Virus record (IMG/VR): IMGVR_UViG_3300021560_000015
Coordinates: 1 to 64,000 of that record
Direction: 5' to 3' (one strand)
From: a virus
Lineage: Duplodnaviria; Caudoviricetes
DNA length: 64,000 nucleotides
Shown here: positions 1 through 64,000 of the stretch, piece after piece
Layout: the number at the start of each line of letters is the position of its first letter
How positions within the stretch are numbered: the first letter of the stretch is position 1
Program-made: the position numbers and the translations under genes
The notes under the pieces: model-generated
What the model saw: the letters and a program-made list of their open reading frames with translations, nothing else
What the model was told of the DNA's origin: nothing
Database searches by the model: none

Positions 1-533
1 AGCGGGTCAACCGCCGGCCGTACCCGGTGATGATCGGGGCCTTCAACCGGGAATTACGGCACTATCGCATCCACAATGGCGGGGCCTATCACGACTCCAC
101 CGGGCTGGGTGACGTGGTGGACGATTACGTGGACATCCGGGCCAGGGGCTTCACGATGACCGTGGAGAAGCGCTCGAAGATGCTGAACAACTTCGTGAAC
201 GCGGTGGAGAAGGACACCTGGCAGATCCCGCAGATCCCCTCGGCCTATCGCGAGATGCTCTACTGCCGGGTCGGTGACCTGTACGCGCGGGATGCGCCAC
301 GGCCTACCGACAAGGAGGACGAGTTCCACCTGCCGGATACCGTGTGTGCGGCAGCGTTGGCCGAGTATGCAGCCAACCGGATGCCTCCGCTGGTCGCCCC
401 ACAGACCGTCGAGGGCAAGGGCGAGCCGCTCGGTCAGCGCTTCGCCAACAAGGAAAGCGACGAGCCGCGCAAGAGTTTCGCCGACCTCCAGCCACCGCCG
501 GACACCATCAGCCTGGTGGTGGGAGGCCTGTAG
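1..533 (+). CDS. Terminase large subunit, C-terminal part (5' truncated)
   Basis: Frame is open from the window start; lies directly upstream of the portal; DEFHLPDTVCAAALA resembles the terminase nuclease C-terminal acidic motif. Confidence 0.6.
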   Translation, partial: RVNRRPYPVMIGAFNRELRHYRIHNGGAYHDSTGLGDVVDDYVDIRARGFTMTVEKRSKMLNNFVNAVEKDTWQIPQIPSAYREMLYCRVGDLYARDAPRPTDKEDEFHLPDTVCAAALAEYAANRMPPLVAPQTVEGKGEPLGQRFANKESDEPRKSFADLQPPPDTISLVVGGL

Positions 534-563
534 ACGGGCTGCGCACCCCCTGATGCTTGAGGT
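533..563 (+). promoter_or_regulatory. Putative late promoter, leaderless, for portal
   Basis: GACGGGCTGCGC-ACCCCCT-GATGCT-6 nt-GTG; 23 bp (531-553) identical to 10938-10960. Confidence 0.7.
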
Positions 564-2492
564 GTGACGCGCCCGCCGTACTCCGTCGATGCGATGACCG
601 GCGTGCTCGACTCGAGCCCCGGCGACGATCTCGTTCCGTACCCGATCAGCATGGAGATCGGCCGTGCCGGCCTACGCCGCACCGGCGGCTACGTCGACGA
701 CGAGTTCCTCCCGCAACTTCGGGCCCGCAAGGCCGTCAAGGTCTATCGGGAGATGCTGGACAACTCAGCCACTCTCGGCGGGTTCATGAACGCGGTGACG
801 CTGCTGTTGCGCCAGATCGAGTGGCGGGTCGAGGCGGCCAGCGACACCACCCCGCAGGCCCAGGCCGATGCCGACTTCCTGCAGTCCTGCATGGACGACA
901 TGGAGAACACCTGGGGCGACACGGTCCTCGAGATCGCCAGCTTCATCCCCTATGGCTGGAGCCTGCACGAGCCGGTCTACAAGATCCGGGGTGGGCCCTG
1001 GGAGCGTGACCCGAAGAAGAAGTCCAAGTACACCGATGGCGCGATGGGCTGGCAGAAGATCCCCGGTCGAGCCCAGGAGACGATGCTGCGCTGGAAGTTC
1101 ACCGAGACCGACGAGGTCGAGGCGATGATCCAGATGGCACCGCCTCGGTACGAGAAACGCGTACTGGACATGGAGCGGATGCTGCTGTTCCGCACCCGCC
1201 CGGACCGCTCCAACCCGGAGGGCCGCTCGGTCTTTCGCAACGCCTACAGCTCCTGGTGGAACCTCAAGCGGCTGGAAGAGATCGAGCTGATCGGTGCCGA
1301 GCGCGATCTGGCCGGTATGCCGGTGGCCAAGGTGCCAGCAAAGATCCTCGCAGCCAAGCCCGGCACCCCTGACTACGAGATGTTGCAAGCAGTCCGCACC
1401 TTGGTCACCAAAACCCGGCGCAACGAGCACGACGGCATCGTCTGGCCCTTCGACGTGGACCCGGACACCAAGCAGCCGGAGTACATGTTCGAGCTGATGA
1501 CCTCCGGCGGCAGCCGGCAGTTCGACCTCGAGGGCATCATCACCCGCTACCAGACCCAGATGCTGCAGTCCGTGCTGGCCGACTTCCTGCAGGTCGGACA
1601 CGAGAACGTCGGCAGCTACAACATGCACACCGACAAGCGCGGGCTGTTCCAGACCACCATCAACGCCTACGCCCAGATCATCGCGGACCAGTTCAACCGG
1701 CACGCCATCCCTCGGCTGTTCGCGCTGAATGGCAACAAGCCGCCCGAGCTGCCCAAGATCGTGCCCAACAACGTGGACCCGCCGGAGTTGTCCGAGCTCG
1801 GTGGCTTCATCCAGGTGCTCACCGCGGCCGGCTACCAGCTATTCCCGGACCCGGAGCTGGAGAAGTTCCTACGCGATGCTGCCCAGTTGCCGGCGCCCGA
1901 CCCGCAGGTCGAGGCGATGCGCGAGCAGGAGCAGCGTCAGCAGGCCATCATCGACCTGTCCAACCAGCAGCTGCAGATGGTCCAGGTGGAGCAGGCAGCC
2001 GCCCAGGGCCAGCTGGGGCTACAGCAGCAGGCGATGGACAACGAGGCCAGTGCTCAGCAGATCACCGCCGGGCCGGAGCAGGAACAAGGGCCGAGCGCCG
2101 ATGAGACCGCGCAGGCCGGCGAGAAGACCAAACAGTCCAAGCTCAAGACCGCCCAGGAGAAACAGAAGCTCTCGAACCTGAAGGCCAAGGGCAAGGAATC
2201 CAAGGCCAAGCCCAAGAAGAAGGTCAAGAAGTCGGACACCACCTCTGCATTCGGAGTTGACCACGGCGATATCAGCAAGGGCACGCTGAACGAGATGTCG
2301 TCCATGTTGGATGCCACCCGGCAGAAGTGGGCGCAGCGCCGGCAGGCTCAGGTTCAGTCGGGCCAGCAGCGTATTCAGAGCGATCGGCGCTCGGGCGCAT
2401 TCCAGGGCCTGCAGCAGAGGCTGGCCGACAGTGGCCAGGCCATCAAGCAGAAGCTGCAGCAGGATGTCCCACCACCACCGGAGAAGCCATGA
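564..2492 (+). CDS. Portal protein with Gln/Lys-rich C-terminal extension carrying an internal SAFGVDH tag
   Basis: Size, position after terminase, and DUF935/Mu gp29-like features (YGWSLHE, GRSVFRNAY, IITRYQTQMLQSVL, IIADQFNRHAIPRL). Confidence 0.85.
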   Translation: MTRPPYSVDAMTGVLDSSPGDDLVPYPISMEIGRAGLRRTGGYVDDEFLPQLRARKAVKVYREMLDNSATLGGFMNAVTLLLRQIEWRVEAASDTTPQAQADADFLQSCMDDMENTWGDTVLEIASFIPYGWSLHEPVYKIRGGPWERDPKKKSKYTDGAMGWQKIPGRAQETMLRWKFTETDEVEAMIQMAPPRYEKRVLDMERMLLFRTRPDRSNPEGRSVFRNAYSSWWNLKRLEEIELIGAERDLAGMPVAKVPAKILAAKPGTPDYEMLQAVRTLVTKTRRNEHDGIVWPFDVDPDTKQPEYMFELMTSGGSRQFDLEGIITRYQTQMLQSVLADFLQVGHENVGSYNMHTDKRGLFQTTINAYAQIIADQFNRHAIPRLFALNGNKPPELPKIVPNNVDPPELSELGGFIQVLTAAGYQLFPDPELEKFLRDAAQLPAPDPQVEAMREQEQRQQAIIDLSNQQLQMVQVEQAAAQGQLGLQQQAMDNEASAQQITAGPEQEQGPSADETAQAGEKTKQSKLKTAQEKQKLSNLKAKGKESKAKPKKKVKKSDTTSAFGVDHGDISKGTLNEMSSMLDATRQKWAQRRQAQVQSGQQRIQSDRRSGAFQGLQQRLADSGQAIKQKLQQDVPPPPEKP

Positions 2493-3172
2493 TCAGCGCC
2501 TTCGGGGTCGATCACAGCCTGATCGCCAAGACTGACGACAAGCAGGCCCGCTACTACCGCCGGCAGGCCAACACGCTGGGCGCGGTGAGTGTGGGATCCG
2601 CAGGACTGGCCGGTATCGCCGGCGGCATCGGGCTGCGCGAACACCATGGCCACGATCCGATGGGCTTCGCTCAGCCGCACAACTGGCGCACCACGGTGCC
2701 CAAACGTGAGCGGGCTCTCGAGTTGTCGCGGGTGGCCCACGAGCACGGCAAGCAGGTGCTGGAAGCCGGAGCGGCCAGCCTGGCCACCGGAGGATTGGCA
2801 GCCGCCTACAGGCGCAAGCAGCGCAAGGCACAGTTGACCAAGGCTGACCGACGCGATCGGAACCTGGATATCGCCACCATGGGGGCCGGTACTGCGGCAG
2901 TGGGCGGCAGTCTCTACGGCGCTCGCGGATACAACGAGCACGCCGATAAGGCCGGCAAGCGGGCCCTATCCGCCCATCGGCTGCTTCGTGGAGACACCGG
3001 TGGCCACCACGTCCGAGAGCTGGAGCACGCCTGGCACAACCGCCGGACCGGTGCTCGGGTCTGGGCGCTGAAGAAGCCAGGCTCGGCAGCGGTAGTCGGA
3101 ATGGGCGCGCTCGGCGGGGCAGCTGCGATCGGGGCTGGCCGGCACCTCTACCAGGGGAGGCAGCAGTCATGA
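2489..3172 (+). CDS. Tagged basic Gly/Ala-rich putative capsid-internal protein
   Basis: ATGA overlap with portal stop; starts MISAFGVDHSLIAK; paralog of 3169-3954 (shared GHDPMGFA, TKADR, KKP..A..G). Confidence 0.75.
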   Translation: MISAFGVDHSLIAKTDDKQARYYRRQANTLGAVSVGSAGLAGIAGGIGLREHHGHDPMGFAQPHNWRTTVPKRERALELSRVAHEHGKQVLEAGAASLATGGLAAAYRRKQRKAQLTKADRRDRNLDIATMGAGTAAVGGSLYGARGYNEHADKAGKRALSAHRLLRGDTGGHHVRELEHAWHNRRTGARVWALKKPGSAAVVGMGALGGAAAIGAGRHLYQGRQQS

Positions 3173-3954
3173 TCAGCGCTTTCGGCGTCGACCACGCCCT
3201 CATCGCCAAGTCGACCCAGAAGGAGCAGGAGCAGCACTACGGCCGGATGGCGGGGATCATGGGCGCGACCGGAGTGGGAGCCGGCGGGATCGCGACGGGG
3301 TCCGGGATCATCGCGCACCTGGAGCGTAAGGGCCACGACCCGATGGGCTTCGCGGAAGAGGGCTCCATCGGCAAGGTGCCGAAGGCGAAGGAGCGCGCGG
3401 CGATCCTGGCCGAGAACATGGAGGGCCACAAGTGGCAGGCCAAGGTCGGCAGCCGGATGGCAGCCGGGGCCCTCGGATTGGCCGGCGCCTACAAGGGCAA
3501 GCAGCTCTACACCCGACGCCAGGCCCGTAGGCAGCAACAGGTGCCGGTGACCAAGGCGGACAGAAAGCAGTGGCGTCATCGCGGTGATGTGGCCAGCAAT
3601 GTCGGGCTGGACACGGCCAGCGCGGGTCTTGCCGGGGCCGGGCTGGTCGGTGGCATGAAGATGAGCCACGTGATGAACCAGGGTGCCAACGAGCGCATCG
3701 AGGAGGGGCGCTTGGCGCACCACGCGCTCGCCGCGCGCAAGTTGGGCGAGAAGATCCAAGGCGAAGGTGCCGGCGAGGAATGGCTGCCCCATGAGGGTGT
3801 GACACTCGCCCGGCAACAGCGCAAGGTTGCGATGCGGGTGGGTGCGGTGAAGAAGCCGGCCGCTATCGCCCTCGGTGGCATCTCCGCACTCGGTGGTGCC
3901 GGGCTGTATGAGGTAGGTCGGCATGCTGCGGCCAGCAGGAAGAAGCAGTCATGA
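3169..3954 (+). CDS. Tagged basic Gly/Ala-rich putative capsid-internal protein (paralog of previous gene)
   Basis: Starts MISAFGVDHALIAK; two-module structure; ATGA coupling. Confidence 0.75.
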   Translation: MISAFGVDHALIAKSTQKEQEQHYGRMAGIMGATGVGAGGIATGSGIIAHLERKGHDPMGFAEEGSIGKVPKAKERAAILAENMEGHKWQAKVGSRMAAGALGLAGAYKGKQLYTRRQARRQQQVPVTKADRKQWRHRGDVASNVGLDTASAGLAGAGLVGGMKMSHVMNQGANERIEEGRLAHHALAARKLGEKIQGEGAGEEWLPHEGVTLARQQRKVAMRVGAVKKPAAIALGGISALGGAGLYEVGRHAAASRKKQS

Positions 3955-4763
3955 CCAACGCCTTCGGCATCGAGCACTCGCCCATCGTCAAGGTGGATCT
4001 CCCGCCGGGGTTCCCGAAGAACATCGAGCGGGTGGGCATCAAGGCGGCCTACAAGGCCGGTCGGCAGGCCCGTGCCGCGATCGACGCCAAGCAGGCCGAC
4101 ATGGGTGCCTCAGAGTTCCGGGCCGCGAAGAAGGAGGCAGGTGCCTTCGGCAATGCAGCCGAGGGGCCTAGCCCGAGTTTCGCAGAACGGGCCGCCCAGC
4201 ACGTCGGCTTCCACCGCAACGCCTACATGGTGGGCGCGGGCGCGACCAAGGAAGGCATCGCGGTAGGCGCCGGAATCTCGGCCTACAACCAACGCAAGAA
4301 GCGCAAGGCGATGGAAGCGGCGGGCTACCAGCCCCCACCGGACACCAGCATGGCGCCGGTGGTCGGCGCACTCACGAAGGGGATGGACATGATCAGCGCA
4401 TTCGGTATCGAGCACGGGCCGATCAGCAAGGCTGACCAGCCAGCTCCGCCCAACGCTCAGCCCCGCCGCGCTTCTGGTGGCCGGGTCGCGACCACCTACT
4501 TCCTGCCGGGCATCCACGGCGCGGTCGCCGCCAAGCCGGGCCGCAAGCTGCGGCAGACAGGCAGCGAGGTCGGCCATGTTGCAGGTGGCGGCATCCTCGG
4601 TGGGATCGCCGGCTCCGTGCCAGGTGCGATCATGCACAATCCCAAGGTTGCCGAGGCAGGCTCCGCATTGGGTCAGATTGGCGGCGGTATCTACGGCGCC
4701 AAGCGCAGTGCGGACATCGGCACGGCTCGCGGTCGCTTCCCCGCACAGCGGCCTCAGAGCTAG
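3951..4763 (+). CDS. Double-tagged putative capsid-internal protein
   Basis: Starts MTNAFGIEHSPIVK; second in-frame MISAFGIEHGPISK at 4389. Confidence 0.75.
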   Translation: MTNAFGIEHSPIVKVDLPPGFPKNIERVGIKAAYKAGRQARAAIDAKQADMGASEFRAAKKEAGAFGNAAEGPSPSFAERAAQHVGFHRNAYMVGAGATKEGIAVGAGISAYNQRKKRKAMEAAGYQPPPDTSMAPVVGALTKGMDMISAFGIEHGPISKADQPAPPNAQPRRASGGRVATTYFLPGIHGAVAAKPGRKLRQTGSEVGHVAGGGILGGIAGSVPGAIMHNPKVAEAGSALGQIGGGIYGAKRSADIGTARGRFPAQRPQS

Positions 4764-5236
4764 TGATCAGCGCCTTCGGGGTTGAGCACAGCGAGATCAG
4801 CAAGCTCTCGCTGCGCCGGTACTACCACGCCTCGACGGCGACCCTGAAGGCTGGCGATAAGATCAAGCCGGCGGCAGCTATCGGCTTCGACCCCCAGCAC
4901 CCACCGGCGGAGGCGTGGCGTGGCACCCGAGTCTGGATGGGTAACCGCAAGAAGGTTGCTCGCGATTGGGTCGGCCGGGATGCACATGTCTATCGGGTCA
5001 AGCCGTCCAAGGACGTATCCGCGCATACGCCGAATGCCTATGACCGCAAGGCCTTCCAGGACGTGATGTTCATGCCCAAGAAGCGGCGTCGCGCCGAGGG
5101 CCAGTACCACGCGGGTGAGGCCGAGATAATGGCAACCCATCGTGGTCTCAAGCGTGCTGCCGCAGGGACTGTTGTCGGCGGGGGCGCAGCCGGCGGCACT
5201 GCCGGTGTCATTCACCACCGAAGGAAGTCCCAATGA
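4763..5236 (+). CDS. Tagged protein with Arr-like ADP-ribosyltransferase fold
   Basis: ISAFGVEHSEISK tag, then YYHAST..LKAGDKIKP...VWMG...VYRVKP, resembling the Arr pattern FHGT.ADL..GDL...YF...VY.VEP. Confidence 0.6.
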   Translation: MISAFGVEHSEISKLSLRRYYHASTATLKAGDKIKPAAAIGFDPQHPPAEAWRGTRVWMGNRKKVARDWVGRDAHVYRVKPSKDVSAHTPNAYDRKAFQDVMFMPKKRRRAEGQYHAGEAEIMATHRGLKRAAAGTVVGGGAAGGTAGVIHHRRKSQ

Positions 5237-8200
5237 CCGCCACCGTGCGCTGGCCGACTGAACCAGGGTTCAACCGAGCTGCGGCTGATGTCGTCTACAA
5301 GGCGATGATGGAGCTGGACGACGATTCAGCCCTCATGTTCGGCCGGATCCTGGTGCTCGAGGGAGTGCGCCAGGATCTGGCTGGCTACAGCGAGCCGATC
5401 GCCAAGATGCTGGATGAGCAGGCCCGCGCCCGGACCACACTGCTGAAGAAGCGATTGGCCCGCACCGTGATCGCAAAATCACGGCGCGGTGAAGACAATG
5501 TCCCCGAATTGGCGATGCTGGCAAACCTGAGCAAGGACTACGACCAGGAGGAGGCACGGGACTGGCGCGGTCGTTGGGCCACCCATGAAGGGCGTCGGTT
5601 CGTCGACCACACCCCGGTGAACACGATGTCCGGCTATGAGCCGATGAAGAACAAGCACTCCATAAACATGGGCATCCCGCTCCTGCCAAAAGAGGACAAC
5701 AAGAAGAACAAGATCGACTGGAGCGACGAGGACAAGGCGCACTACCAGCAGGCTTACGCACAGATCGCTCAGCTGGTTGCGCCCTACCGGCGGGCCGGCA
5801 ACCAAGCGCTGCTGCATCTGCATGTCGCGGACAACAACGGAGTAGTCCGGGAAGAGGTCGTCAAGGTCCCGGCCACGGTGACCGACAAGAAGGGCGATAT
5901 CAGCCTGCATATCGCCCGCGATCTGCATCCAGAGGACCGAATCGTAGGTGCCTCGGTGTCCACTTCCCCCACCATCTCCGCCTCCGGAGCGGCTTATGAC
6001 GTGTTCGCCGCAGCCGGCGCACCGCGGCTCGGCGGTGCAGTAGCCGGCGGCATGCAGCGTGGTGGCCTGCTGCACCCGAAGGGGATGGCAACCTACCGGG
6101 AGAAACTGGATGCGGCCTACAACGAGCAGCAGACCCCGGAGGGCCGGGCCTTCGCCCGGCTAGGTGCCTCCAGCGAGATGCTGCGCACCACCCTGGGGCC
6201 GGCCGCACCACCCAAGGCACAGATGGCGCTGCTGGTCGGGGAGCACCTGGGCAAGTACGGGCCGGAGGCGCAGAAGGTGATTGGGCCGGCTGCCGATCGA
6301 GCGGCCTATCGCTACCGCGGCACCGAGCGCAAGGTCGACCCAGAGCTGGGCCGGATGGTGGAGCGCATCAAGACGGATGTGCCAGTGGTCACCCGTAACG
6401 GCACCCCGGACCGAGATGCCACCATTGCTGCCCGCCGCGAGGCACTGATCCACGGCTTCGAGGACGAGCCGACCAGGATCGGTCAGCAGCCCATGGATCA
6501 GGCCTGGACCCCTTCGCGGCTGCTGGAGTACTACGGGCCGGGTGGCAAGGTGCTGCCCAAGTCCGATCTGAACACCCTGCAGCGCAAGGCCGGCAACATC
6601 CCGCCTAGCCAGGGCGTGATCATCGACGACAAAGGCAACCTGGCCGTGCAGGCGGCTGGCTTCGGGGATGACTGGTACCTGCCGTTCAACCTGAAGAACC
6701 TCAAGGCACTCAAGGGTGGCGAGTACGTGCGCACCCGCACCTTCGGCGGGCTGACCACCGAGGATGTCTACGCCGGGCTGATGTCTGGTGCCCGGTCGAT
6801 GACCGTGGTCAGTCACTCTGGGGTGTTCACCATGGAGTTCGACCCCACGCTGCGCGGCGGCCGGCGCTTCAACGACAAGGCACTGGCGATGACCGGCCGC
6901 TATGGCCATCTGCTGGATGCCGTGCAGAGCCGGGATGTAGCCGGCAACATCCACCCCTCGCGGATGCAGGAGATCCGGGACAAGGCGGCCACGATGGCCG
7001 ACCCGGTGGAGGACAAGGAGGAGTACGACAAGGAAGTCGAGCGGCTGAAGAAGAAGGAGATGATCAACCCGACTCTCTCCGAGCAGCAGAAGAACGAGGC
7101 GGCGCTGGATTTCCTGCAGGATCAGGCGAGCAAGAACCCCGATCTCAATGCGGACACTCCCGAGCAGCTGGCCCGCAACGTGCTCGAGAGGCAGGCGGCA
7201 AAGGGCTTCGCCGCACATGTGGCCGGGGCCAAGCAGCTGGGTGTCGAACCGGTGCGCGACCTGGACTTCTACCGCCGGCAGGCGGTCAGCTCGCTGGCCT
7301 CGGATGACCCGCAGGTTGTCGCGGAGAACGTGGCCGGCGTGCTGGGCAAGGAGAACGCCTACAAAGCCTGGATGGACCGGGCCGCGCAGGACAATAAGAT
7401 CAACCTGACGCCGCTGCAACTGGACGCGAACGGCTACCGGCTGGCCCAGGATGCACTGAAGGAGCAGTTCCCCTACTACATCGCCCGCACCGACTTCCAC
7501 CGCTGGAACAACGCCAACGCCAGCCATGACACCGGCTACGTGATGCCCAAGCACAACCGGCCGGCCGAGGTGCTCTCCGGCTACTACAACCCGCAGATCG
7601 AGGGGCATAAGGGCAAGGGCACCGGCGAGGTCAGCGGCAAGGAGTCGGGCAAGTACCGGGCTAGCTCCACCCGCTTCCAGAACTACCCGGTGCGGCAGGG
7701 CAAGCTCGAGTTCACCGGGGAGAAGCCGGAGAAGAAGACCGGCGACACCGAGTCCAAGGTGGGTGGCGGTAAGTCCGGCAAGATCTCCGAGGCCGATGCC
7801 GAACAGCTGCGTGACGATGTCACCCGGCGGGCCGCACATCACCTGCTGGACCAGACGGAGTTTGCCCCAGGTGCCGAATTCCAGAACCAGAAGAAGGGCA
7901 CCGATCTCTCGGCGTTCACTCCGATGGAGGCCATCACCGACTCCCAGACTCCCGCAGAGAGCGTGGGCAAGGAGTTGAAGGAGCTGTTCGTCAACAACAA
8001 GAACAGCCGCGACTGGATCGACGAACAGCTGGCCGACCCGGTCAAGGCCAAGCGGCTGCACACCATGGTGCTGGCTGCCTATGGCCAGGCGCAGCGCAAC
8101 AAGGACAAGCCGCTGTTCAACCTGGACCAGAAGCTGTTCGAGGAGCTCAAGCGGGCCGGCAAACCGGCGCAGGAGAAGGAGCCGGAGAAGGACACCTCGA

Positions 8201-8757
8201 AGATCCTGCGGGACATCAACACCGACTATGCATGGGGCAGCAAGTACTCCAGCACGAAGACGCACACCGCGGAGTCGCTGGAACAGACCTATGCCGCCGA
8301 CCCGAAGATCAAGGCACTGGTCAAGGCAAAGTTGCTGCCTGAGCAGCTGGCCATCGAGAACAAGGAGTTCGAGACCGCAGCTCAGAAGCTGGGGGTCGAT
8401 CTGGGCAAGCAGCAGAGCCTGCACATCCGCACCCTGGACACTCCGGGCAAGGCGAAGCGCGGCAAGTGGATCAACGATCAGGCGGTCGGGCTGCACCGGG
8501 CCAAGCAGTTGCGCCGGCGTTTCGACCGATCCGTGGAGGTCAAGGCCGAAGAGGATGCGATGGCCGCTGCTCAGGCCGCCGCAGCTGCAGCCGAGCAACC
8601 GCAGGTCTCGATCCGGAACGCGGCCGGCATGGTGATGGGCCCCAAGGCGCCCGGTGAAAGCGATGAGGACTGGATTGCCCGTCATGAGGAGGCCTGGCGC
8701 AGGGTCAACGGTGGCAATGGCGGCAGCACTGAGCCGCCGCTCGAACTCGGGCCATGA
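5233..8757 (+). CDS. Large putative virion-internal polyvalent protein (RDxxGRW motif, degenerate JAB-like segment)
   Basis: 1174-aa ORF with coupled start/stop; LSKDYDQEEARDWRGRWA near N-terminus. Confidence 0.65.
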   Translation: MTATVRWPTEPGFNRAAADVVYKAMMELDDDSALMFGRILVLEGVRQDLAGYSEPIAKMLDEQARARTTLLKKRLARTVIAKSRRGEDNVPELAMLANLSKDYDQEEARDWRGRWATHEGRRFVDHTPVNTMSGYEPMKNKHSINMGIPLLPKEDNKKNKIDWSDEDKAHYQQAYAQIAQLVAPYRRAGNQALLHLHVADNNGVVREEVVKVPATVTDKKGDISLHIARDLHPEDRIVGASVSTSPTISASGAAYDVFAAAGAPRLGGAVAGGMQRGGLLHPKGMATYREKLDAAYNEQQTPEGRAFARLGASSEMLRTTLGPAAPPKAQMALLVGEHLGKYGPEAQKVIGPAADRAAYRYRGTERKVDPELGRMVERIKTDVPVVTRNGTPDRDATIAARREALIHGFEDEPTRIGQQPMDQAWTPSRLLEYYGPGGKVLPKSDLNTLQRKAGNIPPSQGVIIDDKGNLAVQAAGFGDDWYLPFNLKNLKALKGGEYVRTRTFGGLTTEDVYAGLMSGARSMTVVSHSGVFTMEFDPTLRGGRRFNDKALAMTGRYGHLLDAVQSRDVAGNIHPSRMQEIRDKAATMADPVEDKEEYDKEVERLKKKEMINPTLSEQQKNEAALDFLQDQASKNPDLNADTPEQLARNVLERQAAKGFAAHVAGAKQLGVEPVRDLDFYRRQAVSSLASDDPQVVAENVAGVLGKENAYKAWMDRAAQDNKINLTPLQLDANGYRLAQDALKEQFPYYIARTDFHRWNNANASHDTGYVMPKHNRPAEVLSGYYNPQIEGHKGKGTGEVSGKESGKYRASSTRFQNYPVRQGKLEFTGEKPEKKTGDTESKVGGGKSGKISEADAEQLRDDVTRRAAHHLLDQTEFAPGAEFQNQKKGTDLSAFTPMEAITDSQTPAESVGKELKELFVNNKNSRDWIDEQLADPVKAKRLHTMVLAAYGQAQRNKDKPLFNLDQKLFEELKRAGKPAQEKEPEKDTSKILRDINTDYAWGSKYSSTKTHTAESLEQTYAADPKIKALVKAKLLPEQLAIENKEFETAAQKLGVDLGKQQSLHIRTLDTPGKAKRGKWINDQAVGLHRAKQLRRRFDRSVEVKAEEDAMAAAQAAAAAAEQPQVSIRNAAGMVMGPKAPGESDEDWIARHEEAWRRVNGGNGGSTEPPLELGP

Positions 8758-10940
8758 CCAGCGGGTATGCCACCTTCCAGCACGTCCCGGACGCGCTGGC
8801 TCCGCAGTTCGGCTACACGCCTACTCCCGTGCAGCCGGTACAGCGCGACCACCGTACTGAGCACCGGGTCGCCCTTGCCGCAGCCGTAGTGACTGGGCTG
8901 TTGGTGGCCCGGCACTACCTGAAGAGACAGGAGACCCCGAAGCCGGGCAACGCACGGCTGCAGGCATTGCAGGCCTTCGCGATGGCTCGGCCCACTTTCA
9001 TGGGGCTTGCCGTGCCGGCCGCCAACGCGCTCTACGGCGTGGTGCGCAAGGATCTGGTTGCCGCTGAAGAGCATGCCGAAGGCCTCGGGGACTACCTGGC
9101 CACCAGCTCGGCCACCGCGCTCCAGGAGGGATTCGACCGACAGCTGGCTGCTGGCTGGCACCCTGATGTGGCGTGGCACCGCAGCGTCGAGGGCTATGGG
9201 CTCGACGCTCGAGGGATGCGCGCCTACGTGGACCGGCTGCTGGTGGATAAGGACCCCAAGGAGCTGGTGCCGGCCTCGGCCAAGCGGGCTGTGCACCAGG
9301 CCCTGATTACGCGCGCGGACACGGTGGCCGGCGAGAAGCCCCGACAGCCGGTGGTCAAGGCCTACAACCCCTATCAACCGCGCGATGAGCACGGCCGCTG
9401 GGCAGCCGATCGCTACGGCCGATTCGCAGTCACCGGCGGCCGGGACTATATGAATGTCGAGCAGGTGCGTAATGCGCTGGCCCAGGTGGACCCGAAGATG
9501 AAGCTGGTGCACGGCAATGCACGTGGCACGGACCAGCTGGCCGCGGGGCTCTGGGAGGGAGAGAAGGAGATCTACCCTGCCGACTGGGCCCAGTACGGCA
9601 GGTCAGCAGGCCCGATCCGCAACCGGGAGATGGTGGAGTCCGGGCTCGACTTCGTGATCCGCTTCCCCGGCGGGAAGGGCACTGCGGACATGAGCCGGCA
9701 GGCCAAGCGGGCCGGCGTGCGGGTGGTTGACCACGACAAGATGGACCAGCTGGCCAAGGCCTATGACCCCCAGGAGAAGCGAGAGCCTAAGGGCAGCCCG
9801 CACGGCGGGCGCTGGGCAAGGGTGGCAGAGCGCCCAGAGGCCAGCCCAGCGGTGGAGGCGATGTTCGAGCAAGCCGCCGCCCAGGAGGAGAAGCGGGGGC
9901 TAGGGCTGTTCGAGCCGGAGGAGAAGGCCAAGACCGAGGGTGGCCTGGGACTGTTCGAGCCGCAGAAGCAGCAACTGTTCGAGACCAAGCCGCAACTGTT
10001 CGAGCGACAGGCGCTATTCGAGCGACAGGCGCTGTTCGAGCCAAAGGTGCAGGCCAGGGCGCAGCTGTTCGAGCCGAAGGTCCAGCCGCGGATACAGATC
10101 GAGCGCCGCACCCTGCTGTTTGCCCCTCCCGGCATCCCGCATGTGGCGCCCGACCGCAGTCCGGGCCAGGCCAATTGGTACTACCCAGCCGGCGATCTGA
10201 CCGCCTTCCTCAACTACAAGTACGCGGATGAGCCACCGGAGCACGTGTCGAAGACCATCAACTTCACCGAGGTGCGCGACTACAACAGGACGGTGCTGCG
10301 CAACGACAACCCGATCTCGGCCGAAGCCGGTGAGTATCCGTGGGACTTCACGCCGGCACTCAATGTCAGTGAGAGCGACTGGGACACGATGATGACCATC
10401 GCCTATCCACTGTGGCTGGAGGTCTTCAAGAATGCCCCGCAATACGTGAACAACCTCAACGACGAGGACTGGGAGCAGGTGGGTCGGATGGCCGGATTGA
10501 ACTCGGCCGATGATGTCGAGGGCGCGGTCTTGACCGATCCCCATGAGGACCAGTGGCAGTCCGCGGTGCGTGAGGCCTTCGCCGACTACATGCTCTGGCG
10601 ACTCCCCGAGAGCCTGCCCGATCTGCCTGTCTATGGCCGGGACGACAAGGATGAGTTGATCGAAGCCAACTCCGACAATATGACCTCCATGATCATCAAC
10701 AACGTGATGGGTGGCCTGGAGGAGGTCGCGGAGAAGATGAGCCCGTCACTGATGGTCTTCAAGCATGGACCCAACAATGCCGGCCCCCTCACCGACATGC
10801 GCGGTCATTACAACCTGGACTCCACCACCTATCGCTCCGCGATGCTGGAGTTCACCGGCAATCCGCCGACCGGCATTACTGGGGTCGGTGAGTGGTTCTA
10901 CAAGCCCGGTTCGGATTTCGGCGCGGGCAGCATGACATAG
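8754..10940 (+). CDS. Multidomain head-associated protein with SLOG (YspA/DUF2493-like) domain and LFE repeats
   Basis: AVTGGRDY...LVHGNARGTD...ADWAQYGRSAGPIRNREMV...FPGGKGTADM is a typical SLOG signature. Confidence 0.75.
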   Translation: MTSGYATFQHVPDALAPQFGYTPTPVQPVQRDHRTEHRVALAAAVVTGLLVARHYLKRQETPKPGNARLQALQAFAMARPTFMGLAVPAANALYGVVRKDLVAAEEHAEGLGDYLATSSATALQEGFDRQLAAGWHPDVAWHRSVEGYGLDARGMRAYVDRLLVDKDPKELVPASAKRAVHQALITRADTVAGEKPRQPVVKAYNPYQPRDEHGRWAADRYGRFAVTGGRDYMNVEQVRNALAQVDPKMKLVHGNARGTDQLAAGLWEGEKEIYPADWAQYGRSAGPIRNREMVESGLDFVIRFPGGKGTADMSRQAKRAGVRVVDHDKMDQLAKAYDPQEKREPKGSPHGGRWARVAERPEASPAVEAMFEQAAAQEEKRGLGLFEPEEKAKTEGGLGLFEPQKQQLFETKPQLFERQALFERQALFEPKVQARAQLFEPKVQPRIQIERRTLLFAPPGIPHVAPDRSPGQANWYYPAGDLTAFLNYKYADEPPEHVSKTINFTEVRDYNRTVLRNDNPISAEAGEYPWDFTPALNVSESDWDTMMTIAYPLWLEVFKNAPQYVNNLNDEDWEQVGRMAGLNSADDVEGAVLTDPHEDQWQSAVREAFADYMLWRLPESLPDLPVYGRDDKDELIEANSDNMTSMIINNVMGGLEEVAEKMSPSLMVFKHGPNNAGPLTDMRGHYNLDSTTYRSAMLEFTGNPPTGITGVGEWFYKPGSDFGAGSMT

Positions 10941-10970
10941 ACGGGCTGCGCACCCCCTGACGATAAGGGT
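10940..10970 (+). promoter_or_regulatory. Putative late promoter, leaderless
   Basis: GACGGGCTGCGC-ACCCCCT-GACGAT-6 nt-GTG, same spacing as the portal copy. Confidence 0.7.
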
Positions 10971-13115
10971 GTGACCCACCCCGATGCTGACTTCGTCGCG
11001 CTACACAAGGCGATCTACGGCGAGTCGGTGGATGTCCGCGAGGCCTGGGAGATCGCCAAGCTGGCCACCGACGCACCGGATATGCACGTTGACCAGCCGA
11101 CCCAACGCAAGCAAGCCAAGGCCAAGAACCCGAACGCCGGCAAGGAGGGCCTTGCTGCCGGCCTCCTGCTCGGCGTGCCGGCCGAGTCGATGGCTGCCGC
11201 CAAGCAGATCAGAGAGACCGCGACCAAGCTGAAGGAGCCGATGGCCGCGCCGGCCACTGGCCACCTGTTCAATCGCGTCAGGGGGTTCAAGGGCGGTAAG
11301 CCCGCCGCGGTGGGCGAGGCGGCACTGCAGACCGCCAACCTCGGGGTTGGCCTGCTGGCCGCTCGCGAGCTGCTGAAGAAGCCCAAGCAGCAACCGGTCG
11401 CCAAGGCAGGTCGTATCCAGTTGCGAGCTGTCAATGCTGCCCAGGTACAGGCCCGAGTTCCCTCGCTACGCGCGCGCCGTCCTCCTGGCTCGCCGGGGCC
11501 GATGGGCAAGTCCTTCGATGCCAAGGTGACCATCGCCAAGGTCAATCCGTACAAGCAGCAGGTGTTCGGCTGGGCCCAGGTGGCCGCCTGGGATGGCCAG
11601 GAGGTGCACGACCGGCAGGGCGATGTGGTCAGCATCGACGAGCTGGAGAAGGCCGCCTATGACTATGTGCTGGATTGCCGGATGGGTGGTGACCAGCACG
11701 GCCGGGTGACCAAGGCCGATGGCCCGCGACAGACCGCCACGATGATCGAGTCGATGGTCTTCACGCCCGAGAAGATCGAGGCGATGGGCCTGCCATCGAA
11801 CTTCCCGCAAGCGTGGTGGACAGGGTTCCAGGTGCATGATCCACAGGCTTGGGATGATGTCATCACCAAGCGGCGTACCGGCTTCTCGGTGCACGGCACC
11901 GGCCGGCGTGAGCTGGTGAGCAAGGTCGATCTCAATGCGGCAGCTCGATTCGCCCGGAAAGCATCGCGCAAGGTCAGCGGCCGAATAACCGCTCAGCCGG
12001 TAGGGGAGAGCCCGCGCTCTGTTGTGGTCCGCCGTGGCAAGTTCGCGGTCAGCCCATCCGGCGAGGCCAGGTGGCAGCCGGTGACCAAGGCCGATTTGAA
12101 AGAGCGTGTCCAGGCCGCGGTCCATCCCCCACCGGTGGCCCGACATGAGGTGCAGTCCACTGCGGTGAAGAGCATGGGCTACCAGCCGCAGACCCACCGG
12201 CTGGCCTACGAGATGCACTCTCGGCCGGATCAGCCCTACAACTACAAGGCCAGCAAGGAGCAGGCCTACGCCGCTCAGCATGCGCCGTCCATCGGACACC
12301 AGTACGCCACCCAAGTTCGCGGCAGGTACAAGCGCAAGGAACGGATCCTCAACCCGATGGACCGGGCGCGGCTATTCGTGAACCCACCGCCGCAGCAGGT
12401 GTCCAAGGATGTCGACCCCTCCGTGCAGCGCCGGCGCAAGGTAGCGGGCACCACCGAGACCGCCGCCAGCCTGACCGCCGGCACAGTTGGTGCGGGCTTC
12501 GCCGGGGCTCAGGCACGTAAGCAGTTCCAGGAGGAGCATCCAGCTCGCTACCGACAGGTGTCCAGCGCAGTCGGCCGCTTCGGGGCGAAGGGGCCGAAAC
12601 GGGCCTGGATGGCCGGCAAGGTGCTCACCGGCAAGCCCAACCTGGCGGCGTTCGGCGCATTGCTCGCGGCTGGTGGTGTCGCTGGCGCAGCGCACCGTTA
12701 CCAGCAGGCCTCGAAGCTGAATGAGTTGTACCAGGGCTCAGACCTGCAGCAGCGGGTACGGCATCCACGCCGGCGGCGTGCCAAGGCCGCCGTACAGCCG
12801 GTATCCAAGGACAACACCCTGCTCACCCCGCAGCAGGTGTCCCGCCGGCAGAAGCGCGCTTCCATCTACTCCAAGGTCGGGGCCACGCTCGGGCTGGCAG
12901 CACTCGGCTCTAAGGCCGGGGCGGCTGGGGTACGTCGGTTCGCTACCGACGCTGAGAAGGGCGCGAACATCGCCGACCAGCTGGAGCGGCACACCTCCAC
13001 GGTGCTGGCCGGCGGCGCCGGGCTGTCCGCGATCAGCGGGTTCAACTCCGCAAGGCTCTCGCGCAACTCGGCACTGCAGGAGCAACAGCAGCAGAAGGTA
13101 GGCGGCATCCGATGA
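10971..13115 (+). CDS. Polyprotein containing XkdF-like prohead serine protease and KTSC domain
   Basis: KQQVFGWA...VHDRQGD...ELEKAAYDYV...HG...MIESMVFT...WWTGFQVHD..W....RTGFSVHG (XkdF-like); VQSTAVKSMGY...Y.Y...A.SIG..Y...VRGRY (KTSC-like). Confidence 0.75.
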   Translation: MTHPDADFVALHKAIYGESVDVREAWEIAKLATDAPDMHVDQPTQRKQAKAKNPNAGKEGLAAGLLLGVPAESMAAAKQIRETATKLKEPMAAPATGHLFNRVRGFKGGKPAAVGEAALQTANLGVGLLAARELLKKPKQQPVAKAGRIQLRAVNAAQVQARVPSLRARRPPGSPGPMGKSFDAKVTIAKVNPYKQQVFGWAQVAAWDGQEVHDRQGDVVSIDELEKAAYDYVLDCRMGGDQHGRVTKADGPRQTATMIESMVFTPEKIEAMGLPSNFPQAWWTGFQVHDPQAWDDVITKRRTGFSVHGTGRRELVSKVDLNAAARFARKASRKVSGRITAQPVGESPRSVVVRRGKFAVSPSGEARWQPVTKADLKERVQAAVHPPPVARHEVQSTAVKSMGYQPQTHRLAYEMHSRPDQPYNYKASKEQAYAAQHAPSIGHQYATQVRGRYKRKERILNPMDRARLFVNPPPQQVSKDVDPSVQRRRKVAGTTETAASLTAGTVGAGFAGAQARKQFQEEHPARYRQVSSAVGRFGAKGPKRAWMAGKVLTGKPNLAAFGALLAAGGVAGAAHRYQQASKLNELYQGSDLQQRVRHPRRRRAKAAVQPVSKDNTLLTPQQVSRRQKRASIYSKVGATLGLAALGSKAGAAGVRRFATDAEKGANIADQLERHTSTVLAGGAGLSAISGFNSARLSRNSALQEQQQQKVGGIR

Positions 13116-13606
13116 TCAGTGCGTTTGGCATCGACCACGGCAGTGTGATCCGCAAGGACGACATCAGCGACCAGGCCAAGGTCGCGCTGGTGTCCGGGAT
13201 GCGCAACTCAGGGATGGCGTTCCAGAACAAGGACGCCCGTAAGCAGTACCGGCAGAACACCCGGATGGCCGCCCGTACTTTCCGCTCCGGTCCGTACAGC
13301 GCGGAGAACCGCAAGCGGATGGGCATTGGCGTGGGTGCCGGTACTGCAGCCGGCGCGTTGCTTGGTGCGGGAGCTGGCGCGCTCATGCATGGCGGGATGG
13401 GCGCAGCGAAGGGCGCGAAGATCGGCGCGGCGGTCGGTGGTGTCTCCGGCGGTGCCTCCGGCGCCGATGTCGCCTCCACGGTGAACTGGCAGAAGGCCTC
13501 AATGCGCGGACTGGACCGCAGCATCAAGCAGGGCGGGGTGCAGACCGGGGTGCCGAAGGAGCAGATCAGCCGCTGGACCGCGACCCGGAGGCCTGATCAG
13601 TCGTGA
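13112..13606 (+). CDS. Tagged glycine-zipper putative capsid-internal protein
   Basis: Starts MISAFGIDHGSVIRK; GIGVGAGTAAGALLGAGAGAL glycine-zipper segment. Confidence 0.75.
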   Translation: MISAFGIDHGSVIRKDDISDQAKVALVSGMRNSGMAFQNKDARKQYRQNTRMAARTFRSGPYSAENRKRMGIGVGAGTAAGALLGAGAGALMHGGMGAAKGAKIGAAVGGVSGGASGADVASTVNWQKASMRGLDRSIKQGGVQTGVPKEQISRWTATRRPDQS

Positions 13607-15702
13607 CCAGCCCACAAGATGATCCGTGGTTCGGTTCCCAGCAGGAGCCGAAGCACAAAGGGCTGCTCGGGGAGATGGAGAAGCACCCGGCGATCACCAC
13701 CGGTGCGGCACTGGCCTCGGTGCCGGTCGGGATTCGCACGCACGGAGATGTGCAGGCGATCCGCAGCATCGCCCACCTCAAGGATCCGGAGCGGGGCGCC
13801 AAGCTGGTTAGCGACCTGGCCCAGCACCGTTCCGAGGCGCTGCCGGGGATCGGCGGTGGCAAAGGTGTTGCGGATGTGCTGCGCGGTCAGCGGGAGATCC
13901 ACCAGGCGGCTAAGGCCGGCAACAGGGACATCGGAGCACTGCGGCCCACGGTGAACCGCTACTCGCGCACCTTCGAGCAGGCCGGAAAGATCAAGGCAGC
14001 CGGCAACAAGCCAGTGCATGGGTTCGGCGGTGCACTGGCGCATCCGATTCGTGCCGAGCGTGGCCTGCATGCCAGGGTGCTGGGCGGCCTGATCGACAAC
14101 GCCAAAGAGGGTGAGCACCCGCACCTGTACCGCAGCCAGCACAACGTCGGCACCCACCAAGTGGGCGACACCGTTGACTTCGGCCGCTTCTCCTCCTTCA
14201 CCTCTGACAGGGCGATTGCGCAGCACACCGGCGCTGCGCACGAGGCGGCCAAGCTCATGCCTGGCAAGCCGACCACCCCGGAGGGCAGCAAGGGAGTCAT
14301 CTATCACCTGCCGGCCGGCACAGGGAAGGCAGCGAACTTGTCCGGCGCCACCAACCGGTTCGCACAGAACGAGTGGATGGCCGGCGGCAAGTACCAGGTG
14401 ACCGATGTAAAGGGGAGTCACGTGTATCTCGGAGCACACCCGGACAGCGTCGGTAAGCGCTGGGAGAAGCAGGGCGGCGGCTGGACGAAGAAGGGCGCCC
14501 CTGCCGGCAAGGGCGGACACATCGAGGATCCCGGTCAGTACGAAGCGGTCAAGCGCGCGACTGGTAGCAAGCGGATCGCAGCAGCGGTGTCCAACACCCC
14601 GCACCAAGTGCACCGCAAGAACATCTTCAAGGCCTCGGTCTACAGCGCCAGCAGCCAGGGCGCGATCGCGCAGGAGCAGGCCAACGAGCGACAGCGGGCT
14701 CGCTCCCATGCGGTTGCTGCAGGGGCAGTAGGGAACCTGATCGGTACTGGCGCCTTTCTCGGCCACCAGCAGCTCAAGCACTCCGCGCTGCCCCAGGGAG
14801 CAGAGGCTGCTGCACGACGAGCCAAGCAGCTCGAGCACATCAAGCACGCCGGCTTCATCGGTACTGCCGGGGCACTGGGTGCCGCTGGTGCGTACGCCAT
14901 GGCCGGCCGACACCACCGCAAGGAGGCACGGGCCGCCGCGCGCAACGTGGAGAACTTGAAGCAGAACCCGCCGACGATCTTCCACTCACTCAGCAAGGCC
15001 AATGGCTTCGGCATCGACGAAGAGCTGGTGATGGCCTACCAGGCTCCGCTGGCCAAGGGCTACGGCCGCTCCTTCGAGCCGGCCAGTCTGCCACCGGGGA
15101 CCAGTGGTGGTACATCGGGTGGGCGCAAGTCCGGACAGGACTATGCCCGCGAGATGCAGAACCGCAATGCGCGCGAGCAGGCATATCGCCGGCGCCGTAA
15201 CACTGCCAAGCCGCCCATGATCGGGGTGGGCAAGGCCTTCGATTCCGAGCGGCAGCGGCACCGGCGTCGAGCCGCGTATGAGGGTGCTGCCGCCGGCGGT
15301 TCAGTGAGTGCTGCCGCCGGAGCTGGCTATCTGGGCCACAAGGCACGCGGCAAGTTCGGCGAGGCGGGCGGCGAGCGGGCACAAGCTACGGAGTTGAGAG
15401 GGAGAGCAGAGGAATCTCTGCGCAGTCTCCCGCCGCGCAAGCGAGGTGCAGCGGCCACCCTGCCACCCAAGTGGCAGGACACCGCGCGGGCGGCATCGAG
15501 GGACCTGACTCGGGCGCATGCGCACCAGGCGAACGCCGTCAAACTGGCCGGCGAGGCGCGCAAATTCCGTGCCGGCGCGGTCGGTGCCGGTGTCGCTTCG
15601 GCCGGCGCAGCGTACGGCGCCTACAAGCTGCATCGGCAGGGCCAGAACCGTGGTCGCAGCTACGCCCAGGGACCAGCCAACCGGGTCTACGGCTACGCCT
15701 AA
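13603..15702 (+). CDS. Polyprotein with R-S-E type ADP-ribosyltransferase domain and Gly/Ala modules
   Basis: LYRS...VGDTV.FGRFSSFTS...A...VIYHL...G...S...QNEW...YQV resembles the VIP2/Alt-type ART motif order. Confidence 0.65.
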   Translation: MTSPQDDPWFGSQQEPKHKGLLGEMEKHPAITTGAALASVPVGIRTHGDVQAIRSIAHLKDPERGAKLVSDLAQHRSEALPGIGGGKGVADVLRGQREIHQAAKAGNRDIGALRPTVNRYSRTFEQAGKIKAAGNKPVHGFGGALAHPIRAERGLHARVLGGLIDNAKEGEHPHLYRSQHNVGTHQVGDTVDFGRFSSFTSDRAIAQHTGAAHEAAKLMPGKPTTPEGSKGVIYHLPAGTGKAANLSGATNRFAQNEWMAGGKYQVTDVKGSHVYLGAHPDSVGKRWEKQGGGWTKKGAPAGKGGHIEDPGQYEAVKRATGSKRIAAAVSNTPHQVHRKNIFKASVYSASSQGAIAQEQANERQRARSHAVAAGAVGNLIGTGAFLGHQQLKHSALPQGAEAAARRAKQLEHIKHAGFIGTAGALGAAGAYAMAGRHHRKEARAAARNVENLKQNPPTIFHSLSKANGFGIDEELVMAYQAPLAKGYGRSFEPASLPPGTSGGTSGGRKSGQDYAREMQNRNAREQAYRRRRNTAKPPMIGVGKAFDSERQRHRRRAAYEGAAAGGSVSAAAGAGYLGHKARGKFGEAGGERAQATELRGRAEESLRSLPPRKRGAAATLPPKWQDTARAASRDLTRAHAHQANAVKLAGEARKFRAGAVGAGVASAGAAYGAYKLHRQGQNRGRSYAQGPANRVYGYA

Positions 15703-15703
15703 G

Positions 15704-15734
15704 GACGAAATGCGGACCCCCTGATGATGAGGAC
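15704..15734 (+). promoter_or_regulatory. Putative late promoter for scaffold/capsid operon
   Basis: GACGAAATGCGG-ACCCCCT-GATGAT, followed by RBS AAGGAGG. Confidence 0.65.
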
Positions 15735-15745
15735 AAGGAGGAACG

Positions 15746-16615
15746 ATGCCCCGCTACCGGCTCTCGGACATGGACTTCGACGAGGTCTCCACCGTCGACA
15801 AGCCGGCCAACCAGTACTCCCGCATCGTCCTCGCCAAGCGCTTCCAGGAGGACGGAATGACAGAGCCTGAATACGAGGCGCCCGAGGAAATCTACGACGC
15901 CGACGGAGACCCGGTGGATATCGCCTCGCTGGATCCGGATCAACTGATCCAGGACGACGAGGGCTTCTTCTGGCACAGCGACGGCGAACGTCTCGTCCCG
16001 GTCTGGGAGGACGAGCTGCAAGGCGAACCGGAGTATGCCGAAGTCGGTAAGTCTTCGGCATTCCTGGACAACGCCGGCTCGCCACCCACCTACACCCAGC
16101 AGGTGCTCGAGGGCCTGTCGGTCGAGCTGTCCAAGGCGCTCGACGATGAGCAGCGCACCCAGGTGGTGTCCAAGGCGGTACAGGGGCTGGTCGACGAGAA
16201 CTACGCACTGTCCAAGCGGGTCGGCCAGTTCGAGGCAATCGCCAAGCGCGAGCGGGAGATCCGCCTGGAGCGCGAGTACATCGCCAAGGCCGACACCTAC
16301 AACGTGCCGGTCGACCCCACCGTGCTCGGCCCGGTGCTGATGCGGATGGCCGAACTGATGCCCTACGACGACTGCGCGGTCATCGACAAGGCGCTGACCG
16401 CCTCCGGTGAGATCTTCACCGAGCTCGGGATGGGCGGCGAGGCCGACATGAGCGATCCGTTCGCGCAGATCGAGGAGTACGTGGCCGACGCCGGCACACA
16501 GGTGGCCAAGCGGGACGGCCGGTCCGGGATCTCGAAGGAGCAGGCGACGGTCGAGTTCTTCAACGAGAACCCGGACGCCTACAACGAGTACCGGCGCGAG
16601 CAGGCGAGGAGCTGA
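15746..16615 (+). CDS. Capsid scaffolding protein
   Basis: N-terminal DEVSTVDKPAN motif typical of scaffolds in XkdF-type head modules; acidic coiled coil; upstream of capsid genes. Confidence 0.7.
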   Translation: MPRYRLSDMDFDEVSTVDKPANQYSRIVLAKRFQEDGMTEPEYEAPEEIYDADGDPVDIASLDPDQLIQDDEGFFWHSDGERLVPVWEDELQGEPEYAEVGKSSAFLDNAGSPPTYTQQVLEGLSVELSKALDDEQRTQVVSKAVQGLVDENYALSKRVGQFEAIAKREREIRLEREYIAKADTYNVPVDPTVLGPVLMRMAELMPYDDCAVIDKALTASGEIFTELGMGGEADMSDPFAQIEEYVADAGTQVAKRDGRSGISKEQATVEFFNENPDAYNEYRREQARS

Positions 16616-16618
16616 GAG

Positions 16619-17035
16619 ATGCCAGCTTACGACGAGACCCTTCGCCGAATCACGCTGCAGGCGGACTCGAGCATCGCTCTCTACACCGGCCCACCTGGGA
16701 TCCCCGGTTCGACCAGCCCGAACTATGGCTTCCAGTTCCGCTTCGTCAAGATCACTGGCGACCACACCGTTGGGCTGTGCACCGCGGCTGCGGACCCGAT
16801 CGTCGGGGTACTGCAGAACAAGCCGCAGCGGGTGGGTGAGGCGGCCACTGTGGCGCTCGGTGGAGTGAGCCTGGTCAACGTGGCCGCAGCCTTGACCTTT
16901 GGCCAGCAGGTGGCGGCCAATGCCACCGGCCAAGGGATTCTCTGGACCACCGGAACCGTAGCGGGGCTGGTGGTGCGTGGCGCTGGAGGCGTCACAGGAG
17001 CCCTGGCCCCCGTGCTACTTCGGCTCGGGTCGTAG
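16619..17035 (+). CDS. Capsid decoration/cement-like protein
   Basis: Small beta-rich Gly/Ala/Val protein (IVGVLQNKP..GEAATV...G.S.V) just before the major capsid gene. Confidence 0.6.
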   Translation: MPAYDETLRRITLQADSSIALYTGPPGIPGSTSPNYGFQFRFVKITGDHTVGLCTAAADPIVGVLQNKPQRVGEAATVALGGVSLVNVAAALTFGQQVAANATGQGILWTTGTVAGLVVRGAGGVTGALAPVLLRLGS

Positions 17036-17047
17036 GAGGACTGACTC

Positions 17048-18052
17048 ATGCCAATGACGCCCTACGCATCCGATCTCCACATCGACAGGCTGCTGAGCAA
17101 TGTGTCAGTCGCCTATTTCATGGACCCGAACGACTTCATCGCGGACAAGATGTTCCCCGGTGTGCCGAGCGGTCCACGAAGCAACTTGTTCCGCAAGTAC
17201 AGCAAGAGCGACTGGCGTCGCACCGATGCCGAGAAGCGGGCCCCCGGTACCGAGTCGGCCGGCATCAGCTGGAACGTGAACAACGACCGGTTCTTCGCCG
17301 AGGTGTATGCCGCGCACGTCGACATTGATGACCAGACCCGAGCGAACGCCAGCGAGGATCAGTGGAACCTGGACTCTGACGCCACCCGGCTGATCACCAA
17401 CCACCTGCTCATCCAGAAGGATGTGCTCTGGGCTAACCAGTACTTCAAGACCGGTGTCTGGGGCCAGGAGTACCAGGGCGTTGCGTCCGCTCCGACCGGC
17501 ACTCAATTCGTGCAGTGGAACGTAAGTACGTCGGACCCGCTGTCCAACTTCAGCAAGTGGCGCACCGCATTCCGGCTGTCCACCACCAAGCCGGTGTCCG
17601 TCATGCTGATGGGTGCCGATGTCTGGGTCGCGCTCGAGAACCACCCTGCGATTCTGGACCGGATCAAGTACACCCAGAAGGGCGTCGTCACCCAGGACCT
17701 GGTGGCCGGCTTCTTCGGGGTGCCGAAGCTGCTGGTGGCCTACAGCTCGCAGGGCACCGGTCCGAAGATTGCCGACGCAGCGGCACAGGATGCGGCAGCC
17801 ACCTACAGCTGGACGATGGACTCCAAGTCGATCCTGTTCGGCTACGCACCGGACCGCCCGTCCCAGTTCGAGCCGGCGATGGGCTACACCTTCAACTGGA
17901 AGGGCTATGGCGCGGGCAACCGGTCGGGGCTGACGATGAGCCAGTTCCGCCAGCAGCACCTCAAGAGCGACCGGATCGAGGGCGAGGCCGCCTACGACCT
18001 CAAGCTCGTGTCCGCCGACTGTGGAGTGTTCTGCACGGCAGCTGTCGCGTAG
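17048..18052 (+). CDS. Major capsid protein
   Basis: 334 aa; HIDRLLSNVSVAY start; strong RBS AGGAGG; position in head module. Confidence 0.85.
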   Translation: MPMTPYASDLHIDRLLSNVSVAYFMDPNDFIADKMFPGVPSGPRSNLFRKYSKSDWRRTDAEKRAPGTESAGISWNVNNDRFFAEVYAAHVDIDDQTRANASEDQWNLDSDATRLITNHLLIQKDVLWANQYFKTGVWGQEYQGVASAPTGTQFVQWNVSTSDPLSNFSKWRTAFRLSTTKPVSVMLMGADVWVALENHPAILDRIKYTQKGVVTQDLVAGFFGVPKLLVAYSSQGTGPKIADAAAQDAAATYSWTMDSKSILFGYAPDRPSQFEPAMGYTFNWKGYGAGNRSGLTMSQFRQQHLKSDRIEGEAAYDLKLVSADCGVFCTAAVA

Positions 18053-18057
18053 GCGCC

Positions 18058-18558
18058 ATGGCGACGGTCAAGACCTACGCCGCCAGCCGCCTGTTGGACA
18101 TGGGCGGCGGGCGCATCCGCGAGCCCGGCTACCACCTACTGGGCTCCGGCGAGCACGATCGCGGCCAGCTGGTCCCCGAAGCGCACACCGTGTTGCGGCT
18201 GGACTCCATGCTGCATACCGGCTTCGTGGAAGAGGTTGAGGTCGACGAAGACGAGTTCCGCGCTGCGATCGCTGAGTACTGCCCCGAGCTTGAGGACGAG
18301 ATCCTGGCCAAGGTTGGATTGGACAGGGAGGGCTCGGTGTTCGGCGGCACCGAGTCCGCCCCCTACCACCCCGAGGAGCCACCGGCCTCTACCGAGGAGC
18401 TGGCCAACACGATCCCGCCGGCACCAGGGGTCGAAGAAGAGGCGCCGGCCGTCGAGGCCCAGGCCATCGCGGACAACGTCTGCCCGGTGTGCGGCGAAGA
18501 GTTCAAGTCCGCCGCAGGGATGAAGAGTCACCGCACCCGTATGCACTCAGAGGGGTAG
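18058..18558 (+). CDS. Hypothetical acidic protein with C-terminal C2H2 zinc finger
   Basis: CPVCGEEFKSAAGMKSHRTRMH; start reassigned to ATG 18058. Confidence 0.65.
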   Translation: MATVKTYAASRLLDMGGGRIREPGYHLLGSGEHDRGQLVPEAHTVLRLDSMLHTGFVEEVEVDEDEFRAAIAEYCPELEDEILAKVGLDREGSVFGGTESAPYHPEEPPASTEELANTIPPAPGVEEEAPAVEAQAIADNVCPVCGEEFKSAAGMKSHRTRMHSEG

Positions 18559-18563
18559 CCATC

Positions 18564-19034
18564 ATGGTCTACTCCGGTGACCCCTCAGCGAGCCCCATTG
18601 ACGCGGTGCGCTTCTGGCTCGGTGATACCGGCGATCCCTCGCTGCTGACCGACGCCGAGATCCAGTACGAGATCGACACGGACACCGCCGCTGCCGGCGA
18701 TCCGATCCTCGAGGCTGCGGCACTGTGCAGCATCCTGGTCGCGAAGTACTCCGGCTGGGTGTCCATCTCCGCCGATGGTGTCAGCTACTCCGGTGACCAG
18801 CTGGCCAACAAGTACAACGCCCTCGCTAGCCAGCTGCGCACCGAGCACGCGCAGCGGATGGTCTCCTCCGGCGCACCGATACTCGCTGCTGATGATTACC
18901 CCTACACCATCCCGCGCAACTTCCGGATGGGCATGTATGACAACCTGCAGGCCGGCGTCCAGGGACCGCTGCCGATCAACCGGCTGGAGTGGCCGGAAGA
19001 GGAAGACCCCTCCAACTACAACCCGACACCATGA
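18564..19034 (+). CDS. Head-tail adaptor
   Basis: VRFWLGDT...LLTDAEIQY pattern; position after capsid. Confidence 0.7.
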   Translation: MVYSGDPSASPIDAVRFWLGDTGDPSLLTDAEIQYEIDTDTAAAGDPILEAAALCSILVAKYSGWVSISADGVSYSGDQLANKYNALASQLRTEHAQRMVSSGAPILAADDYPYTIPRNFRMGMYDNLQAGVQGPLPINRLEWPEEEDPSNYNPTP

Positions 19035-19468
19035 CTACTTCGACCAACCTCGATGCCATCCGGGCGCACGTGCGCGCCTACGTCGCGTCCAACATGCTCG
19101 ATGCGGTGTCCATCACCCGACCGGACCAGCCAAGCATGGTGCTGGACCCGGCGACCGGTCAGCTCCATGCTCCGCCGGCCACCGTGATCTACGCCGGCAA
19201 GGCCCGAGTACACAAAGCCAGCAGTACTGGCAACGCCGGCACCGGGGGCGGCAACATCGCTCAGCGCGAGGTCGTCATTAGCACCCCGTGGGACAGCCCA
19301 GAGGCGCAGGTCGACGATCTCGTGGAGATCACCGTGCAGGGCGATGCGGCGCTGGTTGAGACCTGGTGGCGGGTGATCGGGGTGTCCACCGGCGGCATCT
19401 TCGTCGAGGCCAATACCTATACCTGCAACGCCTGGGACAAGAGCTCCTACTGGAGCGGCAATGGCTAG
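19031..19468 (+). CDS. Head-tail stopper (DUF6093-like)
   Basis: LDPATG...VIYAGKARV...P....QVDDLVEIT pattern; position. Confidence 0.65.
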   Translation: MTTSTNLDAIRAHVRAYVASNMLDAVSITRPDQPSMVLDPATGQLHAPPATVIYAGKARVHKASSTGNAGTGGGNIAQREVVISTPWDSPEAQVDDLVEITVQGDAALVETWWRVIGVSTGGIFVEANTYTCNAWDKSSYWSGNG

Positions 19469-19727
19469 CCTCCAGGATGTCGTTGACGACCTCGGTTACG
19501 CCGCCGGCGCCGGGGCCGAGCACCTGGGCGCTATGGTCACTGAGGACGCCCGTGTCCTCGCGGAGATGGGGCGCCCCGGACCTGGGCTCCATCAAGCGGC
19601 GGCGCTGGCGGGGCGCAGCTCCCCGGCCAGCGCCAGCCAGAGCTTCGTGCCGCCCGCCGTACTGGCCCACCGGATGGCTGTCGAGGCTGCACAAGGCGGC
19701 GCAGAGCTGGCGGTGGGGAAGCGATGA
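19461..19727 (+). CDS. Neck-region hypothetical protein
   Basis: Overlaps both neighbours in the neck module. Confidence 0.45.
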   Translation: MASLQDVVDDLGYAAGAGAEHLGAMVTEDARVLAEMGRPGPGLHQAAALAGRSSPASASQSFVPPAVLAHRMAVEAAQGGAELAVGKR

Positions 19728-20170
19728 CCGCCCCTGCCATTGCCCGCTCGCCGGTCACCGCTGCGGTGGTCGCTGCGTTGGGGGCCACCGGTAAGCCGGT
19801 CGGGGATGGCGTTCTGCCCGACGCCTCCTGGATCGGTCAGCCGATGGCCCCCGGCTCGGTCTTCGAGCCGTTCACCGTGGCCAGCGCGTTAATGGCCGGC
19901 ACCAGCTGGGGACCGATGTCGGAGTGGCAAGCCGACTGGCAGCTGCCCTACATGGTGGAGAACTTCGGGTTGTCCCGCGAGCAGTGCGAGTGGATGACCG
20001 AGAAGTCCCGCGCCGCGATGCTCGCGATGATCGGCAGTTCGATCGGCGGCTACGTGATCGGGTTCGTCCACCTGGACTCGATCGGCACGCCGAACCGGAT
20101 CGACACGTTCCAACCGCCCTTCTACCACCAGCAGGACGGCTACACCCTGTGGACCTTCAAGGAGGCCTGA
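19724..20170 (+). CDS. Tail terminator-like protein
   Basis: Position before tail tube genes; size 148 aa. Confidence 0.55.
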   Translation: MTAPAIARSPVTAAVVAALGATGKPVGDGVLPDASWIGQPMAPGSVFEPFTVASALMAGTSWGPMSEWQADWQLPYMVENFGLSREQCEWMTEKSRAAMLAMIGSSIGGYVIGFVHLDSIGTPNRIDTFQPPFYHQQDGYTLWTFKEA

Positions 20171-20171
20171 G

Positions 20172-20390
20172 ATGACTCAGTACGTAGTGATCGAGAAGGA
20201 CGGCATCCAGGCGGAGGTGCTCAAGGAGGCCGCCGACGACGTGTGGGTGCCGGTGATGGGCTGGTCCATCGTGGGCGAGCCTACCGATGCCCCCACCAAG
20301 GATCCGTGGGCACCGGCCGAATCGGCCGAGTCCGCGCCCGAGGAGGCAGCGCCAGCAGAGCCAGCAGCCCCCGAAGCGCCTGCGTCGTAG
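20172..20390 (+). CDS. Small acidic Pro/Ala-rich hypothetical protein
   Basis: RBS and GC3-biased codons. Confidence 0.55.
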   Translation: MTQYVVIEKDGIQAEVLKEAADDVWVPVMGWSIVGEPTDAPTKDPWAPAESAESAPEEAAPAEPAAPEAPAS

Positions 20391-20399
20391 GGCCCCTAG

Positions 20400-20430
20400 G
20401 ACGGAGTGCAGACCCCCCGAGAATCAAATC
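20400..20430 (+). promoter_or_regulatory. Putative late promoter for tail operon
   Basis: GACGGAGTGCAG-ACCCCCC-GAGAAT matches consensus and spacing. Confidence 0.6.
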
Positions 20431-20470
20431 AGGGGACCGGACCGGTTCCTGACTGAGGCGGTGTAAGGCA

Positions 20471-20944
20471 ATGGCTCGCTACATCCCTAACCAGCACAGC
20501 TGGTTCGGCTTCGTCACCACCATGACCGGCACGCCGACCGTCCCGAAGGCAACGGACCTGGGCACCGCAGTGGTGCTGACCTCGCTGATCACCGGGCTGA
20601 CTGCGAGCTCGGCCGGCCAGGCGGTGCCTACCCCGGACTTCTCGAATCTGTTCGAGACCAGCATCAGCGGCACGGTGCAAGCGACCTTCCAGATCGACGG
20701 TTATCGCGATGACGTGGGCGCCAGCGATCTGTTGTGGAGCACGCTTCCGCGTGGCACCAGCGGCTTCTTCTTCGTTGCGCTCAAGCCCGCCGGCCCCACT
20801 CCGGTCGTCGGCGACAAGGTGGACTGCTGGCCGATCCAGGTGCTCTCCCGGACCGTGCCGAACTACACCTCTGGGCAGGTGGTGGCCTGTCAGATCACCG
20901 CTGCCGTTCCCCAAGTCCCCGGCGAGAACGTGGCGCTGACCTGA
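20471..20944 (+). CDS. Major tail tube protein, copy 1
   Basis: Actinophage tail-tube-like pattern (VPTPDF...FETSISG...Y.DD...W.TLPRG..G.F.V). Confidence 0.75.
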   Translation: MARYIPNQHSWFGFVTTMTGTPTVPKATDLGTAVVLTSLITGLTASSAGQAVPTPDFSNLFETSISGTVQATFQIDGYRDDVGASDLLWSTLPRGTSGFFFVALKPAGPTPVVGDKVDCWPIQVLSRTVPNYTSGQVVACQITAAVPQVPGENVALT

Positions 20945-20960
20945 GCGAGGCGGTGTAGAG

Positions 20961-21437
20961 ATGGCACGGTATATCCCCAACCAGCACAGCTGGTTTGGCT
21001 TTGCTGCCACATTGACGGGCACGGTGCTTGCTCCCAAGGTCGCTGACTTCACCGGTGCGATAGTGCTCACCCCACTGATCACCGGCCTCACTGCCTCCAG
21101 CGCCGGCCAGGCTGTCCCCACTCCGGACTTCTCCAACCTTTTCGAGACCTCCATCTCGGGCACCGTGCAGGCCACCTTCCAGATCGACGGATACCGCGAC
21201 GATGTCCCAGGCAATGACTTGCTCTGGTCGACCTTGCCGCGCGGCACCTCCGGGTACTTCTTCGTGGCGCTGAAGAGCGGTGGAGCTGTCCCGATCGCCA
21301 CCGACAAGGTCGACGTATGGCCCATCCAGGTGCTGTCTAGGACGGTGCCGAACTACACCTCCGGCCAGGTCGTGGCCTGTCAGATCACTGCTGCAGTGCC
21401 GCAGGTACCGGGCGAGAACGTGGCGGTCGTTCCGTAG
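20961..21437 (+). CDS. Major tail tube protein, copy 2
   Basis: About 83% amino-acid identity to copy 1 by hand alignment. Confidence 0.75.
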   Translation: MARYIPNQHSWFGFAATLTGTVLAPKVADFTGAIVLTPLITGLTASSAGQAVPTPDFSNLFETSISGTVQATFQIDGYRDDVPGNDLLWSTLPRGTSGYFFVALKSGGAVPIATDKVDVWPIQVLSRTVPNYTSGQVVACQITAAVPQVPGENVAVVP

Positions 21438-21500
21438 CGCCCACTTCTCCGTAGATGGAGGTTGCCCTAGTGTGGTGCCGTGCCTCCACGGAGGAGAGCG

Positions 21501-21926
21501 ATGACCGACACCGACACCAAGGTCTTGGCTGCCCAAAACGGACAGCGCGAACACGCCAAGCGCGCCACCCTGGAAATGCTGCGGGAGAAGAAGCCCGCCG
21601 AGCGCGAGGTAGTCACCCGGTTGTCACCGGACAGCGAGGAAGTCTCCTTCCTGCTGCGCGCGATGAGCGCCACCGGATACGACAAGCTGGTCACCCGACA
21701 CCCGCCCACCAACGAGCAGCAGGTCGATGGCGCCCAGTTCAACGTGGACACCTTCGCGCCGGCGCTGATGGCTCGGGTGATCGTCGAGCCGGAGGCCGAG
21801 GAGTCCTTCTGGCTCGAGCGCTGGAAGGACCCGAACTGGGGCCGCGGCGAGATCGGCAGCCTGTACTTCGCCTGCAGCGAGCTGTGCAACCGAGGTCTCG
21901 ATCTGGTCCCTTTCGTCGACGGCTAA
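21501..21926 (+). CDS. Tail assembly chaperone (G)
   Basis: Between tail tube and tape measure; RBS GGAGGAG; slippery site at 3' end. Confidence 0.75.
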   Translation: MTDTDTKVLAAQNGQREHAKRATLEMLREKKPAEREVVTRLSPDSEEVSFLLRAMSATGYDKLVTRHPPTNEQQVDGAQFNVDTFAPALMARVIVEPEAEESFWLERWKDPNWGRGEIGSLYFACSELCNRGLDLVPFVDG

Positions 21927-22348
21927 GGCGGGACCAGAACTTCTACCTCGAGTTGACCTTTTGCAACGAGGCGGGCATTCCGCACTCCTTCTTTCTCGGT
22001 GAGTCCCCGATGCACTGGTCCAGCGAGGACCGGGCCAAGGCGATTGCCTTCATCATCGAGAAGGGCGCGCGCTGCACGCTGTGCGGCACCGCCCAGTGGG
22101 AGTGGGCCGAGAATCGTTACGCCTATGAGCCGGCGGTGCGCATCTGTCGCGGTTGCGAGATGAAGGAGTCGGTCTCCAATGAGACCAACCGGCAGCCAGG
22201 TCTGACCGTTGAGCTAGCTCCCACGGTTGGGCTCGAGGCAGCCAGACGACAGCTGGCGCAGGAGAAGCGGATGCGCATCCTGTCCCGCGATGATGAGGAC
22301 GAGAAGCTCAAGCCCATCCCGGTGCCGCCTACTCAGACGCTGGCCTAG
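21908..22348 (+). CDS. Tail assembly chaperone -1 frameshift extension (GT)
   Basis: C CCT TTC heptamer at 21908-21914 (X XXY YYZ) leads into the -1 frame, which is open to 22348 and has no own start. Confidence 0.75.
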   Translation, partial: PFRRRLRRDQNFYLELTFCNEAGIPHSFFLGESPMHWSSEDRAKAIAFIIEKGARCTLCGTAQWEWAENRYAYEPAVRICRGCEMKESVSNETNRQPGLTVELAPTVGLEAARRQLAQEKRMRILSRDDEDEKLKPIPVPPTQTLA

Positions 22349-22351
22349 TCG

Positions 22352-25300
22352 ATGACCACCTTCGCGGACCCGATGCCGACACCGTATGACGGTGGCGGTG
22401 GCGATGTCAGCCGCTCTGCAACGGTCCAGCTGGACGCAAACACCAGTGGTTACCAGCAGCAGATGCGCGCGGCGCAGGCGGCCACCGCACAGCTGACCCA
22501 GGGCGTCACCCAGCTGTCCTTCCACGTGGACAACCTGTTCAAGGCGGCCGGCAAGGGCCTGAAGATCATCTCGGCTGGCGACGTAGCGCTGATGACCAGC
22601 GCGGTGGCCAGCGCTGCCAGCTTCCAGCAGCAGATGGGCACGCTGAGCGCCACCGCCGCGGTGACCGGCAAGTCGATGTCCACCTTCTCCAGTGCAGTCA
22701 ACAACGCCTTCGTCAAGTTCCCGCAGTCCCGCGGCGAGATCGTGCAGATGGTGCAGAGCCTGGCCGGCCTGTCGGTGGGCAGCAAGTACATCGGGCAGAT
22801 CACCCAGGAGGCCATCAAGCTCGAGACCGCGCTGGGCGAGCAGGGCGTAGGCGCCGCGCTGGTGCAGCTGGACCGCACCATGGGCGTCACCCAGGCCCGG
22901 TTCGGCAACATGGCCAACAGCCTGCTGACGCTGGCCAAGAACGCCGGCGTGTCCGGTGGCGGGATCGCCCAGCAGGCGCAAATGATCGCGCCGATCTCCC
23001 GGATGGCCGGTATGCGGCCGGGCCAGATCCTGGGTGCGGCCACCGCGATGCAGCGCTCCGGCGCATCAGCGGGCACTGCGGCGAGCATGTGGAACTCGAT
23101 GCTCACCGACATGATGACCATGGCGCGCACCGGTGACCCGAACCTGACCCAGTACTCCTCCTTCATGGGAATGAGTCAGGGTCAGCTCACCCGGATGATC
23201 AACCGTGGTCAGGCTGGCCAGGCGATGGGCGCCATCTTCCGGCAGTTGAGTCGCGGTGGCGCGCCGGCACTGAACTTCGTCAACCAGATGGGCTGGGGGC
23301 CACGCGGCATCAGCGCTGCGCAGGCGCTCTCGAATGCCCAGCTGCAGCGAATGATGACCATGGGCCAGGGCGCCACGGCGAACCAGGCCAACCTCAACAA
23401 GGGCTTCCAGGCGGCCACCAACAACCTCGTGGACTCGATGTCCAAGCTGCACAACCAGGTCACCATGCTGGTCGAGCAACTGGGCGCCCCGCTGCTGGGG
23501 CCGCTGACTGCGTTCGCGAAGGCAATGTCCAGTGTCGTAGGAGTGATATCCAAGATCGCCGGCGCACCAGTCATTCACCAAATGCTGACCGCAGCGGGGG
23601 TGGCTGCCCCGTTGGGGCTTGGAGCAGGGGCGCTCGTATTGCGCCACCTTCCGATGATCATGGGCATGGCCACCATCAACTTGCTGCGCAAGACTGGCCT
23701 GGGTGTTGCCTTCCGAGAGGGCCGAGCACAGGCTGCCGGCGCCCTGGCGCCCGGCGAGGCGCTCATCGGTTCCCAGATCGCGGCTGCCGGTGGCATAGGG
23801 GCCGCAGTACGTGGTGGCGGGATCAACGCACGCGCGGCGGGTGCCTACATGATGGGCCAGCGCTTCGGCGGTTGGTTCGGCGCAGCCCCTGCAGCCGGCG
23901 CAGGTGGCCCCGGCATGATCCGGCGTGGGCTGGCCTACGGGTTGCGCGGCATCGGGTTGGGTGGCGCGTGGGCCTACAACATGCAGGCGCAGACGCTGCG
24001 CGATGCGCGGCTGGAGGGCTACGCCCGCTCGGCCTACGCCGGCACGGGACTGGGCACCGGCCAGGCGGCTGCCGAACAAGCCTCGATCCGCGCCCGGATC
24101 GCAGCCGAGAAGATGACGACCGACCAGCTGCTGGCCAATGCCGGACTACTCGGTGTGGCCAAGCAGTCCATCCGTGACCTGACTCGCGCCGGATTTCGGT
24201 ATGCGAGTGAGGCCGGCAAGACCGGTGCCGCGCTGGCCGGCGGCGCGCTCTGGGGCGGCGTCAAGGGCTTCGGTAGGGGACTGCGCGGAATGGCCGGCCG
24301 AGCGCTGTTCGGCCCGTCGATGCCCAGCTTCGAGGCACAGCGAGCTGCCGAGCTCAAGGTGCAGGAGGCGGACGCGCGACTCGCGACAGCGATGGAGGCG
24401 CAGGCCGCTGCTGTCGGCAAGGGCACCGCAGCGATGACCAAGGCCAACGAGGCCTATGTCAAAGCAGTGCTGGATGTAGATGCGGCGCTGGTGGAGCAGG
24501 CTGCGGTAGCTCGAGCATCGGCAAAGCGGGGCCTGATCTCCGGCGGACCCGGTGGTGCAGGCGTCCTCGGCGGGATGCTCGGCATCGGTCGTGGTCGTGG
24601 CTACGGGATGGGCGTGGGCATGACGGCCATGCTGGCCAGCACCTTCCTGCCCGGCACCTTGGGCAGGGTTGCGGGCGGCGTCGGCACCGGCGCGATGATC
24701 GGCTCGATGATCCCCATTCCGGGTGCCACCGTCGCAGGCATGGCGATTGGCGGGCTGACCAGCTGGCTCACCCGTCCCAAGGCACCGCCTAAACCGGACC
24801 CGGCACTAGAAGCGGCCAAGCGTGCCGTGCCTAGCCAGGCCCAGGCGGTTCAGAACGCCATGGCGATGACCGGTTCCGTCAAGTCGCCGGCCGTCAAGGC
24901 GATCATCATGGGCTACGCCCGCAAGGAGGGGATGGTTGCCGACGCCAAGAAGGCCGGTGTCAGCGAGGACGACCTCTACAAGGCACTGACCGGGCAGCGG
25001 ATCAGCACCCAGCAAGTGCCCGCGCCCGGCATCGTGCCCTCCGGTGCGGCGATGCCCATGGGTCCCGGCGCTGGCTACGGCAGCGCGACCCAGGTCATGG
25101 GCGAGAGCATGAGCCCGGCGCTGGCTCTGGTCCAGCGATGGGCAACCCAGGGCGGTAGCGACCGTCACCTGCAAGAGACTCGGCTGCTCGAAGGAGCGGT
25201 CAAACGCGGTGCCCGACAGTGGGCGACCGCCGGCGCTCAACCGATGACTCCGCTGGGCAGCTTCCTGGCAAGTAGCCGCGCCTTCCAAGCGGTCACCACT

Positions 25301-28300
25301 GGCAAGCTGACCGGCGCACCGGGTCCACAGCAGGCGGCCATCGAGCAGGCCTCAGCGGCTGCGCTGAAGTTTGCGGGGAACACCACCCAGGCCGTTGTGC
25401 AGTTGGAGAAGCTGGCCAACGCATCCGGTGGCGCAACAGCTGCGATAGAGCAGGGTTCCGCGCAGTGGGCTCGCATGTTCGACGACGCCAACATGCAGTA
25501 CAAGTCCAAAGCGCAGCAGCTAGCCATCTTGGCACAGCGGGTTACTGCCGAGCGGCCGATGGCCACTGGGCCCCATGCCAAGCCGGAGGCCCAGAAACTC
25601 TATACGGGCGATGTGCAGGCACTGCTGGCCGGCAAGAGCGACTACAACCAGAGCCTGATCCAGCAGTACCAGGCGGCGCGCGACTTCGGCATCCAGATGA
25701 CCCGGATGTACCAGCAGTACTACACCACGAGGGATCGCCAGCAGCGCGACTTCCACCGCAGCCAGGCGCGGGCCGAGCAGGACTACAACCTGTCGCGGGC
25801 GCGCGAGATCCGCGACTTCAACAGGCAGGAGCTCTACGCGGCGCAGGACTACAACACCCAGGTCTTCCGCACCACCCAGGACTTCCACACTCAGATGAAG
25901 CGGGAGGCCGAGCAGGCTGCGCAGAGCATCTACAACCCGTTCCAGGAGGTGCAGGCCCAGGAGGTGGCCGGCGCCGGCATGACGCTCTACAACCTGCGCG
26001 ATCAGAACCGGCGCATCTTCCAGCAGATCGCGCAGCTGCGGCAGGCCCGCAAGATGGGGCTGTCCACCCAGGCCATCAAGGAACTCAACCTGGCTGACCC
26101 GCAGAACGCCCAGCAGTTGAACGCGATCGTGCAGCAGCTGGGCACTCCAGGGATGGCCTGGCAGATCAACCAGGCGGTGGCGATCCGGGTCAAGGGCACC
26201 ACCAGGCTGACCCAGAACACGCTGAACACCGAGTTCGCGAACACCATCCAGGACTTCCATCGCGGCCTGGCCCGGATGAAGGCCGACTACGACCGCACCC
26301 ACCAGCGGGCACTGGATCAGCAGCACACCGCGCTGACCGACATGGCGCACGACTACCACGTCAACACCCGGCGCATGGTGGCCGACGAGAACACCGCCCT
26401 GCAGGACATGGCCTTCGATTTCCACCGCACGGTGAATCAGACGGTGGGCGACATGACTCGGCAGATGACCGAGCTATATGGGTCGTTCGCGGTGAACACC
26501 ACCAAGGCCATCCAGGAGATCAACAGGACCTTCGGCAAGTACGCACCGCAGCTGGCCCGCACGCTGACCGCACAGATCGCGGTGGCCGAGAGCGCGATCC
26601 AGAGCGCGGCAACCACCAGCTACGGCCAACCGGGGATGCCGGTTGGGCCCGGTCTGGGTGGCCAGATGGGCCAGGTCACTGCCGGGAGTACCGGCGTAGG
26701 CAGCACGCGTGCGCAGCGCACGGTGGCCAATGCCTTGGTCGGGGCCGGCGTGAGCGCGGCCGGCGTAGCCGGAATCATGGGCAACATCGCTCAGGAGTCC
26801 GGCTTCAATCCGCTGGCTGGTAGGGGCACCGCCCATCAAGGCATTGGGCAATGGGGTGGCTCGCGGTGGGCCGCACTGCAGGCATTCGCGCGCTCATCGG
26901 GCTCCTCGGCCTATGACCTGAACACCCAGATCGCGTTCATGATCCGCGAAGCGAGGGCTCGCGGAGATCTCAGCGCAGCCAGCCAGGCCGGCTCAGCGAT
27001 GGCGGCAGCGGCCAGTTGGAACCAACGCTTTGAGGGCAGCGGAGAGAAGCCCGGCGATCCCGGTTACGCGAACCGGATGCGCTATGCGCAGGCGTGGGCG
27101 AGAAGCGCGCGCTACCAAACTGTCGGTGGCATCGGACGGAGCCCAGTCGGTCGCGGGCTACGTCGGGGACGCACCGACCAGGGCGTGGACTGGAGCGGCT
27201 CGGGCCCGATCTACGCGGTGGGCAACGGGCGCATCGCACTCGCCATCCCCAACGATCCGGGCTGGCTGGGTTCCTACATGGTGCTCAAGCTGGACAACCC
27301 GCCGAGCCGGGACCGCCAGTTCGTCTACTACGCCGAGGGGATCCACCAGACCGTGCGCCAGGGCCAGCGGGTGCGCGCCGGCCAAGTCATCGGGCATGCC
27401 TACGGTGGCTCCTCTGGCATTGAGATCGGCTGGGCGGCCGGCGCCAGCCAGACCACCCAGGCGCGGGCGCACAACCAACAGGCGCCAGGCAGCGACCCAG
27501 GCGCCCGGCCCTCCGGCTATGGCAGAAACTTCGCGCGCTGGATCACCGGGCACCAGCGCGGTGGCATCAGCCAGCACGAGCACCTGGCTCGTATTGCCGA
27601 GCACAACATGCCGGAGGCGGTCATCCCGCTGGACAACCGCGGCCACCAGTTCCTGCGCAACATGTACGCGAAGATCGCCGAAGACCTACGCCGGCTTGCT
27701 CACCATCGCCCGCGCGGAGTGACCACCGCCGATGTCGGTGCACTGCGCCAGCGCGAGCAGCAGCTCGGCCAGGCACTGCAGCACATCCATATCCACCACC
27801 ATCTGACCGCGGACCAACGCTGGGTGGCCCATGTGCGGCAGCAGGAGCGCAAGGCGCTGGAGCCGATCCGGCATCGCGAGCACATCCTGGCGCTGCGGGA
27901 GAACACGCTTGAGCACAAGCTGGCCAACAAGCACCTGAGCAAGATCGCACGGGAGGGCCTGGAGACCCGCGAGAAGGGCGTGGAGAGGCGACTCGATGCG
28001 CTGCGCGCGCGTGACGATCGGGTCCGCCAGCAGTTTGAGCACAAGATCTGGTGGCATCACGCGAGCGCCGAGCAGCGCTACGAGTACACCGTGCACGAGC
28101 ACATGCGGCAGCGGCTGCACCCGCTACAGCGCCAAGAGGAGAGCCTGGACAACCGGATCCGGCGGGTGGCGCACCGGCTGGCCCATGACCGGCTGACCAT
28201 GCATGAGCGACACCTATTGGAAAAGCGCGAAAAGAACCTGAAGAAGGAAGAGAAGAACGTCGAGAAACGCGAGACGCACGTCCGCAACGAGGCCGCGCAG

Positions 28301-29074
28301 ACCATCCATCGGCATCGCGAGCGGATCTGGGAGCGCGGCCAGGAGCAGCAGTATCAGCAGGCCCACCGGCGCCAGACCCAGCAGTACACCGCCGGCATCC
28401 TCGGGCGGATCGGCTATGACGCCGGGCAGGATCTGGCCAACGTCTACTTCGGCCAGGCGACCAAGCGCGACAAGGACCGATACAAGCAGTTCCAGAAGAA
28501 CGTGGCCGACCTGCACGAGCTGCAGCAGGAGGCGCGGCAGCATCGGGCTCGGCACGCCACGCACAACCACCACGGTGGCACGCACCACCATCACCACCAT
28601 GGCGGCCAGCACCACCACCACGGCCCAGGATTCACGCTGGCCGAGCTGCATGCCATTTCGCGCCGGCGTGAGGAGGCTCGAGAGAGGGCGGGGGCAGCGG
28701 CGGCACGTACCGAGCTGGCCAAGATGCACCAGTACAACCTGGGCGCTTCACCCCAGTTGCGAGCAACCGAGATGCGTCATCTGCGAGAGAGAAGTATGCA
28801 TCTCGCGGTCGAGATGCATGCTCCCTACGTTCGACACCACGCGGCCCAGCAACATCACATGGAGACGCAGCTGCACCAGCTGATACTGCATCTGCACGCT
28901 GCCCAGCGTGGGCTGCCTGGCCAGCAGCATGGTCATGCCACCTACAACCAGGACTACCGCACCCAGTTCCAGATCCATCAGATGAACATCGCGGCCGCCG
29001 ATGCGGCCAAGATTCAACGGGAGCTGGACCAGCTGGCCAGGCTGAAGAAGCTGACCGCTCCGGCACACCACTGA
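22352..29074 (+). CDS. Tape measure protein with tail-lysozyme domain, degenerate M23-like domain and His-rich C-terminus
   Basis: 2240 aa Ala/Gly-rich helical protein after the chaperone; AGIMGNIAQESGFNP...GIGQW lysozyme motif; DQGVD...VRQGQRVRAGQVIG M23-like. Confidence 0.9.
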   Translation: MTTFADPMPTPYDGGGGDVSRSATVQLDANTSGYQQQMRAAQAATAQLTQGVTQLSFHVDNLFKAAGKGLKIISAGDVALMTSAVASAASFQQQMGTLSATAAVTGKSMSTFSSAVNNAFVKFPQSRGEIVQMVQSLAGLSVGSKYIGQITQEAIKLETALGEQGVGAALVQLDRTMGVTQARFGNMANSLLTLAKNAGVSGGGIAQQAQMIAPISRMAGMRPGQILGAATAMQRSGASAGTAASMWNSMLTDMMTMARTGDPNLTQYSSFMGMSQGQLTRMINRGQAGQAMGAIFRQLSRGGAPALNFVNQMGWGPRGISAAQALSNAQLQRMMTMGQGATANQANLNKGFQAATNNLVDSMSKLHNQVTMLVEQLGAPLLGPLTAFAKAMSSVVGVISKIAGAPVIHQMLTAAGVAAPLGLGAGALVLRHLPMIMGMATINLLRKTGLGVAFREGRAQAAGALAPGEALIGSQIAAAGGIGAAVRGGGINARAAGAYMMGQRFGGWFGAAPAAGAGGPGMIRRGLAYGLRGIGLGGAWAYNMQAQTLRDARLEGYARSAYAGTGLGTGQAAAEQASIRARIAAEKMTTDQLLANAGLLGVAKQSIRDLTRAGFRYASEAGKTGAALAGGALWGGVKGFGRGLRGMAGRALFGPSMPSFEAQRAAELKVQEADARLATAMEAQAAAVGKGTAAMTKANEAYVKAVLDVDAALVEQAAVARASAKRGLISGGPGGAGVLGGMLGIGRGRGYGMGVGMTAMLASTFLPGTLGRVAGGVGTGAMIGSMIPIPGATVAGMAIGGLTSWLTRPKAPPKPDPALEAAKRAVPSQAQAVQNAMAMTGSVKSPAVKAIIMGYARKEGMVADAKKAGVSEDDLYKALTGQRISTQQVPAPGIVPSGAAMPMGPGAGYGSATQVMGESMSPALALVQRWATQGGSDRHLQETRLLEGAVKRGARQWATAGAQPMTPLGSFLASSRAFQAVTTGKLTGAPGPQQAAIEQASAAALKFAGNTTQAVVQLEKLANASGGATAAIEQGSAQWARMFDDANMQYKSKAQQLAILAQRVTAERPMATGPHAKPEAQKLYTGDVQALLAGKSDYNQSLIQQYQAARDFGIQMTRMYQQYYTTRDRQQRDFHRSQARAEQDYNLSRAREIRDFNRQELYAAQDYNTQVFRTTQDFHTQMKREAEQAAQSIYNPFQEVQAQEVAGAGMTLYNLRDQNRRIFQQIAQLRQARKMGLSTQAIKELNLADPQNAQQLNAIVQQLGTPGMAWQINQAVAIRVKGTTRLTQNTLNTEFANTIQDFHRGLARMKADYDRTHQRALDQQHTALTDMAHDYHVNTRRMVADENTALQDMAFDFHRTVNQTVGDMTRQMTELYGSFAVNTTKAIQEINRTFGKYAPQLARTLTAQIAVAESAIQSAATTSYGQPGMPVGPGLGGQMGQVTAGSTGVGSTRAQRTVANALVGAGVSAAGVAGIMGNIAQESGFNPLAGRGTAHQGIGQWGGSRWAALQAFARSSGSSAYDLNTQIAFMIREARARGDLSAASQAGSAMAAAASWNQRFEGSGEKPGDPGYANRMRYAQAWARSARYQTVGGIGRSPVGRGLRRGRTDQGVDWSGSGPIYAVGNGRIALAIPNDPGWLGSYMVLKLDNPPSRDRQFVYYAEGIHQTVRQGQRVRAGQVIGHAYGGSSGIEIGWAAGASQTTQARAHNQQAPGSDPGARPSGYGRNFARWITGHQRGGISQHEHLARIAEHNMPEAVIPLDNRGHQFLRNMYAKIAEDLRRLAHHRPRGVTTADVGALRQREQQLGQALQHIHIHHHLTADQRWVAHVRQQERKALEPIRHREHILALRENTLEHKLANKHLSKIAREGLETREKGVERRLDALRARDDRVRQQFEHKIWWHHASAEQRYEYTVHEHMRQRLHPLQRQEESLDNRIRRVAHRLAHDRLTMHERHLLEKREKNLKKEEKNVEKRETHVRNEAAQTIHRHRERIWERGQEQQYQQAHRRQTQQYTAGILGRIGYDAGQDLANVYFGQATKRDKDRYKQFQKNVADLHELQQEARQHRARHATHNHHGGTHHHHHHGGQHHHHGPGFTLAELHAISRRREEARERAGAAAARTELAKMHQYNLGASPQLRATEMRHLRERSMHLAVEMHAPYVRHHAAQQHHMETQLHQLILHLHAAQRGLPGQQHGHATYNQDYRTQFQIHQMNIAAADAAKIQRELDQLARLKKLTAPAHH

Positions 29075-29163
29075 TGGACGGCCCCACCGTGGTCAGCATC
29101 GCGCTGGTCTGCCTGTTGATCGGGCTCGTTGTGCTGTTCGCCTGCGCTCCGCCGGCCAATTAG
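29074..29163 (+). CDS. 29-aa single-transmembrane peptide
   Basis: TGATG overlap with tape measure stop; MDGPTVVSIALVCLLIGLVVLFACAPPAN. Confidence 0.45.
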   Translation: MDGPTVVSIALVCLLIGLVVLFACAPPAN

Positions 29164-29170
29164 CCGGTTT

Positions 29171-29220
29171 CGGGCATAAAAAAAGGCCCGGACCAACCCC
29201 CCGGCCGCAGCCGGGGGGTT
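29171..29220. terminator. Terminator at convergence of late and early transcription
   Basis: 11-bp perfect stem AACCCCCCGGC/GCCGGGGGGTT plus A7 tract (U-tract on minus strand). Confidence 0.75.
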
Positions 29221-29223
29221 AGG

Positions 29224-29493
29224 TCAGTAGGGCTTGTCGAGATCGAGCAGCGCATCAAGTTCGACGTACTGCGGATCGGGACGGGCGAACACGTCATTCC
29301 AGGTAAGCGGTGCTCGCTCGACACGAACGCGCTTACGCCGGCGTGCTCGCCAGGCTTTCCAGTTCTGCCAATCGACAACCAGTCCGTGCACGAGCCCGGA
29401 CACTGCGCCCATCGCGAGCAGCAGCGGTATTCCGAACACGATCAGGAACGGCAGTGCCAACCCGATGATGAACAGCAGGATGACAATGAGCAC
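29224..29493 (-). CDS. Small membrane protein
   Basis: Long N-terminal hydrophobic stretch followed by a basic segment. Confidence 0.65.
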   Translation of the reverse strand: MLIVILLFIIGLALPFLIVFGIPLLLAMGAVSGLVHGLVVDWQNWKAWRARRRKRVRVERAPLTWNDVFARPDPQYVELDALLDLDKPY

Positions 29494-29654
29494 TACTCCT
29501 CCTCGTCGAATAGTGGCTTCTTGTCGAACAGGCCTTTCGGGCTGCGGGGCGGATCGAACAGCCCCAACGGCTGCCTTGGCGCGTCGAACAGCGGCTCACG
29601 CTTGGTGGGCGCGGGCTCGGTTGCTGCCGGCGCCTTGGTGTCGGTGTCGGGCAT
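29493..29654 (-). CDS. 53-aa protein with four LFD repeats (not in ORF track)
   Basis: RBS GAGAGGAGGAG; MPDTDTKAPAATEPAPTKREPLFDAPRQPLGLFDPPRSPKGLFDKKPLFDEEE; stop overlaps next start. Confidence 0.65.
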   Translation of the reverse strand: MPDTDTKAPAATEPAPTKREPLFDAPRQPLGLFDPPRSPKGLFDKKPLFDEEE

Positions 29655-29795
29655 GACTCCTCCTCTCATAGAGAAAGCGGCTGACGTTATGTCAGCCGCG
29701 ATTGTTGGCGGGGGTGTACTGGGATACCCGCCCGGACCCCCAAACTGCCCAGGCGGGGCAGCTGGGGGGCGGGAGGGCCCATCTGTGTGTCTGTC

Positions 29796-30638
29796 TTACG
29801 GTTGGTTCGGCCGAATCTTCTTCGGCTTCTTCGGGTACTGGATCAGCTTGCTGGGCGTACGCAGGCCATGGTTGTACTCATCGACGATCATGAAGGTCCA
29901 CTCATCGGAGCGCGACTCAGAACCGCCACCACCACGGCTGCGGGCGATGGCCCTGCTGTCCCACAGAGTCACCGGTGACTTGGTCAGGGTCCGCGCCAGC
30001 CGCTTGAAGTCGATGTTCACGCGGTTGGCATGGATGACCTTGCCGATCGCCTGGAGGGCGTTGGCCGACCAGGTGTCCGCCTGTCGGCCCCATGCGGTCT
30101 CAGCGACACCGAGCGTCTCGCGGAGCAGCTCGTGGTTGGCCGAGTCCAGATCCACGATGCGCCGCGCAGCGGTCACTGCGCCGATGATGTTCGCACTTGC
30201 CGTCTTGCCGTAGTCGAGCCCGCATGCCTGCGCCTGCTGGAACATCCGACGCTCGGTACGCATGCCGGCGGTCAAGCCGACGCGGTACTGGTCGTACGGA
30301 TACGGGGCCTTGCGGTTGCGGTTGAGCGCCAGGAACATCTTGGCCTCTTCGCGCAGAGTCAGACCCTCATACACGGTGCAGGCGACGGTGGTGACACCGA
30401 GGCGGTTGAGGACCTCGATGCGGTGCTGGCCATCAATGACCCATAGCGAGCCATCCTTGCGGCGAGAGACGACCGGGATACCGAGATAATCCGGATCCCA
30501 CATGGCCAGGAGCGCGATGACCCAGGTCTCCACGAGCCAGCGCTGCCGGTTCGCGTCGACGTACAGGTCTGCCACGCTCAGGGTCTCGAAAGAGATCTTG
30601 CGTGGCTTGGTGCTGGGCACCGTTTTGAGCACAGCCAT
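29796..30638 (-). CDS. ParB/Srx-like DGQHR (DUF6551-like) protein
   Basis: YVD...QR...WDP..LG.PVVS...WVIDGQHR. Confidence 0.7.
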   Translation of the reverse strand: MAVLKTVPSTKPRKISFETLSVADLYVDANRQRWLVETWVIALLAMWDPDYLGIPVVSRRKDGSLWVIDGQHRIEVLNRLGVTTVACTVYEGLTLREEAKMFLALNRNRKAPYPYDQYRVGLTAGMRTERRMFQQAQACGLDYGKTASANIIGAVTAARRIVDLDSANHELLRETLGVAETAWGRQADTWSANALQAIGKVIHANRVNIDFKRLARTLTKSPVTLWDSRAIARSRGGGGSESRSDEWTFMIVDEYNHGLRTPSKLIQYPKKPKKIRPNQP

Positions 30639-30699
30639 AGGGGCTGCACCTCCTAGAGGTGAGGAAAGCCCCGGCCGATTGACCGGGGCCCTAACGCAT

Positions 30700-30810
30700 T
30701 CAGAAGGTGCTGCTGTAGCGCGCCATCCGGTAGCGCCTGATCGTCAGGGACAGCCTGGCGAACAGGAACTCGGCGGCGAACAGCAGCACCCCGAGCAACA
30801 GTCGGAGCAT
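30700..30810 (-). CDS. 36-aa hydrophobic peptide
   Basis: RBS AAGGAGG; MLRLLLGVLLFAAEFLFARLSLTIRRYRMARYSSTF. Confidence 0.5.
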   Translation of the reverse strand: MLRLLLGVLLFAAEFLFARLSLTIRRYRMARYSSTF

Positions 30811-30836
30811 GGAACCTCCTTGGTAGGTGGGTGTGG

Positions 30837-30992
30837 TTACCTCTTTGGGTCGTACTGCGTGTCCTTCGTACTCCGTGTGGGGAGCGCCGTCCAGTCATGA
30901 CAGAACGAGCAGTAGCCCTCCTCGAGATCCCTCGGGTGCCAACTGACCTTCCCGCAGCGCGGGCAGGTGAAGTGCGGCATCCGGTCGGCCAT
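30837..30992 (-). CDS. 51-aa zinc-finger protein
   Basis: TCPRCGKVSWHPRDLEEGYCSFCHDW; RBS GGAGG. Confidence 0.65.
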   Translation of the reverse strand: MADRMPHFTCPRCGKVSWHPRDLEEGYCSFCHDWTALPTRSTKDTQYDPKR

Positions 30993-31158
30993 TCAGTCCT
31001 CCAATGTGTAGACGAGACTGGTCTGGGGAGGGAGCATCCCCACCCCGATGGACGAGATGCGTGACGGGTCGATGCGGTACTCCGGCACCAGGTACCAGCG
31101 GTGCAGGCCGTAGGCGTCCTTCCCGTCATAGAGCACATCGCAGCTGATCCTCTTGCCG

Positions 31159-31731
31159 TCAATCAGAACCAGGTGTACCCCGGTCGGCGGTTGTGGCGTC
31201 TCTTTCGTGCGCTTGCGCCGGAAGATCTCCGTTCCCTCCCTCGAGCAACATCACCGATGCGATCGCTGCGGCATCCCAGATGCACCCGGACGCGCAGTCC
31301 CAGCCGTAGTACCAGTGGTATTCGGAGAGCCGGTAGTCCCACAGATACGGGCTGATGATGATGCCCTGGTAGGCCTGTGCGACCGCTCGCCAGTCCGGCT
31401 GTCCCTTCTCGAACAGGAAGCCACTCGAGTAGCGGTACATCGGATTCGGGATCCGGAACCGCTCATGGAACTCCTCGAACTCCCATGGCTTGCTGACATG
31501 CAGGACATTCGCATCGCCGGCCAGCGTGACCAGCCATGCGTGTCCGAGTCGATCGACCGCGAACTCCTCGGCCGAGCACCAGTCGAGCCAGCTGTAGTCG
31601 CTGTCCTCGTCAGACACCCAGAAACCTCGAGGCTTGTAGAGGTGGATCAGCGAGGTGGGCTCGCCGTCGATCTGTAGCCGAGACTCGACTACCAGCGGGT
31701 CCTCCTCCTTGCGGTAGTGGATCAGGCGCAT
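31159..31731 (-). CDS. Trp-rich hypothetical protein
   Basis: RBS, coding bias; KPRGFWVS, WYYGWDCASGCIWD. Confidence 0.65.
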   Translation of the reverse strand: MRLIHYRKEEDPLVVESRLQIDGEPTSLIHLYKPRGFWVSDEDSDYSWLDWCSAEEFAVDRLGHAWLVTLAGDANVLHVSKPWEFEEFHERFRIPNPMYRYSSGFLFEKGQPDWRAVAQAYQGIIISPYLWDYRLSEYHWYYGWDCASGCIWDAAAIASVMLLEGGNGDLPAQAHERDATTADRGTPGSD

Positions 31732-31755
31732 TCCATCCCTTCCTGGTGGGTGTGG

Positions 31756-32442
31756 TTAGGCAGCCCGCAATTCTCTCGCACGCTGCGGAGCGGGTATTTC
31801 GATGTCGTGCCGGTATCTGCTCATGTTTGCCACGGCGAGGAAGCCCTCCTCGTCGTCCTGCAGCGCGAGCATCTGCGCGATGTAGGAGTCGGTGGTGGGC
31901 TCCTTGCCGTACAGGTGGGCACAGAACGAAGCCACTGCGTTCTCGCCCTCGAGCCCGTCCATCAACATGACGTTGCCGGACTTGCTACCCCGGCATTTGA
32001 TCCGATACCGCCGGCCAGAAGGAACCAGCACATCGAAGTGCTTGTGTTCGGCCAGGTCAACCAGCTGCTGCGGGGAGAGCAGACTCTCCAGCAGCACCCG
32101 AGCGGTCACGTTGGCCTGCCGCTCCACCTCTTGGCGCTGCTGCAGCGCGGCCCGGTACTGCTGCTCACGTGCCTCACTCTCGGCACGTTCTTCTGCTGTC
32201 GGCACCCGGTACACCGCACCGCCACCGCCGGCGCCGATCGACACATACGGCGTGTTCCAGTACTCCCAGACGATGTTCGTGCTGACCGTCGTGGTGGTGG
32301 TGTTCCACCACTGCCAGGCACTGTCCGGGTATGGGACCCAACCGCCGGTAGAGGTCAGGGTGCCGCCGGTGCCACTGGCGGTGGTGTAACCACTGCTGCC
32401 ACCACCGCCAGCACCCCAGACCTGGACCGGCACGTCAGCCAC
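31756..32442 (-). CDS. Hypothetical protein with Cys-His motif, partner of ubiquitin-like protein
   Basis: GTG overlaps upstream stop; RYRI...GNV...FCAH...P..D..IAQMLAL..DE..FL..AN. Confidence 0.65.
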   Translation of the reverse strand: MADVPVQVWGAGGGGSSGYTTASGTGGTLTSTGGWVPYPDSAWQWWNTTTTTVSTNIVWEYWNTPYVSIGAGGGGAVYRVPTAEERAESEAREQQYRAALQQRQEVERQANVTARVLLESLLSPQQLVDLAEHKHFDVLVPSGRRYRIKCRGSKSGNVMLMDGLEGENAVASFCAHLYGKEPTTDSYIAQMLALQDDEEGFLAVANMSRYRHDIEIPAPQRARELRAA

Positions 32443-32668
32443 CCTGCATCGGCTTGACCAGGATGATGCGCTCGGCGCTCGCGTCGAACTCCCGGACCTG
32501 GGAGCCACGCTCGCCCTTGGCGCCCTGCGCGGCGTAGGCCAGCATGCCCTTCTTGCGGGCCGCAGTGAAGGCGGCCTTGGCGACCGCCACCTCCTCCGGG
32601 TTCTCGCTGTCCCACACGATCTTGGTGTCGCCCTCGTGGTTCAACTCGTGCATCACTCCGGTGGTCAT
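32435..32668 (-). CDS. Small protein ending in Gly-Gly, candidate beta-grasp ubiquitin-like protein
   Basis: 77 aa; apparent beta-beta-alpha-beta-beta-beta pattern; ends RIILVKPMQGG. Confidence 0.65.
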   Translation of the reverse strand: MTTGVMHELNHEGDTKIVWDSENPEEVAVAKAAFTAARKKGMLAYAAQGAKGERGSQVREFDASAERIILVKPMQGG

Positions 32669-32702
32669 TACGACCCCCTTTCTGTGGGGTGGGTTGTTGG
32701 GG

Positions 32703-33086
32703 TTAGTCCTCTTCCTGCTCGGCCTTCAGCCATGCCTCCAGCCGGATCCGCTCCACGGAGCTGAGCGGCGGCCGGTCCATCAGAATCTCGCGGATGGACG
32801 GCTCATGCTTGCGCCGCGCCCTCGCATCCTCGTTCAGCAGCATCTGCGCCAGCGCCTCGAAGCGCCCGGTGATGACGTCCTCTGACTTCTCGATCATGCG
32901 GGCCACATCGGCGGCATATTTGTTCAGCCCAGCGTTGACCGCCTCGTCGATGCGGCGCTGGACTGATGGGCTCAGCGAATTGATCAGCGCGATCAGCTCG
33001 TTGCGCAGCTGCTTGGCTTCCTGGATCGTCTCGTGCAGCTCGCGAGTCACGGTGCGGAGGACCGTGATCTCGTCCTGCACCTTCAT
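32703..33086 (-). CDS. Coiled-coil hypothetical protein
   Basis: Heptad-like pattern; coupled to upstream gene. Confidence 0.6.
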   Translation of the reverse strand: MKVQDEITVLRTVTRELHETIQEAKQLRNELIALINSLSPSVQRRIDEAVNAGLNKYAADVARMIEKSEDVITGRFEALAQMLLNEDARARRKHEPSIREILMDRPPLSSVERIRLEAWLKAEQEED

Positions 33087-33697
33087 GCGTTCGGCCCCGA
33101 ACGGAGGCGGTGCACCACCGCCATCCGGGGCCGTTCCTCCTCCTCCCGCTGCTCACGCAGACGGGCAGCCTGGTCGCTCAGTACCCGCTTGAGTCGGTGC
33201 GCCTCGGTGATCGCGGACTGGAACAGTTCTTTGGCTTCCTCGATCCACAGCTCATCGCCGGCCGCCTCCGCGTCCGCGGCATCCCAGGCCAGTCGATTGA
33301 CATGGCGCTGGGTGCGTGCCTCGCGCAGGAAGCTGCGCCACAGTTCCATCGTCACGCTGTTCTGGTACGCCGGCTTGGTCGGGGGCCGTGGCTGCGGCTC
33401 CGGCTCCAGCCAGTCGACGGGTAGCGGATCAGGGATCCGCGTCACGTACCGGCGAGACGTATCCGCATTGCGGGCCCGCAGATCGTTGCCGACCGTATCG
33501 AGCCCGACATCCAGCGCATGGCAGATCTGGATGCGGGTGGCACCCTGTCGCCAGAGCTTCATCACCGCATCGCGCCGTGCATTCTTCTCGTCCTGGGTGA
33601 TGCGGCGAGCCGGCTGTGGCCGGCCATTCGCATCTCTGTGCATCGGGATCCGATGACCATAGGTATCGGAGTGGTACTCGACCGTTTTCTTACTCAC
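33083..33697 (-). CDS. HTH-containing hypothetical protein
   Basis: LWRQGATRIQICHALDVGLDTVGNDL helix-turn-helix pattern. Confidence 0.6.
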   Translation of the reverse strand: MSKKTVEYHSDTYGHRIPMHRDANGRPQPARRITQDEKNARRDAVMKLWRQGATRIQICHALDVGLDTVGNDLRARNADTSRRYVTRIPDPLPVDWLEPEPQPRPPTKPAYQNSVTMELWRSFLREARTQRHVNRLAWDAADAEAAGDELWIEEAKELFQSAITEAHRLKRVLSDQAARLREQREEEERPRMAVVHRLRSGPNA

Positions 33698-34569
33698 TTC
33701 AATCGCCCCGTGCGCTTGCCGCGGTTGTACTCAGCTACGAACCGATCGAACAGCGTCTTGTGCGGTGGCTGCTTGTCATCGCCTTTGCCGATGGAGCGCC
33801 ACTGCATAGCCGGCTTCATCTTCATCCTGGTGGCCAGGTGGTCGCTGTCCACCTCATCCCACCATTTGCGGTGCATGTCTGCGACAGCGAGCAGGATGTT
33901 GAAGTCCCACCGGCTGGTGGCCGAGTCGTGGTCGTAGGTCGGCCACGCCTCCATGACCGTCAGGAGGGTGCGCGCCAGCAGCTCGGCGCCATCCTCCGGG
34001 GTGTACTGGTGGCCATGCACGATCGTCTTGATGGTGGCCACGCAGGAGATAGTCATGTTGGAGGGCTTGTGCCCGAGCCGCAGACCCATCTCCTCGAGCA
34101 CCTTGGTGGCCTGCACCTCATGCGGGTGCTCGGAGTGCAGGGCGCTCATCCACTTCTCGTATGCACTGTGGGTGGCTCGGCCGCGCACAATGTCCAATGC
34201 CAGCTGTGCCTGCTTCGGGGTGGTCAGCGACTCCGGTAGCACCATGCACCAGATCAGCATGTCCGGGTCGAGATCGCGCACCGCCTTGACTCGGTGCTGC
34301 CCCTCGACCACGACGTAGCCGGCCTCGGTGAAGACCACAGTCGGGGTCTCGAACATGGCCCAGTCGAACTCGTTGACGATGTTCCGGACGCGGTCCTCGG
34401 TCAACTCCCGCTGTGCACGAGCGTCGATGATCAGGTCTCGTGCGGCGATCTGCTCGGGGACCCGTGGGTCCGGGGATAGTGGTTGGTTCTTACCGCGGGC
34501 TGCCGTCATGGCAGCACCTCTTTTCCTTCGCTTCGGCGCAACCTTTGCGCCGCTGGTGGGTGTGGACAT
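33694..34569 (-). CDS. ParB/Srx-like EGQHR protein (paralog of 29796-30638)
   Basis: LIIDARAQR...FDW...P.V...VVEGQHR; start reassigned to ATG 34569 after RBS AAAGGAAG. Confidence 0.7.
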   Translation of the reverse strand: MSTPTSGAKVAPKRRKRGAAMTAARGKNQPLSPDPRVPEQIAARDLIIDARAQRELTEDRVRNIVNEFDWAMFETPTVVFTEAGYVVVEGQHRVKAVRDLDPDMLIWCMVLPESLTTPKQAQLALDIVRGRATHSAYEKWMSALHSEHPHEVQATKVLEEMGLRLGHKPSNMTISCVATIKTIVHGHQYTPEDGAELLARTLLTVMEAWPTYDHDSATSRWDFNILLAVADMHRKWWDEVDSDHLATRMKMKPAMQWRSIGKGDDKQPPHKTLFDRFVAEYNRGKRTGRLK

Positions 34570-34594
34570 AGCCACTTCCTTTCTGTTGGGGTTT

Positions 34595-34771
34595 CTAGAA
34601 GACAGCACCCTGCTGCTTCTCCCAGCGAGCGCACTCCCGGCACACGTCCCATACGTGGCCGGGGGTGTCGCTCACGGGTTCCATCGAGATCCGCAGCATT
34701 GCTCTGCAGCAGATCTGGCAGATGATGAGGCCGGTCCTGCGCCTCATCTCGATGGAGATCTGCGGGTCCAT
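34595..34771 (-). CDS. Small CxxC/CxxC zinc-binding protein
   Basis: CQIC...CREC; start overlaps upstream stop. Confidence 0.5.
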   Translation of the reverse strand: MDPQISIEMRRRTGLIICQICCRAMLRISMEPVSDTPGHVWDVCRECARWEKQQGAVF

Positions 34772-35133
34772 TACTCGGCCAGATAGACCTGGGTGGTGCC
34801 GGCGAATGCCTCTTGCCATTCCCACTTGTCCAGCACGTAGCGCCGGAAGTCCCTGCTGGATAGTTCGATCTCATCCTGGGTGTGCCACTGCAGTTCTGCG
34901 ATGGCCTGCTCGTACTCTTCGGCATACGAGCGCGGCACCGGCATCCGGGCAAGCACAGCCAGGTCGATCGGGTTGCCTCGGCGGGCGTCCATCAGCCGCC
35001 GCTCCAACTCCAGACTGACCTTCTTCCGGTACGCCTCCTGGGCCAGATCCACCCTGGTCTGGTGGGTCTTCAGGTTGGTGCGTAGCTTGTCGATCAGTTC
35101 GTTCTTGTTGACGGTGATCGGGTTGTCCATCAC
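34771..35133 (-). CDS. Hypothetical protein
   Basis: Coupled ORF, coding bias. Confidence 0.65.
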   Translation of the reverse strand: MMDNPITVNKNELIDKLRTNLKTHQTRVDLAQEAYRKKVSLELERRLMDARRGNPIDLAVLARMPVPRSYAEEYEQAIAELQWHTQDEIELSSRDFRRYVLDKWEWQEAFAGTTQVYLAE

Positions 35134-35495
35134 GTGACCTCGAGCGTGTCGGCTGCCTGACCCAGCTGCTTGGCGATGTCCTCCACCGTGGTGGTGGGCT
35201 TGTCGCTCCAGCTGGTGACGGTGTGACCGCCGAGCTGGGCCTCGAGCTGCTTGCTGATGATCCGCTCGGCATAGCCGGCGTTGGTCCGGGAGCCGATGCT
35301 CAGGGCCGGCGCGCTCAGCATTCCTGTCTCGTCCAGCTGGTAGCCCAGTCCTTGCTCAGCCAGTGCCACTCGGATCGCACCGAGCGTGCAGACCCGACCG
35401 CTAGCGTCCTGGAAGGACCCGGTGGCCTTGCCCTTACTCTGGACGATCTCAGCCGCTCGCCGGGCAATAGCAGCGATCCTCTTCATGCCGATCAT
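35130..35495 (-). CDS. DUF6197-like protein, paralog A
   Basis: AAEIV..KG......GRVCTLGAI. Confidence 0.6.
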   Translation of the reverse strand: MIGMKRIAAIARRAAEIVQSKGKATGSFQDASGRVCTLGAIRVALAEQGLGYQLDETGMLSAPALSIGSRTNAGYAERIISKQLEAQLGGHTVTSWSDKPTTTVEDIAKQLGQAADTLEVT

Positions 35496-35881
35496 TCGCA
35501 CACCTCGATCTCATCCGCGACCTGCAGATAGGCCTTAGCGATGTCCTCCGCGCTGTTGCCGGGGAGTGTTGCGTCATTCCACTCCGGCACCGTCATGGGC
35601 CTGGGCAGGTTCGAGATCTGGCGCATCTTGCGCTGGAAGGATTCGACGATCATCTCCTCGCAGCGCGCTGCGTCAGGGCGGCTCAGACCACCCGCGTCGA
35701 CACCGCGCAGCGGGTTGAACCGCCAGCCCAGATCCTGCTCGGCCATCGCCAGCCGCAGCGCGCCGATCGCGCACACCCGGCCGGTGGCGCTGTCATAGAG
35801 CTCATGCTTGGTCTTGCCGCGGACTTGGATGATCTCGGCCGCACGTCTTGCGATTGCTGCGATCTGCTTGACGCCGATCAT
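35492..35881 (-). CDS. DUF6197-like protein, paralog B
   Basis: MIGVKQIAAIARRAAEII..RG...GRVCAIGAL, N-terminus nearly identical to paralog A. Confidence 0.6.
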   Translation of the reverse strand: MIGVKQIAAIARRAAEIIQVRGKTKHELYDSATGRVCAIGALRLAMAEQDLGWRFNPLRGVDAGGLSRPDAARCEEMIVESFQRKMRQISNLPRPMTVPEWNDATLPGNSAEDIAKAYLQVADEIEVCE

Positions 35882-35918
35882 TGAGCCTCCTGTAGCTCAT
35901 AGGTGGGTGTGGGCCAGG

Positions 35919-35949
35919 CCGGGGGGTGCTGGATAGGACCACCCCCCGG
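35919..35949. terminator. Intergenic GC-rich hairpin
   Basis: CCGGGGGGTG/CACCCCCCGG 10-bp stem; no clear U-tract. Confidence 0.4.
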
Positions 35950-35960
35950 ACTGGCAGCTC

Positions 35961-36227
35961 TTACTTCAGGTGAATGCGGTACAAGTTGCCTGCGTTCAGC
36001 GACTTGTTCCAGTTGAACACCGCCTGGGCCTGGGCCCGCACCGGCACACCGGTATAGGCCGAGAGCACCCGCTGCACCTTGTTGTCCTTGACAATGGCCA
36101 CTCGCATCGTGTGCGAGAGTTTGCTCGCCCAGATCTCCTCACTGACCTGCAGTTCGATCGGCACGAGCAGGGTGAAGACTGCAGTGTCGCCGAAGCGGCG
36201 GACCGGCACGTCCTTCATGGTTGGCAT
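35961..36227 (-). CDS. Hypothetical protein
   Basis: RBS GAGGAGG. Confidence 0.6.
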   Translation of the reverse strand: MPTMKDVPVRRFGDTAVFTLLVPIELQVSEEIWASKLSHTMRVAIVKDNKVQRVLSAYTGVPVRAQAQAVFNWNKSLNAGNLYRIHLK

Positions 36228-36238
36228 TGCTTACCTCC

Positions 36239-36739
36239 TCACTTCCGGGCTTGAGATCTCTTGATCCGTTCCCAGACCTTCTCGCCATGCTCGGTACGTA
36301 CGTGCGCGCCGTACCCCTGACCGAGCTGGGCCAGGAAGCCACACTGCTCGCACTCGATGGACTCGCCGGCCGGCGGAACCTGACGGCTCGCTTCGACCCG
36401 GTCAATGCCGTGAATGCTCACCATGTGGCCGATCGTTCCGGTCCGTCCGGTGCGCGGCTCGTGGCAGATCGGGCAGCGGAACTTGCCATAGGTGGGTGCT
36501 GGAGCAATGACCGCCGGCCGCAGGCCGAAGATCTCACCCTCGCTGAGCGTCCCGTATTGATTCAGGAACTCCTGGGTCAACTCGCCCAGCACCAGCTTCG
36601 TGGCGTGCTCGGTGCACAGGTCCAAGTCGTAGGGCTTTGAGTCATCCAGCGTGATCGTGACGCTGTAGGACGCTTCCACCTCACGACTGTCCATCACCCA
36701 GTCGACGCCGCAGAACTTCAACACGATGGGCCTACGCAC
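36239..36739 (-). CDS. Lsr2-like dimerisation domain fused to two C2H2 zinc fingers
   Basis: TITLDD..YDLDLCTEHA resembles Lsr2 N-domain; CPIC..H...H and CEQC..H...H. Confidence 0.55.
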   Translation of the reverse strand: MRRPIVLKFCGVDWVMDSREVEASYSVTITLDDSKPYDLDLCTEHATKLVLGELTQEFLNQYGTLSEGEIFGLRPAVIAPAPTYGKFRCPICHEPRTGRTGTIGHMVSIHGIDRVEASRQVPPAGESIECEQCGFLAQLGQGYGAHVRTEHGEKVWERIKRSQARK

Positions 36740-37151
36740 TTTCAGCACCGCCCATCGCGGCGTGCACAAGGTCGTAGATGTCGCCCTCGGCCTCGACCAC
36801 CGTGCGTGTTGCGAGCGCTGCCAATCGGACATAGTTCATGCCCTGCCGGTTGATCCGGCCAGCACCCGGCGGCATGTAGTAGTCCTTGTCCAGGATGGGT
36901 GTCCACTTCTTGAGGACCGCCCCGGTGCGTGGGTTGATGATGCGGTACTTGAACCCCTCGCATTCCTGGCAGCGCAGGATTTCGGACTCTTCCTTGCCGT
37001 TCGTGATGCCGGTGTAGAACTTCCATGAGTGCCACACCGAGCGACAGCGCAGCACTGCCGGCTCGGTTGCGGCCCAGTGGTCGATCTGCTGTTGCACCAC
37101 TCGCGCTGTTGCGTACTTCGGTTTTCTGACGTACTGCGTGGTAGCCACCAT
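36732..37151 (-). CDS. Hypothetical zinc-binding protein
   Basis: CRSVWHSW...CQEC; RBS AAAGGAAG. Confidence 0.6.
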   Translation of the reverse strand: MVATTQYVRKPKYATARVVQQQIDHWAATEPAVLRCRSVWHSWKFYTGITNGKEESEILRCQECEGFKYRIINPRTGAVLKKWTPILDKDYYMPPGAGRINRQGMNYVRLAALATRTVVEAEGDIYDLVHAAMGGAESA

Positions 37152-37166
37152 TCACTTCCTTTCCTA

Positions 37167-37646
37167 TTAGTGGTGGGTGGTGGGGAACCTGCCGAGGATC
37201 GGCAGGTCCTTGAATCCGTAGCCCGGATCGTTGGGCCAACGGTGTTCAAGATCTTCAAAGACCAACTGGAACGCCCGGATGTCTTCGCCGTAGAAGTAGC
37301 GCGCCAGGGTCAGGTCGGATAGGTCATCCGCCTCGATCAACATGCCGTGGTAGTCGTTCTGGAACTCGATCAGCACGCCGGGCGCGAACAGTTCGCCGCC
37401 AGCGGCCCGCTTGGCCAGGTCGTTGAGCGTGACCTTGCCGGACTCCAGGTTCAGCCCGTACTCGATGAACTCGGGCAGGCCCTTGTCCGCCAGCCCGACC
37501 GTGTAGCAGAACTCGTATCGCTGGTTTGGCTCGGTGTCCTGGGTGGGGAAGACGCCCTGCACCATCCAGCCGTAGTGGGCGATCAGTGTCAGGCACTCGG
37601 CGTTGTAAGCAGCTCGGCGGAGCTGCTTCTCCATCTCGTCCATCAC
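37167..37646 (-). CDS. DUF4262-like protein
   Basis: I..YGW.VQGV...F.YTVGL...GLPE.I.YGL. Confidence 0.7.
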   Translation of the reverse strand: MMDEMEKQLRRAAYNAECLTLIAHYGWMVQGVFPTQDTEPNQRYEFCYTVGLADKGLPEFIEYGLNLESGKVTLNDLAKRAAGGELFAPGVLIEFQNDYHGMLIEADDLSDLTLARYFYGEDIRAFQLVFEDLEHRWPNDPGYGFKDLPILGRFPTTHH

Positions 37647-37849
37647 AGATCAGCCGGCTTGCCGATACCCGGAAAGTTGTAGTCGCCGCTCAGCACGGCC
37701 GCGATCTCGGCAGCTTCCGCCTCCCGAAACTTCGGGTGCTCCCGTTCCTTTGTCTTGCAGTCCATGCAAATGGTGTCGGTATTGAAATAGCTGGTGGTGT
37801 AGATCCCTGTCTCGGTGTTGCACCGGTCGCAAATCATTAGCCGCTCCAT
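37643..37849 (-). CDS. Small zinc-finger protein
   Basis: CDRC...SYFNTDTICMDC. Confidence 0.65.
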   Translation of the reverse strand: MERLMICDRCNTETGIYTTSYFNTDTICMDCKTKEREHPKFREAEAAEIAAVLSGDYNFPGIGKPADL

Positions 37850-38067
37850 TCGCAGGTCTGACCAACCAGCGCGCGATTGTCAGACTCGATGACGGTGACG
37901 ATGTGGGTGGCTGCCATCGACCGCCCGTCCGGGGTGTTGTCCGGGTGGCCGTGCCCGCAACCAGTGAGCTCGAATGCCCTGTCCTGCCAGTCCTCTTCGT
38001 CGGGCAGGTCGAAGGTCTCCTCGCATTCATGGCCATCGGCGTACACGTTCTCGATCAGAATCTTCAT
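37837..38067 (-). CDS. Hypothetical protein
   Basis: RBS GGAGG; start reassigned to ATG 38067. Confidence 0.55.
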   Translation of the reverse strand: MKILIENVYADGHECEETFDLPDEEDWQDRAFELTGCGHGHPDNTPDGRSMAATHIVTVIESDNRALVGQTCEWSG

Positions 38068-38291
38068 GGCTTCCTCCGCTCTGGCTTGTAGAAGCCGCCC
38101 TGGTAGCGCCAATGGGCTTTCCAGCAGACCTCGCAGATGTCGTGGCCGCTGGTCCGTCGCCAGCCGGCGCTTCTGGCCAGGGCGAGGGCCTGCGCGGGCG
38201 TGCGGACACCGACGACCGGTAACTTGCTCCGGCCGCCGATGCCCACACACTCAGGTACCTCGCACACCACGATGAAGGTGTGCTCGATCAT
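38064..38291 (-). CDS. Small Cys-containing hypothetical protein
   Basis: CEVPEC...GW...DICEVC. Confidence 0.6.
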   Translation of the reverse strand: MIEHTFIVVCEVPECVGIGGRSKLPVVGVRTPAQALALARSAGWRRTSGHDICEVCWKAHWRYQGGFYKPERRKP

Positions 38292-38630
38292 CTAGAACGT
38301 CCGCTGCGGCTCAATGCTGAAGGTGATTGCGCCGGGCGCGCATATCCAGGTTCGATGGGCCTTGCCCCAGCCGTCGTAGCGGTTGATGAACTGCTGGGCC
38401 TCGAGCGGCAGGTCAGCCCAGTAGGTCAGGCCATCCCTGCCCCGCCATTGCGCCTGGGTGCCGCTGACCCGCACCTCGCGCATGCCGAGCGAGAGCAGCG
38501 CCTGCGCGATGGCGCAGCGCGCCCCGTTACCCGGAGTGCCGATGCGGATGTGCTGCTCCGTCACCTCCACGATGAGCAGCGGATCGGGGGGCAGCTGGGT
38601 GGTCTCGATCTCGGGCAGCACCGCAGTCAT
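38292..38630 (-). CDS. Hypothetical protein, paralog A
   Basis: LPPDPL.IVEVT...I..GTPG....CAIAQ shared with next gene. Confidence 0.65.
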   Translation of the reverse strand: MTAVLPEIETTQLPPDPLLIVEVTEQHIRIGTPGNGARCAIAQALLSLGMREVRVSGTQAQWRGRDGLTYWADLPLEAQQFINRYDGWGKAHRTWICAPGAITFSIEPQRTF

Positions 38631-38653
38631 TACTGATCCTTTCGAGAAGATGT

Positions 38654-39061
38654 TCATCCTTCGTTGACCCCCGCCTGCACCTCGAGGGTGAAGGTCAGCG
38701 GTTCCGGGCATTCGTAGTACTCGCTCTCGCAGCAGCCATCGCAGAAGTCGTCGGTGCAGTCGTCATAGTGGTCATCGCTGCCATCGTCGTTCTCGCCCCA
38801 CTTGTCGTAGGCACGGATGAACTCATCGGCCTCCGGCGGCAGGTTCGCCCAGTACCACTCGTTCTCCGTGGTGCGCCACTGGGCCTGAGTGGCCACCTGC
38901 ACGCTGTGGAATCCCTTGCGCAGCAGCACCTGCGCGATAGCACAGCTGCTCGCATCGCCGGGAGTGCCGTTCTCGATGTCGCTCTGGGTCACCTCGATGA
39001 CCATCAGGGGATCGGGCGGCAGCTCGGTGAGCGTGAGTTGCTCCGAGAGAGTGCTGGTCAT
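38654..39061 (-). CDS. Hypothetical protein, paralog B with acidic Cys-rich insert
   Basis: LPPDPL.VIEVT...I..GTPG....CAIAQ. Confidence 0.65.
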   Translation of the reverse strand: MTSTLSEQLTLTELPPDPLMVIEVTQSDIENGTPGDASSCAIAQVLLRKGFHSVQVATQAQWRTTENEWYWANLPPEADEFIRAYDKWGENDDGSDDHYDDCTDDFCDGCCESEYYECPEPLTFTLEVQAGVNEG

Positions 39062-39294
39062 TCCTTCTCCTCCTCGTCGTAGCGGCCGAGGCTGAACTCC
39101 AGCCCCTGCCGTAGTTCACTGATGTAGGGCTTGCGGCCCCATACCTCTTGGAATTCCTGTTCGATCTGGTCGAGAGCGCCGTCCAGAATGTCGGCCGGAC
39201 CATCGCCCCAGAACTCATCCCGCTCGCTGGCGTTGTCGCGTGGCCCCTGCATTTCGGCGATGCCGCCGTACTTGCCGGCGTTCCACCAACCCAT
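39058..39294 (-). CDS. Hypothetical protein
   Basis: Coupled ORF. Confidence 0.6.
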   Translation of the reverse strand: MGWWNAGKYGGIAEMQGPRDNASERDEFWGDGPADILDGALDQIEQEFQEVWGRKPYISELRQGLEFSLGRYDEEEKE

Positions 39295-39584
39295 CAGTCC
39301 TCCTCTTCAGGTACGTCATCGACCAGCTCGACGCTGGGCCAGTAATAGACCAGGCCCAGGCCCATCTGATCGCTGCGGACGGCATTGACGATCTCGGCGA
39401 ACTCGGTCAGCGGATGGTCCGGATCGAGCTCGACATCGTGGGTCAGCTCCTGCACAAAGCGGATGAGCTCGCCCATCGAGTGGACGTTGATCGCTAGGCA
39501 CGTCTTCCCGTACATGAAGCGGCCGCTATAGCTGTAGGGCTTCACATCGAACTCGTCGAAGTCAGCTCGTCTGACTTGCAGCAC
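39294..39584 (-). CDS. Hypothetical protein
   Basis: RBS GGAAGGAGG; YSYSGRFMYGKTCL. Confidence 0.65.
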   Translation of the reverse strand: MLQVRRADFDEFDVKPYSYSGRFMYGKTCLAINVHSMGELIRFVQELTHDVELDPDHPLTEFAEIVNAVRSDQMGLGLVYYWPSVELVDDVPEEED

Positions 39585-39617
39585 GGCAGAACCTCCTTCC
39601 CTGGGGGTGGGTGTGGG

Positions 39618-39908
39618 TCACAGCCAGCCGTTGACGGTGGCTGCGTTGTTCAGCGCGCAGTCGGTGGCGAAGGCGTCCAGGAAGGCGATCGCGCCCTCGT
39701 AGTTGCCCCAGCCGTTGGGTGGGTTCATCGCGCGGTACTTGTCCGGATGCCGGCGTAGCTCATCAGCCACGCTGGTGAGCATTCCTCCGGTCTCAGTGGC
39801 CGGTGCGCCGATCAGCTCCTTCCAGCCGGGGAAACCCGCTGCCCGGAGCATTGGGCCCAAATTGTAGGTAACGTTGTGGTTGTTACCGAGATGTAGCGGT
39901 TCAGGCAT
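39618..39908 (-). CDS. Hypothetical phage protein
   Basis: TYNLGPM...[12 protein letters not shown]. Confidence 0.65.
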
Positions 39909-40329
39909 CCCCGGCAGTTTGATCTCTAGCCAATAATCTGCGCTGATCGGACCGCTCCTTCCTTACGCGACGTTCCCGCTCTGCATCGCATCTCCGACAC
40001 TTCCGTGTCCCGTTCGGGCGGATGCGTGTGTTCTCGAAGCTGAACTCGTGTCCACGTTTGCAGTGGGTCTTGCCCCTGTTCCCGTTGCGTTGCCGGCCCT
40101 TGGCGGCCATGTCGGCGCTGTTGTCTGCCGCAGTGCCGAGGAACAGGTGCTCCGGGTTGACGCAGGGCGGGTTGTCACAGCGGTGCAGAACCCGCATCCC
40201 ATCGGGGATGGGGCCATGCACCGCTGCCCAGGCCAGTCGATGGGCGTACTGCATCCGGCCCTCGGAGTACTTCTGGCCGTAGCCGCGGGGCATCCGATAG
40301 CCATCGAACTCGATGCAGTCAGCGCTCAC
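39901..40329 (-). CDS. HNH homing-type endonuclease
   Basis: AHRLAW...[24 protein letters not shown]; [10 protein letters not shown]. Confidence 0.9.
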
Positions 40330-40592
40330 TTGACCGGCGCCCTACTCGCTGCCACACCCAGCTCGGTGAGCCGGTAGTGGACGAGTTGGTGTACCGCGGC
40401 ACGCCGGTCGGACTTGTAGAGCTTGGTGCGCTCCACCAGCTCGTGTTCGATCAGCGTGGCGGCCACCTGATGAATGCGGGACACAGTGGCCGGGCTGCGA
40501 TCGTCGTACAACCGCTCTGCTAGCTCCAGGCCGGTGCGGTACTCCCGGTCCATCACCGAGAGCAGGTTGACCTGTCTAGCGGTCAGGCTCAT
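40326..40592 (-). CDS. Winged-helix protein
   Basis: LTARQ..LL...ELAERL...L..HELV...YRLTELG. Confidence 0.55.
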
Positions 40593-40719
40593 AGTCAGGC
40601 TCCCTGTCCTCCTCTGACGGTGGTTCCTCGTCCTCCTCAGCCGGCTCGTCGTCGAACTGATGAGCGGCCTCGAACACGGTCTGATATGCGTACCGCGCGC
40701 CGATGTCATAGGGCTGCAT
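40576..40719 (-). CDS. Small acidic hypothetical protein
   Basis: RBS GAGAGGAG before ATG 40719. Confidence 0.5.
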   Translation of the reverse strand: MQPYDIGARYAYQTVFEAAHQFDDEPAEEDEEPPSEEDREPDYEPDR

Positions 40720-40777
40720 GCCACTCCTCTCCCAGGGGCACTCCGCACCCGGAGCATACGGAGTGCCCCCGACAACG

Positions 40778-40839
40778 AAAAACCCCGCTGCCATCAGGCA
40801 ACGGGGCACAAAAAATGTGCCGAGTAGACACCCGGCACA
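40778..40839 (-). terminator. Two tandem intrinsic terminators
   Basis: Hairpin 40816-40839 plus U6, and hairpin 40783-40806 plus U5 on the minus strand. Confidence 0.7.
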
Positions 40840-40945
40840 AGGGGGAAATAGGAAGCACTTCCCTGTGGTCAGTCGCTCCGGCACTCTTCACATTCACTGC
40901 GGGTGCTATTCCGAAACGAACTGGGTACGTCCTGTAATAGAACGT
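40810..40945 (-). ncRNA. Candidate small RNA
   Basis: Apparently non-coding stretch bounded by a consensus promoter and a terminator. Confidence 0.4.
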
Positions 40946-40951
40946 ACGTTT

Positions 40952-40980
40952 ATTATATCAGCCGACCTCCTCGAAGTCGA
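40952..40980 (-). promoter_or_regulatory. SigA-type promoter
   Basis: TCGACT-17 bp-TATAAT on minus strand. Confidence 0.65.
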
Positions 40981-41170
40981 TCGTGGAGAGGTCGATGTCA
41001 GCCAGGCAACCTCGGCACTGGACGGTGAAGTCCTCCGCGTCCATTCCGTCATACGTTTTGACGAATCGGTACCCCACCGAGATCACCGTGCCGTTCTCAT
41101 CGGTCTCGCATTCCGCGGCCACGTAGACGCAGGTGTCTGTGTAGTCCTTCGTGACCTCGATCTCGGCCAT
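40958..41170 (-). CDS. Small acidic CxxC protein
   Basis: MAEIEVTKDY...VQCRGC; start reassigned. Confidence 0.5.
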   Translation of the reverse strand: MAEIEVTKDYTDTCVYVAAECETDENGTVISVGYRFVKTYDGMDAEDFTVQCRGCLADIDLSTIDFEEVG

Positions 41171-41219
41171 GCAGCACGAGCTGCGTGGACCTTCTGACGT
41201 GCAAACAACCGTGGAGGCT

Positions 41220-41711
41220 TCAGCCACTCGCAGCGGCCCTCCTGGTTTCCCAGCCCCGTTTGGCAGCAGCGGACCGTCTGGCCTTCTTCTGGTCCTCGAC
41301 CCACTGGATGTGCTCTGCGCGCATCTCGTCGATGATGGTGTCGACCTCTTTGTGCAGCACCTCTTCCTCGATCTCATAGAGCTGCGCGGCGATCCGGTAG
41401 AGGGCCTTCTTGGTGTTGCCGGCCCCGAACAGCGCGTGCCCGGTGCGCTCGGGCAGGCCGAGCAGTTCGATCGCGTGGCCGTCGTAGTCCTTGTCCTGGA
41501 ACTCGGGCAGCAGCAGGCCCAGGTGGTTGGTCATGCCGTGCATCTGGCAGGCCCAGCCGGCGATACAGCCGGCGGTGCCGCAGGTGCTGTTGTACTTGCG
41601 CTGCATCCAGTTGCCCTGTTCCCAGTCCTGCGGGTACATGGTGATGTGCGCCATGATCTGGGCAAACAGCTCCCGCCCGGTGGGTACCGGAGCTTCGGTG
41701 GGTGTGGTCAT
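41220..41711 (-). CDS. Hypothetical protein (W.Q..W...C.T..CIAGWA family)
   Basis: Shares motif with 42856-43434. Confidence 0.65.
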   Translation of the reverse strand: MTTPTEAPVPTGRELFAQIMAHITMYPQDWEQGNWMQRKYNSTCGTAGCIAGWACQMHGMTNHLGLLLPEFQDKDYDGHAIELLGLPERTGHALFGAGNTKKALYRIAAQLYEIEEEVLHKEVDTIIDEMRAEHIQWVEDQKKARRSAAAKRGWETRRAAASG

Positions 41712-41720
41712 TCGCTCCTC

Positions 41721-42572
41721 CTAGATGTGGCAATCGCAGTTGGTGAGCATTTCGTCATCGAGTGAGTCGTAGACCGCGGACACGTGGGCAGCCCAGGCAT
41801 CCGGATCCATGTCGTTGTGCGACATACCGAACCAGCCCATCTGGCCGGACTCATGCCACTCGCCGTCCTTGACGTAGGCGAACGGGACGCCGACGTGCAG
41901 CATCTGGCCGGTGATGTAGGACTCGCGCGGGTTCTCCTCGTCCAGGCACCACATCTCATGCACCTCCTGCATCCACGGCATGAACCCCTCCTCGCCGGCC
42001 AACGCCTTGATGTAGGGGTGCTCGTGGTACTCCGCACGCGCCCTGGCCAACGCCTCCTCGCGTGGCATATCCACCTCGTAGCGCTCCACCCAGCTGCTGA
42101 ATCGGCCGGGATGGGGCAGCCCTTTGGTGATCCGCTCGAGCGTGTCGTACTGCACGGTCGCCGCAGTGCGCGCCAGGAAGCGCTGGCCGAGCAGATCCCA
42201 GTCCTGTTTGAGGATCTGATCGACGTGGCTGCCGTCGATATGCAAGAAGAAGCCCTCCCAGCGGCCTCCGATCACCCACCAATCCCACTTCGATAAGGGG
42301 TTGTAGGTGGAGCGGTACTCCAGCTCGCCCACCTCGCTGACCCGGTAGTCCTCCGACTCGGCCCAGCCGTCCCTGATGGCTGCAGCCAGCGTGGTGCGCA
42401 TGTCAGCATCGGCCGGCACCGCATTCTTCTCGCGCAGCTGGTTGAAGATGTACCACTCGTCCGGCGAGCCAGCCTCGTGGCGCCAGTAGGGCTCGACACT
42501 CGTGTTCTCGTCATACGGTTCCAGCTGGCCATCGACATCATTGCCGATGACCACCACGGTGAAGTGGCTCAA
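41721..42572 (-). CDS. Trp-rich hypothetical phage protein
   Basis: SHFTVVVIG...L.PYDE; YNPLSKWDWWVIGGRW. Confidence 0.7.
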   Translation of the reverse strand: MSHFTVVVIGNDVDGQLEPYDENTSVEPYWRHEAGSPDEWYIFNQLREKNAVPADADMRTTLAAAIRDGWAESEDYRVSEVGELEYRSTYNPLSKWDWWVIGGRWEGFFLHIDGSHVDQILKQDWDLLGQRFLARTAATVQYDTLERITKGLPHPGRFSSWVERYEVDMPREEALARARAEYHEHPYIKALAGEEGFMPWMQEVHEMWCLDEENPRESYITGQMLHVGVPFAYVKDGEWHESGQMGWFGMSHNDMDPDAWAAHVSAVYDSLDDEMLTNCDCHI

Positions 42573-42575
42573 CTT

Positions 42576-42779
42576 TCAACGCCTCCTCGGCAGCCGCATC
42601 ACATCGGGCAGCCCGAACTCACGTTTGGCCTGTTCGGCGGTGTAGCCCTTATCGCAGTACAGCCGATCGCCACAGCGCGGGCGCTTGTTCTTGAACTGGG
42701 TCTTGCAGATCGGACACCAGCCCTCAGTAATCAGATTGAGGGCCTCGCGCTGGATATCGGTCAGCTCGGTCAGTTCCAT
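42576..42779 (-). CDS. Small Cys-rich hypothetical protein
   Basis: CPIC...C....C; RBS GGAG. Confidence 0.5.
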   Translation of the reverse strand: MELTELTDIQREALNLITEGWCPICKTQFKNKRPRCGDRLYCDKGYTAEQAKREFGLPDVMRLPRRR

Positions 42780-42855
42780 ACGCACTCCTGGGGATGGGAG
42801 TAGGGGCACCGGCGCTGGTCCGGAAGGGGAAAACAGCGCCGGTGCCCGGTCTGAG

Positions 42856-43434
42856 TTAGCTGATTGCGGCCTTCTCTGCCTTCAGCCGCTTGGTCAGCTC
42901 CCGGCGATCGCGTCGGATCTCCGTGGTCCGCGTGTCGACTAGGTGGTACAGCTCATCCACGTCGATGTTGAACAGGACGGCACCGATCTCATAGACATCG
43001 GATTTGTCGTTGTTGCCGTGGAACAGATCCCGATCGTCCATCCACTGACTGGGGATCTCGAACAGCTCGCAAGCCAAATCGGAGGCGCTGTGGACCGTGC
43101 CCTGATACTCGACCGTGGTGCCCTCCATCTCGAGCCAGGCGGTCTCGTCATCGTCGTCGGTATAGACATGCCCGCACCAGCGCTGCTGCGCGCCGGAGAG
43201 CAAGCAGGCCCAGCCGGCGATGCATGCCTTGGTCTTGCAGCTGGGGCCCAGTCCGACCATCGACTCGAGGACATCGTTGTTCAGGGTGAAGTCCTGGGCC
43301 GCTCGAGCCTGCTCGGGCAGCTTGGCGGCCGGCACCATCACCTGCGGTGCCTCGAACCAGACCGATTGCTTCCAGGCACTGGGTTCCAGTTCGACATGCG
43401 CGAGCACTTCGACCAGCAGTTCGGTATTGGCCAC
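42856..43434 (-). CDS. Hypothetical protein (paralog of 41220-41711)
   Basis: WKQSVW...CKTKACIAGWAC; start reassigned to GTG after GGAAGGAG. Confidence 0.65.
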   Translation of the reverse strand: MANTELLVEVLAHVELEPSAWKQSVWFEAPQVMVPAAKLPEQARAAQDFTLNNDVLESMVGLGPSCKTKACIAGWACLLSGAQQRWCGHVYTDDDDETAWLEMEGTTVEYQGTVHSASDLACELFEIPSQWMDDRDLFHGNNDKSDVYEIGAVLFNIDVDELYHLVDTRTTEIRRDRRELTKRLKAEKAAIS

Positions 43435-43535
43435 AGTGGCCAACTCCTTCCGGTTAGGGGGATTGGGTGGGTGTGGAAAAGCAGAAGGCCGGCACTCGCT
43501 CCCCCTCAACGAGTGTCGGCCTCCGGTCTACGGGG

Positions 43536-44600
43536 TTACCTCACACGCAATAGCTCGTACGCCTTGTTCTTCACGGCTACAGTCTTGCCGCCGACGACCA
43601 CGGTGCCGCCGCCGTTGATGGTGCGGATCGCCCTGGCCTTGGCCTTGGACTCGAGATTGGCCTGGGTGCCACCGGAGGGCGCCACATGATCCTGGTACTC
43701 AGCGATCGCGTTGTAGGCACCCCAGCGGGTGAACCGGATGTTCTCCTGGGTCTCGGCGAACACAAACAGCTGCTTGAGCACACCGCGCCGGCTGCTCCAG
43801 TGCTCCATCGCTCGCTCGTGCCGCTTCAGATCATCGGGCAGGTTGGACTCTGGCTGCGGCTGCACCCAGATCTCGTCGCACACCTTGCGGAACTCGTCCA
43901 GGTCCATCTCTTCCTGGATCAGCTTCTCTGCCTCGGCCTGGAACAGTGCGTCGTAATTGAACGCCAGGCGTAGCGCCTCCCGTGCCTGATCGTGGCGTAC
44001 CTCGATCGCGGCGGAATGGCGAAAGCTGAATCGGGCCGATTCCATACCCCAGTCCACCGTGTTCTTGCACACCGGCCTGATGTTGGTCACGAAGCAGACG
44101 TTCGCGCCGGTCACATGGTTGACCATGTAGACCAGGTACATCTTGATCCCATCGCGGCCACCCACCGTGAAGTCCTTCAGGTGGATGGACACGAAGGTGC
44201 GTGCGCCGTTCTCGATGGAGCCGGCGGTCTCGTACTCGGCAGCACCGAAGGTCTGGGTTACTTCACCCAGGAAACCCACGGCCTGCTCGTTCTGGAACGG
44301 CATCCAGGTGCGCCCGACAATGCCACCGGGATCGCCCATGATCTCGGGCTCGCCGGTGAATGGGTTGTCCCGGATGACCACGAACTGACCCGGCACCTCG
44401 ACCAGCGTGCCGTCGTCCAGTCGCATGTGAACCGGCATCTTGCGCACGTTCCAGCCGCGCAAGTGCGCAAGATCCAGCACCTCGTCCGCGCTCAGACTGC
44501 CCGGCATCACGGTGCCGAGCACATGCCAAGCGCTGATGTTCTGACCCGAGACGAACGAATACTCGCCAGTCTCAGGGTTCTGCTCGAGCTCGTGACCCAT
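43536..44600 (-). CDS. DUF932 domain protein
   Basis: AWH.LGTV...QNEQ...YETAGS...G.RTF...VRPVC.NT...RH...TRWGAYNAIAEY.DH. Confidence 0.85.
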   Translation of the reverse strand: MGHELEQNPETGEYSFVSGQNISAWHVLGTVMPGSLSADEVLDLAHLRGWNVRKMPVHMRLDDGTLVEVPGQFVVIRDNPFTGEPEIMGDPGGIVGRTWMPFQNEQAVGFLGEVTQTFGAAEYETAGSIENGARTFVSIHLKDFTVGGRDGIKMYLVYMVNHVTGANVCFVTNIRPVCKNTVDWGMESARFSFRHSAAIEVRHDQAREALRLAFNYDALFQAEAEKLIQEEMDLDEFRKVCDEIWVQPQPESNLPDDLKRHERAMEHWSSRRGVLKQLFVFAETQENIRFTRWGAYNAIAEYQDHVAPSGGTQANLESKAKARAIRTINGGGTVVVGGKTVAVKNKAYELLRVR

Positions 44601-44856
44601 CGTCTTGCTCCTCCTCGGGGGCGGGTGTGAGGGGTTCGGACATGGTTGGTGTACTACGCAGCACTGACGACCACTGGTTGGCCCACATGCTGTCGTGGAT
44701 CACGCTGGCGGCGGCCGTGGCCAGCTGAGCATGCACGCCGGCCATTGCTATCAGTCGGTCCGCGGTGGGTCGGGCATTCTCCTCACCGGTGGCCAGCAGC
44801 GAGGCTGCCGTGTTGATGTAGTCCTCGGACATCAAATAGTGCTCGGGACCGTTCAA
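44572..44856 (-). CDS. Hypothetical protein
   Basis: TTG start after GAGGAGG; GPEHY...A..LL. Confidence 0.55.
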   Translation of the reverse strand: MNGPEHYLMSEDYINTAASLLATGEENARPTADRLIAMAGVHAQLATAAASVIHDSMWANQWSSVLRSTPTMSEPLTPAPEEEQDDGSRARAEP

Positions 44857-45032
44857 CGCTTCCTCCTCATTCGTAGCCCGTGGTAGCGACCTAGCACGCC
44901 GCCGCAAAGCAACCCGATCATCCAGACATTCGCGGTTACCACGAGTGAGTCACCGACGTAGTTGCTAGCCAGCCAGCCCAGCCCGAACATCGCTGCACCG
45001 AGCACGGCCAACTGCCACCAAAAGTGCTTCAC
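44853..45032 (-). CDS. Small two-TM membrane protein
   Basis: Two hydrophobic segments and a basic C-terminus. Confidence 0.6.
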   Translation of the reverse strand: MKHFWWQLAVLGAAMFGLGWLASNYVGDSLVVTANVWMIGLLCGGVLGRYHGLRMRRKR

Positions 45033-45301
45033 GCCGGTACGGACTCGCGGTCCCACACCGCAGCATTGCTGGCGATCATGTCGGCCTTAGCCCACCACAC
45101 CTTGGCTGCGGTGACATCGACGGTGGCCCGGCCCTGCAGGATCGCTTCTCGAATGTCCAGCACGGCTAGGTGCGCCTGGTCCGGATCGGTGTAGGGCAGC
45201 AGCATGCGGGCCAGGGTGCGCATGCTGTCCTGGTCCACGTCATTGGTACCCGCCACACAGATCAGTGCGTGGCATACGTCCTGAACGCTCGGTAGGCTCA
45301 C
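45029..45301 (-). CDS. Hypothetical protein
   Basis: GTG after AGGAAGGAG. Confidence 0.55.
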   Translation of the reverse strand: MSLPSVQDVCHALICVAGTNDVDQDSMRTLARMLLPYTDPDQAHLAVLDIREAILQGRATVDVTAAKVWWAKADMIASNAAVWDRESVPA

Positions 45302-45339
45302 GTCAGTCTCCTTCCTAGAGGTGGGTGTGGGGACACTCG

Positions 45340-45372
45340 AAACCCCGCCAGACTGCGCACCTGGCGGGGTTT
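45340..45372. terminator. Intrinsic terminator-like hairpin
   Basis: AAACCCCGCCAG/CTGGCGGGGTTT 12-bp stem. Confidence 0.65.
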
Positions 45373-45380
45373 CCTCGTTG

Positions 45381-46118
45381 CTACTCACTTGCTGGTTCCT
45401 CCTCGTGTCTGGCCTCGCGGGCTTGCTCGGCCAAGTCTTCGTCCAGCTTCTGCTTCATCGCGAGCAGCTGATTCTTCAGCTCGCCCCGCCACTGGCCGGC
45501 GGCATTGACCTGCCGGCCCAGCTCGAGCAGTGACTCCATGTCGCCCTGGTCGACCAGGAACTGGGCATCGGCCAGCCATTCGGCGTCGGTCCTCGCGGGC
45601 TGCCGCTCCGGCGCGCGCTCATAAGACTGCGCGTCCGGGTCGGTCTCACCGGTCGGGATGCACAGCACCTGCAGGATCGCGATGCGGTAGGCCACTGAGA
45701 ACGCCTTGGGGGTGCCCTTGTCGCCGAAGTCCATCGACTCACCCCAGACCTGCGCGCGGATGAAATCACCGCGCGGGCCCTTGAAGTGGTAGGTCACCTT
45801 GACGGTGGTCTCCCGACTGGGCTTGCCGGTGCTGGTCTGCACATCGCGGTACTTGGCCTTGGACTTCCAGATCTCGGTCACGATGCCGTGCTTGCGGAAC
45901 GCCGGGCCGGCTGCATTCACCGCCGCGTCGATGCCGCGGAAGCTGTAGCCCTGCTGCGGGTTGCGCTCGTCCTTGGGCACCACGCCGACATCGCGCATCA
46001 CGCGGTTCATCAGCTCTTCCACGGTGGGCGGTTCATTCCTGCCGGCCGCTTCGTCGTACGCAGCCTTCTCGGCCGCGCCGGCCATTTTGCGGGGTGCTCG
46101 CTTACGCGGTTCGGTCAT
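45381..46118 (-). CDS. ERF family single-strand annealing protein
   Basis: KDERN..QGYSFRGID...GESMD.GDK...KA.S.AYR..ILQ.L.IPT. Confidence 0.85.
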   Translation of the reverse strand: MTEPRKRAPRKMAGAAEKAAYDEAAGRNEPPTVEELMNRVMRDVGVVPKDERNPQQGYSFRGIDAAVNAAGPAFRKHGIVTEIWKSKAKYRDVQTSTGKPSRETTVKVTYHFKGPRGDFIRAQVWGESMDFGDKGTPKAFSVAYRIAILQVLCIPTGETDPDAQSYERAPERQPARTDAEWLADAQFLVDQGDMESLLELGRQVNAAGQWRGELKNQLLAMKQKLDEDLAEQAREARHEEEPASE

Positions 46119-47041
46119 GTCCCCTCCTTCTGGTCATTACTGCGGTAGACCCAGGTGGGCCCACCCTTGGCGGGTGTGGTGAACGGGATCAGGTCCGCAT
46201 CGTGCGGGGCATACTTCTCGAACGCTGCCTTCCACTTCACGCTCGCGCTCGACTTGCGCTGATATAGCAGGCCCCAGGGATCACGCACCTTGGTGGCATC
46301 GCCAGCCAGCCTGACCATCTCAGCCTGTGCAGCAGCGATCTGCTTGTCCACGGCCTTGCGCTGGTAACGCAGCTCCTTGTGGTACGCCGCGGCCTCCAGG
46401 TACTCCTCATCGGTGCGAACATCAACCAGGGGCGCTCGGTAGGGAGCCGAGCGCTCCTCTGACGCGATGATCTGCTGGAACGTGTTCATGAACCGGGTCA
46501 GCCGCGCCAGCACCGAGAAGTCATCGGCACCGCGCTTGAGGAACCAGGCCTCATCACGCATCACGCGCGAGGGCGGTACCAGGCCTTCCGGATACCAGAT
46601 CAGGAAGTCGCACCACTCGCGCTCCGGGCAGACCTCGAGCTGGATACGCATCTGGATCTCTTTGGCCGGATGCTGATTCCAATGGCTATAGCGCGCGCGC
46701 CAGGGAGCGATGTGCTCGACCAGGCCGTCCTCACCGACCGTGCCGTCCAGCGTGCAGGACAGCCAGTCGATGTCCGGATGCACCCGGAACAGCTGGTCCA
46801 TGCCGGTGTGCGTGACGGCCTGGCCGGACATCATTTCGTACTCAGCGATGCCCTGCGCCTCGTGTCGTTCGCCCCACTCGGTGGCCACGTTGCCGGTGAA
46901 CTCAGCTTCATCGCCGAACCACTGACGCACCATCTCGCGCATCAGGTCATCAGGCCCGCCGTACGGGGACTCATCCAATGCCTTGGCTGCCCGCGAGGCG
47001 GTCATCATGCCGCGCCGGCGTGGGTCGAGTTCACCGATCAT
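46115..47041 (-). CDS. YqaJ/lambda-exonuclease-type recombination nuclease
   Basis: RR..MTAS.A...ATEWG..HE...SCTLDG.VG...LVE...P...QMRIQL.V...CDF. Confidence 0.85.
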   Translation of the reverse strand: MIGELDPRRRGMMTASRAAKALDESPYGGPDDLMREMVRQWFGDEAEFTGNVATEWGERHEAQGIAEYEMMSGQAVTHTGMDQLFRVHPDIDWLSCTLDGTVGEDGLVEHIAPWRARYSHWNQHPAKEIQMRIQLEVCPEREWCDFLIWYPEGLVPPSRVMRDEAWFLKRGADDFSVLARLTRFMNTFQQIIASEERSAPYRAPLVDVRTDEEYLEAAAYHKELRYQRKAVDKQIAAAQAEMVRLAGDATKVRDPWGLLYQRKSSASVKWKAAFEKYAPHDADLIPFTTPAKGGPTWVYRSNDQKEGT

Positions 47042-47256
47042 GGCTTCACCGACAGGATCTTGACTAGCTGGTGCAGATCCTCAGCGATGGACACCAACGC
47101 CAGGTTGGCCGCCATCCGCGAGCTCTCCACTGCCTTCACACCGCCGCGGTTGATTGCCGAACTGAGCGGATCCAGCTCTTGCTCACGAGCCATTCGCTGC
47201 ACGCTCGCGGCCAGGTTCTTGGCCATGTCGAGTGCTGATAACTGTGTCTCGGTCAT
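47038..47256 (-). CDS. Hypothetical protein
   Basis: RBS GAGGAGGAG. Confidence 0.6.
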   Translation of the reverse strand: MTETQLSALDMAKNLAASVQRMAREQELDPLSSAINRGGVKAVESSRMAANLALVSIAEDLHQLVKILSVKP

Positions 47257-47302
47257 GCTCTCCTCCTCATGTGAAGCAAGGTATCGGTGACCTACGACAG
47301 AA

Positions 47303-47334
47303 CGAGAGCCCCTCGGGAGGGTGAGGGGCTCTCG
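47303..47334. terminator. Intergenic hairpin
   Basis: CGAGAGCCCCTC/GAGGGGCTCTCG 12-bp stem. Confidence 0.55.
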
Positions 47335-47352
47335 CTGTCGTGATGCTAGCTC

Positions 47353-47595
47353 TTACTCTGCATGCCTGCGGGGATGTCCGGCGGGCAGCACACAGCCGGC
47401 CTGCGGGCATTCCATCCACTCGCCGGTGAAGTTGCGCCGGTGGCCGTTGTCCCAGCGGATCTGGGTGCGGCTACCCGGCCAGGCGTAATCACGAATCACG
47501 CCTTGGTGCACGCCGTGCGCGCCCTTCAGCTCGCACGCGACCTCGGTTTCGTTCGGGAACGGCCTGACTTTGGCGGGACAGGTCATCTCATTCAC
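47353..47595 (-). CDS. Small Cys/His-rich hypothetical protein
   Basis: C...P....CEL...H.G.H...C...GCVL..GH..RH. Confidence 0.6.
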   Translation of the reverse strand: MNEMTCPAKVRPFPNETEVACELKGAHGVHQGVIRDYAWPGSRTQIRWDNGHRRNFTGEWMECPQAGCVLPAGHPRRHAE

Positions 47596-47857
47596 CCCCC
47601 TCGTTCACGATCATCCACTTATTCCGGCGAAGCCGAGCCGGGATCTTGTTGTGCTCGATCGCCAGGTCTTTCAGCATTCGGCGCAGCTCTTCCGCATCCT
47701 CGAGCGTGGCTTCGCCCGGTTTGAGCGTGAGCATGAACTCGAGCATCGCCACCATCTTCAGGTACAACTCCATCTGCTTGGCCGGCACATCGGATGCACG
47801 GATGTCATCCAGCATCTTCTGGATGCGTGCCGGGTTGATCGGGTCGTCGTTATCCAT
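47588..47857 (-). CDS. Hypothetical protein
   Basis: Start reassigned to ATG 47857 downstream of the 16-mer. Confidence 0.6.
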   Translation of the reverse strand: MDNDDPINPARIQKMLDDIRASDVPAKQMELYLKMVAMLEFMLTLKPGEATLEDAEELRRMLKDLAIEHNKIPARLRRNKWMIVNEGGE

Positions 47858-47950
47858 GTTTTTGCCCCTTCCGGACATAAAAAAAGACCCAGAACCTGGG
47901 CTACGTCTTCTCTCAATTGAGTCGACGTAGCCCAGGTTGCTGGTTTGCGA

Positions 47951-48574
47951 TTACTTGCTGGTGGTGAGCGCTGCAACGTCCCGAGGAATCTCGGGCAGCT
48001 TGCAGCTGTCAGGGATGGTGACCATGTCGTACGCGGTGGTCACTGCCATCACCCGTTGGTGGCAGCTACTGCACTTCTCGCCCTTCTCCAGAGAGTCGAG
48101 CTCGGATTGGCAGTAGCCACAGAGGATCTGATCCTCGTCGTGCACCTCAGCGACCGTGATACGACTGAACGTATCCAGGCCACCGAAGAATCTCTTGCCG
48201 GAACCATCGAGGCCACCGCGATATGTCAGGCGGTCACCCTCAATGGCGTCGATCATCGCGATCCCGTTGTGCTTGCGCAGTGGGCCGCGATACCACACGA
48301 GCTTGCCTATCTGCGCGACAGGCGACTTGCCGGTTCTCTTGGCGGGCTTGCCATTGCTGGCCGGACCCGATTCGAGAACCACCGAACTGACTCGGACTTG
48401 CAATCTCCGAGTTCCATTGGAGATCTCCAGCGGCCGTTCGACGCCGCGGATGATCCGCTTGACCTCGTAGAGGCCCTGCGCGTTGGCGGGCACCGTTTCG
48501 ATATACCGAACGGTGCTGCCCACCGGTGGCAGGTCCGGCTCAGCCGCCCCGCCCTTCTTGCTTTCCTTGCCCAC
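47951..48574 (-). CDS. Hypothetical protein with C-terminal CxxC/CxxC
   Basis: CGYC...CSSC; start uncertain (GTG 48574 or ATG 48580). Confidence 0.6.
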   Translation of the reverse strand: MGKESKKGGAAEPDLPPVGSTVRYIETVPANAQGLYEVKRIIRGVERPLEISNGTRRLQVRVSSVVLESGPASNGKPAKRTGKSPVAQIGKLVWYRGPLRKHNGIAMIDAIEGDRLTYRGGLDGSGKRFFGGLDTFSRITVAEVHDEDQILCGYCQSELDSLEKGEKCSSCHQRVMAVTTAYDMVTIPDSCKLPEIPRDVAALTTSK

Positions 48575-48636
48575 GTGCATGCCCCTTCCGGACATACGAA
48601 AACCCCCACCGGTCAGTGGGGGTCACTTGCTAGGTA

Positions 48637-48762
48637 CTACTTGCGGCCCTTGGGCTGCCGCTGGGAGTTGACCCTGACCCCGCCGCTGGAGTCCCACTCG
48701 ATGTGGGCTGCCGAGTCGCCGAAGGTCTTGAGCGCTTCCCACACTCGCTGCCAGAAGCCCAT
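48637..48762 (-). CDS. 41-aa hypothetical protein
   Basis: MGFWQRVWEALKTFG...; follows upstream stop. Confidence 0.45.
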   Translation of the reverse strand: MGFWQRVWEALKTFGDSAAHIEWDSSGGVRVNSQRQPKGRK

Positions 48763-48764
48763 GG

Positions 48765-49319
48765 CTAGGCCGCCTTCCGCTCGCCGTTCTTGCGGCCGTT
48801 GGCCTTGGCCGGCACTGCCTTGGCGGGCGCCTTCTTGGCCGCTGCCTTGGCGGGTGCCTTCTTGGCTGTCGGCCGGCGGTTAGCCGAACCAGCAGCCGCC
48901 TTGCGTGCCGCCGGAGCCGGCGCCTTGCGGGCCGGTGAACGACGGACTGGGGTCTTGCTGTTGTCTTCCTCGACAACCTCGTGCTCCTGCGGAACCCAGA
49001 CCAGCTCCCAGTCGGGACGCCGGCGCAGGCTGCCACCGGACATGTGGTACCGCTTGACGACCCACTCGCCCGGTCCGTCGACCCCGATGTAGGACCAGCG
49101 CACCGTCGCTCGGGCCCCCGAGCGCAGGCTGCCAGTGCCGTCGAAGTGACGGGCAGTGCCGCTCACCCGATCGCGGCGGACGAAGATGAGCTCCCACTCG
49201 TTCTTCCGCATGCTCTGCAGGTGCTTGCTGGTTGGGACGATGACCCACTCACCGATCCCCTGGTGGCCCGCGTCGTGTTCACGCACGGTCACCTGCGTAC
49301 CTGAGTACAACTTGCTCAT
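48765..49319 (-). CDS. Protein with duplicated small N-terminal module and histone-like Lys/Ala tail
   Basis: Two GEWV....W.L..V units; PAKKAPAKAAAKKAPAK repeats. Confidence 0.7.
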   Translation of the reverse strand: MSKLYSGTQVTVREHDAGHQGIGEWVIVPTSKHLQSMRKNEWELIFVRRDRVSGTARHFDGTGSLRSGARATVRWSYIGVDGPGEWVVKRYHMSGGSLRRRPDWELVWVPQEHEVVEEDNSKTPVRRSPARKAPAPAARKAAAGSANRRPTAKKAPAKAAAKKAPAKAVPAKANGRKNGERKAA

Positions 49320-49399
49320 TTTCTAGCCCCTTCCGGACATAGAAAAACCCCCGGCGCGATGCCAGGGGAATGACGAAAACCGCCCTTTTGCCCTCTATT

Positions 49400-49454
49400 T
49401 TGGGCATGCGGCGGCCGTCCCCTATAGTTTACACGATTTGTACGCCCATTGCAA
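49400..49454. promoter_or_regulatory. Overlapping divergent SigA-type promoters
   Basis: Plus: TTGGGC-17-TATAGT (49400-49428); minus: TTGCAA-17-TAAACT (49454-49426); located at the strand switch. Confidence 0.55.
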
Positions 49455-49899
49455 ATGTGGAGCGGGGCAAATGAGAGCAGAAAAATCTGCTCCAAAAGTG
49501 GAGCGAATCCACCCTCTGACCCTCTTCGTACGGCGTCTGGATGGCGAGTTTTACACCCGCAACGAGCTCGCGCACGCGCTTCAGGTGGCCCCGGAGTACC
49601 TGACCCAGATACGGCGCACACATCCAGAGCTGGCTCCCTCGGTGATTGTTAGCTATCTGGGCAAACCGCTGCGGTTATACGACCGGGAGGACGCCAACCG
49701 GCTGGCTGCCTATTTCCAGGACCACGAGCAGGTGGGCATGGAACGCCGGCATTCGATGGCTGCTGTTGCGCAAAGGGAGCGGCTGCGCAAGCGCATCCAG
49801 CGCTTCCGAAAAAGGGCCTCTAAGACAGACGACGTAACTGAGCGCGAGCGATTGCTGAAGCTGGCCAATCAGCTCGAGGCCCAGCGGGCGGCCCTGTGA
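49438..49899 (+). CDS. Putative DNA-binding protein (start uncertain)
   Basis: YTRNELAHALQVAPEYL HTH-like; first rightward gene. Confidence 0.55.
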   Translation: MYAHCKCGAGQMRAEKSAPKVERIHPLTLFVRRLDGEFYTRNELAHALQVAPEYLTQIRRTHPELAPSVIVSYLGKPLRLYDREDANRLAAYFQDHEQVGMERRHSMAAVAQRERLRKRIQRFRKRASKTDDVTERERLLKLANQLEAQRAAL

Positions 49900-50108
49900 G
49901 GGAGACCGAAGAGCAGCGCATCGAGCGGGTCGAGGCCGAGTATCGGATGACCCTGGCGCTGCTGGCGGTGGTCTGCGAACGGCTGCTGGCCACCCACACG
50001 CTGGCCACCGCAGTGGTGGTGGGCGATGCGGCCATCGCCAACCGGCCGGACATGGTGGCCTGGCGCGATGAGGACGCACGGGCCATCGTCATCGCGGTGT
50101 CGCGATGA
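49896..50108 (+). CDS. Hypothetical protein
   Basis: GTGA/ATGA coupling. Confidence 0.55.
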   Translation: MRETEEQRIERVEAEYRMTLALLAVVCERLLATHTLATAVVVGDAAIANRPDMVAWRDEDARAIVIAVSR

Positions 50109-50629
50109 TCGGGGACAGCGTCACACCGGGCCCGCTGGCCTACAGCGCCCCCTGGATCTCCAAACGGCGCAGCGTAGCCGGCGAGCGGGTACAGCTCAGC
50201 CATGCGGTGTGGCTGCTGGTGCACAGCCGGCACTGGTTACCGCTCTCCGCCCTGGACAGCGCCCGGTTCGCACCGCAGGAGGTGGCTGGGCCGGCACGTC
50301 CAGATGCTGCTGCACTGGACTGGCACGCCGAGGCGGCCTGTGCCGGCCGGCCGGAGGCAGACCGGGAATTCTTCGGCAAGAAGGCCACCCAGGCCTTCCC
50401 GCCGACCGAGCTGGCCCGCACCAGAGCGATCTGCTATTCGTGCCCTGTGCAGCGCGAATGTCTCACCTGGGCACTAACGTCGACTCATCGGCTTGCTGAC
50501 GGCTACGTGGTAACCGGAGAGCGGTACGGGGTGTGGGGCGGCACGACCCGCCGACAACGGCTGGCGTTCTTCGAGAGGATCGAAGCGGGTACGCCGGTGC
50601 CCACCATCGTGGCGGAAGTGATGCGATGA
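50105..50629 (+). CDS. whiB: WhiB family transcription factor
   Basis: C...FF...ICYSCPVQRECL...YGVWGGT four-Cys plus G[VI]WGG signature. Confidence 0.9.
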   Translation: MIGDSVTPGPLAYSAPWISKRRSVAGERVQLSHAVWLLVHSRHWLPLSALDSARFAPQEVAGPARPDAAALDWHAEAACAGRPEADREFFGKKATQAFPPTELARTRAICYSCPVQRECLTWALTSTHRLADGYVVTGERYGVWGGTTRRQRLAFFERIEAGTPVPTIVAEVMR

Positions 50630-51090
50630 CAGACAAGCCGACCACTCGGCGCAGCCGCCGGCTGTCAGCCGTACCCGTGGTCCTGGACCCGCCGTATGAG
50701 CTGTGGAAGAAGCGCCAAGCCGGGGTGCCATGGCGGGACGCGGCCAAGCAGACCGGCTACGCAAACATCAACATCGCCAAAGAGGCGCTGCGGGTGTTCA
50801 TGCAGCAGGCCCGGATGGAACGTGCTGAGGCCCAGCGCGCCGAGGCCCTGCAGATGTCCATCGACCGCTACGAGCGGGTCATCGAAGCGTTCTGGCAGGA
50901 CGCGATCGTCTCGCGCAAGCCGGAGGCAGCCGCGGTGATCCTGCGTGCGATGGCGCAGAGCGATCGGGTGCAGCGCCTGGATGCCGAGGAGATGGCAGTG
51001 GTGGCCCCGCGCACCATTGTGATCTCGCCCGACCCGGAGGAGTACGTGCGGCAGCTACAGGCCGTGGTCGAGGGCGGAGACGCCGGCTAG
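50626..51090 (+). CDS. HTH protein, terminase-small-subunit-like
   Basis: R.AG..W...A.QTGY...A...ERY......W..A....A..VIL.....R..RLD pattern. Confidence 0.45.
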   Translation: MTDKPTTRRSRRLSAVPVVLDPPYELWKKRQAGVPWRDAAKQTGYANINIAKEALRVFMQQARMERAEAQRAEALQMSIDRYERVIEAFWQDAIVSRKPEAAAVILRAMAQSDRVQRLDAEEMAVVAPRTIVISPDPEEYVRQLQAVVEGGDAG

Positions 51091-51461
51091 CTGGCTAGCG
51101 CGAACGCATCGTGCAGATGGCGGTGTGCCTCGCGCTCGTGTGGGCTCAGGCCGGTGTCCAGGCGCAGCGTCTCGAGCAGGTCATAGGTCCGCTCTGGCGC
51201 CTTGTACCCGCCGGTTTCGTCCGGGGTGATGTAGTTGGCCGCGATCAGGATGTCGATGAGCGGACGCTCGAGCGCTTCGGCGACCTTCTTCAGGGTGGCT
51301 ACATCGGGCTCGCAGCCCTCATCGCGCCACCGGAAGATGGTGGCGTCGGCCAGTCCAACCTTGCGGCACCAAGCGGTCGGCTTGATACCCATGTTCGCCC
51401 ACTCGGTCTCGAGCCAGGCGTACAGCGCATGAGCATTAGGGCTCGGGGGTCTACGCACCAT
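51087..51461 (-). CDS. Cro/C1-type HTH repressor (immunity-like)
   Basis: AWCRKVGLADATIFRWR...PDVATLKKVAEAL..P..DIL.AA; divergent from a Cro-like gene. Confidence 0.75.
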   Translation of the reverse strand: MVRRPPSPNAHALYAWLETEWANMGIKPTAWCRKVGLADATIFRWRDEGCEPDVATLKKVAEALERPLIDILIAANYITPDETGGYKAPERTYDLLETLRLDTGLSPHEREAHRHLHDAFALAS

Positions 51462-51470
51462 GGGAGGCAC

Positions 51471-51558
51471 CTCCGTACCTATGTTGCATGTACGGAGTAC
51501 TGCTTACTCCGGACATGGAGCATCGCACAAGGGGCGTCTCTTGTCGACGGTGCTCCAT
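51471..51558. promoter_or_regulatory. Inverted repeats between repressor and Cro-like gene (possible operators)
   Basis: CTCCGTAC/GTACGGAG (51471-51497); GGAGTA/TACTCC (51494-51510); ATGGAGCA/TGCTCCAT (51515-51558). Confidence 0.4.
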
Positions 51559-51576
51559 TTGCGTAGCTTATTCCCT

Positions 51577-51855
51577 GTGGCTGAGGGACCTCTAACAGGA
51601 ATCGGGCGTCCTTCTACGGTCGTCCTGAAAATCGACGAGTTTAGGCGGCTCTGCGCGAGCCATCACCTGCGCAACGACAGGGATATCGCCCACGCTTTAG
51701 GTATCCAGCACTCTACCGCCTGGAGGACGGGCACCGGGGCGACCGGCCCGTCTGAGAGGTTCATCGCCGGCGCGCTGCGGGCCTTCGATGGCATCTGCTT
51801 CACCGATCTGTTCGAGTGCGTCGACTATGAAAAGGGGGCGCGTCGTTCCGCATAG
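51577..51855 (+). CDS. Cro-like HTH protein (start uncertain)
   Basis: RDIAHALGIQHSTAWR...G...PSERFIA. Confidence 0.6.
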   Translation: MAEGPLTGIGRPSTVVLKIDEFRRLCASHHLRNDRDIAHALGIQHSTAWRTGTGATGPSERFIAGALRAFDGICFTDLFECVDYEKGARRSA

Positions 51856-51919
51856 TTGTCAGACCCGAGTTCTAGCGTGGTCCGTATAAGAAACGCTCTA
51901 CGACTGAAGGAGATCAGCT

Positions 51920-52378
51920 ATGAGCGGCGAGACCACGATCACCATCATCGGGAACCTGACCGACGATCCGGAGCTGCGCTTCACCCAGCAAGGTGCTGCG
52001 GTCACCAATTTCACGGTGGCCAGTACCCCGCGGTTCTTCGATAAGGCGAGCAGCGAGTGGCGCGATGGCGATGCGCTGTTCATGCGCTGCTCAGTGTGGC
52101 GCGAGCAGGCTGAACACGTTGCTGAGTACCTGCACAAAGGCAACCGCGTTATCGTGTCCGGCCAGATGCAACAGCAACGGTGGGAGGACAAAGAGGGCAA
52201 CAAGCGCTCCGGCTTCCAGCTGCTAGTGCAGGAGGTCGGGCCGAGCCTGCGTTTCGCCGGCGCCCAGGTCCTCAAAGCCGAACGGGGTGCATCAGCAGCG
52301 CGATCCCCCCGAGGGTCTGCTCCCCCCGAGGACCCCTGGGGGGGTCGCCCTGTTTCCAACGATGAGCCACCTTACTGA
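51920..52378 (+). CDS. ssb: Single-stranded DNA-binding protein
   Basis: ITIIGNLT.DPELRFT..GAAVTNFTVASTPR; acidic EPPY tail. Confidence 0.95.
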   Translation: MSGETTITIIGNLTDDPELRFTQQGAAVTNFTVASTPRFFDKASSEWRDGDALFMRCSVWREQAEHVAEYLHKGNRVIVSGQMQQQRWEDKEGNKRSGFQLLVQEVGPSLRFAGAQVLKAERGASAARSPRGSAPPEDPWGGRPVSNDEPPY

Positions 52379-52384
52379 GTCACG

Positions 52385-52759
52385 GTGTCTGTCCCGCAGC
52401 CGGAATCTCCCCGAGAGGTAACCCGGTACATCGGTACCGTCCTACGCCGGCAACGCGCGCTCATCGACGAACTACATCGGGCCGAACTTGAGGCATATGA
52501 GCGCCGGCACGAGGCGGATGTGACCCAGGCGCACGCCTACCTGAAGGCCGAGGGCACCGGCCCGGTGCGCAACGCCATCCTGCTCACCGACAAGCTGGTG
52601 CAGGGGCTGATGCTGGATGCCAAGCGGGCCGAGATCGTGGTCAACCACCTCAAGCGCCAGCTGTCCCACTGCAAGGACGAATTGGACGGCGCGCGCACCG
52701 CTGCGGCCACGTTGCGCGCCGAATTCAGTGTGATGGGGTTGACTGACGAGGGCGCATAG
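52385..52759 (+). CDS. Coiled-coil hypothetical protein
   Basis: Helical pattern, operon position. Confidence 0.6.
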   Translation: MSVPQPESPREVTRYIGTVLRRQRALIDELHRAELEAYERRHEADVTQAHAYLKAEGTGPVRNAILLTDKLVQGLMLDAKRAEIVVNHLKRQLSHCKDELDGARTAAATLRAEFSVMGLTDEGA

Positions 52760-52768
52760 GAGGAGCGA

Positions 52769-53116
52769 ATGAGTCAGCTCTCGATGTTCCCCGAAATCAA
52801 CGAGACCTCCATCGTGCCGCCACCGGGACCGACGCGGGCCCGATCAGAGACGCAACATCTGCTGATGAGCGTCGGCATGCACCCGCTGGCCAAACTGATC
52901 AAAGGCTTGCGACTGCACAAGGACGCTGCGCCGATGGACGACAAGCTGGCCCCTGGGCTGCGCTGTCGAGATTGCGCAGAGCTGTTCCACCAGACCTACA
53001 CGGTGCGCCGATACCTGAAGTGCAAGAACTATCCGAGCCGCGGTGAGGCCAGTGACATACGGGGTTGGTGGCCGGCATGCGAAGTGTTCAAGGCGAAAGA
53101 TGTCTCGGATACCTGA
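52769..53116 (+). CDS. Zn-binding hypothetical protein with N-terminal QLSMF motif
   Basis: MSQLSMF; CRDC...KC...WPAC. Confidence 0.65.
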   Translation: MSQLSMFPEINETSIVPPPGPTRARSETQHLLMSVGMHPLAKLIKGLRLHKDAAPMDDKLAPGLRCRDCAELFHQTYTVRRYLKCKNYPSRGEASDIRGWWPACEVFKAKDVSDT

Positions 53117-53396
53117 CACCGTGGTGGCCGCCGTTCTCGATCGGGCCGGCTACTACTGCGAGGTGGGCGGCCTACCGCTGAGCCGGTTCGAGCTGCATCA
53201 CCGCAAGAACCGCGGCACGGGCGGCAAGGGACCGCTGGACTTTGCGGAGAACCTGCTGGCTGTGCACCCGCGCTGTCATGCCGCGATCCACGCCCAGCCC
53301 GATCGCGCCTACGTGCTGGGCTGGCTGGTGCACACCAACGAGGACCCGCTTGAGGTACCGGTGCGGCTGATGCCAGGATTGTGCGTTGTCCAATAG
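53100..53396 (+). CDS. HNH endonuclease
   Basis: R...CEVGG...LHHRKNRG.GG....ENLL.VHPRCHAAIH. Confidence 0.8.
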   Translation: MSRIPDTVVAAVLDRAGYYCEVGGLPLSRFELHHRKNRGTGGKGPLDFAENLLAVHPRCHAAIHAQPDRAYVLGWLVHTNEDPLEVPVRLMPGLCVVQ

Positions 53397-53484
53397 GTGG
53401 GGTGGCCGAGCGGCTGAAGGCGCTGGTCCCGAAAACCAGAGTGGTCGGAGAGGGCCACCGTGGGTTCAAATCCCACCCCCACCG
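53396..53484 (+). tRNA. tRNA-Ser(CGA)
   Basis: GGTGGGG/CCCCACC acceptor stem, G73, long variable arm, CTGGT/ACCAG anticodon stem, GTTCAAATC T-loop; C at position 33; no encoded CCA. Confidence 0.9.
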
Positions 53485-53485
53485 C

Positions 53486-53965
53486 ATGAGTGATCCCATC
53501 CCAGGCGATGACTGGCCGCTGGGCGAGGCGCGCGATTGGTTGCGAGACCGCGTGGAGGATGGGGCATCGTGTCCGTGTTGTCGGCAGTTCGCCAAGGTCT
53601 ACAAGCGGAAGATCAACCACAGTGCGGTGCGCGGGCTGGTGGCGATCTACGCGCAGCGCAACAACGAAAACGGGGGTTACGCGCATCTGCCCTCGCTCGG
53701 ATTGGGACGCCTGGGCGGTGAAGCTGCACGTCTGTCCTACTGGGGGCTGATCGAGGAAGAGCGGGTAGAGCGCGAGGATGGCGGGCGCGCGGGCTGGTGG
53801 CGCATTACACCGCAGGGCATCGACTGGCTGCACTCACGGATTGCGGTGCCCACCTATGCGCGCATCTACGATGGCCGGCTGCTGGGCCTGACCGGTGCCC
53901 CGTGGCGGGTCAAGGATGCGGTCAAGGAACACTTCGATCTGCGGGACCTGATGGAGGGGCTGTAG
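53486..53965 (+). CDS. Hypothetical protein with CPCC motif and winged-helix-like end
   Basis: CPCCRQFAKVYKRKI...L.YWGLIE...W.IT..G. Confidence 0.7.
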   Translation: MSDPIPGDDWPLGEARDWLRDRVEDGASCPCCRQFAKVYKRKINHSAVRGLVAIYAQRNNENGGYAHLPSLGLGRLGGEAARLSYWGLIEEERVEREDGGRAGWWRITPQGIDWLHSRIAVPTYARIYDGRLLGLTGAPWRVKDAVKEHFDLRDLMEGL

Positions 53966-54027
53966 CGCAGCGGTAGCGCATCGCACTGGCAGTGCGAGGG
54001 TCGCGGGTTCAAATCCCGCCAGCTCCA
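53956..54027 (+). tRNA. tRNA-Ala(GGC)
   Basis: GGGGCTG/CAGCTCC with G3:U70, anticodon loop CTGGCAG, GTTCAAATC; no encoded CCA. Confidence 0.95.
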
Positions 54028-54257
54028 CTAGGGGCCCGCAAATGGCCATCCAGGCCTCTTGTGCCGTTCCGTCAGCGGAGTAGCCTCGCAGGGGTCACCC
54101 AGGGAGTTGCCTGGATTTAGAGGGCCAGGGCGGCCCGAGAGCGTTCACCGCGCTCAAGCCGGGCACTTCCCCGAGTCAAGGAGGGGTGCCCTGTGCCCAT
54201 GCGGCCAAGAATATCCAACACCTGCGCGCACGCAAGTGAACGACACGAGATCGTGTC

Positions 54258-54965
54258 ATGAGCATCCGGGCCCTGAACTGGGCATACGAGCAGCCAGCCG
54301 ACATGGGATTGGCGTGCAAAGCCACCCTGGTGGCCCTCGCGAATTACGCCGATGAGCACGGATCCTGCTATCCAGGGCAGGAGCTCCTGGCGCAGATGAC
54401 CGGTCAGAGCACCCGATCGGTACGCCGGCAGATCGCGAAGCTGAAGGATGACCTGAAGCTCATCACCGTTGAGGTGCGCCGTAGCCCTGACGGATCCAAG
54501 AACAGCAATCGCTACTTCCTGGCACTAGAGGACACCATGTCCTCTGGTGAGGACCAGTTGGCCAGTGGTGACCAGCCACAAGAGGACACTGAGGCACACC
54601 TAGAGGACACTGTGTCCGGCCTAGAGGACACACAGTCCTCCGAACCTATAGAAGAACCTAAAGAAGAACCTATAGAACAACGCGCGCCCGCGCGCGCACG
54701 CGCGAGCAGGCTCCCCGACAACTGGAAGCCCAACGCCGATGACCATCGCTGGGCACAGAAGCAGGGCTACGGCGAACTCTTCCTTCGTCGTGAATTGGAG
54801 AAGTTCAAGAACTACTGGGGCGCGAAGTCAGGCAAGGACGCGACCAAGGTCAAGTGGTCGCTGACCTGGCGCAACTGGATGATCAACGCCGATGACTGGA
54901 CCGGCAACAGCGCCGCCAACCACGTCGTCGCCCCGGCTGGTGTCCGCCAGATGGACGTGTACTGA
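54258..54965 (+). CDS. Replication initiator (N-terminal HTH, lambda O/DnaD-like architecture)
   Basis: K.TLVALANYADE.G.CYPGQE.LA.MTG.S.RSVRR; C-terminal F.NYW...K..W..TWRNW. Confidence 0.85.
   Translation: MSIRALNWAYEQPADMGLACKATLVALANYADEHGSCYPGQELLAQMTGQSTRSVRRQIAKLKDDLKLITVEVRRSPDGSKNSNRYFLALEDTMSSGEDQLASGDQPQEDTEAHLEDTVSGLEDTQSSEPIEEPKEEPIEQRAPARARASRLPDNWKPNADDHRWAQKQGYGELFLRRELEKFKNYWGAKSGKDATKVKWSLTWRNWMINADDWTGNSAANHVVAPAGVRQMDVY
54525..54677 (+). repeat. Iteron-like repeats, probable replication origin
   Basis: (CT)AGAGGACAC at 54525, 54581, 54600, 54621; three tandem GAACCTAWAGAA at 54642-54677. Confidence 0.7.
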
Positions 54966-56482
54966 TGCCCGCCCCGCTGCCGCCCGAGATCGAGGCCGTG
55001 CTCGACGGGCTCAAGGCCATCAACGGCCAGTGGATCGCGCGCTGCCCCTCCCACGAGGATCGCAATCCCTCGCTCACCCTCAAGGTGGAAGAGGGCAAGC
55101 TGCTGGTGCACTGCCATGCAGGCTGTGATCCCAAGCTGGTGCTCGACGCGCTCGGCTACAAGCCGCCCAGGCGCGATGACGGCTTCGTGGACATCTACAA
55201 CTACGTCGATGAGCACGGCACGTTGCTGTTTCAGGTGTGCCGGACATCGGATAAGCGCTTCCTGCAACGCCGGCCTGGCTTCGGTGGCGAGTGGATCTGG
55301 AAGTTGGAGAACACCAGGCGGGTGCTGTTCCGGCTACCTGAGCTGATCGAGGCCGATGGCGTTGTCTACATCGCGGAGGGCGAGCGCGATGTGCTGGCTC
55401 TGGTCGGCATTGGCAAGGTGGCCACCTGCAATCCGGGCGGAGCGGGCAAGTGGCGCCCTGAGTATGCGGAGCACTTCAAGGGCGCCAACGTCATCGTGTT
55501 CATCGACAAGGACCAGCCTGGTCGCGAACACGGCAAAACGATCGCGGCCAGCTTGGAAGGTGTGGCCGAGCACGTCTGGCTGCGCCAGGCCGCTGATCCG
55601 CACAAGGACATCGCGGCGCACCTAGCTGCTGGGCTCACCCTCGAGCAAACTCTCCCCGCCGTTCTCGATGACCCACCGGCGGAGATCCTCGGTCCGGATG
55701 ACCTGCTGGACGTGATCAACTCGGTCGAGCCCGATCACGACTGGCTGGTCGAGGGGCTGCTGGAGAAGGGCAGCCGGCTGATCCTCACCGGATCCGAGGG
55801 GCTGGGCAAGAGCAGCTGGCTGCGTGCCTTCGGTGTCCAGCTGGCCGCTGGCATCCACCCCGTCACCTTCGCGCACATCGAGCCCTTGCGCGTGCTGATG
55901 ATAGACGCGGAAAACAGCCGCGGTCAGGTCCGCTTCGAGGCGCGTCACCAGGTCCGGCAGGCTCTTGCAATGGGGCGCCCACTGCGCGCAGGTATGTTCC
56001 GTGTAGTCATCGACCCGGCGGGATTGGACCTGACCCAGGACGCCGATGCCGAATGGCTCTGCGAACAGGTGCAAAGTGTTCGACCGCATGTGCTCATTCT
56101 GGGCCCTGCCTATCGGTTGTACTGCGGCAATCCGAATGATGAGGAACTGGCTCGCAAACTGACCAAGGTGCTCGATCGGGCTCGTGAGCTGTGCGGCTGT
56201 GCGGTACTGCTCGAAGCCCACGCCGGCCATGCTGAGATCCCAGGCAAGCAGCGGCAGCTACGTCCGGCCGGCTCGAGTCTGTGGCTGCGTTGGCCGGAGT
56301 TTGGCTTTGGGCTGCGTCGTCGGGCTGGCGACACCGCGATGAACCCAGCCGAGATCAGCCTCGAGGCCTGGCGTCCGCCGCGTGTCGGTGATACCTGCTG
56401 GCCGCAGGAGCTGGGATGGTCACACGAGTGGCGGGCATGGACGCCGTCATTGACCCGAGCGGAGCAGATGGAGAGTTCATGA
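54965..56482 (+). CDS. Primase-helicase (Zn-binding, TOPRIM, RecA-type AAA_25)
   Basis: CPSHEDRNPSL...CHAGC; VYIAEGERD; GSEGLGKS Walker A. Confidence 0.9.
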   Translation: MPAPLPPEIEAVLDGLKAINGQWIARCPSHEDRNPSLTLKVEEGKLLVHCHAGCDPKLVLDALGYKPPRRDDGFVDIYNYVDEHGTLLFQVCRTSDKRFLQRRPGFGGEWIWKLENTRRVLFRLPELIEADGVVYIAEGERDVLALVGIGKVATCNPGGAGKWRPEYAEHFKGANVIVFIDKDQPGREHGKTIAASLEGVAEHVWLRQAADPHKDIAAHLAAGLTLEQTLPAVLDDPPAEILGPDDLLDVINSVEPDHDWLVEGLLEKGSRLILTGSEGLGKSSWLRAFGVQLAAGIHPVTFAHIEPLRVLMIDAENSRGQVRFEARHQVRQALAMGRPLRAGMFRVVIDPAGLDLTQDADAEWLCEQVQSVRPHVLILGPAYRLYCGNPNDEELARKLTKVLDRARELCGCAVLLEAHAGHAEIPGKQRQLRPAGSSLWLRWPEFGFGLRRRAGDTAMNPAEISLEAWRPPRVGDTCWPQELGWSHEWRAWTPSLTRAEQMESS

Positions 56483-56733
56483 CGGGTACCGAGGACATCC
56501 AGATGTGGGCCGGCCGGCACCTGGGCGTGCGGCACTTTGAACCGCTGTTCAGCTACAAGCATTTGCCTGAGCATCTGCAGCTGATCAGCCAGCCGTTCTC
56601 GGCGCTCGCGGAGAAGCTGCTCGCTGCTCTACAGGATGGCCAGGAGCTGTCGGTGTGCCTACGTAAGCTGCTCGAGGCCAAGGATGCCGCGGTGCGACAG
56701 GCGATGTTGGATCATGAAGGCATCACTGCCTGA
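56479..56733 (+). CDS. Hypothetical phage protein
   Basis: F.Y.HLP.HLQ.IS.PF...LRKLLEAKD.AVR. Confidence 0.75.
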   Translation: MTGTEDIQMWAGRHLGVRHFEPLFSYKHLPEHLQLISQPFSALAEKLLAALQDGQELSVCLRKLLEAKDAAVRQAMLDHEGITA

Positions 56734-57013
56734 GCACATCTGGACCGGCCACATCGTCCAGCCCTGCCACTGGCCGGTCGCGGTGTACCGCGAGGAGCTG
56801 CACGAGCTGTGCTGGCGATATGGTCATGATCCAAAGCGGGTGGCCTGGATCGAGTACGACGTGATTGACGCTCCACTGTTCCGTTTCGCGGTCTTTGAGT
56901 GGAATGAGAACGATCGTCCCTACCTGGATCTAGAGACCGGAAAGGCGGCCATGCACTTCGATGAGCACCTGCTTGAGGGTCAGTTGCCCAGCTGGTGGCG
57001 GCCCAGTGCCTGA
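56714..57013 (+). CDS. Hypothetical protein
   Basis: Overlapping ORF, coding bias. Confidence 0.55.
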   Translation: MKASLPEHIWTGHIVQPCHWPVAVYREELHELCWRYGHDPKRVAWIEYDVIDAPLFRFAVFEWNENDRPYLDLETGKAAMHFDEHLLEGQLPSWWRPSA

Positions 57014-57215
57014 TTTCGAGTACGGCGTGCTGTGGCGGTACAAGGACGGCCGGGAGCACGTGGGAGGTGGCTACACGCTGGCCGGCGCACGCAATGAGGT
57101 CCGCGGGTGTGGCGGCAAGGGCTTCGAGCCCAAGGCGATCGAGGTGATGATGCGACCCACCGCGCGGTGGCGCCCGTTCAGTCAGGGGCCGACCGAATCC
57201 GGATCGAGCTCATAG
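57006..57215 (+). CDS. Hypothetical protein
   Basis: GTG overlap with upstream gene. Confidence 0.5.
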   Translation: MPDFEYGVLWRYKDGREHVGGGYTLAGARNEVRGCGGKGFEPKAIEVMMRPTARWRPFSQGPTESGSSS

Positions 57216-57442
57216 GTGCTTAGGTTGCCCTGGTCGGTCACCAAGATCTGGAACCACTTGCCACCTGGTGAGATGAGGATCAGCTTCGGCGCGACGATGA
57301 CCGGTCTGCCGTTGGCCGGGGTCGAGAACATGTCATAGAGCATCGCCTGCATGCCAGGGTGATAGCCGTACCAGGCGTTCTCACCGTTCACGGCATCCGG
57401 CGGTGGGGTGATCTGGGTAGCGGGCGCTGCGGGCTGGGTCAT
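57182..57442 (-). CDS. Isolated leftward gene with tail-fibre-like C-terminal motif
   Basis: LILISPGGKWFQILVTDQGNLST; preceded by a late-promoter-like element. Confidence 0.6.
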   Translation of the reverse strand: MTQPAAPATQITPPPDAVNGENAWYGYHPGMQAMLYDMFSTPANGRPVIVAPKLILISPGGKWFQILVTDQGNLSTYELDPDSVGP

Positions 57443-57473
57443 GCCTCTAGCATCAGCCTGCCCACCATCCGTG
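57443..57473 (-). promoter_or_regulatory. Degenerate late-promoter copy, leaderless
   Basis: CACGG...GATGCT-6 nt-ATG with the same spacing. Confidence 0.5.
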
Positions 57474-57506
57474 ATCGCACCCCAACGCACCCGTCTGGTG
57501 GTCAAG

Positions 57507-57537
57507 GACGGGCTGCGCGGGGCGCGAGACTGAGGCT
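57507..57537 (+). promoter_or_regulatory. Putative late promoter, leaderless, for endolysin
   Basis: GACGGGCTGCGC-7 nt-GAGACT-6 nt-GTG. Confidence 0.7.
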
Positions 57538-58350
57538 GTGGCAGTCATCCAGGGGGTGGACTACTCCTTCGACCATCCCACGCCGGCCGAGCTCCAGCAG
57601 GCGGGCAAGAAGTTCGCGTGTCGCTACGTCTATCCGCACAGCCAGGCACCCAACACCAAGAACCTAACTCGAGCCGAGGCCACCGCACTGCAGGCTCATG
57701 GTGTCGAGGTGGTGTCCAACTTCGAGTCCACATCCGGGCGGGCAATGGCCGGCTTCAACGCCGGTCGGGACGATGCTCGTGTGGCCAGCCTGCAGCATGG
57801 TGAGTGCGGCGGACCCAAGGACCGGCCGATCTACTTCTCGGTGGATATCGACACCGCTCCGAGTGATTACCCCAAGCTGGACCAGTACCTCAAGGGCGTG
57901 GCCAGCGTGCTCGGGGTGGCGCGCACCGGGGTGTACGGCGAGTACGACCTGGTCAAGCACGCGATGGACAACGGGCTGGTGGGCAGAAGCTCGAGCGCTG
58001 GCTTCTTCTGGGCCTGGCAGACCTACGCCTGGAGTGCTGGCAAGTACGACGAGCGATGCGCCTGCGCGCAGGACAAGAACAACGTCAAGCTGGGCTCGGG
58101 CACCGTGGACCTGGACAGTGCGCACTGCCCGGACTACGGACAGTGGGGATTCAAGGCAGTGACCAAACCACCGGTGAAGCCACCGGCCAAACCGCCCGTC
58201 AAGCCGCCGGCCAAACCACCCGACAAGCCCAGGCCCAAGGGCCAGGAGGTGGGCAAGGTCGGGGACACCCACCTGATCCTGTGGGACACCGGCGACCTGA
58301 CAGTGCGCAAGGCCGGCAAGCACCTCTACACAGTGCCGAGAGGCAAATGA
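57538..58350 (+). CDS. Endolysin, DUF1906/GH25-like glycoside hydrolase with Pro-Lys linker
   Basis: GVDYS...FACRY...K.LT..E...VVSNFE...IYFSVD.D...Y..G...GVYG...WQTYAWS; KPPVKPPAKPP repeats. Confidence 0.85.
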   Translation: MAVIQGVDYSFDHPTPAELQQAGKKFACRYVYPHSQAPNTKNLTRAEATALQAHGVEVVSNFESTSGRAMAGFNAGRDDARVASLQHGECGGPKDRPIYFSVDIDTAPSDYPKLDQYLKGVASVLGVARTGVYGEYDLVKHAMDNGLVGRSSSAGFFWAWQTYAWSAGKYDERCACAQDKNNVKLGSGTVDLDSAHCPDYGQWGFKAVTKPPVKPPAKPPVKPPAKPPDKPRPKGQEVGKVGDTHLILWDTGDLTVRKAGKHLYTVPRGK

Positions 58351-58541
58351 GCACCCAGTTCGGTCCGATCACCATCACCATGCCGCAGTGGTGCCAGTGG
58401 AACCACGCCCACAAGGAGCACTGGTGGGACTTCGGCAAGTACACCTATCGCTGCCCCGGTCTGAGTGAGACCGTTCGCCTGGAGCACGTGAACATCGGGG
58501 TGGACTACGGCGAATCCAGCGAAGACAACCCATCGAGTTAG
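58347..58541 (+). CDS. Hypothetical protein
   Basis: ATGA overlap. Confidence 0.55.
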   Translation: MSTQFGPITITMPQWCQWNHAHKEHWWDFGKYTYRCPGLSETVRLEHVNIGVDYGESSEDNPSS

Positions 58542-58550
58542 GAGCAAGAC

Positions 58551-58826
58551 ATGACCGAGTCCGAAGAGACCGCAGCGGCCGATGAGGTCCCAGATGCTGA
58601 TGTCACGCACCGCACCGGCTATGACGACCCGCCCGTTGCGATGCCCACCGATGGCCCGTTCGGGGTCGAGGGGCAGGACGAGGAAGTCGCAGCTGCCCAG
58701 GAAGCGGCCGCAGCCCAGAATGCGGCAACCCAGGAAGCCCTGACCGGCGACAACCCGCCCGGTGCGGGTGGCTCGGTAGCCGGCGCTGAGGCCGCAGCAG
58801 AGGAAGAGCCAGCAGCCGAGGAGTAA
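58551..58826 (+). CDS. Acidic Ala/Glu-rich hypothetical protein
   Basis: RBS AGGAG. Confidence 0.6.
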   Translation: MTESEETAAADEVPDADVTHRTGYDDPPVAMPTDGPFGVEGQDEEVAAAQEAAAAQNAATQEALTGDNPPGAGGSVAGAEAAAEEEPAAEE

Positions 58827-58829
58827 GCG

Positions 58830-59204
58830 GTGGCCGAGGTCTATGGGCCCTATCGAGGCAAGGTGCGCGACTGGCATGACGGTGACACCTGCCATCTCGA
58901 CCTGGACCTAGGCTTCGGCCAGGCGCTGTTGGCCTACAACCCGATCACCGGTAAGCCACAGACCAGCGCACGCATCTACGGCATTGACGCACCAGAGCTG
59001 AACACCGAAGCCGGCAAGACGGCGTTGCGTGCCGCTGCTGGGCTGTGCCCACCGGGCACCATCGTGAATGTGCTGTCCCATGGTTGGGACAAGTACGGCG
59101 GGCGCTTCGATGCCAGCCTGATGCTGCCGGATGGTCAGAACTTCGCCACCGTGATGGTCAACGCCGGGCATGCGGTCGAGTACTTCGGCGGGACTAAGGC
59201 ATGA
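58830..59204 (+). CDS. Thermonuclease (SNase) family protein
   Basis: WHDGDT...RIYGIDAPEL...G..A...DKYGGR. Confidence 0.85.
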   Translation: MAEVYGPYRGKVRDWHDGDTCHLDLDLGFGQALLAYNPITGKPQTSARIYGIDAPELNTEAGKTALRAAAGLCPPGTIVNVLSHGWDKYGGRFDASLMLPDGQNFATVMVNAGHAVEYFGGTKA

Positions 59205-59569
59205 GCAGCGAACCGCGCACCGATGTGGGCGTCTATGGGGTGGTCGCCGGCAGTGCACTGTCCATCACGCTGACCAGCGTGGACAACAACAACAACCCCT
59301 ATCCGCTGACCGGCTACGCCACCACCTGGACATCGCATCTACGGCCTTCCCCGCTGGGCAGCCCCACCATCAACTTCACGGTGGACTCGAGCAAGGCCGC
59401 TCAAGGCATCCTGGTGCTCAGCCTGACTGGGACCATCACCAACACGATGGACCTGACCACCGAGGGTGTGGCGAACTGGTATTTCGATGTGCAGGGCACC
59501 GGTGGGAGCGTGAGCCCGCAGACCCCATTCCGTGGCCGGGTGGATGTCTACCAGCCCTACACCCCCTAG
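59201..59569 (+). CDS. Putative virion structural protein (Ig/BppU-like)
   Basis: PYPLTGY...F.V....G...L.LT..T.....YFDVQ. Confidence 0.55.
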   Translation: MSSEPRTDVGVYGVVAGSALSITLTSVDNNNNPYPLTGYATTWTSHLRPSPLGSPTINFTVDSSKAAQGILVLSLTGTITNTMDLTTEGVANWYFDVQGTGGSVSPQTPFRGRVDVYQPYTP

Positions 59570-59578
59570 GAGCAACGC

Positions 59579-59773
59579 GTGCCCGCCTACAACACCAGGG
59601 TCGTCTTCCCCAGTCCACCCACGGGACAGGTGATGGCGGGCGCGACCACGGTCCAGATCACGATGCTCGGCGGACCAGCTGGGCCACAGGGGCCGCAGGG
59701 TATTCCGGGCCCAGCCGGCCCACCGTCGATGTCCAAGGCCCAGGTCACCTCCTATCAGATCGCGCTGGGCTAA
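59579..59773 (+). CDS. Small protein with short collagen-like GXY run
   Basis: GPAGPQGPQGIPGPAGP. Confidence 0.6.
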   Translation: MPAYNTRVVFPSPPTGQVMAGATTVQITMLGGPAGPQGPQGIPGPAGPPSMSKAQVTSYQIALG

Positions 59774-59776
59774 GCC

Positions 59777-62329
59777 ATGAAGACCGTGCTGAGCAACTAC
59801 GTCTTCAACCCGGCAGCCAAGACCATCACCTTCCCGAACTACCCGCTGATGGCTGCCCAGGGTTCGATCCTGCTGGTGTCCAACACCACCCGCCGGGTCG
59901 ACTACTACCTCTACAACGACGGCACCCTGACCGGCACCACTGCCGGCAATGTGCTCACGCTGGCCTACGACACCACCGGCCACAGTTCGACCGATGACCT
60001 ACTCATCTACTACGACGACGGGTTGCAGTCCCAGCTGATGGCTGGCGTCCGCAAGGACTGGCACGACGAGTTCGACCAGGGCATCAGCCCCAACAACTGG
60101 ACCACCGTCAACCCGGACGGGCACGTCATCACCTTGGGTGGCAACTCCGCCGGCTCCTGCTACGGGCGCATCTCACTCTCGCCGCTGCTGGAGTCCACCG
60201 AAGTCACCATCACCAGCAGGGAGACGTTCAACATTCCGATCCGCACCGGATTCGGGGTCAGCCTGTCCCAACGCATCGTTGGCCAGGAGATCTTCTACGG
60301 CATCGTCGGTGATGACGGTGCTGGCAATGTCGACTTCTCTGCGCCGCCGTGGAATGGCGGCAACGACATGAACATGCCTGCTTCGGTCGTGGTGGCAGTG
60401 GCCAACGTGGTGCCCATCATCATCAACAGCCACGGTTTGAACAGCGGCGATCGGGTCAACATCTACGGTTGCCAAGACTCGCGGATCAACGCTGGCCCGA
60501 TGGTGGTCACGGTGGTCGACCAGAACACCTTCAGCCTGCCCATAACCGCGGGCATCGCGACCTACACCACCACCGGTGGCAAGGTCCGGCTGATCGACCA
60601 GTTCCGCTACGCCCTCAATGGCTCCGGCTATCTGATGGAAAACGCCATCGCCACCAACGCCTCCGCGGTCACCCGGCGTAACGGCTCCAAGGCGCGCACC
60701 ACCAACATCACCATCGCTACCTCTGGCGCGACCCAGACCAACGTTGGCCCGTATGCGGATGCCTTCAACACCGGCAGCATCTACGAGGCCCAGTACACCG
60801 CAGAGGAGACCAGCTTCCGCTCCTTCCCTGCCGATGCCGGCACCGTGGCCAGCGCCGTGCAGAAGTACTCCCAGACGCTGCCCGACGAAACGCGGAACTA
60901 CCACCTACACGTCCGCGCTCGCAATCTCGCCGGCTTCACCCGGCCGATCGCGCGCATCACCGCCATCGCCAAGACCGGCACTACCACGGCCACCGTGACC
61001 ACCGATGTGCCACATGGGCTGACCACCCTGGACTGGATCCAGATCTACGGCGTGCGGGATCAGACCAACTTCCCCAACCTCGCGGTGGCGACTGCGGTGG
61101 CGAGCGTGGTGGACACCACCCACTTCACCGTGGTGATCGGTACCGCCAGCTCCACCTCGAGCCTGGATGGCACGGTCTACCGGGTGCAGGGCGGCGTGCT
61201 GGCACCGGGCATCTTCGCCCAGGTCGCCCAATCACTGTCAGCCACCGCCAACATCCTCACCGTGATCGGCAACGCGACCTGGACCACGCCGTTGCCTGGC
61301 GAGTTCATGTACCTCTACGGGCTGAACTCGGCAGTGTCTGCCTACGAGGGTGCCTACAAGGTGCTGCGAGTGTCCACCACGACGCTCGAGCTCGCGCCGG
61401 CCAGCGGCAGCCTGACACCCATCGCATCGACCAACACCGGCGGTGCGCTGATCCGGATGACCGACGTGCGGCTGCACTTCGCGCGCGTCTTCGACCACAC
61501 CCGGCTACCCACCGAGATCATCGGCGGGCGCGGCAACAGCATCGACCTGAACAACGCTGTCACCGTCTATGTCGGCTCCGGCGCTGTGTCCGCCTCACAA
61601 TCCACCGGCATCAGCACCAGCCAGTGGAGCGCGGCCGGCTGGGGCGGCTTCCTGGTCGCGGACATCGCTTCTGCCGCGATCACCACGACCACCACTACGG
61701 CGGCGATCTCGCCTGGCTCGAACATCACCGTGGGCACCTACGCGCACTCGTTCAATATCGTGGTCACCGCGGCCACCGGTACCACGCCCACGATGGACGT
61801 GGTGGTGCAGGAGTCCATCGACAACGGCACCAACTGGATCGACGTATACCACTTCGAGCGGATCACCGCGGTGGGCTTCTACACCAGCCCGTTGATCCGC
61901 GCCCAGTACGGCACCCGCTATCGCTACGTGCAGACCATCGGCGGCACCACGCCCAGCTTCACGCGCGCGCTGAACCGGGTGGAGTTCTCCACACCAGGAC
62001 TGAACCTGCGCCGTTTCTTCGACCGCACCGTGTCGCCCAACACGCTCAACTCGACCACCGCGGTCTGGTACGTGGAGGGCTGCGACACCTTCCAGCTGAC
62101 CGTCAACATGGGCGCAGCCACCACGCCGCCGCAGTTCCAGCTGCAGGGCAGCGAGGACGGCACTACCTGGTTCAACCTGGGCGCCGCGCTGACTTCGGTG
62201 GCCAGCTCCACCGTCAACGCGCTGGTCACCGGCGCGCTGCCCAAGCTGGCCCGAGTCAATGTCTCCAGCGCCGGCTCGGCGGCCACCCTGGGTTACGTCG
62301 CATTGAAGGCAGTCTCCAACAATGGTTAG
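59777..62329 (+). CDS. Tail fibre / receptor-binding-like structural protein
   Basis: 850 aa Thr/Val-rich beta protein; repeated H-G-L..GD.V.IYG modules. Confidence 0.65.
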   Translation: MKTVLSNYVFNPAAKTITFPNYPLMAAQGSILLVSNTTRRVDYYLYNDGTLTGTTAGNVLTLAYDTTGHSSTDDLLIYYDDGLQSQLMAGVRKDWHDEFDQGISPNNWTTVNPDGHVITLGGNSAGSCYGRISLSPLLESTEVTITSRETFNIPIRTGFGVSLSQRIVGQEIFYGIVGDDGAGNVDFSAPPWNGGNDMNMPASVVVAVANVVPIIINSHGLNSGDRVNIYGCQDSRINAGPMVVTVVDQNTFSLPITAGIATYTTTGGKVRLIDQFRYALNGSGYLMENAIATNASAVTRRNGSKARTTNITIATSGATQTNVGPYADAFNTGSIYEAQYTAEETSFRSFPADAGTVASAVQKYSQTLPDETRNYHLHVRARNLAGFTRPIARITAIAKTGTTTATVTTDVPHGLTTLDWIQIYGVRDQTNFPNLAVATAVASVVDTTHFTVVIGTASSTSSLDGTVYRVQGGVLAPGIFAQVAQSLSATANILTVIGNATWTTPLPGEFMYLYGLNSAVSAYEGAYKVLRVSTTTLELAPASGSLTPIASTNTGGALIRMTDVRLHFARVFDHTRLPTEIIGGRGNSIDLNNAVTVYVGSGAVSASQSTGISTSQWSAAGWGGFLVADIASAAITTTTTTAAISPGSNITVGTYAHSFNIVVTAATGTTPTMDVVVQESIDNGTNWIDVYHFERITAVGFYTSPLIRAQYGTRYRYVQTIGGTTPSFTRALNRVEFSTPGLNLRRFFDRTVSPNTLNSTTAVWYVEGCDTFQLTVNMGAATTPPQFQLQGSEDGTTWFNLGAALTSVASSTVNALVTGALPKLARVNVSSAGSAATLGYVALKAVSNNG

Positions 62330-62382
62330 CGCAAACGTGGAACACGGCTAATCTGGCCCCAACATGTACGGAGGGGGGCGTG

Positions 62383-62871
62383 ATGGCCAACGAGCTGCCG
62401 ATGAGCGCGACGGTCACGCGCACACAGCTCGGCCTTCCGCCCCTACAGCTCAATGACGGTGTGATCTACCGCTGCTCGACCAGCGCCTTCCTGGGTGGCC
62501 AGGTGCAGTGGACCCGCAACCAGGTCAGCTCCATCTACATCGACGGTTCGGTCACGGTGGCCAGGCAGCGGCAGATCGTGAACGAGAACATCGCCTTCGA
62601 GGTCAGCGGCGTTGACGGCAACAACCTCAACGGCCCGCCCAATCAGAGCGCGTTCCAGAAGAACATGGCGGTGCTGATCGCGGCCTTTAGCCAGGACAGC
62701 TTCACCCTGGACCTGATCCTGGGCGACGTGAGCGAGGCCACGCACTACACCTATCTGTGCGAAGCCGCCGACGTACAGGTCACCTGGACCACCCCACGCT
62801 TCGTGGCCAAGCAGGGCCTGGTCACCTTCACCGTGCCGCGCCAACCGGTGCCGGTAGCCGGGGGAGTGTGA
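62383..62871 (+). CDS. Distal tail (Dit)-like minor tail protein
   Basis: Size, beta-rich pattern, position before other minor tail genes. Confidence 0.5.
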   Translation: MANELPMSATVTRTQLGLPPLQLNDGVIYRCSTSAFLGGQVQWTRNQVSSIYIDGSVTVARQRQIVNENIAFEVSGVDGNNLNGPPNQSAFQKNMAVLIAAFSQDSFTLDLILGDVSEATHYTYLCEAADVQVTWTTPRFVAKQGLVTFTVPRQPVPVAGGV

Positions 62872-63314
62872 TGGCCAGTTCGACCTATGGTTCGCAGCAG
62901 TGGGCAGCGCTGATGGTGGGCGTAGGCGCGCTGCCGGCCAGCTTCTACGTGGCGCTGTGCTTCGACGAGCCCGGCGAAGGCTGGGACGGCACTGTGCTGC
63001 AGACCCTCGAGCCGCCGGCGCTGGTGTCTACCGCCACCTACGCGCGGACGGCACTGGGGCTGGGCTCGAGCAACTGGGCGATGGCCGATGCGGGCTACGC
63101 GACCACCACGGTGGCGGTCACCTTCCCCACCCCGGATGTGGACTGGGGGCAGATGCCCTGGTTCGCGCTGACCGACAACGCCACCGCCGGCAACCTGTGG
63201 TGCTGGGAGCAGTTCACCGACATCCTGACCATCACCGCGGGCTCGACCATCGTGATCCCCGCCGGCTCGATCTCCATCGAGTTGGCCAACCTGCTGCCCT
63301 CGATCGCGGAGTAG
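62871..63314 (+). CDS. Minor tail protein
   Basis: YVALC...P...YART....W.....F.....WG....FAL.D..T.GN. Confidence 0.7.
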   Translation: MASSTYGSQQWAALMVGVGALPASFYVALCFDEPGEGWDGTVLQTLEPPALVSTATYARTALGLGSSNWAMADAGYATTTVAVTFPTPDVDWGQMPWFALTDNATAGNLWCWEQFTDILTITAGSTIVIPAGSISIELANLLPSIAE

Positions 63315-63317
63315 GCG

Positions 63318-63698
63318 ATGGCTGCTGTCGGGATGACCACCTATGGCAAACAGCAGATGCTGGCCATCAGCACCGGGCTGTTGGCACCGCCCACTTTGTA
63401 TCTAGCGCTGTGCACCACCAGTGGCGACCCATCCGGCACCGTCACCGAGCTCGCGGTGGCCAACTACACCCGCCAGCCGGTGCCGTTCTTCGCGGTGAGC
63501 GCAGACCAGATGGCCAACAGCGCCGACATCGTGTTCCTGGCACTCGGGCCGGGCAGCTTCCTCGGCGCCCAGCTGATTGATGCTCTCAGTGGCACCACGG
63601 TGTGGGCTTGGGTGGACCAGGCCAGCGCCTTCACCATCTCGGCGGGAGGGACCGACCTGACCTTCCCACTCGGCACGCTCACCCTGACGAGGACCTGA
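63318..63698 (+). CDS. Minor tail protein (paralog-like to previous)
   Basis: LYLALCT..G...E....YTRQPV.F...N.ADIVF. Confidence 0.7.
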   Translation: MAAVGMTTYGKQQMLAISTGLLAPPTLYLALCTTSGDPSGTVTELAVANYTRQPVPFFAVSADQMANSADIVFLALGPGSFLGAQLIDALSGTTVWAWVDQASAFTISAGGTDLTFPLGTLTLTRT

Positions 63699-63853
63699 TG
63701 AGACGGCGCATCGGATTGTGGTTCTGCGAGCACCTGGGCTGGCACCCGCAGCGCTATGTCGTGCCCAGCGGCTGCGACGGTTGCTCGTTTGAAGCGATCT
63801 GCATGCGCTGTGGCTATGAGGGGCTGCTGGATAGCAACGGGGATCTGTTCTGA
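63698..63853 (+). CDS. Small Cys/His hypothetical protein
   Basis: FCEHLGWH...C.RCG...L.DSNGDLF. Confidence 0.6.
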   Translation: MRRRIGLWFCEHLGWHPQRYVVPSGCDGCSFEAICMRCGYEGLLDSNGDLF

Positions 63854-64000
63854 TGGCCAAAGTGACCGCGCCGGCCTTGGCGTTCCAGGACAGCTTCACG
63901 ATGGCCATGGCACTGGCCGCGCCCACCGTCGGGCTGCACACCCTAGATCAACCGCCGCAGCCGGTGATTATGGCGGTCAAGATCCACGCTCGGCTGGTGG
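63853..64000 (+). CDS. Probable minor tail protein (3' truncated)
   Basis: TGATG overlap; open to the window end. Confidence 0.4.
   Translation, partial: MAKVTAPALAFQDSFTMAMALAAPTVGLHTLDQPPQPVIMAVKIHARLV

Follow-up and report, generated by a model that had tools for sequence, protein, structure and literature searches.

SAFG[VI][DE]H, a candidate detachable capsid-targeting tag on head-region proteins of uncultured siphophages

A seven-residue peptide, SAFG-V/I-D/E-H, paired with a hydrophobic-x-Lys (phi-x-K) site, recurs on unrelated head-region proteins in the window (the whole 64,000-nt stretch of phage DNA analysed here) and again in about 56 IMG/VR phage contigs. We conclude from its sequence features that it is probably a detachable capsid-targeting tag, cut off by an XkdF-type prohead protease; it would be a functional analogue of the T4 capsid-targeting sequence (CTS) and not a member of that family. 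The core SAFG[VI][DE]H would act as a docking peptide that brings its carrier protein into the assembling procapsid by binding a conserved partner; the scaffold is our guess, with the capsid shell or the protease as alternatives. The phi-x-K motif would be where the XkdF-type (Peptidase_S78_2) prohead protease cuts, after the Lys. Following shell closure, this enzyme would process some ten phi-x-K sites in the scaffold and also clip the tags from cargo and portal. Short fragments would then exit the head, and the small, strongly basic cargo would remain with the DNA, presumably to be ejected into the host.

Tag copies in the window

A six-frame search and the translations recovered all seven SAFG[VI][DE]H copies reported in the initial annotation, and the six-frame search also confirmed its degenerate copy, NGFGIDE, at 15001. 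The copies and the portal gene that carries one of them are as follows (a slash marks the end of a phi-x-K site).

564..2492, + strand: Mu-type portal protein (PF06074 Portal_Mu, E 3e-25; phrog_113, E 2.6e-75)
2223..2279, + strand: portal-borne tag VKK/SDTT-SAFGVDH-GD-ISK/, with phi-x-K sites on both flanks
2489..2530, + strand: N-terminal tag MISAFGVDHSLIAK, gene 2489-3172 (227 aa, basic, Gly/Ala-rich)
3169..3210, + strand: N-terminal tag MISAFGVDHALIAK, gene 3169-3954 (261 aa, paralogue of 2489-3172)
3951..3992, + strand: N-terminal tag MTNAFGIEHSPIVK, gene 3951-4763 (270 aa)
4374..4430, + strand: internal tag LTK/GMDMI-SAFGIEH-GP-ISK/ (copy at 4389, MISAFGIEHGPISK), inside gene 3951-4763
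4763..4804, + strand: N-terminal tag ISAFGVEHSEISK with a GTG start, gene 4763-5236 (157 aa)
13112..13156, + strand: N-terminal tag MISAFGIDHGSVIRK, gene 13112-13606 (164 aa, Gly-zipper-like)
14986..15057, + strand: degenerate internal tag LSK/A-NGFGIDE-…-LAK/, in the 699-aa protein 13603-15702

The back-translated core GCNTTYGGNRTNGANCAY matched the window seven times, always on the + strand, against 0.01 matches expected from dinucleotide-preserving shuffles; across all 76,953 bases of the record, no further copy appears beyond these seven. Codons differ between copies, as first noticed (Ala as GCA, GCC, GCT or GCG; Gly as GGA, GGG, GGC or GGT), and this rules out conservation of the tag at the DNA level. 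Because synonymous positions vary among copies, selection is on the peptide. The sequences downstream of the tags are mostly unrelated, as had also been claimed, the exception being the paralogues at 2489 and 3169 (37% identity). Shine-Dalgarno-like purine runs lie upstream of all five tagged gene starts.

The portal copy at 2244 (SAFGVDHGDISK) is in the portal frame, about 80 aa ahead of the stop, within a C-terminal extension of ~200 aa that reads in translation as a Gln-rich coil, a Lys-rich linker, the tag and a 70-aa tail. In two related loci, L002 and L003, the portal terminates at the core (…VGK-SAFGIEHQ, then stop). The tag is thus found on a certain capsid component, the portal, in the window, L002 and L003. 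The two halves of gene 3951-4763 are separate genes in L003 and fused in protein P0016 as in the window; the internal copy has an ATG at 4389 and an upstream GAAGGGG run, making a nested start possible. The product of gene 4763-5236 is possibly an ADP-ribosyltransferase-like cargo, given a weak structural lead to Arr-ms. That of 13112-13606 matches DUF3482 (E 4.5e-7); its homologue P0054 is a fusion in which another protein comes first and AVAK/ precedes the core.

Distribution and two-part architecture

A DNA pattern for ISAFG[VI][DE]H matched 62 IMG/VR stretches, which hold 107 unique tags; the pattern itself builds in part of the core's invariance. Gene starts (M-x-core) account for 88 of the 107. 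All tags in these loci lie among terminase, portal, scaffold, capsid, adaptor and gp10-like genes, and the core is constant across carrier contigs spanning 48–68% GC. Five relatives of 76–83 kb, 99–100% complete, carry 4–8 copies each, on one strand and within the head/neck block, with no control matches. The suggestion that tagged genes lie only between portal and capsid did not hold, as in relatives they range from the terminase-portal gap to the neck genes. The number of tagged genes differs among the window, L002 and L003 despite 79–86% portal identity, and loci L005–L007, with similar portal and scaffold, had no tags in the DNA examined.

The same pattern gave 28 matches in 596 Gb of bacterial genomes, three with a start codon just before and one with phi-x-K; these are chance-like, the tag as a gene start was judged absent from that set, and a prophage origin is ruled out. 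A profile search of 5.8 billion proteins returned 221 matches at E <= 10. The best 120 of these all carry the tag and are metagenomic "hypothetical" proteins, in which 116 of 116 N-terminal tags carry phi-x-K. With IMG/VR loci set against chance-like bacterial matches, the tag is phage-specific and, as originally proposed, modular and conserved as a peptide on unrelated head-module proteins.

The 85 complete tagged proteins fall into 46 BLAST clusters without detectable mutual similarity, and every one has a net positive charge. Pfam matches were limited to 2 of 84, and PHROGs are nearly blank; Gly-zipper-like apolar runs of at least 15 occur in 48 of 85. The cargo had been described as diverse. 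This stands in that many unrelated proteins are tagged, but they are mostly small, basic, Gly/Ala-rich proteins lacking known domains and do not form a broad enzyme set.

The architecture has two parts. Short and beta-prone, the core hardly varies, and its Asp/Glu-His is invariant (the search pattern partly fixes this invariance). The linker is 0–5 aa long and Gly/acid-rich, with one Lys and one Arg among 212 residues. N-terminal leaders take the form M-x-SAFG[VI][DE]H…[IVF]-x-K: phi-x-K lies downstream of the core, within 16 aa, in 88 of 88, the last position is Lys in every one, and the first Lys past the core is the site Lys in 87. In C-terminal and internal copies, phi-x-K instead lies 0–5 aa upstream of the core, in 15 of 15 against a 7% background (P about 6e-18; at least five independent contexts). 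Internal copies are flanked by phi-x-K on both sides, and the polyprotein P0068 has four internal tags, three of them directly after IGK. The tag appears to function also when placed internally or at the C-terminus, with the site ahead of the core. In every case (88 N-terminal, 15 C-terminal or internal) the site lies between core and protein body.

phi-x-K sites and the prohead protease

Further head genes of the window bear on the nature of the site.

10971..13115, + strand: 714-aa protein with an XkdF-type prohead serine protease domain (PF14550 Peptidase_S78_2)
15746..16615, + strand: scaffolding-type protein, with 11 of 11 lysines in phi-x-K
17048..18052, + strand: lambda E-like major capsid protein (PF03864, E 9.5e-5, just under cutoff)

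The protease domain (aa 190-313, nt about 11538-11909; 40.6 bits against a PF14550 cutoff of 24) is the only one found in the head block. In the tag-bearing locus L060, an S78_2 family protease adjoins the scaffold (E 1.7e-17), placing this family in the head block of two divergent lineages. The capsid protein shares 38% identity with annotated Microbacterium and Arthrobacter phage capsid proteins.

The mature parts of the cargo contain 123 phi-x-K against 204 expected (ratio 0.60; z -6.4, inflated by related sequences), and phi-x-R occurs 303 times against 226 expected (z +6, likewise inflated by relatedness). Twelve other spacings and orientations gave ratios of 0.91–1.17. The z-scores overstate independence through kinship, which is reduced, not removed, by taking one representative per cluster (57 phi-x-K against 94 expected) and by a second set of 94 proteins (122 against 250; ratio 0.49; z -9.7, again inflated by related sequences). 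Tail and early proteins show no depletion (control ratios about 1.1–1.3), nor do four large untagged head-region proteins (47 against 48), which would be either fragmented or shielded by their fold. Scaffolds show the opposite trend, 112 of 134 lysines standing in phi-x-K where 37 were expected (z +14.7, with related sequences inflating z). In these statistics the phi-x-K downstream of the core, suspected from the outset to be a processing site, has the profile of a protease site: cargo bodies avoid it, and scaffolds are saturated with it. Something else might account for the avoidance, although we found no cause that fits both the K/R asymmetry and the opposite scaffold trend.

From these patterns we infer that the XkdF-type protease at 10971..13115 is the enzyme cutting phi-x-K. 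An S78_2 domain is present in the head block of the window and of L060, and the motif is enriched in scaffold and avoided in cargo, as would suit a phi-x-K substrate set of this family. The literature searched held nothing usable on the cleavage specificity of XkdF or HK97 proteases; phi-x-K specificity for XkdF-type prohead proteases is a prediction of our reading. In the window scaffold, the N-terminus also carries a conserved EVSTVDKPANQYSRIVLAK/R, and VGK/SSAF occurs internally. Homology of the scaffold's N-terminal motif (E-I-S-T-VDK…phi-x-K) to the tag is suggestive, the stretch being very short.

Competing readings and known systems

A broader claim, which we consider unlikely, is that the heptapeptide is a universal docking handle at either protein end: every copy, the twelve on the portal as well as those on the cargo, would dock to a single conserved receptor, and a portal-anchored load would build up in the prohead, to be freed in one step by phi-x-K cutting. 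If so, it would be a programmable siphophage protein-loading device, portable as a 7-residue tag and a 3-residue cut site.

It is also unlikely, in our judgement, that the core is only a docking site or exosite for the protease, ensuring processing (for instance, activating or separating latent membrane-active proteins) with no capsid loading. The core does always adjoin phi-x-K, internal copies would serve as linkers in polyproteins such as P0068, and the Gly-zipper-like apolar runs of many cargo proteins might be harmful if free. However, scaffolds hold about ten phi-x-K each without any core, so the site seems sufficient for recognition, and a seven-residue cap is unlikely to silence 46 unrelated proteins. 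Moreover, the L002 and L003 portals terminate at the core, and therefore nothing would be released or activated there.

In the window, L002 and L003 the portal copies sit on a tether that is long, flexible and rich in Lys, which raises the prospect of a co-assembly handle. Being short, beta-prone and nearly invariant, cores might bind each other or the portal. Together, the twelve copies on the portal and those on the cargo would then form an inner body or ejection complex anchored at the portal, tag removal being secondary. We find this improbable: the portal tag occurs in only this sub-lineage, other tag-bearing lineages having C-terminal tags on other proteins, and flanking cut sites argue for a transient contact.

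There is little chance that the tag is a RiPP-like recognition leader for another enzyme, or that the excised peptide of 12–16 residues is itself the product, such as a signal released at lysis. Flanking cuts would free near-identical peptides from 4–8 genes per genome, and an invariant Asp/Glu-His in so short a peptide would suit such a role. Against this, the loci examined show no modifying enzyme as a repeated neighbour of the tags; what recurs there is structural genes and the protease. Signal peptides normally become diverse from one lineage to the next, unlike this core, which is constant from 48 to 68% GC.

A nucleic-acid or ancestry artefact (a recombination junction, a translation-initiation element or one diverged paralogue family) would suit the translational coupling of the window's tagged genes (ATGA or GTGA overlaps), their endings (…QS-stop in four of five, …SQ-stop in the fifth) and the paralogy of 2489 and 3169, but is hardly credible given free synonymous sites, 46 clusters without detectable similarity and a linker that varies in length with core and site kept, and is largely refuted by codon variation together with the existence of C-terminal and internal copies.

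The detachable capsid-targeting tag that we favour has its closest parallel in T4, whose CTS starts with a targeting part and continues with a processing part (PMC9026906). Its protease gp21, which cleaves at L/I-x-E, breaks the scaffold into fragments; Alt is trimmed at both termini, and T4 relatives encode varied basic proteins with CTS-like leaders (PMC9026906, PMC3012670). The CTS (on IPI/II/III and Alt) and the SAFG tag are both short leaders common to unrelated, mostly small basic proteins of a fast-changing gene set (here, 88 of 107 tags start genes, in 46 clusters), and in both (on our reading of the SAFG tag) a targeting part precedes a hydrophobic-x-charged cut site. In T4 that motif also chops the scaffold into many pieces, as it would here to judge from motif counts, and some tagged proteins, like Alt, have cut sites predicted at both ends. 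The initial annotation had proposed an independent equivalent of the CTS ending in I-x-K. The parallel two-part layout (PMC9026906) and the phi-x-K in 88 of 88 agree with this, except that the first position is not strictly Ile but [IVF].

The SAFG tag has no sequence similarity to the T4 leader MKTYQEFIAE and lacks its L/I-x-E ending, P1 being Lys here and Glu in T4. The window and the tag-bearing locus L060 have an XkdF-type S78_2 protease in the head block in place of the gp21 type; only PF14550 was found there. Unlike the CTS, the tag is also found at C-termini, at internal positions and on the portal. The tag-bearing virus, known from sequence alone, is unlike T4 a ~80-kb siphophage with a lambda E-like capsid.

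Short conserved peptides are shared among proteins in other systems as well. The encapsulin cargo-loading peptide docks unrelated cargo inside an HK97-fold shell; it is terminal, usually C-terminal, and is not known to be removed. Both it and the tag are short and carried by unrelated cargo, but their consensus differs, and a shell contact of the tag is hypothetical. Capsid and scaffold proteins of Staphylococcus phage 80alpha share a conserved N-terminal leader cut at a defined site by Prp, the host enzyme that matures ribosomal protein L27; this leader is not known as a cargo address. A conserved N-terminal peptide thus marks several proteins in both cases, with different motifs. In phiKZ and SPN3US, the prohead proteases (gp175 and gp245) cut many head-internal proteins at a short degenerate motif, polyprotein-like substrates included, which resembles the tag; these propeptides differ in being long, without a single conserved heptapeptide, cut after Glu and found in giant myophages (PMC10052503, PMC7411985, PMC9026906).

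If our reading is right, head loading by an address tag and a protease site is not confined to T4-like and giant myophages, and would have had a separate origin in a large clade of ~80-kb siphophages with another protease family and the opposite cut-site charge. To our knowledge, such loading is so far known at the bench only from those two groups. The tag would also give a sequence-based catalogue of proteins probably injected by uncultured phages (4–8 per genome, with fast turnover). Given a culturable carrier or a transplantable scaffold-protease pair, it might become a very short N-terminal, C-terminal or internal tag for packaging foreign proteins.

Searches for cultured carriers among 50,697 phage records gave no match, either by megablast of 20 kb or by tblastn with the tagged protein 3169-3954, even at E 1. 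The strings SAFGVDH, SAFGVEH, SAFGIDH, SAFGIEH and ISAFGV were absent from the literature searched. A distant relative, L012, carries a variant, M..DPFGV[DA]RPDLV.K, on two genes after its protease, and the corresponding DNA pattern had no match in IMG/VR. Arthrobacter phage Waltz, the nearest cultured relative by portal, has head genes without the tag and a single internal FGVDH. Waltz is one of the Arthrobacter Laroyevirus phages whose portal and capsid are related and which also have an annotated maturation protease. Its scaffold-like gp23 is enriched in phi-x-K (11 against 4.6 expected).

Tag copies in the head module

The IMG/VR virus record has 76,953 bases, of which the window is the initial 64 kb (~65% G+C). 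The left end of the window encodes, on the + strand, the head and tail module of a siphophage; the closest cultured relatives are Arthrobacter and Microbacterium phages (36–42% identity).

3-533, +: terminase end
564-2492, +: Mu-type portal (PF06074, E 3e-25; phrog_113, E 2.6e-75)
2489-5236, +: four small genes
after the small genes, +: 1174-aa protein
8754-10940, +: 728-aa protein with SLOG domain
+: 714-aa protein with XkdF-type prohead protease domain (PF14550, 40.6 bits vs cutoff 24)
after the protease-domain protein, +: 164-aa gene, then 699-aa protein
15746-16615, +: scaffold-type protein
+: small 138-aa protein
17048-18052, +: lambda E-like capsid protein, followed by tail genes

The domain of the 728-aa protein is SLOG/YspA-like (PF10686, 23.7 bits, under the cutoff; phrog_289, E 2.3e-20). 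This protein also bears successive LFE[PR]Q repeats, and its homologues come after the 1174-aa protein in four other loci (L014, L029, L052, L071).

The initial annotation described a peptide shared by head-region proteins, here resolved into a core, SAFG[VI][DE]H, and a hydrophobic-x-Lys (Φ-x-K) site. Searching and translating the window recovered it at the gene starts 2489, 3169, 3951, 4763 (GTG) and 13112, together with the internal copy at 4389, the copy in the portal C-terminal extension at 2244 and the degenerate NGFGIDE at 15001, which keeps LSK upstream and LAK downstream. The back-translated core matched the window seven times, against 0.01 expected from shuffles, and no further copies occur in the rest of the 76,953-base record. 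Codons differ between copies, as had been reported, with four Ala and four Gly codons all in use; the conserved entity is therefore the peptide. In the window, overlaps of ATGA or TAGTGA (3160-3172, 3942-3954, 4751-4766, 13594-13606) couple the translation of the tagged genes. Four of the five tagged proteins have …QS* as their end and the other has …SQ*; part of this stretch encodes the ribosome-binding site of the following gene. The repeated junction and repeated tag codons could aid cassette shuffling.

Distribution and architecture of the tag

IMG/VR was searched with a degenerate DNA pattern for I-S-A-F-G-[VI]-[DE]-H, which partly imposes the invariance of the core. It matched 62 stretches on ~56 contigs (48–68% G+C). 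Among 107 unique tags, 88 start two (rarely one or three) residues past a start codon; neither the start codon nor the Φ-x-K features were part of the search pattern. Run against 596 Gb of bacterial and archaeal genomes, this pattern matched 28 times; three of the matches have a start codon just upstream and one has Φ-x-K. This is a chance picture, so the tag is phage-specific, and no prophage carrier was seen in that search. A profile built from 85 N-termini and run against 5.8 billion proteins (E ≤ 10) gave 221 matches. Only unnamed metagenomic proteins make up the best 120, and many come from 76–83 kb contigs; 116 of these 120 carry N-terminal tags, with the site present in 116/116. Searches of phage records found the tag in no cultured phage, and the motif strings were not found in the literature searched.

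Structural proteins of the window and of locus L039 were mapped onto all loci. No tag falls outside the structural block or off the coding strand, but the insertion point varies. Tagged genes occupy these positions:

terminase–portal gap
3′ of the portal
5′ of the scaffold
capsid–adaptor gap
among the adaptor, DUF6093 and gp10-like neck genes

Five genomes (CheckV 99–100% complete, 76–83 kb, one with terminal repeats) contain the core pattern 4–8 times each, always on one strand and only in the head block, with zero matches in the reversed control. The prediction that tags occur only between portal and capsid genes was too narrow, but their confinement to the structural module held.

Within 16 residues after the core, [IVLFMY]-x-K is present in 88/88 gene-start tags. 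The site Lys is the first Lys after the core in 87/88, the linker between them has 0–5 residues (mainly Gly, Glu, Asp), and Ala, Ser or Gly follows the site Lys in 59/88. Position 2 of N-terminal tags is large (I, L, E, Q, H, R, Y) in 85/88, so the initiator Met is probably kept, leaving the core two residues from the free N-terminus. Thirteen copies form protein C-termini (…SAFGIDHGY*, …SAFGVDHE*, …SAFGIEHQ*) without a downstream site. In these and the two internal window copies, Φ-x-K lies 0–5 residues upstream of the core in 15/15 (VGK-SAFG, VSK-SAFG, VRK-SAFG, YAK-RDxV-SAFG), against a background of 7% of windows (P ~6e-18; at least five independent contexts). Cleavage at this upstream site would likewise place a C-terminal or internal core 0–5 residues from a newly made N-terminus.

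Internal copies have Φ-x-K on either side. P0068 (692 aa, Logan), a polyprotein from the profile search, contains four internal tags, three reading IGK-SAFGV…Φ-x-K; its tag 1 has no Φ-x-K directly upstream. P0033, P0036 and P0054 are likewise polyproteins, in which internal tags join cargo units, mostly with Φ-x-K on both sides (IGK/SAFGVEH..Φ-x-K/; slashes follow the site Lys), and P0054 has a homologue of window gene 13112-13606 fused behind another unit. At the level of these sequences, the core is a conserved peptide, phage-specific and position-independent, and the site always separates it from the body. A core at either end, with the same tripeptide always in between, has the look of a detachable tag.

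On a distantly related Logan contig (L012, 9685-10753), two genes begin with a variant tag, M…DPFGV[DA]RPDLV[TR]K, directly following an 859-aa protein whose C-terminus carries an XkdF protease. The second is a homologue of window 3169-3954 (35% identity); the variant pattern had no match in IMG/VR.

Cargo, scaffold and the candidate cut site

BLAST (E 1e-3) sorts the 85 complete N-tagged proteins into 46 clusters. Their length is 58–514 aa (median 121), their net charge is positive in 85/85 (median +0.14 per residue), and Gly, Ala, Arg and Lys are abundant in them; about half contain apolar Gly/Ala runs of at least 15 residues, though only 2 proteins reach classical transmembrane hydrophobicity. 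Pfam matches occur in only 2/84, one GNAT acetyltransferase and one DUF3482. The GNAT match (PF00583, E 2.3e-6) lies in a 118-aa tagged protein of locus L046 (2372-2728, − strand). The tagged protein at window 4763-5236 (157 aa) has a weak predicted-structure likeness to the Arr-ms rifampin ADP-ribosyltransferase domain (TM 0.49–0.58), and 17% of the members of its feature-based neighbour cluster have ART-PolyVal; as a lead only, it may be an injected ADP-ribosyltransferase, like T4 Alt. The interval from the portal to the 1174-aa gene holds four tagged genes in the window, three in L003 and two in L002, with portals 79–86% identical. The gene content of the tagged set turns over quickly.

All site statistics are sequence counts on related metagenomic sequences. 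Shuffling predicts 204 Φ-x-K in the mature parts of the 85 tagged proteins, which contain 123 (ratio 0.60, z −6.4), whereas Φ-x-R is in excess at 303 vs 226 (z +6.0); twelve other hydrophobic–Lys/Arg spacings and orientations gave ratios of 0.91–1.17. With one representative per cluster the Φ-x-K count was 57 vs 94 (z −4.8). It was 122 vs 250 (z −9.7) in a second set of 94 tagged proteins, drawn from the large collection and without any 30-mer in common with the first set. The depletion was absent in tail, minus-strand early and late plus-strand proteins. The cargo, presumably retained and probably unfolded, avoids Φ-x-K in favour of Arg. Ten scaffolds (window 15746-16615 and those of L021, L025, L035, L039, L040, L042, L051, L060 and L068) have 112/134 lysines in Φ-x-K vs 37 expected (z +14.7), with 11/11 in the window; this pattern reads like a built-in fragmentation map. 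These opposite trends in cargo and scaffold would be expected of a Lys-specific protease with hydrophobic P3 that clears the prohead, and we regard Φ-x-K as probably the maturation cut site. S78_2 is the only protease domain in the head block, present in the window and the divergent L060 lineage, and we infer that this enzyme is the cutter. Arthrobacter phage Waltz (L102), a cultured relative without tags, encodes a scaffold-like gp23 (17722-18537) with 11 Φ-x-K vs 4.6 expected (z +3.6), which opens the predicted protease specificity to testing in culture.

The scaffold N-terminus, EVSTVDKPANQYSRIVLAK/R (window 15782-15850), is kept as E[IV]S[TL]VD[KR].AN…V[IL][AS]K/R in 12 loci, and Waltz gp23 reads ETSGVDHPAH…VVCK/S (L102 17722-17830); both share S..VD[KH]…Φ-x-K with the tag. 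Scaffolds also contain internal VGK/SAFF or VGK/SSAF, similar to the portal VGK/SAFG. A scaffold segment may be the source of the tag, or a model that it mimics, though the match is very short.

Proposed mechanism and comparison with T4

The tagged proteins are thus a modular set, tags stay within the head block and reach the portal too, and two data sets agree in the site statistics. With moderate confidence, we propose a detachable docking tag that is removed by proteolysis. The core would dock its bearer to a conserved prohead component, for which we favour the scaffold; as the portal bears tag copies, the partner would be something that the portal also needs. An XkdF-type protease would cut after the site Lys, tags and scaffold fragments would exit, and the basic cargo would remain with the DNA, then be ejected.

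That the tag is purely a cleavage cassette is unlikely, as scaffolds bear a wealth of sites with no core present and the L002 and L003 portals terminate at the core. A role as a homotypic or portal-anchored assembly handle seems more doubtful still. We give little credence to the tag being a leader that serves a different enzyme, or a peptide with a function of its own once released, given that no partner gene recurs and the core shows no diversification. A DNA-level or ancestry artefact is highly improbable, because codons vary, C-terminal copies exist and the 46 clusters are unrelated.

The proposed docking tag has a parallel in phage T4, whose prohead protease gp21 cuts at L/I-x-E, fragments the scaffold and trims internal proteins (PMC9026906), as the Φ-x-K pattern in scaffold and cargo would suggest here. 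The quickly changing tagged genes also resemble the internal proteins of T-even phages, which are variable and basic (PMC3012670, PMC9026906). The equivalence to the T4 leader first suggested stands as a likeness in working, not as family membership: by analogy, the tag appears to work like the T4 capsid-targeting sequence, but outside that family. It has no sequence similarity to the T4 leader, its P1 residue is Lys instead of Glu, and the protease belongs to another family. The tag-bearing virus also differs from T4 in being a siphophage whose capsid is of the lambda type, and its tag occurs at C-termini, inside proteins and on the portal as well.

What the first reader, a model, noticed from the sequence alone, without database searches (positions are those of the whole stretch)
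31756..32668. Phage ubiquitin-like diglycine protein coupled to a Cys-His partner
Seen: a 77-aa protein with beta-grasp-like strand/helix order, ending FDASAERIILVKPMQGG (compare ThiS/MoaD/Ubl ends such as GD.V.I.PPV.GG). Its stop overlaps the start of a protein with a Trp/Thr-rich N-terminus, a coil and a RYRI...GNV...CAH...D...AQ domain. No E1 or sulfur-transfer enzyme is in the window. Known: bacteria use E1/E2/Ubl conjugation in antiphage defence. Inference: a minimal phage conjugation pair, a decoy for host Ubl systems, or a sulfur carrier using host enzymes.
Basis: partly seen in the sequence, partly recalled or inferred. Interest (0 to 1): 0.75.

Follow-up and report, generated by a model that had tools for sequence, protein, structure and literature searches.

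The report
Phage ubiquitin-like Gly-Gly protein pair
An uncultured soil phage carries a small ubiquitin/MoaD-like protein ending in Gly-Gly, always followed by a partner with an invariant cysteine; this undescribed two-gene module occurs in many phages that have no activating enzyme of their own.

Summary

**Gene A** (32435-32668, minus strand, 77 aa)
- It belongs to a large family: 863 cluster representatives at E<=1e-3.
- It has no Pfam, NCBIfam, PHROG, PADLOC or PDB-sequence match.
- Of the 150 best relatives, 129 end exactly in Gly-Gly. Another 15 keep the GG followed by 1-4 residues or by a fused domain.
- AlphaFold gives a beta-hairpin/helix/beta/beta fold (pLDDT 83). Its structural neighbours are nearly all beta-grasp proteins, at modest Z (<=6).

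**Gene B** (31756-32433/32442, minus strand)
- It lies beside A on the same strand in 41 of 41 loci, just downstream in 40, mostly within -8 to +7 nt.
- It has conserved WxxW motifs, a charged helix, and a C-terminal domain with invariant Cys174 and Asp185. His176 is kept in only 31 of 40.
- Its fold could not be predicted, so the "E2-like" idea is untested.

**Context**
- 34 of 36 phage records carrying the pair lack both ThiF-like E1 and JAB.
- The family is essentially phage-only.

**Best reading (about 0.4):** a phage Ubl or carrier whose GG end is activated by a host E1-like enzyme and handled by B's cysteine.

The parts
32435..32668 (-). Gene A: 77-aa beta-grasp, ubiquitin/ThiS/MoaD-like protein ending in Gly-Gly (P0001).
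   Evidence: ORF and translation. 863 relatives at E<=1e-3. AF2 model pLDDT 82.7 with beta-hairpin 3-20, helix 24-39, strands 43-47 and 67-71. Structural neighbours are beta-grasp proteins.
32674..32680 (-). Shine-Dalgarno-like AAGGGGG, 5 nt upstream of A's ATG.
   Evidence: Read directly from the sequence.
32438..32443 (-). Codons of the terminal Gly76-Gly77 (GGT GGC), followed by TGA at 32435-32437.
   Evidence: G76 and G77 are invariant in the 119-sequence alignment A3. GG is kept in loci where B does not start next to it.
31756..32442 (-). Gene B: partner protein. 228 aa from the GTG at 32442 (8-nt overlap with A), or 225 aa from the GTG at 32433 (1 nt after A's stop), which is the more likely start.
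   Evidence: P0162, 225 aa; homolog starts align with residue 4.
32254..32343 (-). B N-terminal Trp/Thr-rich region with two conserved WxxW(N) motifs (W43, W46, W59, W62).
   Evidence: The Trp columns are kept in 32-35 of 40 homologs and are visible in alignment A5. One homolog (L043) has a hydrophobic, transmembrane-like segment here instead.
32119..32199 (-). B charged, Glu/Arg/Gln-rich helical linker (residues about 82-108); possibly a coiled coil.
   Evidence: Composition and alignment A5. High helix propensity in a crude profile analysis. This is inference, not a structure.
31822..32118 (-). B conserved C-terminal domain (residues about 109-207). Pattern: LLxxxL[ST]xxQ ... FxV ... YRI ... 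GNVxxL ... G ... CxHP ... PxxD ... LAQKLxLExDE ... F ... AN.
   Evidence: Alignments A5 and A6: invariant L122, C174, D185, A205; at least 90% for Q126, F136, N157, G166, P182, Q190. No Pfam, PHROG, PADLOC or PDB-sequence match.
31921..31923 (-). Codon of the invariant Cys174 (TGT). His176 is at 31915-31917.
   Evidence: Cys 40/40, His 31/40; coordinates read.
31888..31890 (-). Codon of the invariant Asp185.
   Evidence: 40/40; invariant in A5 and A6.
31759..31767 (-). B C-terminal ...Arg-Ala-Ala end.
   Evidence: 15 of 42 B homologs end in Ala-Ala and 22 of 42 in Ala, against 4% and 14% of background ORFs.

Best explanation
Gene A encodes a new, phage-specific member of the ubiquitin/ThiS/MoaD kind of beta-grasp protein. 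Its working part is the free carboxylate of a flexible ...PPxxGG tail. It acts as an obligate, translationally coupled pair with B. Proposed mechanism: after infection, a host E1-like adenylating enzyme (MoeB/ThiF/MoeZ class, present in nearly all bacteria) adenylates the A C-terminus, because the phages carry no such enzyme. The activated end is then taken over by the invariant Cys174 of B's C-terminal domain as a thioester or acyl-persulfide, with Asp185 nearby. From there it passes to a target protein or small molecule. B's Trp-rich N-terminus and helical linker would place or oligomerise the complex. SHOWN HERE: the family; the conserved terminal GG; the beta-grasp-like model; the strict A-B coupling; the invariant Cys and Asp; and the lack of phage E1/JAB. 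INFERRED: activation by a host E1; a covalent A~B intermediate; any downstream target.
For: (1) GG conservation is at the protein level. 129 of 150 distant relatives end in GG. 15 more keep the GG followed by 1-4 residues or a fused domain, as Ubl precursors do. G76 and G77 are invariant in A3. (2) GG persists where B's start is 81-464 nt away (L003, L009, L020, L026) and where the gene order is reversed (L041). The first Gly codon is GGA in only 3 of 35 loci, so GG is not a by-product of an overlapping start or a GGAGG ribosome-binding site. (3) The AF2 model (pLDDT 82.7) has beta-grasp order with a lower-confidence tail. Neighbours in PDB and BFVD are beta-grasp proteins, including SUMO, MoaD, SAMP1, bacterial Ubls and viral ubiquitins. 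(4) The profile of A aligns to a ThiS/MoaD alignment in the right register, with ERIIxxPPxxGG on DEVAxxPPVSGG. P=5.4e-4, better than 20 of 20 column-shuffled controls and than unrelated families. (5) B lies next to A on the same strand in 41 of 41 loci (directly downstream in 40; upstream in L041), and also follows A in Virus Rctr197k and L101. Otherwise the neighbourhoods are unrelated. (6) Cys174 and Asp185 are invariant at 19-60% identity. (7) ThiF and JAB are absent from 34 of 36 carrier records and from 10 of 11 records that are at least 90% complete, while ThiF-like genes are found in 12 of 14 control genomes. (8) One natural in-frame fusion, A-GG-DUF6197 followed by B, resembles ubiquitin-fusion precursors.
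Confidence: 0.4

Rival explanations
1. Non-covalent two-subunit enzyme or carrier complex, in the manner of MoaD-MoaE or ThiS-ThiG. A is thiocarboxylated by host enzymes, and its tail inserts into a pocket of a B dimer for a sulfur or small-molecule reaction (for example a nucleotide or cofactor modification), with no protein conjugation.
For: The A tail (ERIIxxPPxxGG) is closest to the sulfur-carrier type (DEVAxxPPVSGG) rather than to ubiquitin's LRLRGG. The gene order, small GG subunit then larger subunit a few nt downstream, is the same as moaD-moaE in the Acidobacteriota loci fetched. B has a helical linker that could dimerise it.
Against: B is not MoaE-like (hhalign P=0.72, no Pfam hit). 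No sulfurtransferase, PP-loop or radical-SAM gene is a conserved neighbour; no cluster other than A and B occurs in more than 9 of 41 loci once antisense shadow ORFs are set aside. No substrate can be suggested.
Confidence: 0.2
2. No ubiquitin-like chemistry. A is a small beta-grasp binding or regulatory subunit (chaperone, inhibitor or antitoxin-like) of B. The GG end is kept for structural, binding or translational-coupling reasons.
For: No activating enzyme is encoded. The structural neighbours with the best Z are non-modifier beta-grasp domains, protein L and protein G. Many B proteins end in Ala-Ala, suggesting regulated proteolysis as in labile partners. The stop-start overlap shows tight stoichiometric coupling.
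Against: A terminal dipeptide kept in about 96% of 150 relatives at 37-58% identity (144 of 150), including cases with short extensions after it and loci where B is not adjacent, is hard to explain without a role for the C-terminal end itself. Codon choice shows no ribosome-binding-site optimisation.
Confidence: 0.15
3. Counter-defence decoy. A mimics host Ubls or CD-NTase C-termini and, with B, traps or misdirects host E1/E2 machinery (Bil/Bub operons, type II CBASS Cap2) or host MoeB/ThiF.
For: The pair sits in the early, leftward-transcribed arm among small genes of unknown function. Bacterial Ubl conjugation is used against phages (bioRxiv 10.1101/2023.09.04.556158; 10.1101/2023.09.26.559546, listed). 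The family is essentially restricted to phages.
Against: Known Ubl-based defence operons are sporadic, whereas the pair is kept across very diverse phages. No similarity to PADLOC models of those systems. A pure decoy would not obviously need an obligate partner with an invariant Cys.
Confidence: 0.1
4. B is a GG-specific cysteine peptidase (a new deubiquitinase-like fold) that matures A precursors and fusions, or removes host Ubl marks from phage proteins.
For: 15 of 150 relatives carry residues or whole domains after the GG and would need trimming. The A-GG-DUF6197 fusion is followed by B. Cys174, His176 and Asp185 could form a triad.
Against: His176 is replaced by Leu, Gln, Val, Tyr or Ala in 9 of 40 homologs. 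Cys, His and Asp lie within 12 residues, unlike known Cys-peptidase triads (own knowledge). Most A proteins already end at GG and need no processing.
Confidence: 0.07

Closest known systems
ThiS/MoaD/CysO sulfur-carrier proteins (Pfam PF02597) and their E1-like activators
   Same: Small beta-grasp-like protein. The last strand is followed by a PPxxGG tail ending the protein. Occasional C-terminal extensions or fusions after GG occur. There is a weak profile match in the correct register.
   Different: No Pfam hit for any of 119 members. The similarity vanishes without the tail. A has a distinctive GDTKxxWD hairpin. No ThiF/MoeB, MoaE, ThiG or CysM is nearby. The family is found in phages, not in cellular biosynthetic operons.
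MoaD-MoaE (molybdopterin synthase) gene pair
   Same: A two-gene unit, with the small GG subunit immediately followed by a larger partner gene.
   Different: B shows no similarity to MoaE (P=0.72). It also has a Trp-rich N-terminus, a charged helix and an invariant Cys.
Bacterial Ubl conjugation operons (Bil, Bub/6E, type II CBASS Cap2/Cap3)
   Same: A beta-grasp Ubl with a glycine C-terminus, plus a protein with an essential-looking Cys. The setting is phage-host conflict.
   Different: Those operons encode E1, E2 and a JAB or other deubiquitinase. Here none is found in 34 of 36 phage records, and there are no PADLOC matches. The module is carried by the phage, not the host.
Lambda/T1 tail assembly protein I (TAPI) Ubl domain (Iyer et al. 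2006, PMC1779556)
   Same: A phage-encoded ThiS/MoaD-related beta-grasp domain with a conserved C-terminal glycine.
   Different: TAPI sits in the tail-assembly cluster beside TAPK (JAB plus NlpC/P60) and TAPJ, and carries its own C-terminal domain. A-B lies in the non-structural arm with no peptidase, and gives no Pfam hit to that family.
Urm1/TtuB dual-function Ubls
   Same: Sulfur-carrier-type tail, with possible protein attachment without E2 or E3.
   Different: These need a dedicated E1 (Uba4/TtuC). No such gene, and no thiouridine synthetase, is linked to A.

Membership tests
Ubiquitin-like / ThiS / MoaD beta-grasp modifiers and carriers | Beta-grasp fold (beta-hairpin, helix packed on a mixed sheet) | tested here: met
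Ubiquitin-like / ThiS / MoaD beta-grasp modifiers and carriers | Conserved Gly-Gly (or Gly) at the end of a flexible tail after the last strand | tested here: met
   129 of 150 relatives end in GG and 15 more have GG plus an extension. G76 and G77 are invariant in A3. 36 of 41 loci end in GG. Background is 2.2%.
Ubiquitin-like / ThiS / MoaD beta-grasp modifiers and carriers | Sequence membership in a curated family (ThiS PF02597, ubiquitin, Prok_Ub and others) | tested here: not met
   None of 119 members hits any such Pfam model at E<=0.01. No NCBIfam hit. hhalign to a ThiS/MoaD alignment gives probability 30%, P=5.4e-4, falling to 0.077 without the tail.
Ubiquitin-like / ThiS / MoaD beta-grasp modifiers and carriers | Cognate E1-like adenylating enzyme encoded with it | tested here: not met
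   No ThiF in the window's 76,953-nt record. Found in 2 of 36 other carrier records, both about 0.4-Mb phages and far from A-B.
Ubiquitin-like / ThiS / MoaD beta-grasp modifiers and carriers | C-terminal acyl-adenylate, thiocarboxylate or thioester actually formed | not testable with these tools
   Needs biochemistry or mass spectrometry.
E2 / UBC-like conjugating enzymes (for B) | UBC/RWD-type alpha-beta4-alpha fold | tested here: inconclusive
A crude propensity and periodicity analysis of the alignment suggests helix, four short strands, loop, two helices. That order is compatible with UBC but not diagnostic.
E2 / UBC-like conjugating enzymes (for B) | Invariant catalytic Cys in the loop after the fourth strand | tested here: met
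   Cys174 is 40/40, at the end of the fourth predicted strand and before the PxxD loop. Its catalytic role is not shown.
E2 / UBC-like conjugating enzymes (for B) | HPN motif upstream of the Cys, or any UBC-clan profile match | tested here: not met
   No HPN motif; the motif is CxHP after the Cys. No UBC-clan family is among the Pfam hits listed for 34 members at E<=1; 25 of 36 matched families are shown, the rest each matched at most one member. No PDB-sequence match.
MoaE (molybdopterin synthase large subunit, for B) | Sequence or profile similarity to PF02391 | tested here: not met
   hhalign of the B domain against 19 MoaE sequences gives P=0.72. No Pfam hit.
Lambda-type TAPI Ubl | Tail-assembly cluster context with a JAB/NlpC peptidase (TAPK) and TAPJ | tested here: not met
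   A-B lies in the leftward non-structural arm. No JAB in the record. Family definition taken from PMC1779556.
Bil / Bub / CBASS-II Ubl defence systems | Operon with E1, E2 and a deubiquitinase; matches to defence-system models | tested here: not met
   No PADLOC hit for 9 A and B proteins. No ThiF or JAB neighbours.

The most novel reading that the evidence does not exclude
A minimal, phage-borne ubiquitin-like conjugation system made of only a Ubl (A) and a new-fold Cys carrier or ligase (B). It either hijacks a universal host E1-like enzyme or works without any E1, and covalently marks host or phage proteins (or B itself) during infection. It would be the first phage-encoded protein-tagging system, and a counterpart to the bacterial Bil, Bub and CBASS-II conjugation defences.
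Probability: 0.25. Interest if true: 0.92.

Novelty: new variant of a known kind. Interest (0 to 1): 0.78.

Why it matters
Ubiquitin-like conjugation in bacteria has recently emerged as an antiviral weapon, but phages are not known to carry Ubl modifiers of their own, apart from the tail-assembly TAPI domain. Here is a large family (hundreds of 50%-identity clusters) that is essentially phage-restricted. It has the hallmark Gly-Gly end and is locked to a partner with an invariant cysteine. Both families are missing from Pfam, NCBIfam, PHROGs, PADLOC and the PDB.

If the tail is chemically used, the pair would show either hijacking of the host's sulfur-carrier E1 enzymes or a new E1-free route. 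If it is not used, it would be an example of a Gly-Gly tail kept for another reason. Either way it gives two new protein families, clear point mutants (GG, Cys174, Asp185) and a simple co-expression test.

Tried and rejected
- **Co-folding A with full-length B** (complex prediction). No verdict. The score was 0.75, but a control with B replaced by an unrelated protein scored 0.66, so the result is not usable either way.
- **Structure of B.** The ESM Atlas holds no model for B or for its homolog P0170, and its feature hits (<=0.89) were unnamed clusters.
- **First AF2 model of A**, from 6 sequences. Only one of five models was confident, and Foldseek gave nothing sensible. It was replaced by the 119-sequence model.
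- **tblastn of A and B against 50,697 phage records.** No match. A more central family member found only two metagenome-derived records.
- **Word-index search with the B alignment.** It was swamped by low-complexity candidates and gave 10 hits, none with a domain or a name.
- **Fetching prokaryotic E2 sequences for a profile comparison.** Prok-E2_B was found in none of 301 Acidobacteriota genomes searched, nor in the controls. The comparison was not made.
- **BFVD top hit**, an Agrobacterium phage Atu_ph07 117-aa protein (probability 0.97, E=0.05). The A profile found only a spurious E=0.026 match inside an unrelated 250-aa gene of that genome.
- **GG as a by-product of the overlapping B start or a ribosome-binding site.** Rejected.
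- **Double-glycine leader or RiPP precursor.** Rejected, because GG is the end of a folded domain and the extensions are only 1-4 residues.
- **B as MoaE.** Rejected.
- **Pfam LTXXQ (5 members) and DUF6894 (3 members, E 0.035) hits to B.** These are short-motif matches, not domain evidence.
- **Expression.** No RNA holder was listed among the sequencing runs; only soil-metagenome DNA runs hold the stretch.
- **Promoter and terminator scan around the pair.** Nothing convincing.
- **Literature searches** for phage-encoded Ubls of this type. Nothing found.

Full report
**What is there**

On the minus strand, an ATG ORF at 32435-32668 encodes a 77-aa protein (A, P0001) ending ...AERIILVKPMQGG. An AAGGGGG ribosome-binding site lies 5 nt upstream.

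The next gene on the same strand (B, P0002) can start in two places:
- at the GTG at 32442, overlapping A by 8 nt;
- at the GTG at 32433, one base after A's TGA.

The second start is the one in the public protein collection (P0162, 225 aa), and it aligns with the starts of homologs. B ends at 31756.

The window is part of a 76,953-nt IMG/VR virus record, 72% complete. The only run that holds the whole stretch is a soil-metagenome DNA run, which may be the source sample. Its portal protein is 42% identical to those of Arthrobacter phages. GC content is about 65%. This points to an uncultured actinophage-like siphovirus.

The pair lies in the leftward-transcribed, non-structural arm that begins after the 2,240-aa tape-measure gene. 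It sits between two ParB-like DUF6551 genes.

**Gene A belongs to a large, uncurated family with a conserved Gly-Gly end**

A has no hit in Pfam, PHROGs, NCBIfam, PADLOC or PDB sequences. This holds for A alone and for 119 family members scanned one by one.

An exhaustive HMMER scan of 1.84 billion cluster representatives found 863 relatives at E<=1e-3 and 76 at E<=1e-10. Nearly all align right up to their own last residue.

Among the 150 best relatives (37-58% identity):

| C-terminus | Count |
|---|---|
| End exactly in GG | 129 |
| GG at the same position, then 1-4 residues (C, V, I, R, A, L, LA, AA, RWPR, QHGI) or a longer extension | 15 |
| AG | 4 |
| PG | 1 |
| Other (Gly-Arg at the homologous position, then read-through; P0129) | 1 |

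One of the longer extensions is a DUF6197 domain fused in frame directly after the GG (P0043, Pfam E=2.4e-12).

In the 119-sequence alignment A3, only W19, G76 and G77 are invariant. The consensus is GDTKxxWD ... A..F ... FDPxAERIIxxPPxxGG. Only 2.2% of background ORFs in the same GC-rich loci end in GG.

**The GG is not a side effect of the downstream gene**

The GG codons lie where B's ribosome-binding site or start falls, so this was checked.
- GG is retained in loci where B starts 81-464 nt further on (L003, L009, L020, L026).
- GG is retained in L041, where B lies upstream of A.
- The first Gly codon is GGA, which would give GGAGG, in only 3 of 35 loci.

**Fold**

With alignment A3, AlphaFold2 gives five concordant models (pLDDT 78.5-82.7). 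They show a beta-hairpin (3-20), a helix (24-39), strands at 43-47 and 67-71, and a less confident tail.

Foldseek against the PDB has no hit below E=0.09. Even so, the list is almost entirely beta-grasp domains: RA/RBD, SUMO, PB1, FAT10, ISG15 and a bacterial Ubl.

An exhaustive structural alignment against 48,161 chains gives:

I read this as beta-grasp topology, supported. Assignment to the modifier branch rests on the tail rather than on the structure scores.

**Relation to ThiS/MoaD**

I fetched 29 ThiS/MoaD-family segments from Acidobacteriota genomes. Most end DEVAxxPPVSGG, and several carry extensions. No sequence from the unpublished genome G025 was used.

| hhalign comparison | P-value |
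|---|---|
| A3 vs ThiS/MoaD (probability 30%) | 5.4e-4 |
| A3 vs 20 column-shuffled ThiS/MoaD controls | 0.028-0.79 |
| A3 vs MoaE | 0.21 |
| A3 vs B domain | 0.10 |
| A3 vs ThiS/MoaD, last six residues removed from both | 0.077 |

The real comparison places the helix, third strand, last strand and tail in the correct register. Once the tails are removed the signal is no longer significant.

So A works like, and ends like, a sulfur-carrier-type Ubl. It is not demonstrably a member of that sequence family.

**Gene B**

Alignments of 34-40 homologs at 19-60% identity show three parts.
1. A Thr/Ser/Asn-rich N-terminal region with two WxxW(N) motifs, kept in 32-35 of 40. One homolog has a hydrophobic, transmembrane-like segment instead.
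2. A Glu/Arg/Gln-rich helix.
3. A domain of about 100 aa with the pattern LLxxxL[ST]xxQ ... FxV ... YRI ... GNVxxL ... G ... CxHP ... PxxD ... LAQKLxLExDE ... F ... AN.

Invariant residues are L122, C174, D185 and A205. His176 is present in 31 of 40 and is otherwise Leu, Gln, Val, Tyr or Ala.

No curated family or solved structure matches by sequence, and B is not MoaE-like (P=0.72).

I could not obtain a 3D model. A crude propensity and periodicity analysis suggests helix, four short strands, loop, then two helices, with Cys174 at the end of the fourth strand. That order is compatible with a UBC/RWD-like core but proves nothing.

B proteins end in Ala-Ala in 15 of 42 cases, against a 4% background. 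This resembles ssrA-type protease tags; the comparison is from my own knowledge and is untested.

**The pair is obligate, phage-borne and carries no activating enzyme**

Patterns from a sub-alignment of A found 37 loci in IMG/VR, but only one in 185,579 species genomes. That one is a 10.9-kb contig of a Sulfotelmatobacter MAG. A profile search found A in 1 of 401 Acidobacteriota genomes, the same MAG.

I clustered all ORFs within 6 kb of A in 41 loci.
- B was present in 41 of 41, on the same strand.
- The stop-to-start distance was -8 to +7 nt in most.
- The only exception in order was L041, where B precedes A.
- No other real gene family occurred in more than 9 loci. That family is ParB-like; the nominal 14-locus cluster is antisense shadow ORFs.

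The pair is also present in Virus Rctr197k, as a tandem-domain A ending in PG, then B. It is present again after the A-DUF6197 fusion in L101.

ThiF-like E1 and Prok-JAB genes were found in only 2 of 36 carrier records. Both are 0.4-Mb phages, and in both the two genes sit together, roughly 140-190 kb from A-B. Ten of eleven records that are at least 90% complete have neither.

**How it most likely works**

A conserved free Gly-Gly carboxylate on a beta-grasp domain, with tolerated short extensions and a fusion, is the signature of proteins whose C-terminus is adenylated and then carried as a thioester or thiocarboxylate.

The phages supply no adenylating enzyme, while nearly every bacterium has MoeB/ThiF-type enzymes (12 of 14 control genomes). 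So the simplest scheme has two steps:
1. a host E1-like enzyme activates A;
2. B's invariant Cys174 takes over the activated end.

I put this scheme at about 0.4.

The rivals, with my estimates, are:
- a MoaD-MoaE-like non-covalent enzyme complex (0.2);
- a pair with no tail chemistry at all (0.15);
- a decoy for host Ubl or E1 machinery (0.1);
- B as a GG-specific peptidase (0.07).

None is excluded by the data here.

**Novelty**

The only phage Ubl in the classic survey of prokaryotic Ubls is the tail-assembly protein TAPI, which comes with a JAB/NlpC peptidase (PMC1779556). Five full-text searches found nothing describing a phage Ubl-GG plus Cys-partner module.

I file it as a new variant of a known kind. 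The known kind is Ubl/ThiS/MoaD-type beta-grasp proteins. What is new is the family, the carrier (phages), the partner, and the lack of an E1.

The earlier scan notes on this sequence refer to this same stretch. The pair has not been reported from other DNA by the scan.

**Limits**

- B's fold and any A-B contact are undetermined.
- Structural scores for A are modest.
- All homologs come from metagenomes, so hosts and expression are unknown.
- The co-occurrence count rests on loci found through A, so B without A was not surveyed.

Noticed in passing
window 31759-31767 (-); B homologs in L001-L043: B proteins end in Ala-Ala in 15 of 42 cases and in Ala in 22 of 42, against 4% and 14% of background ORFs. 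This looks like an ssrA-type (…LAA) protease tag and suggests B is a short-lived protein.
   Followed up: partly
L101:4001-4693 (P0043); window 35130-35501 and 35492-35881 (-): In one phage contig, A is fused in frame, directly after its GG, to a DUF6197 domain, and B follows. The window itself has two adjacent DUF6197 genes 2.5-3.2 kb upstream of A, and other carrier contigs also have DUF6197 genes nearby.
   Followed up: partly
L079/L077 (G061:C1:335515-337330); L080/L078 (G075:C1:236904-237903): The two 0.4-Mb phages that carry A-B also encode an adjacent JAB-like and ThiF-like pair, roughly 140-190 kb from A-B. This may be a separate phage-borne E1/peptidase cassette.
   Followed up: no
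window 30826-45330 (-), e.g. 31745-31755: The 11-mer CCACACCCACC occurs 8 times exactly, all on the minus strand. With one mismatch allowed there are 15 matches against 2.4 expected. One copy lies immediately after B's stop codon, and a near-copy lies just upstream of A's ribosome-binding site (about 32687), so the pair is bracketed by the motif.
   Followed up: partly
window 29796-30638 and 33694-34608 (-): Two ParB-like DUF6551 genes flank the region. ParB-like genes are the next most frequent neighbours of A-B, in 9 of 41 loci.
   Followed up: partly
L044:3803-4231 (Virus Rctr197k); P0106: A sub-branch of family A has two tandem beta-grasp repeats and ends in Pro-Gly instead of Gly-Gly. B still follows.
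   Followed up: partly
L003:6220-6683: In one close relative, a 464-nt insert with a doubtful 132-aa ORF separates A from B. A keeps its GG.
   Followed up: no
window 22352-29074 (+): The 2,240-aa tape-measure-like protein has long His-rich runs near its C-terminus (such as HHGGTHHHHHHGGQHHHHG). It is the last gene of the rightward structural arm.
   Followed up: no
window 53396-53485 and 53956-54028 (+): tRNA-Ser(CGA) and tRNA-Ala(GGC) genes lie in the phage record.
   Followed up: no
L043:6258-6740 (P0170): One B homolog replaces the Trp-rich N-terminus with a hydrophobic, transmembrane-like segment. This hints that the Trp-rich region may be a membrane- or envelope-targeting part.
   Followed up: no
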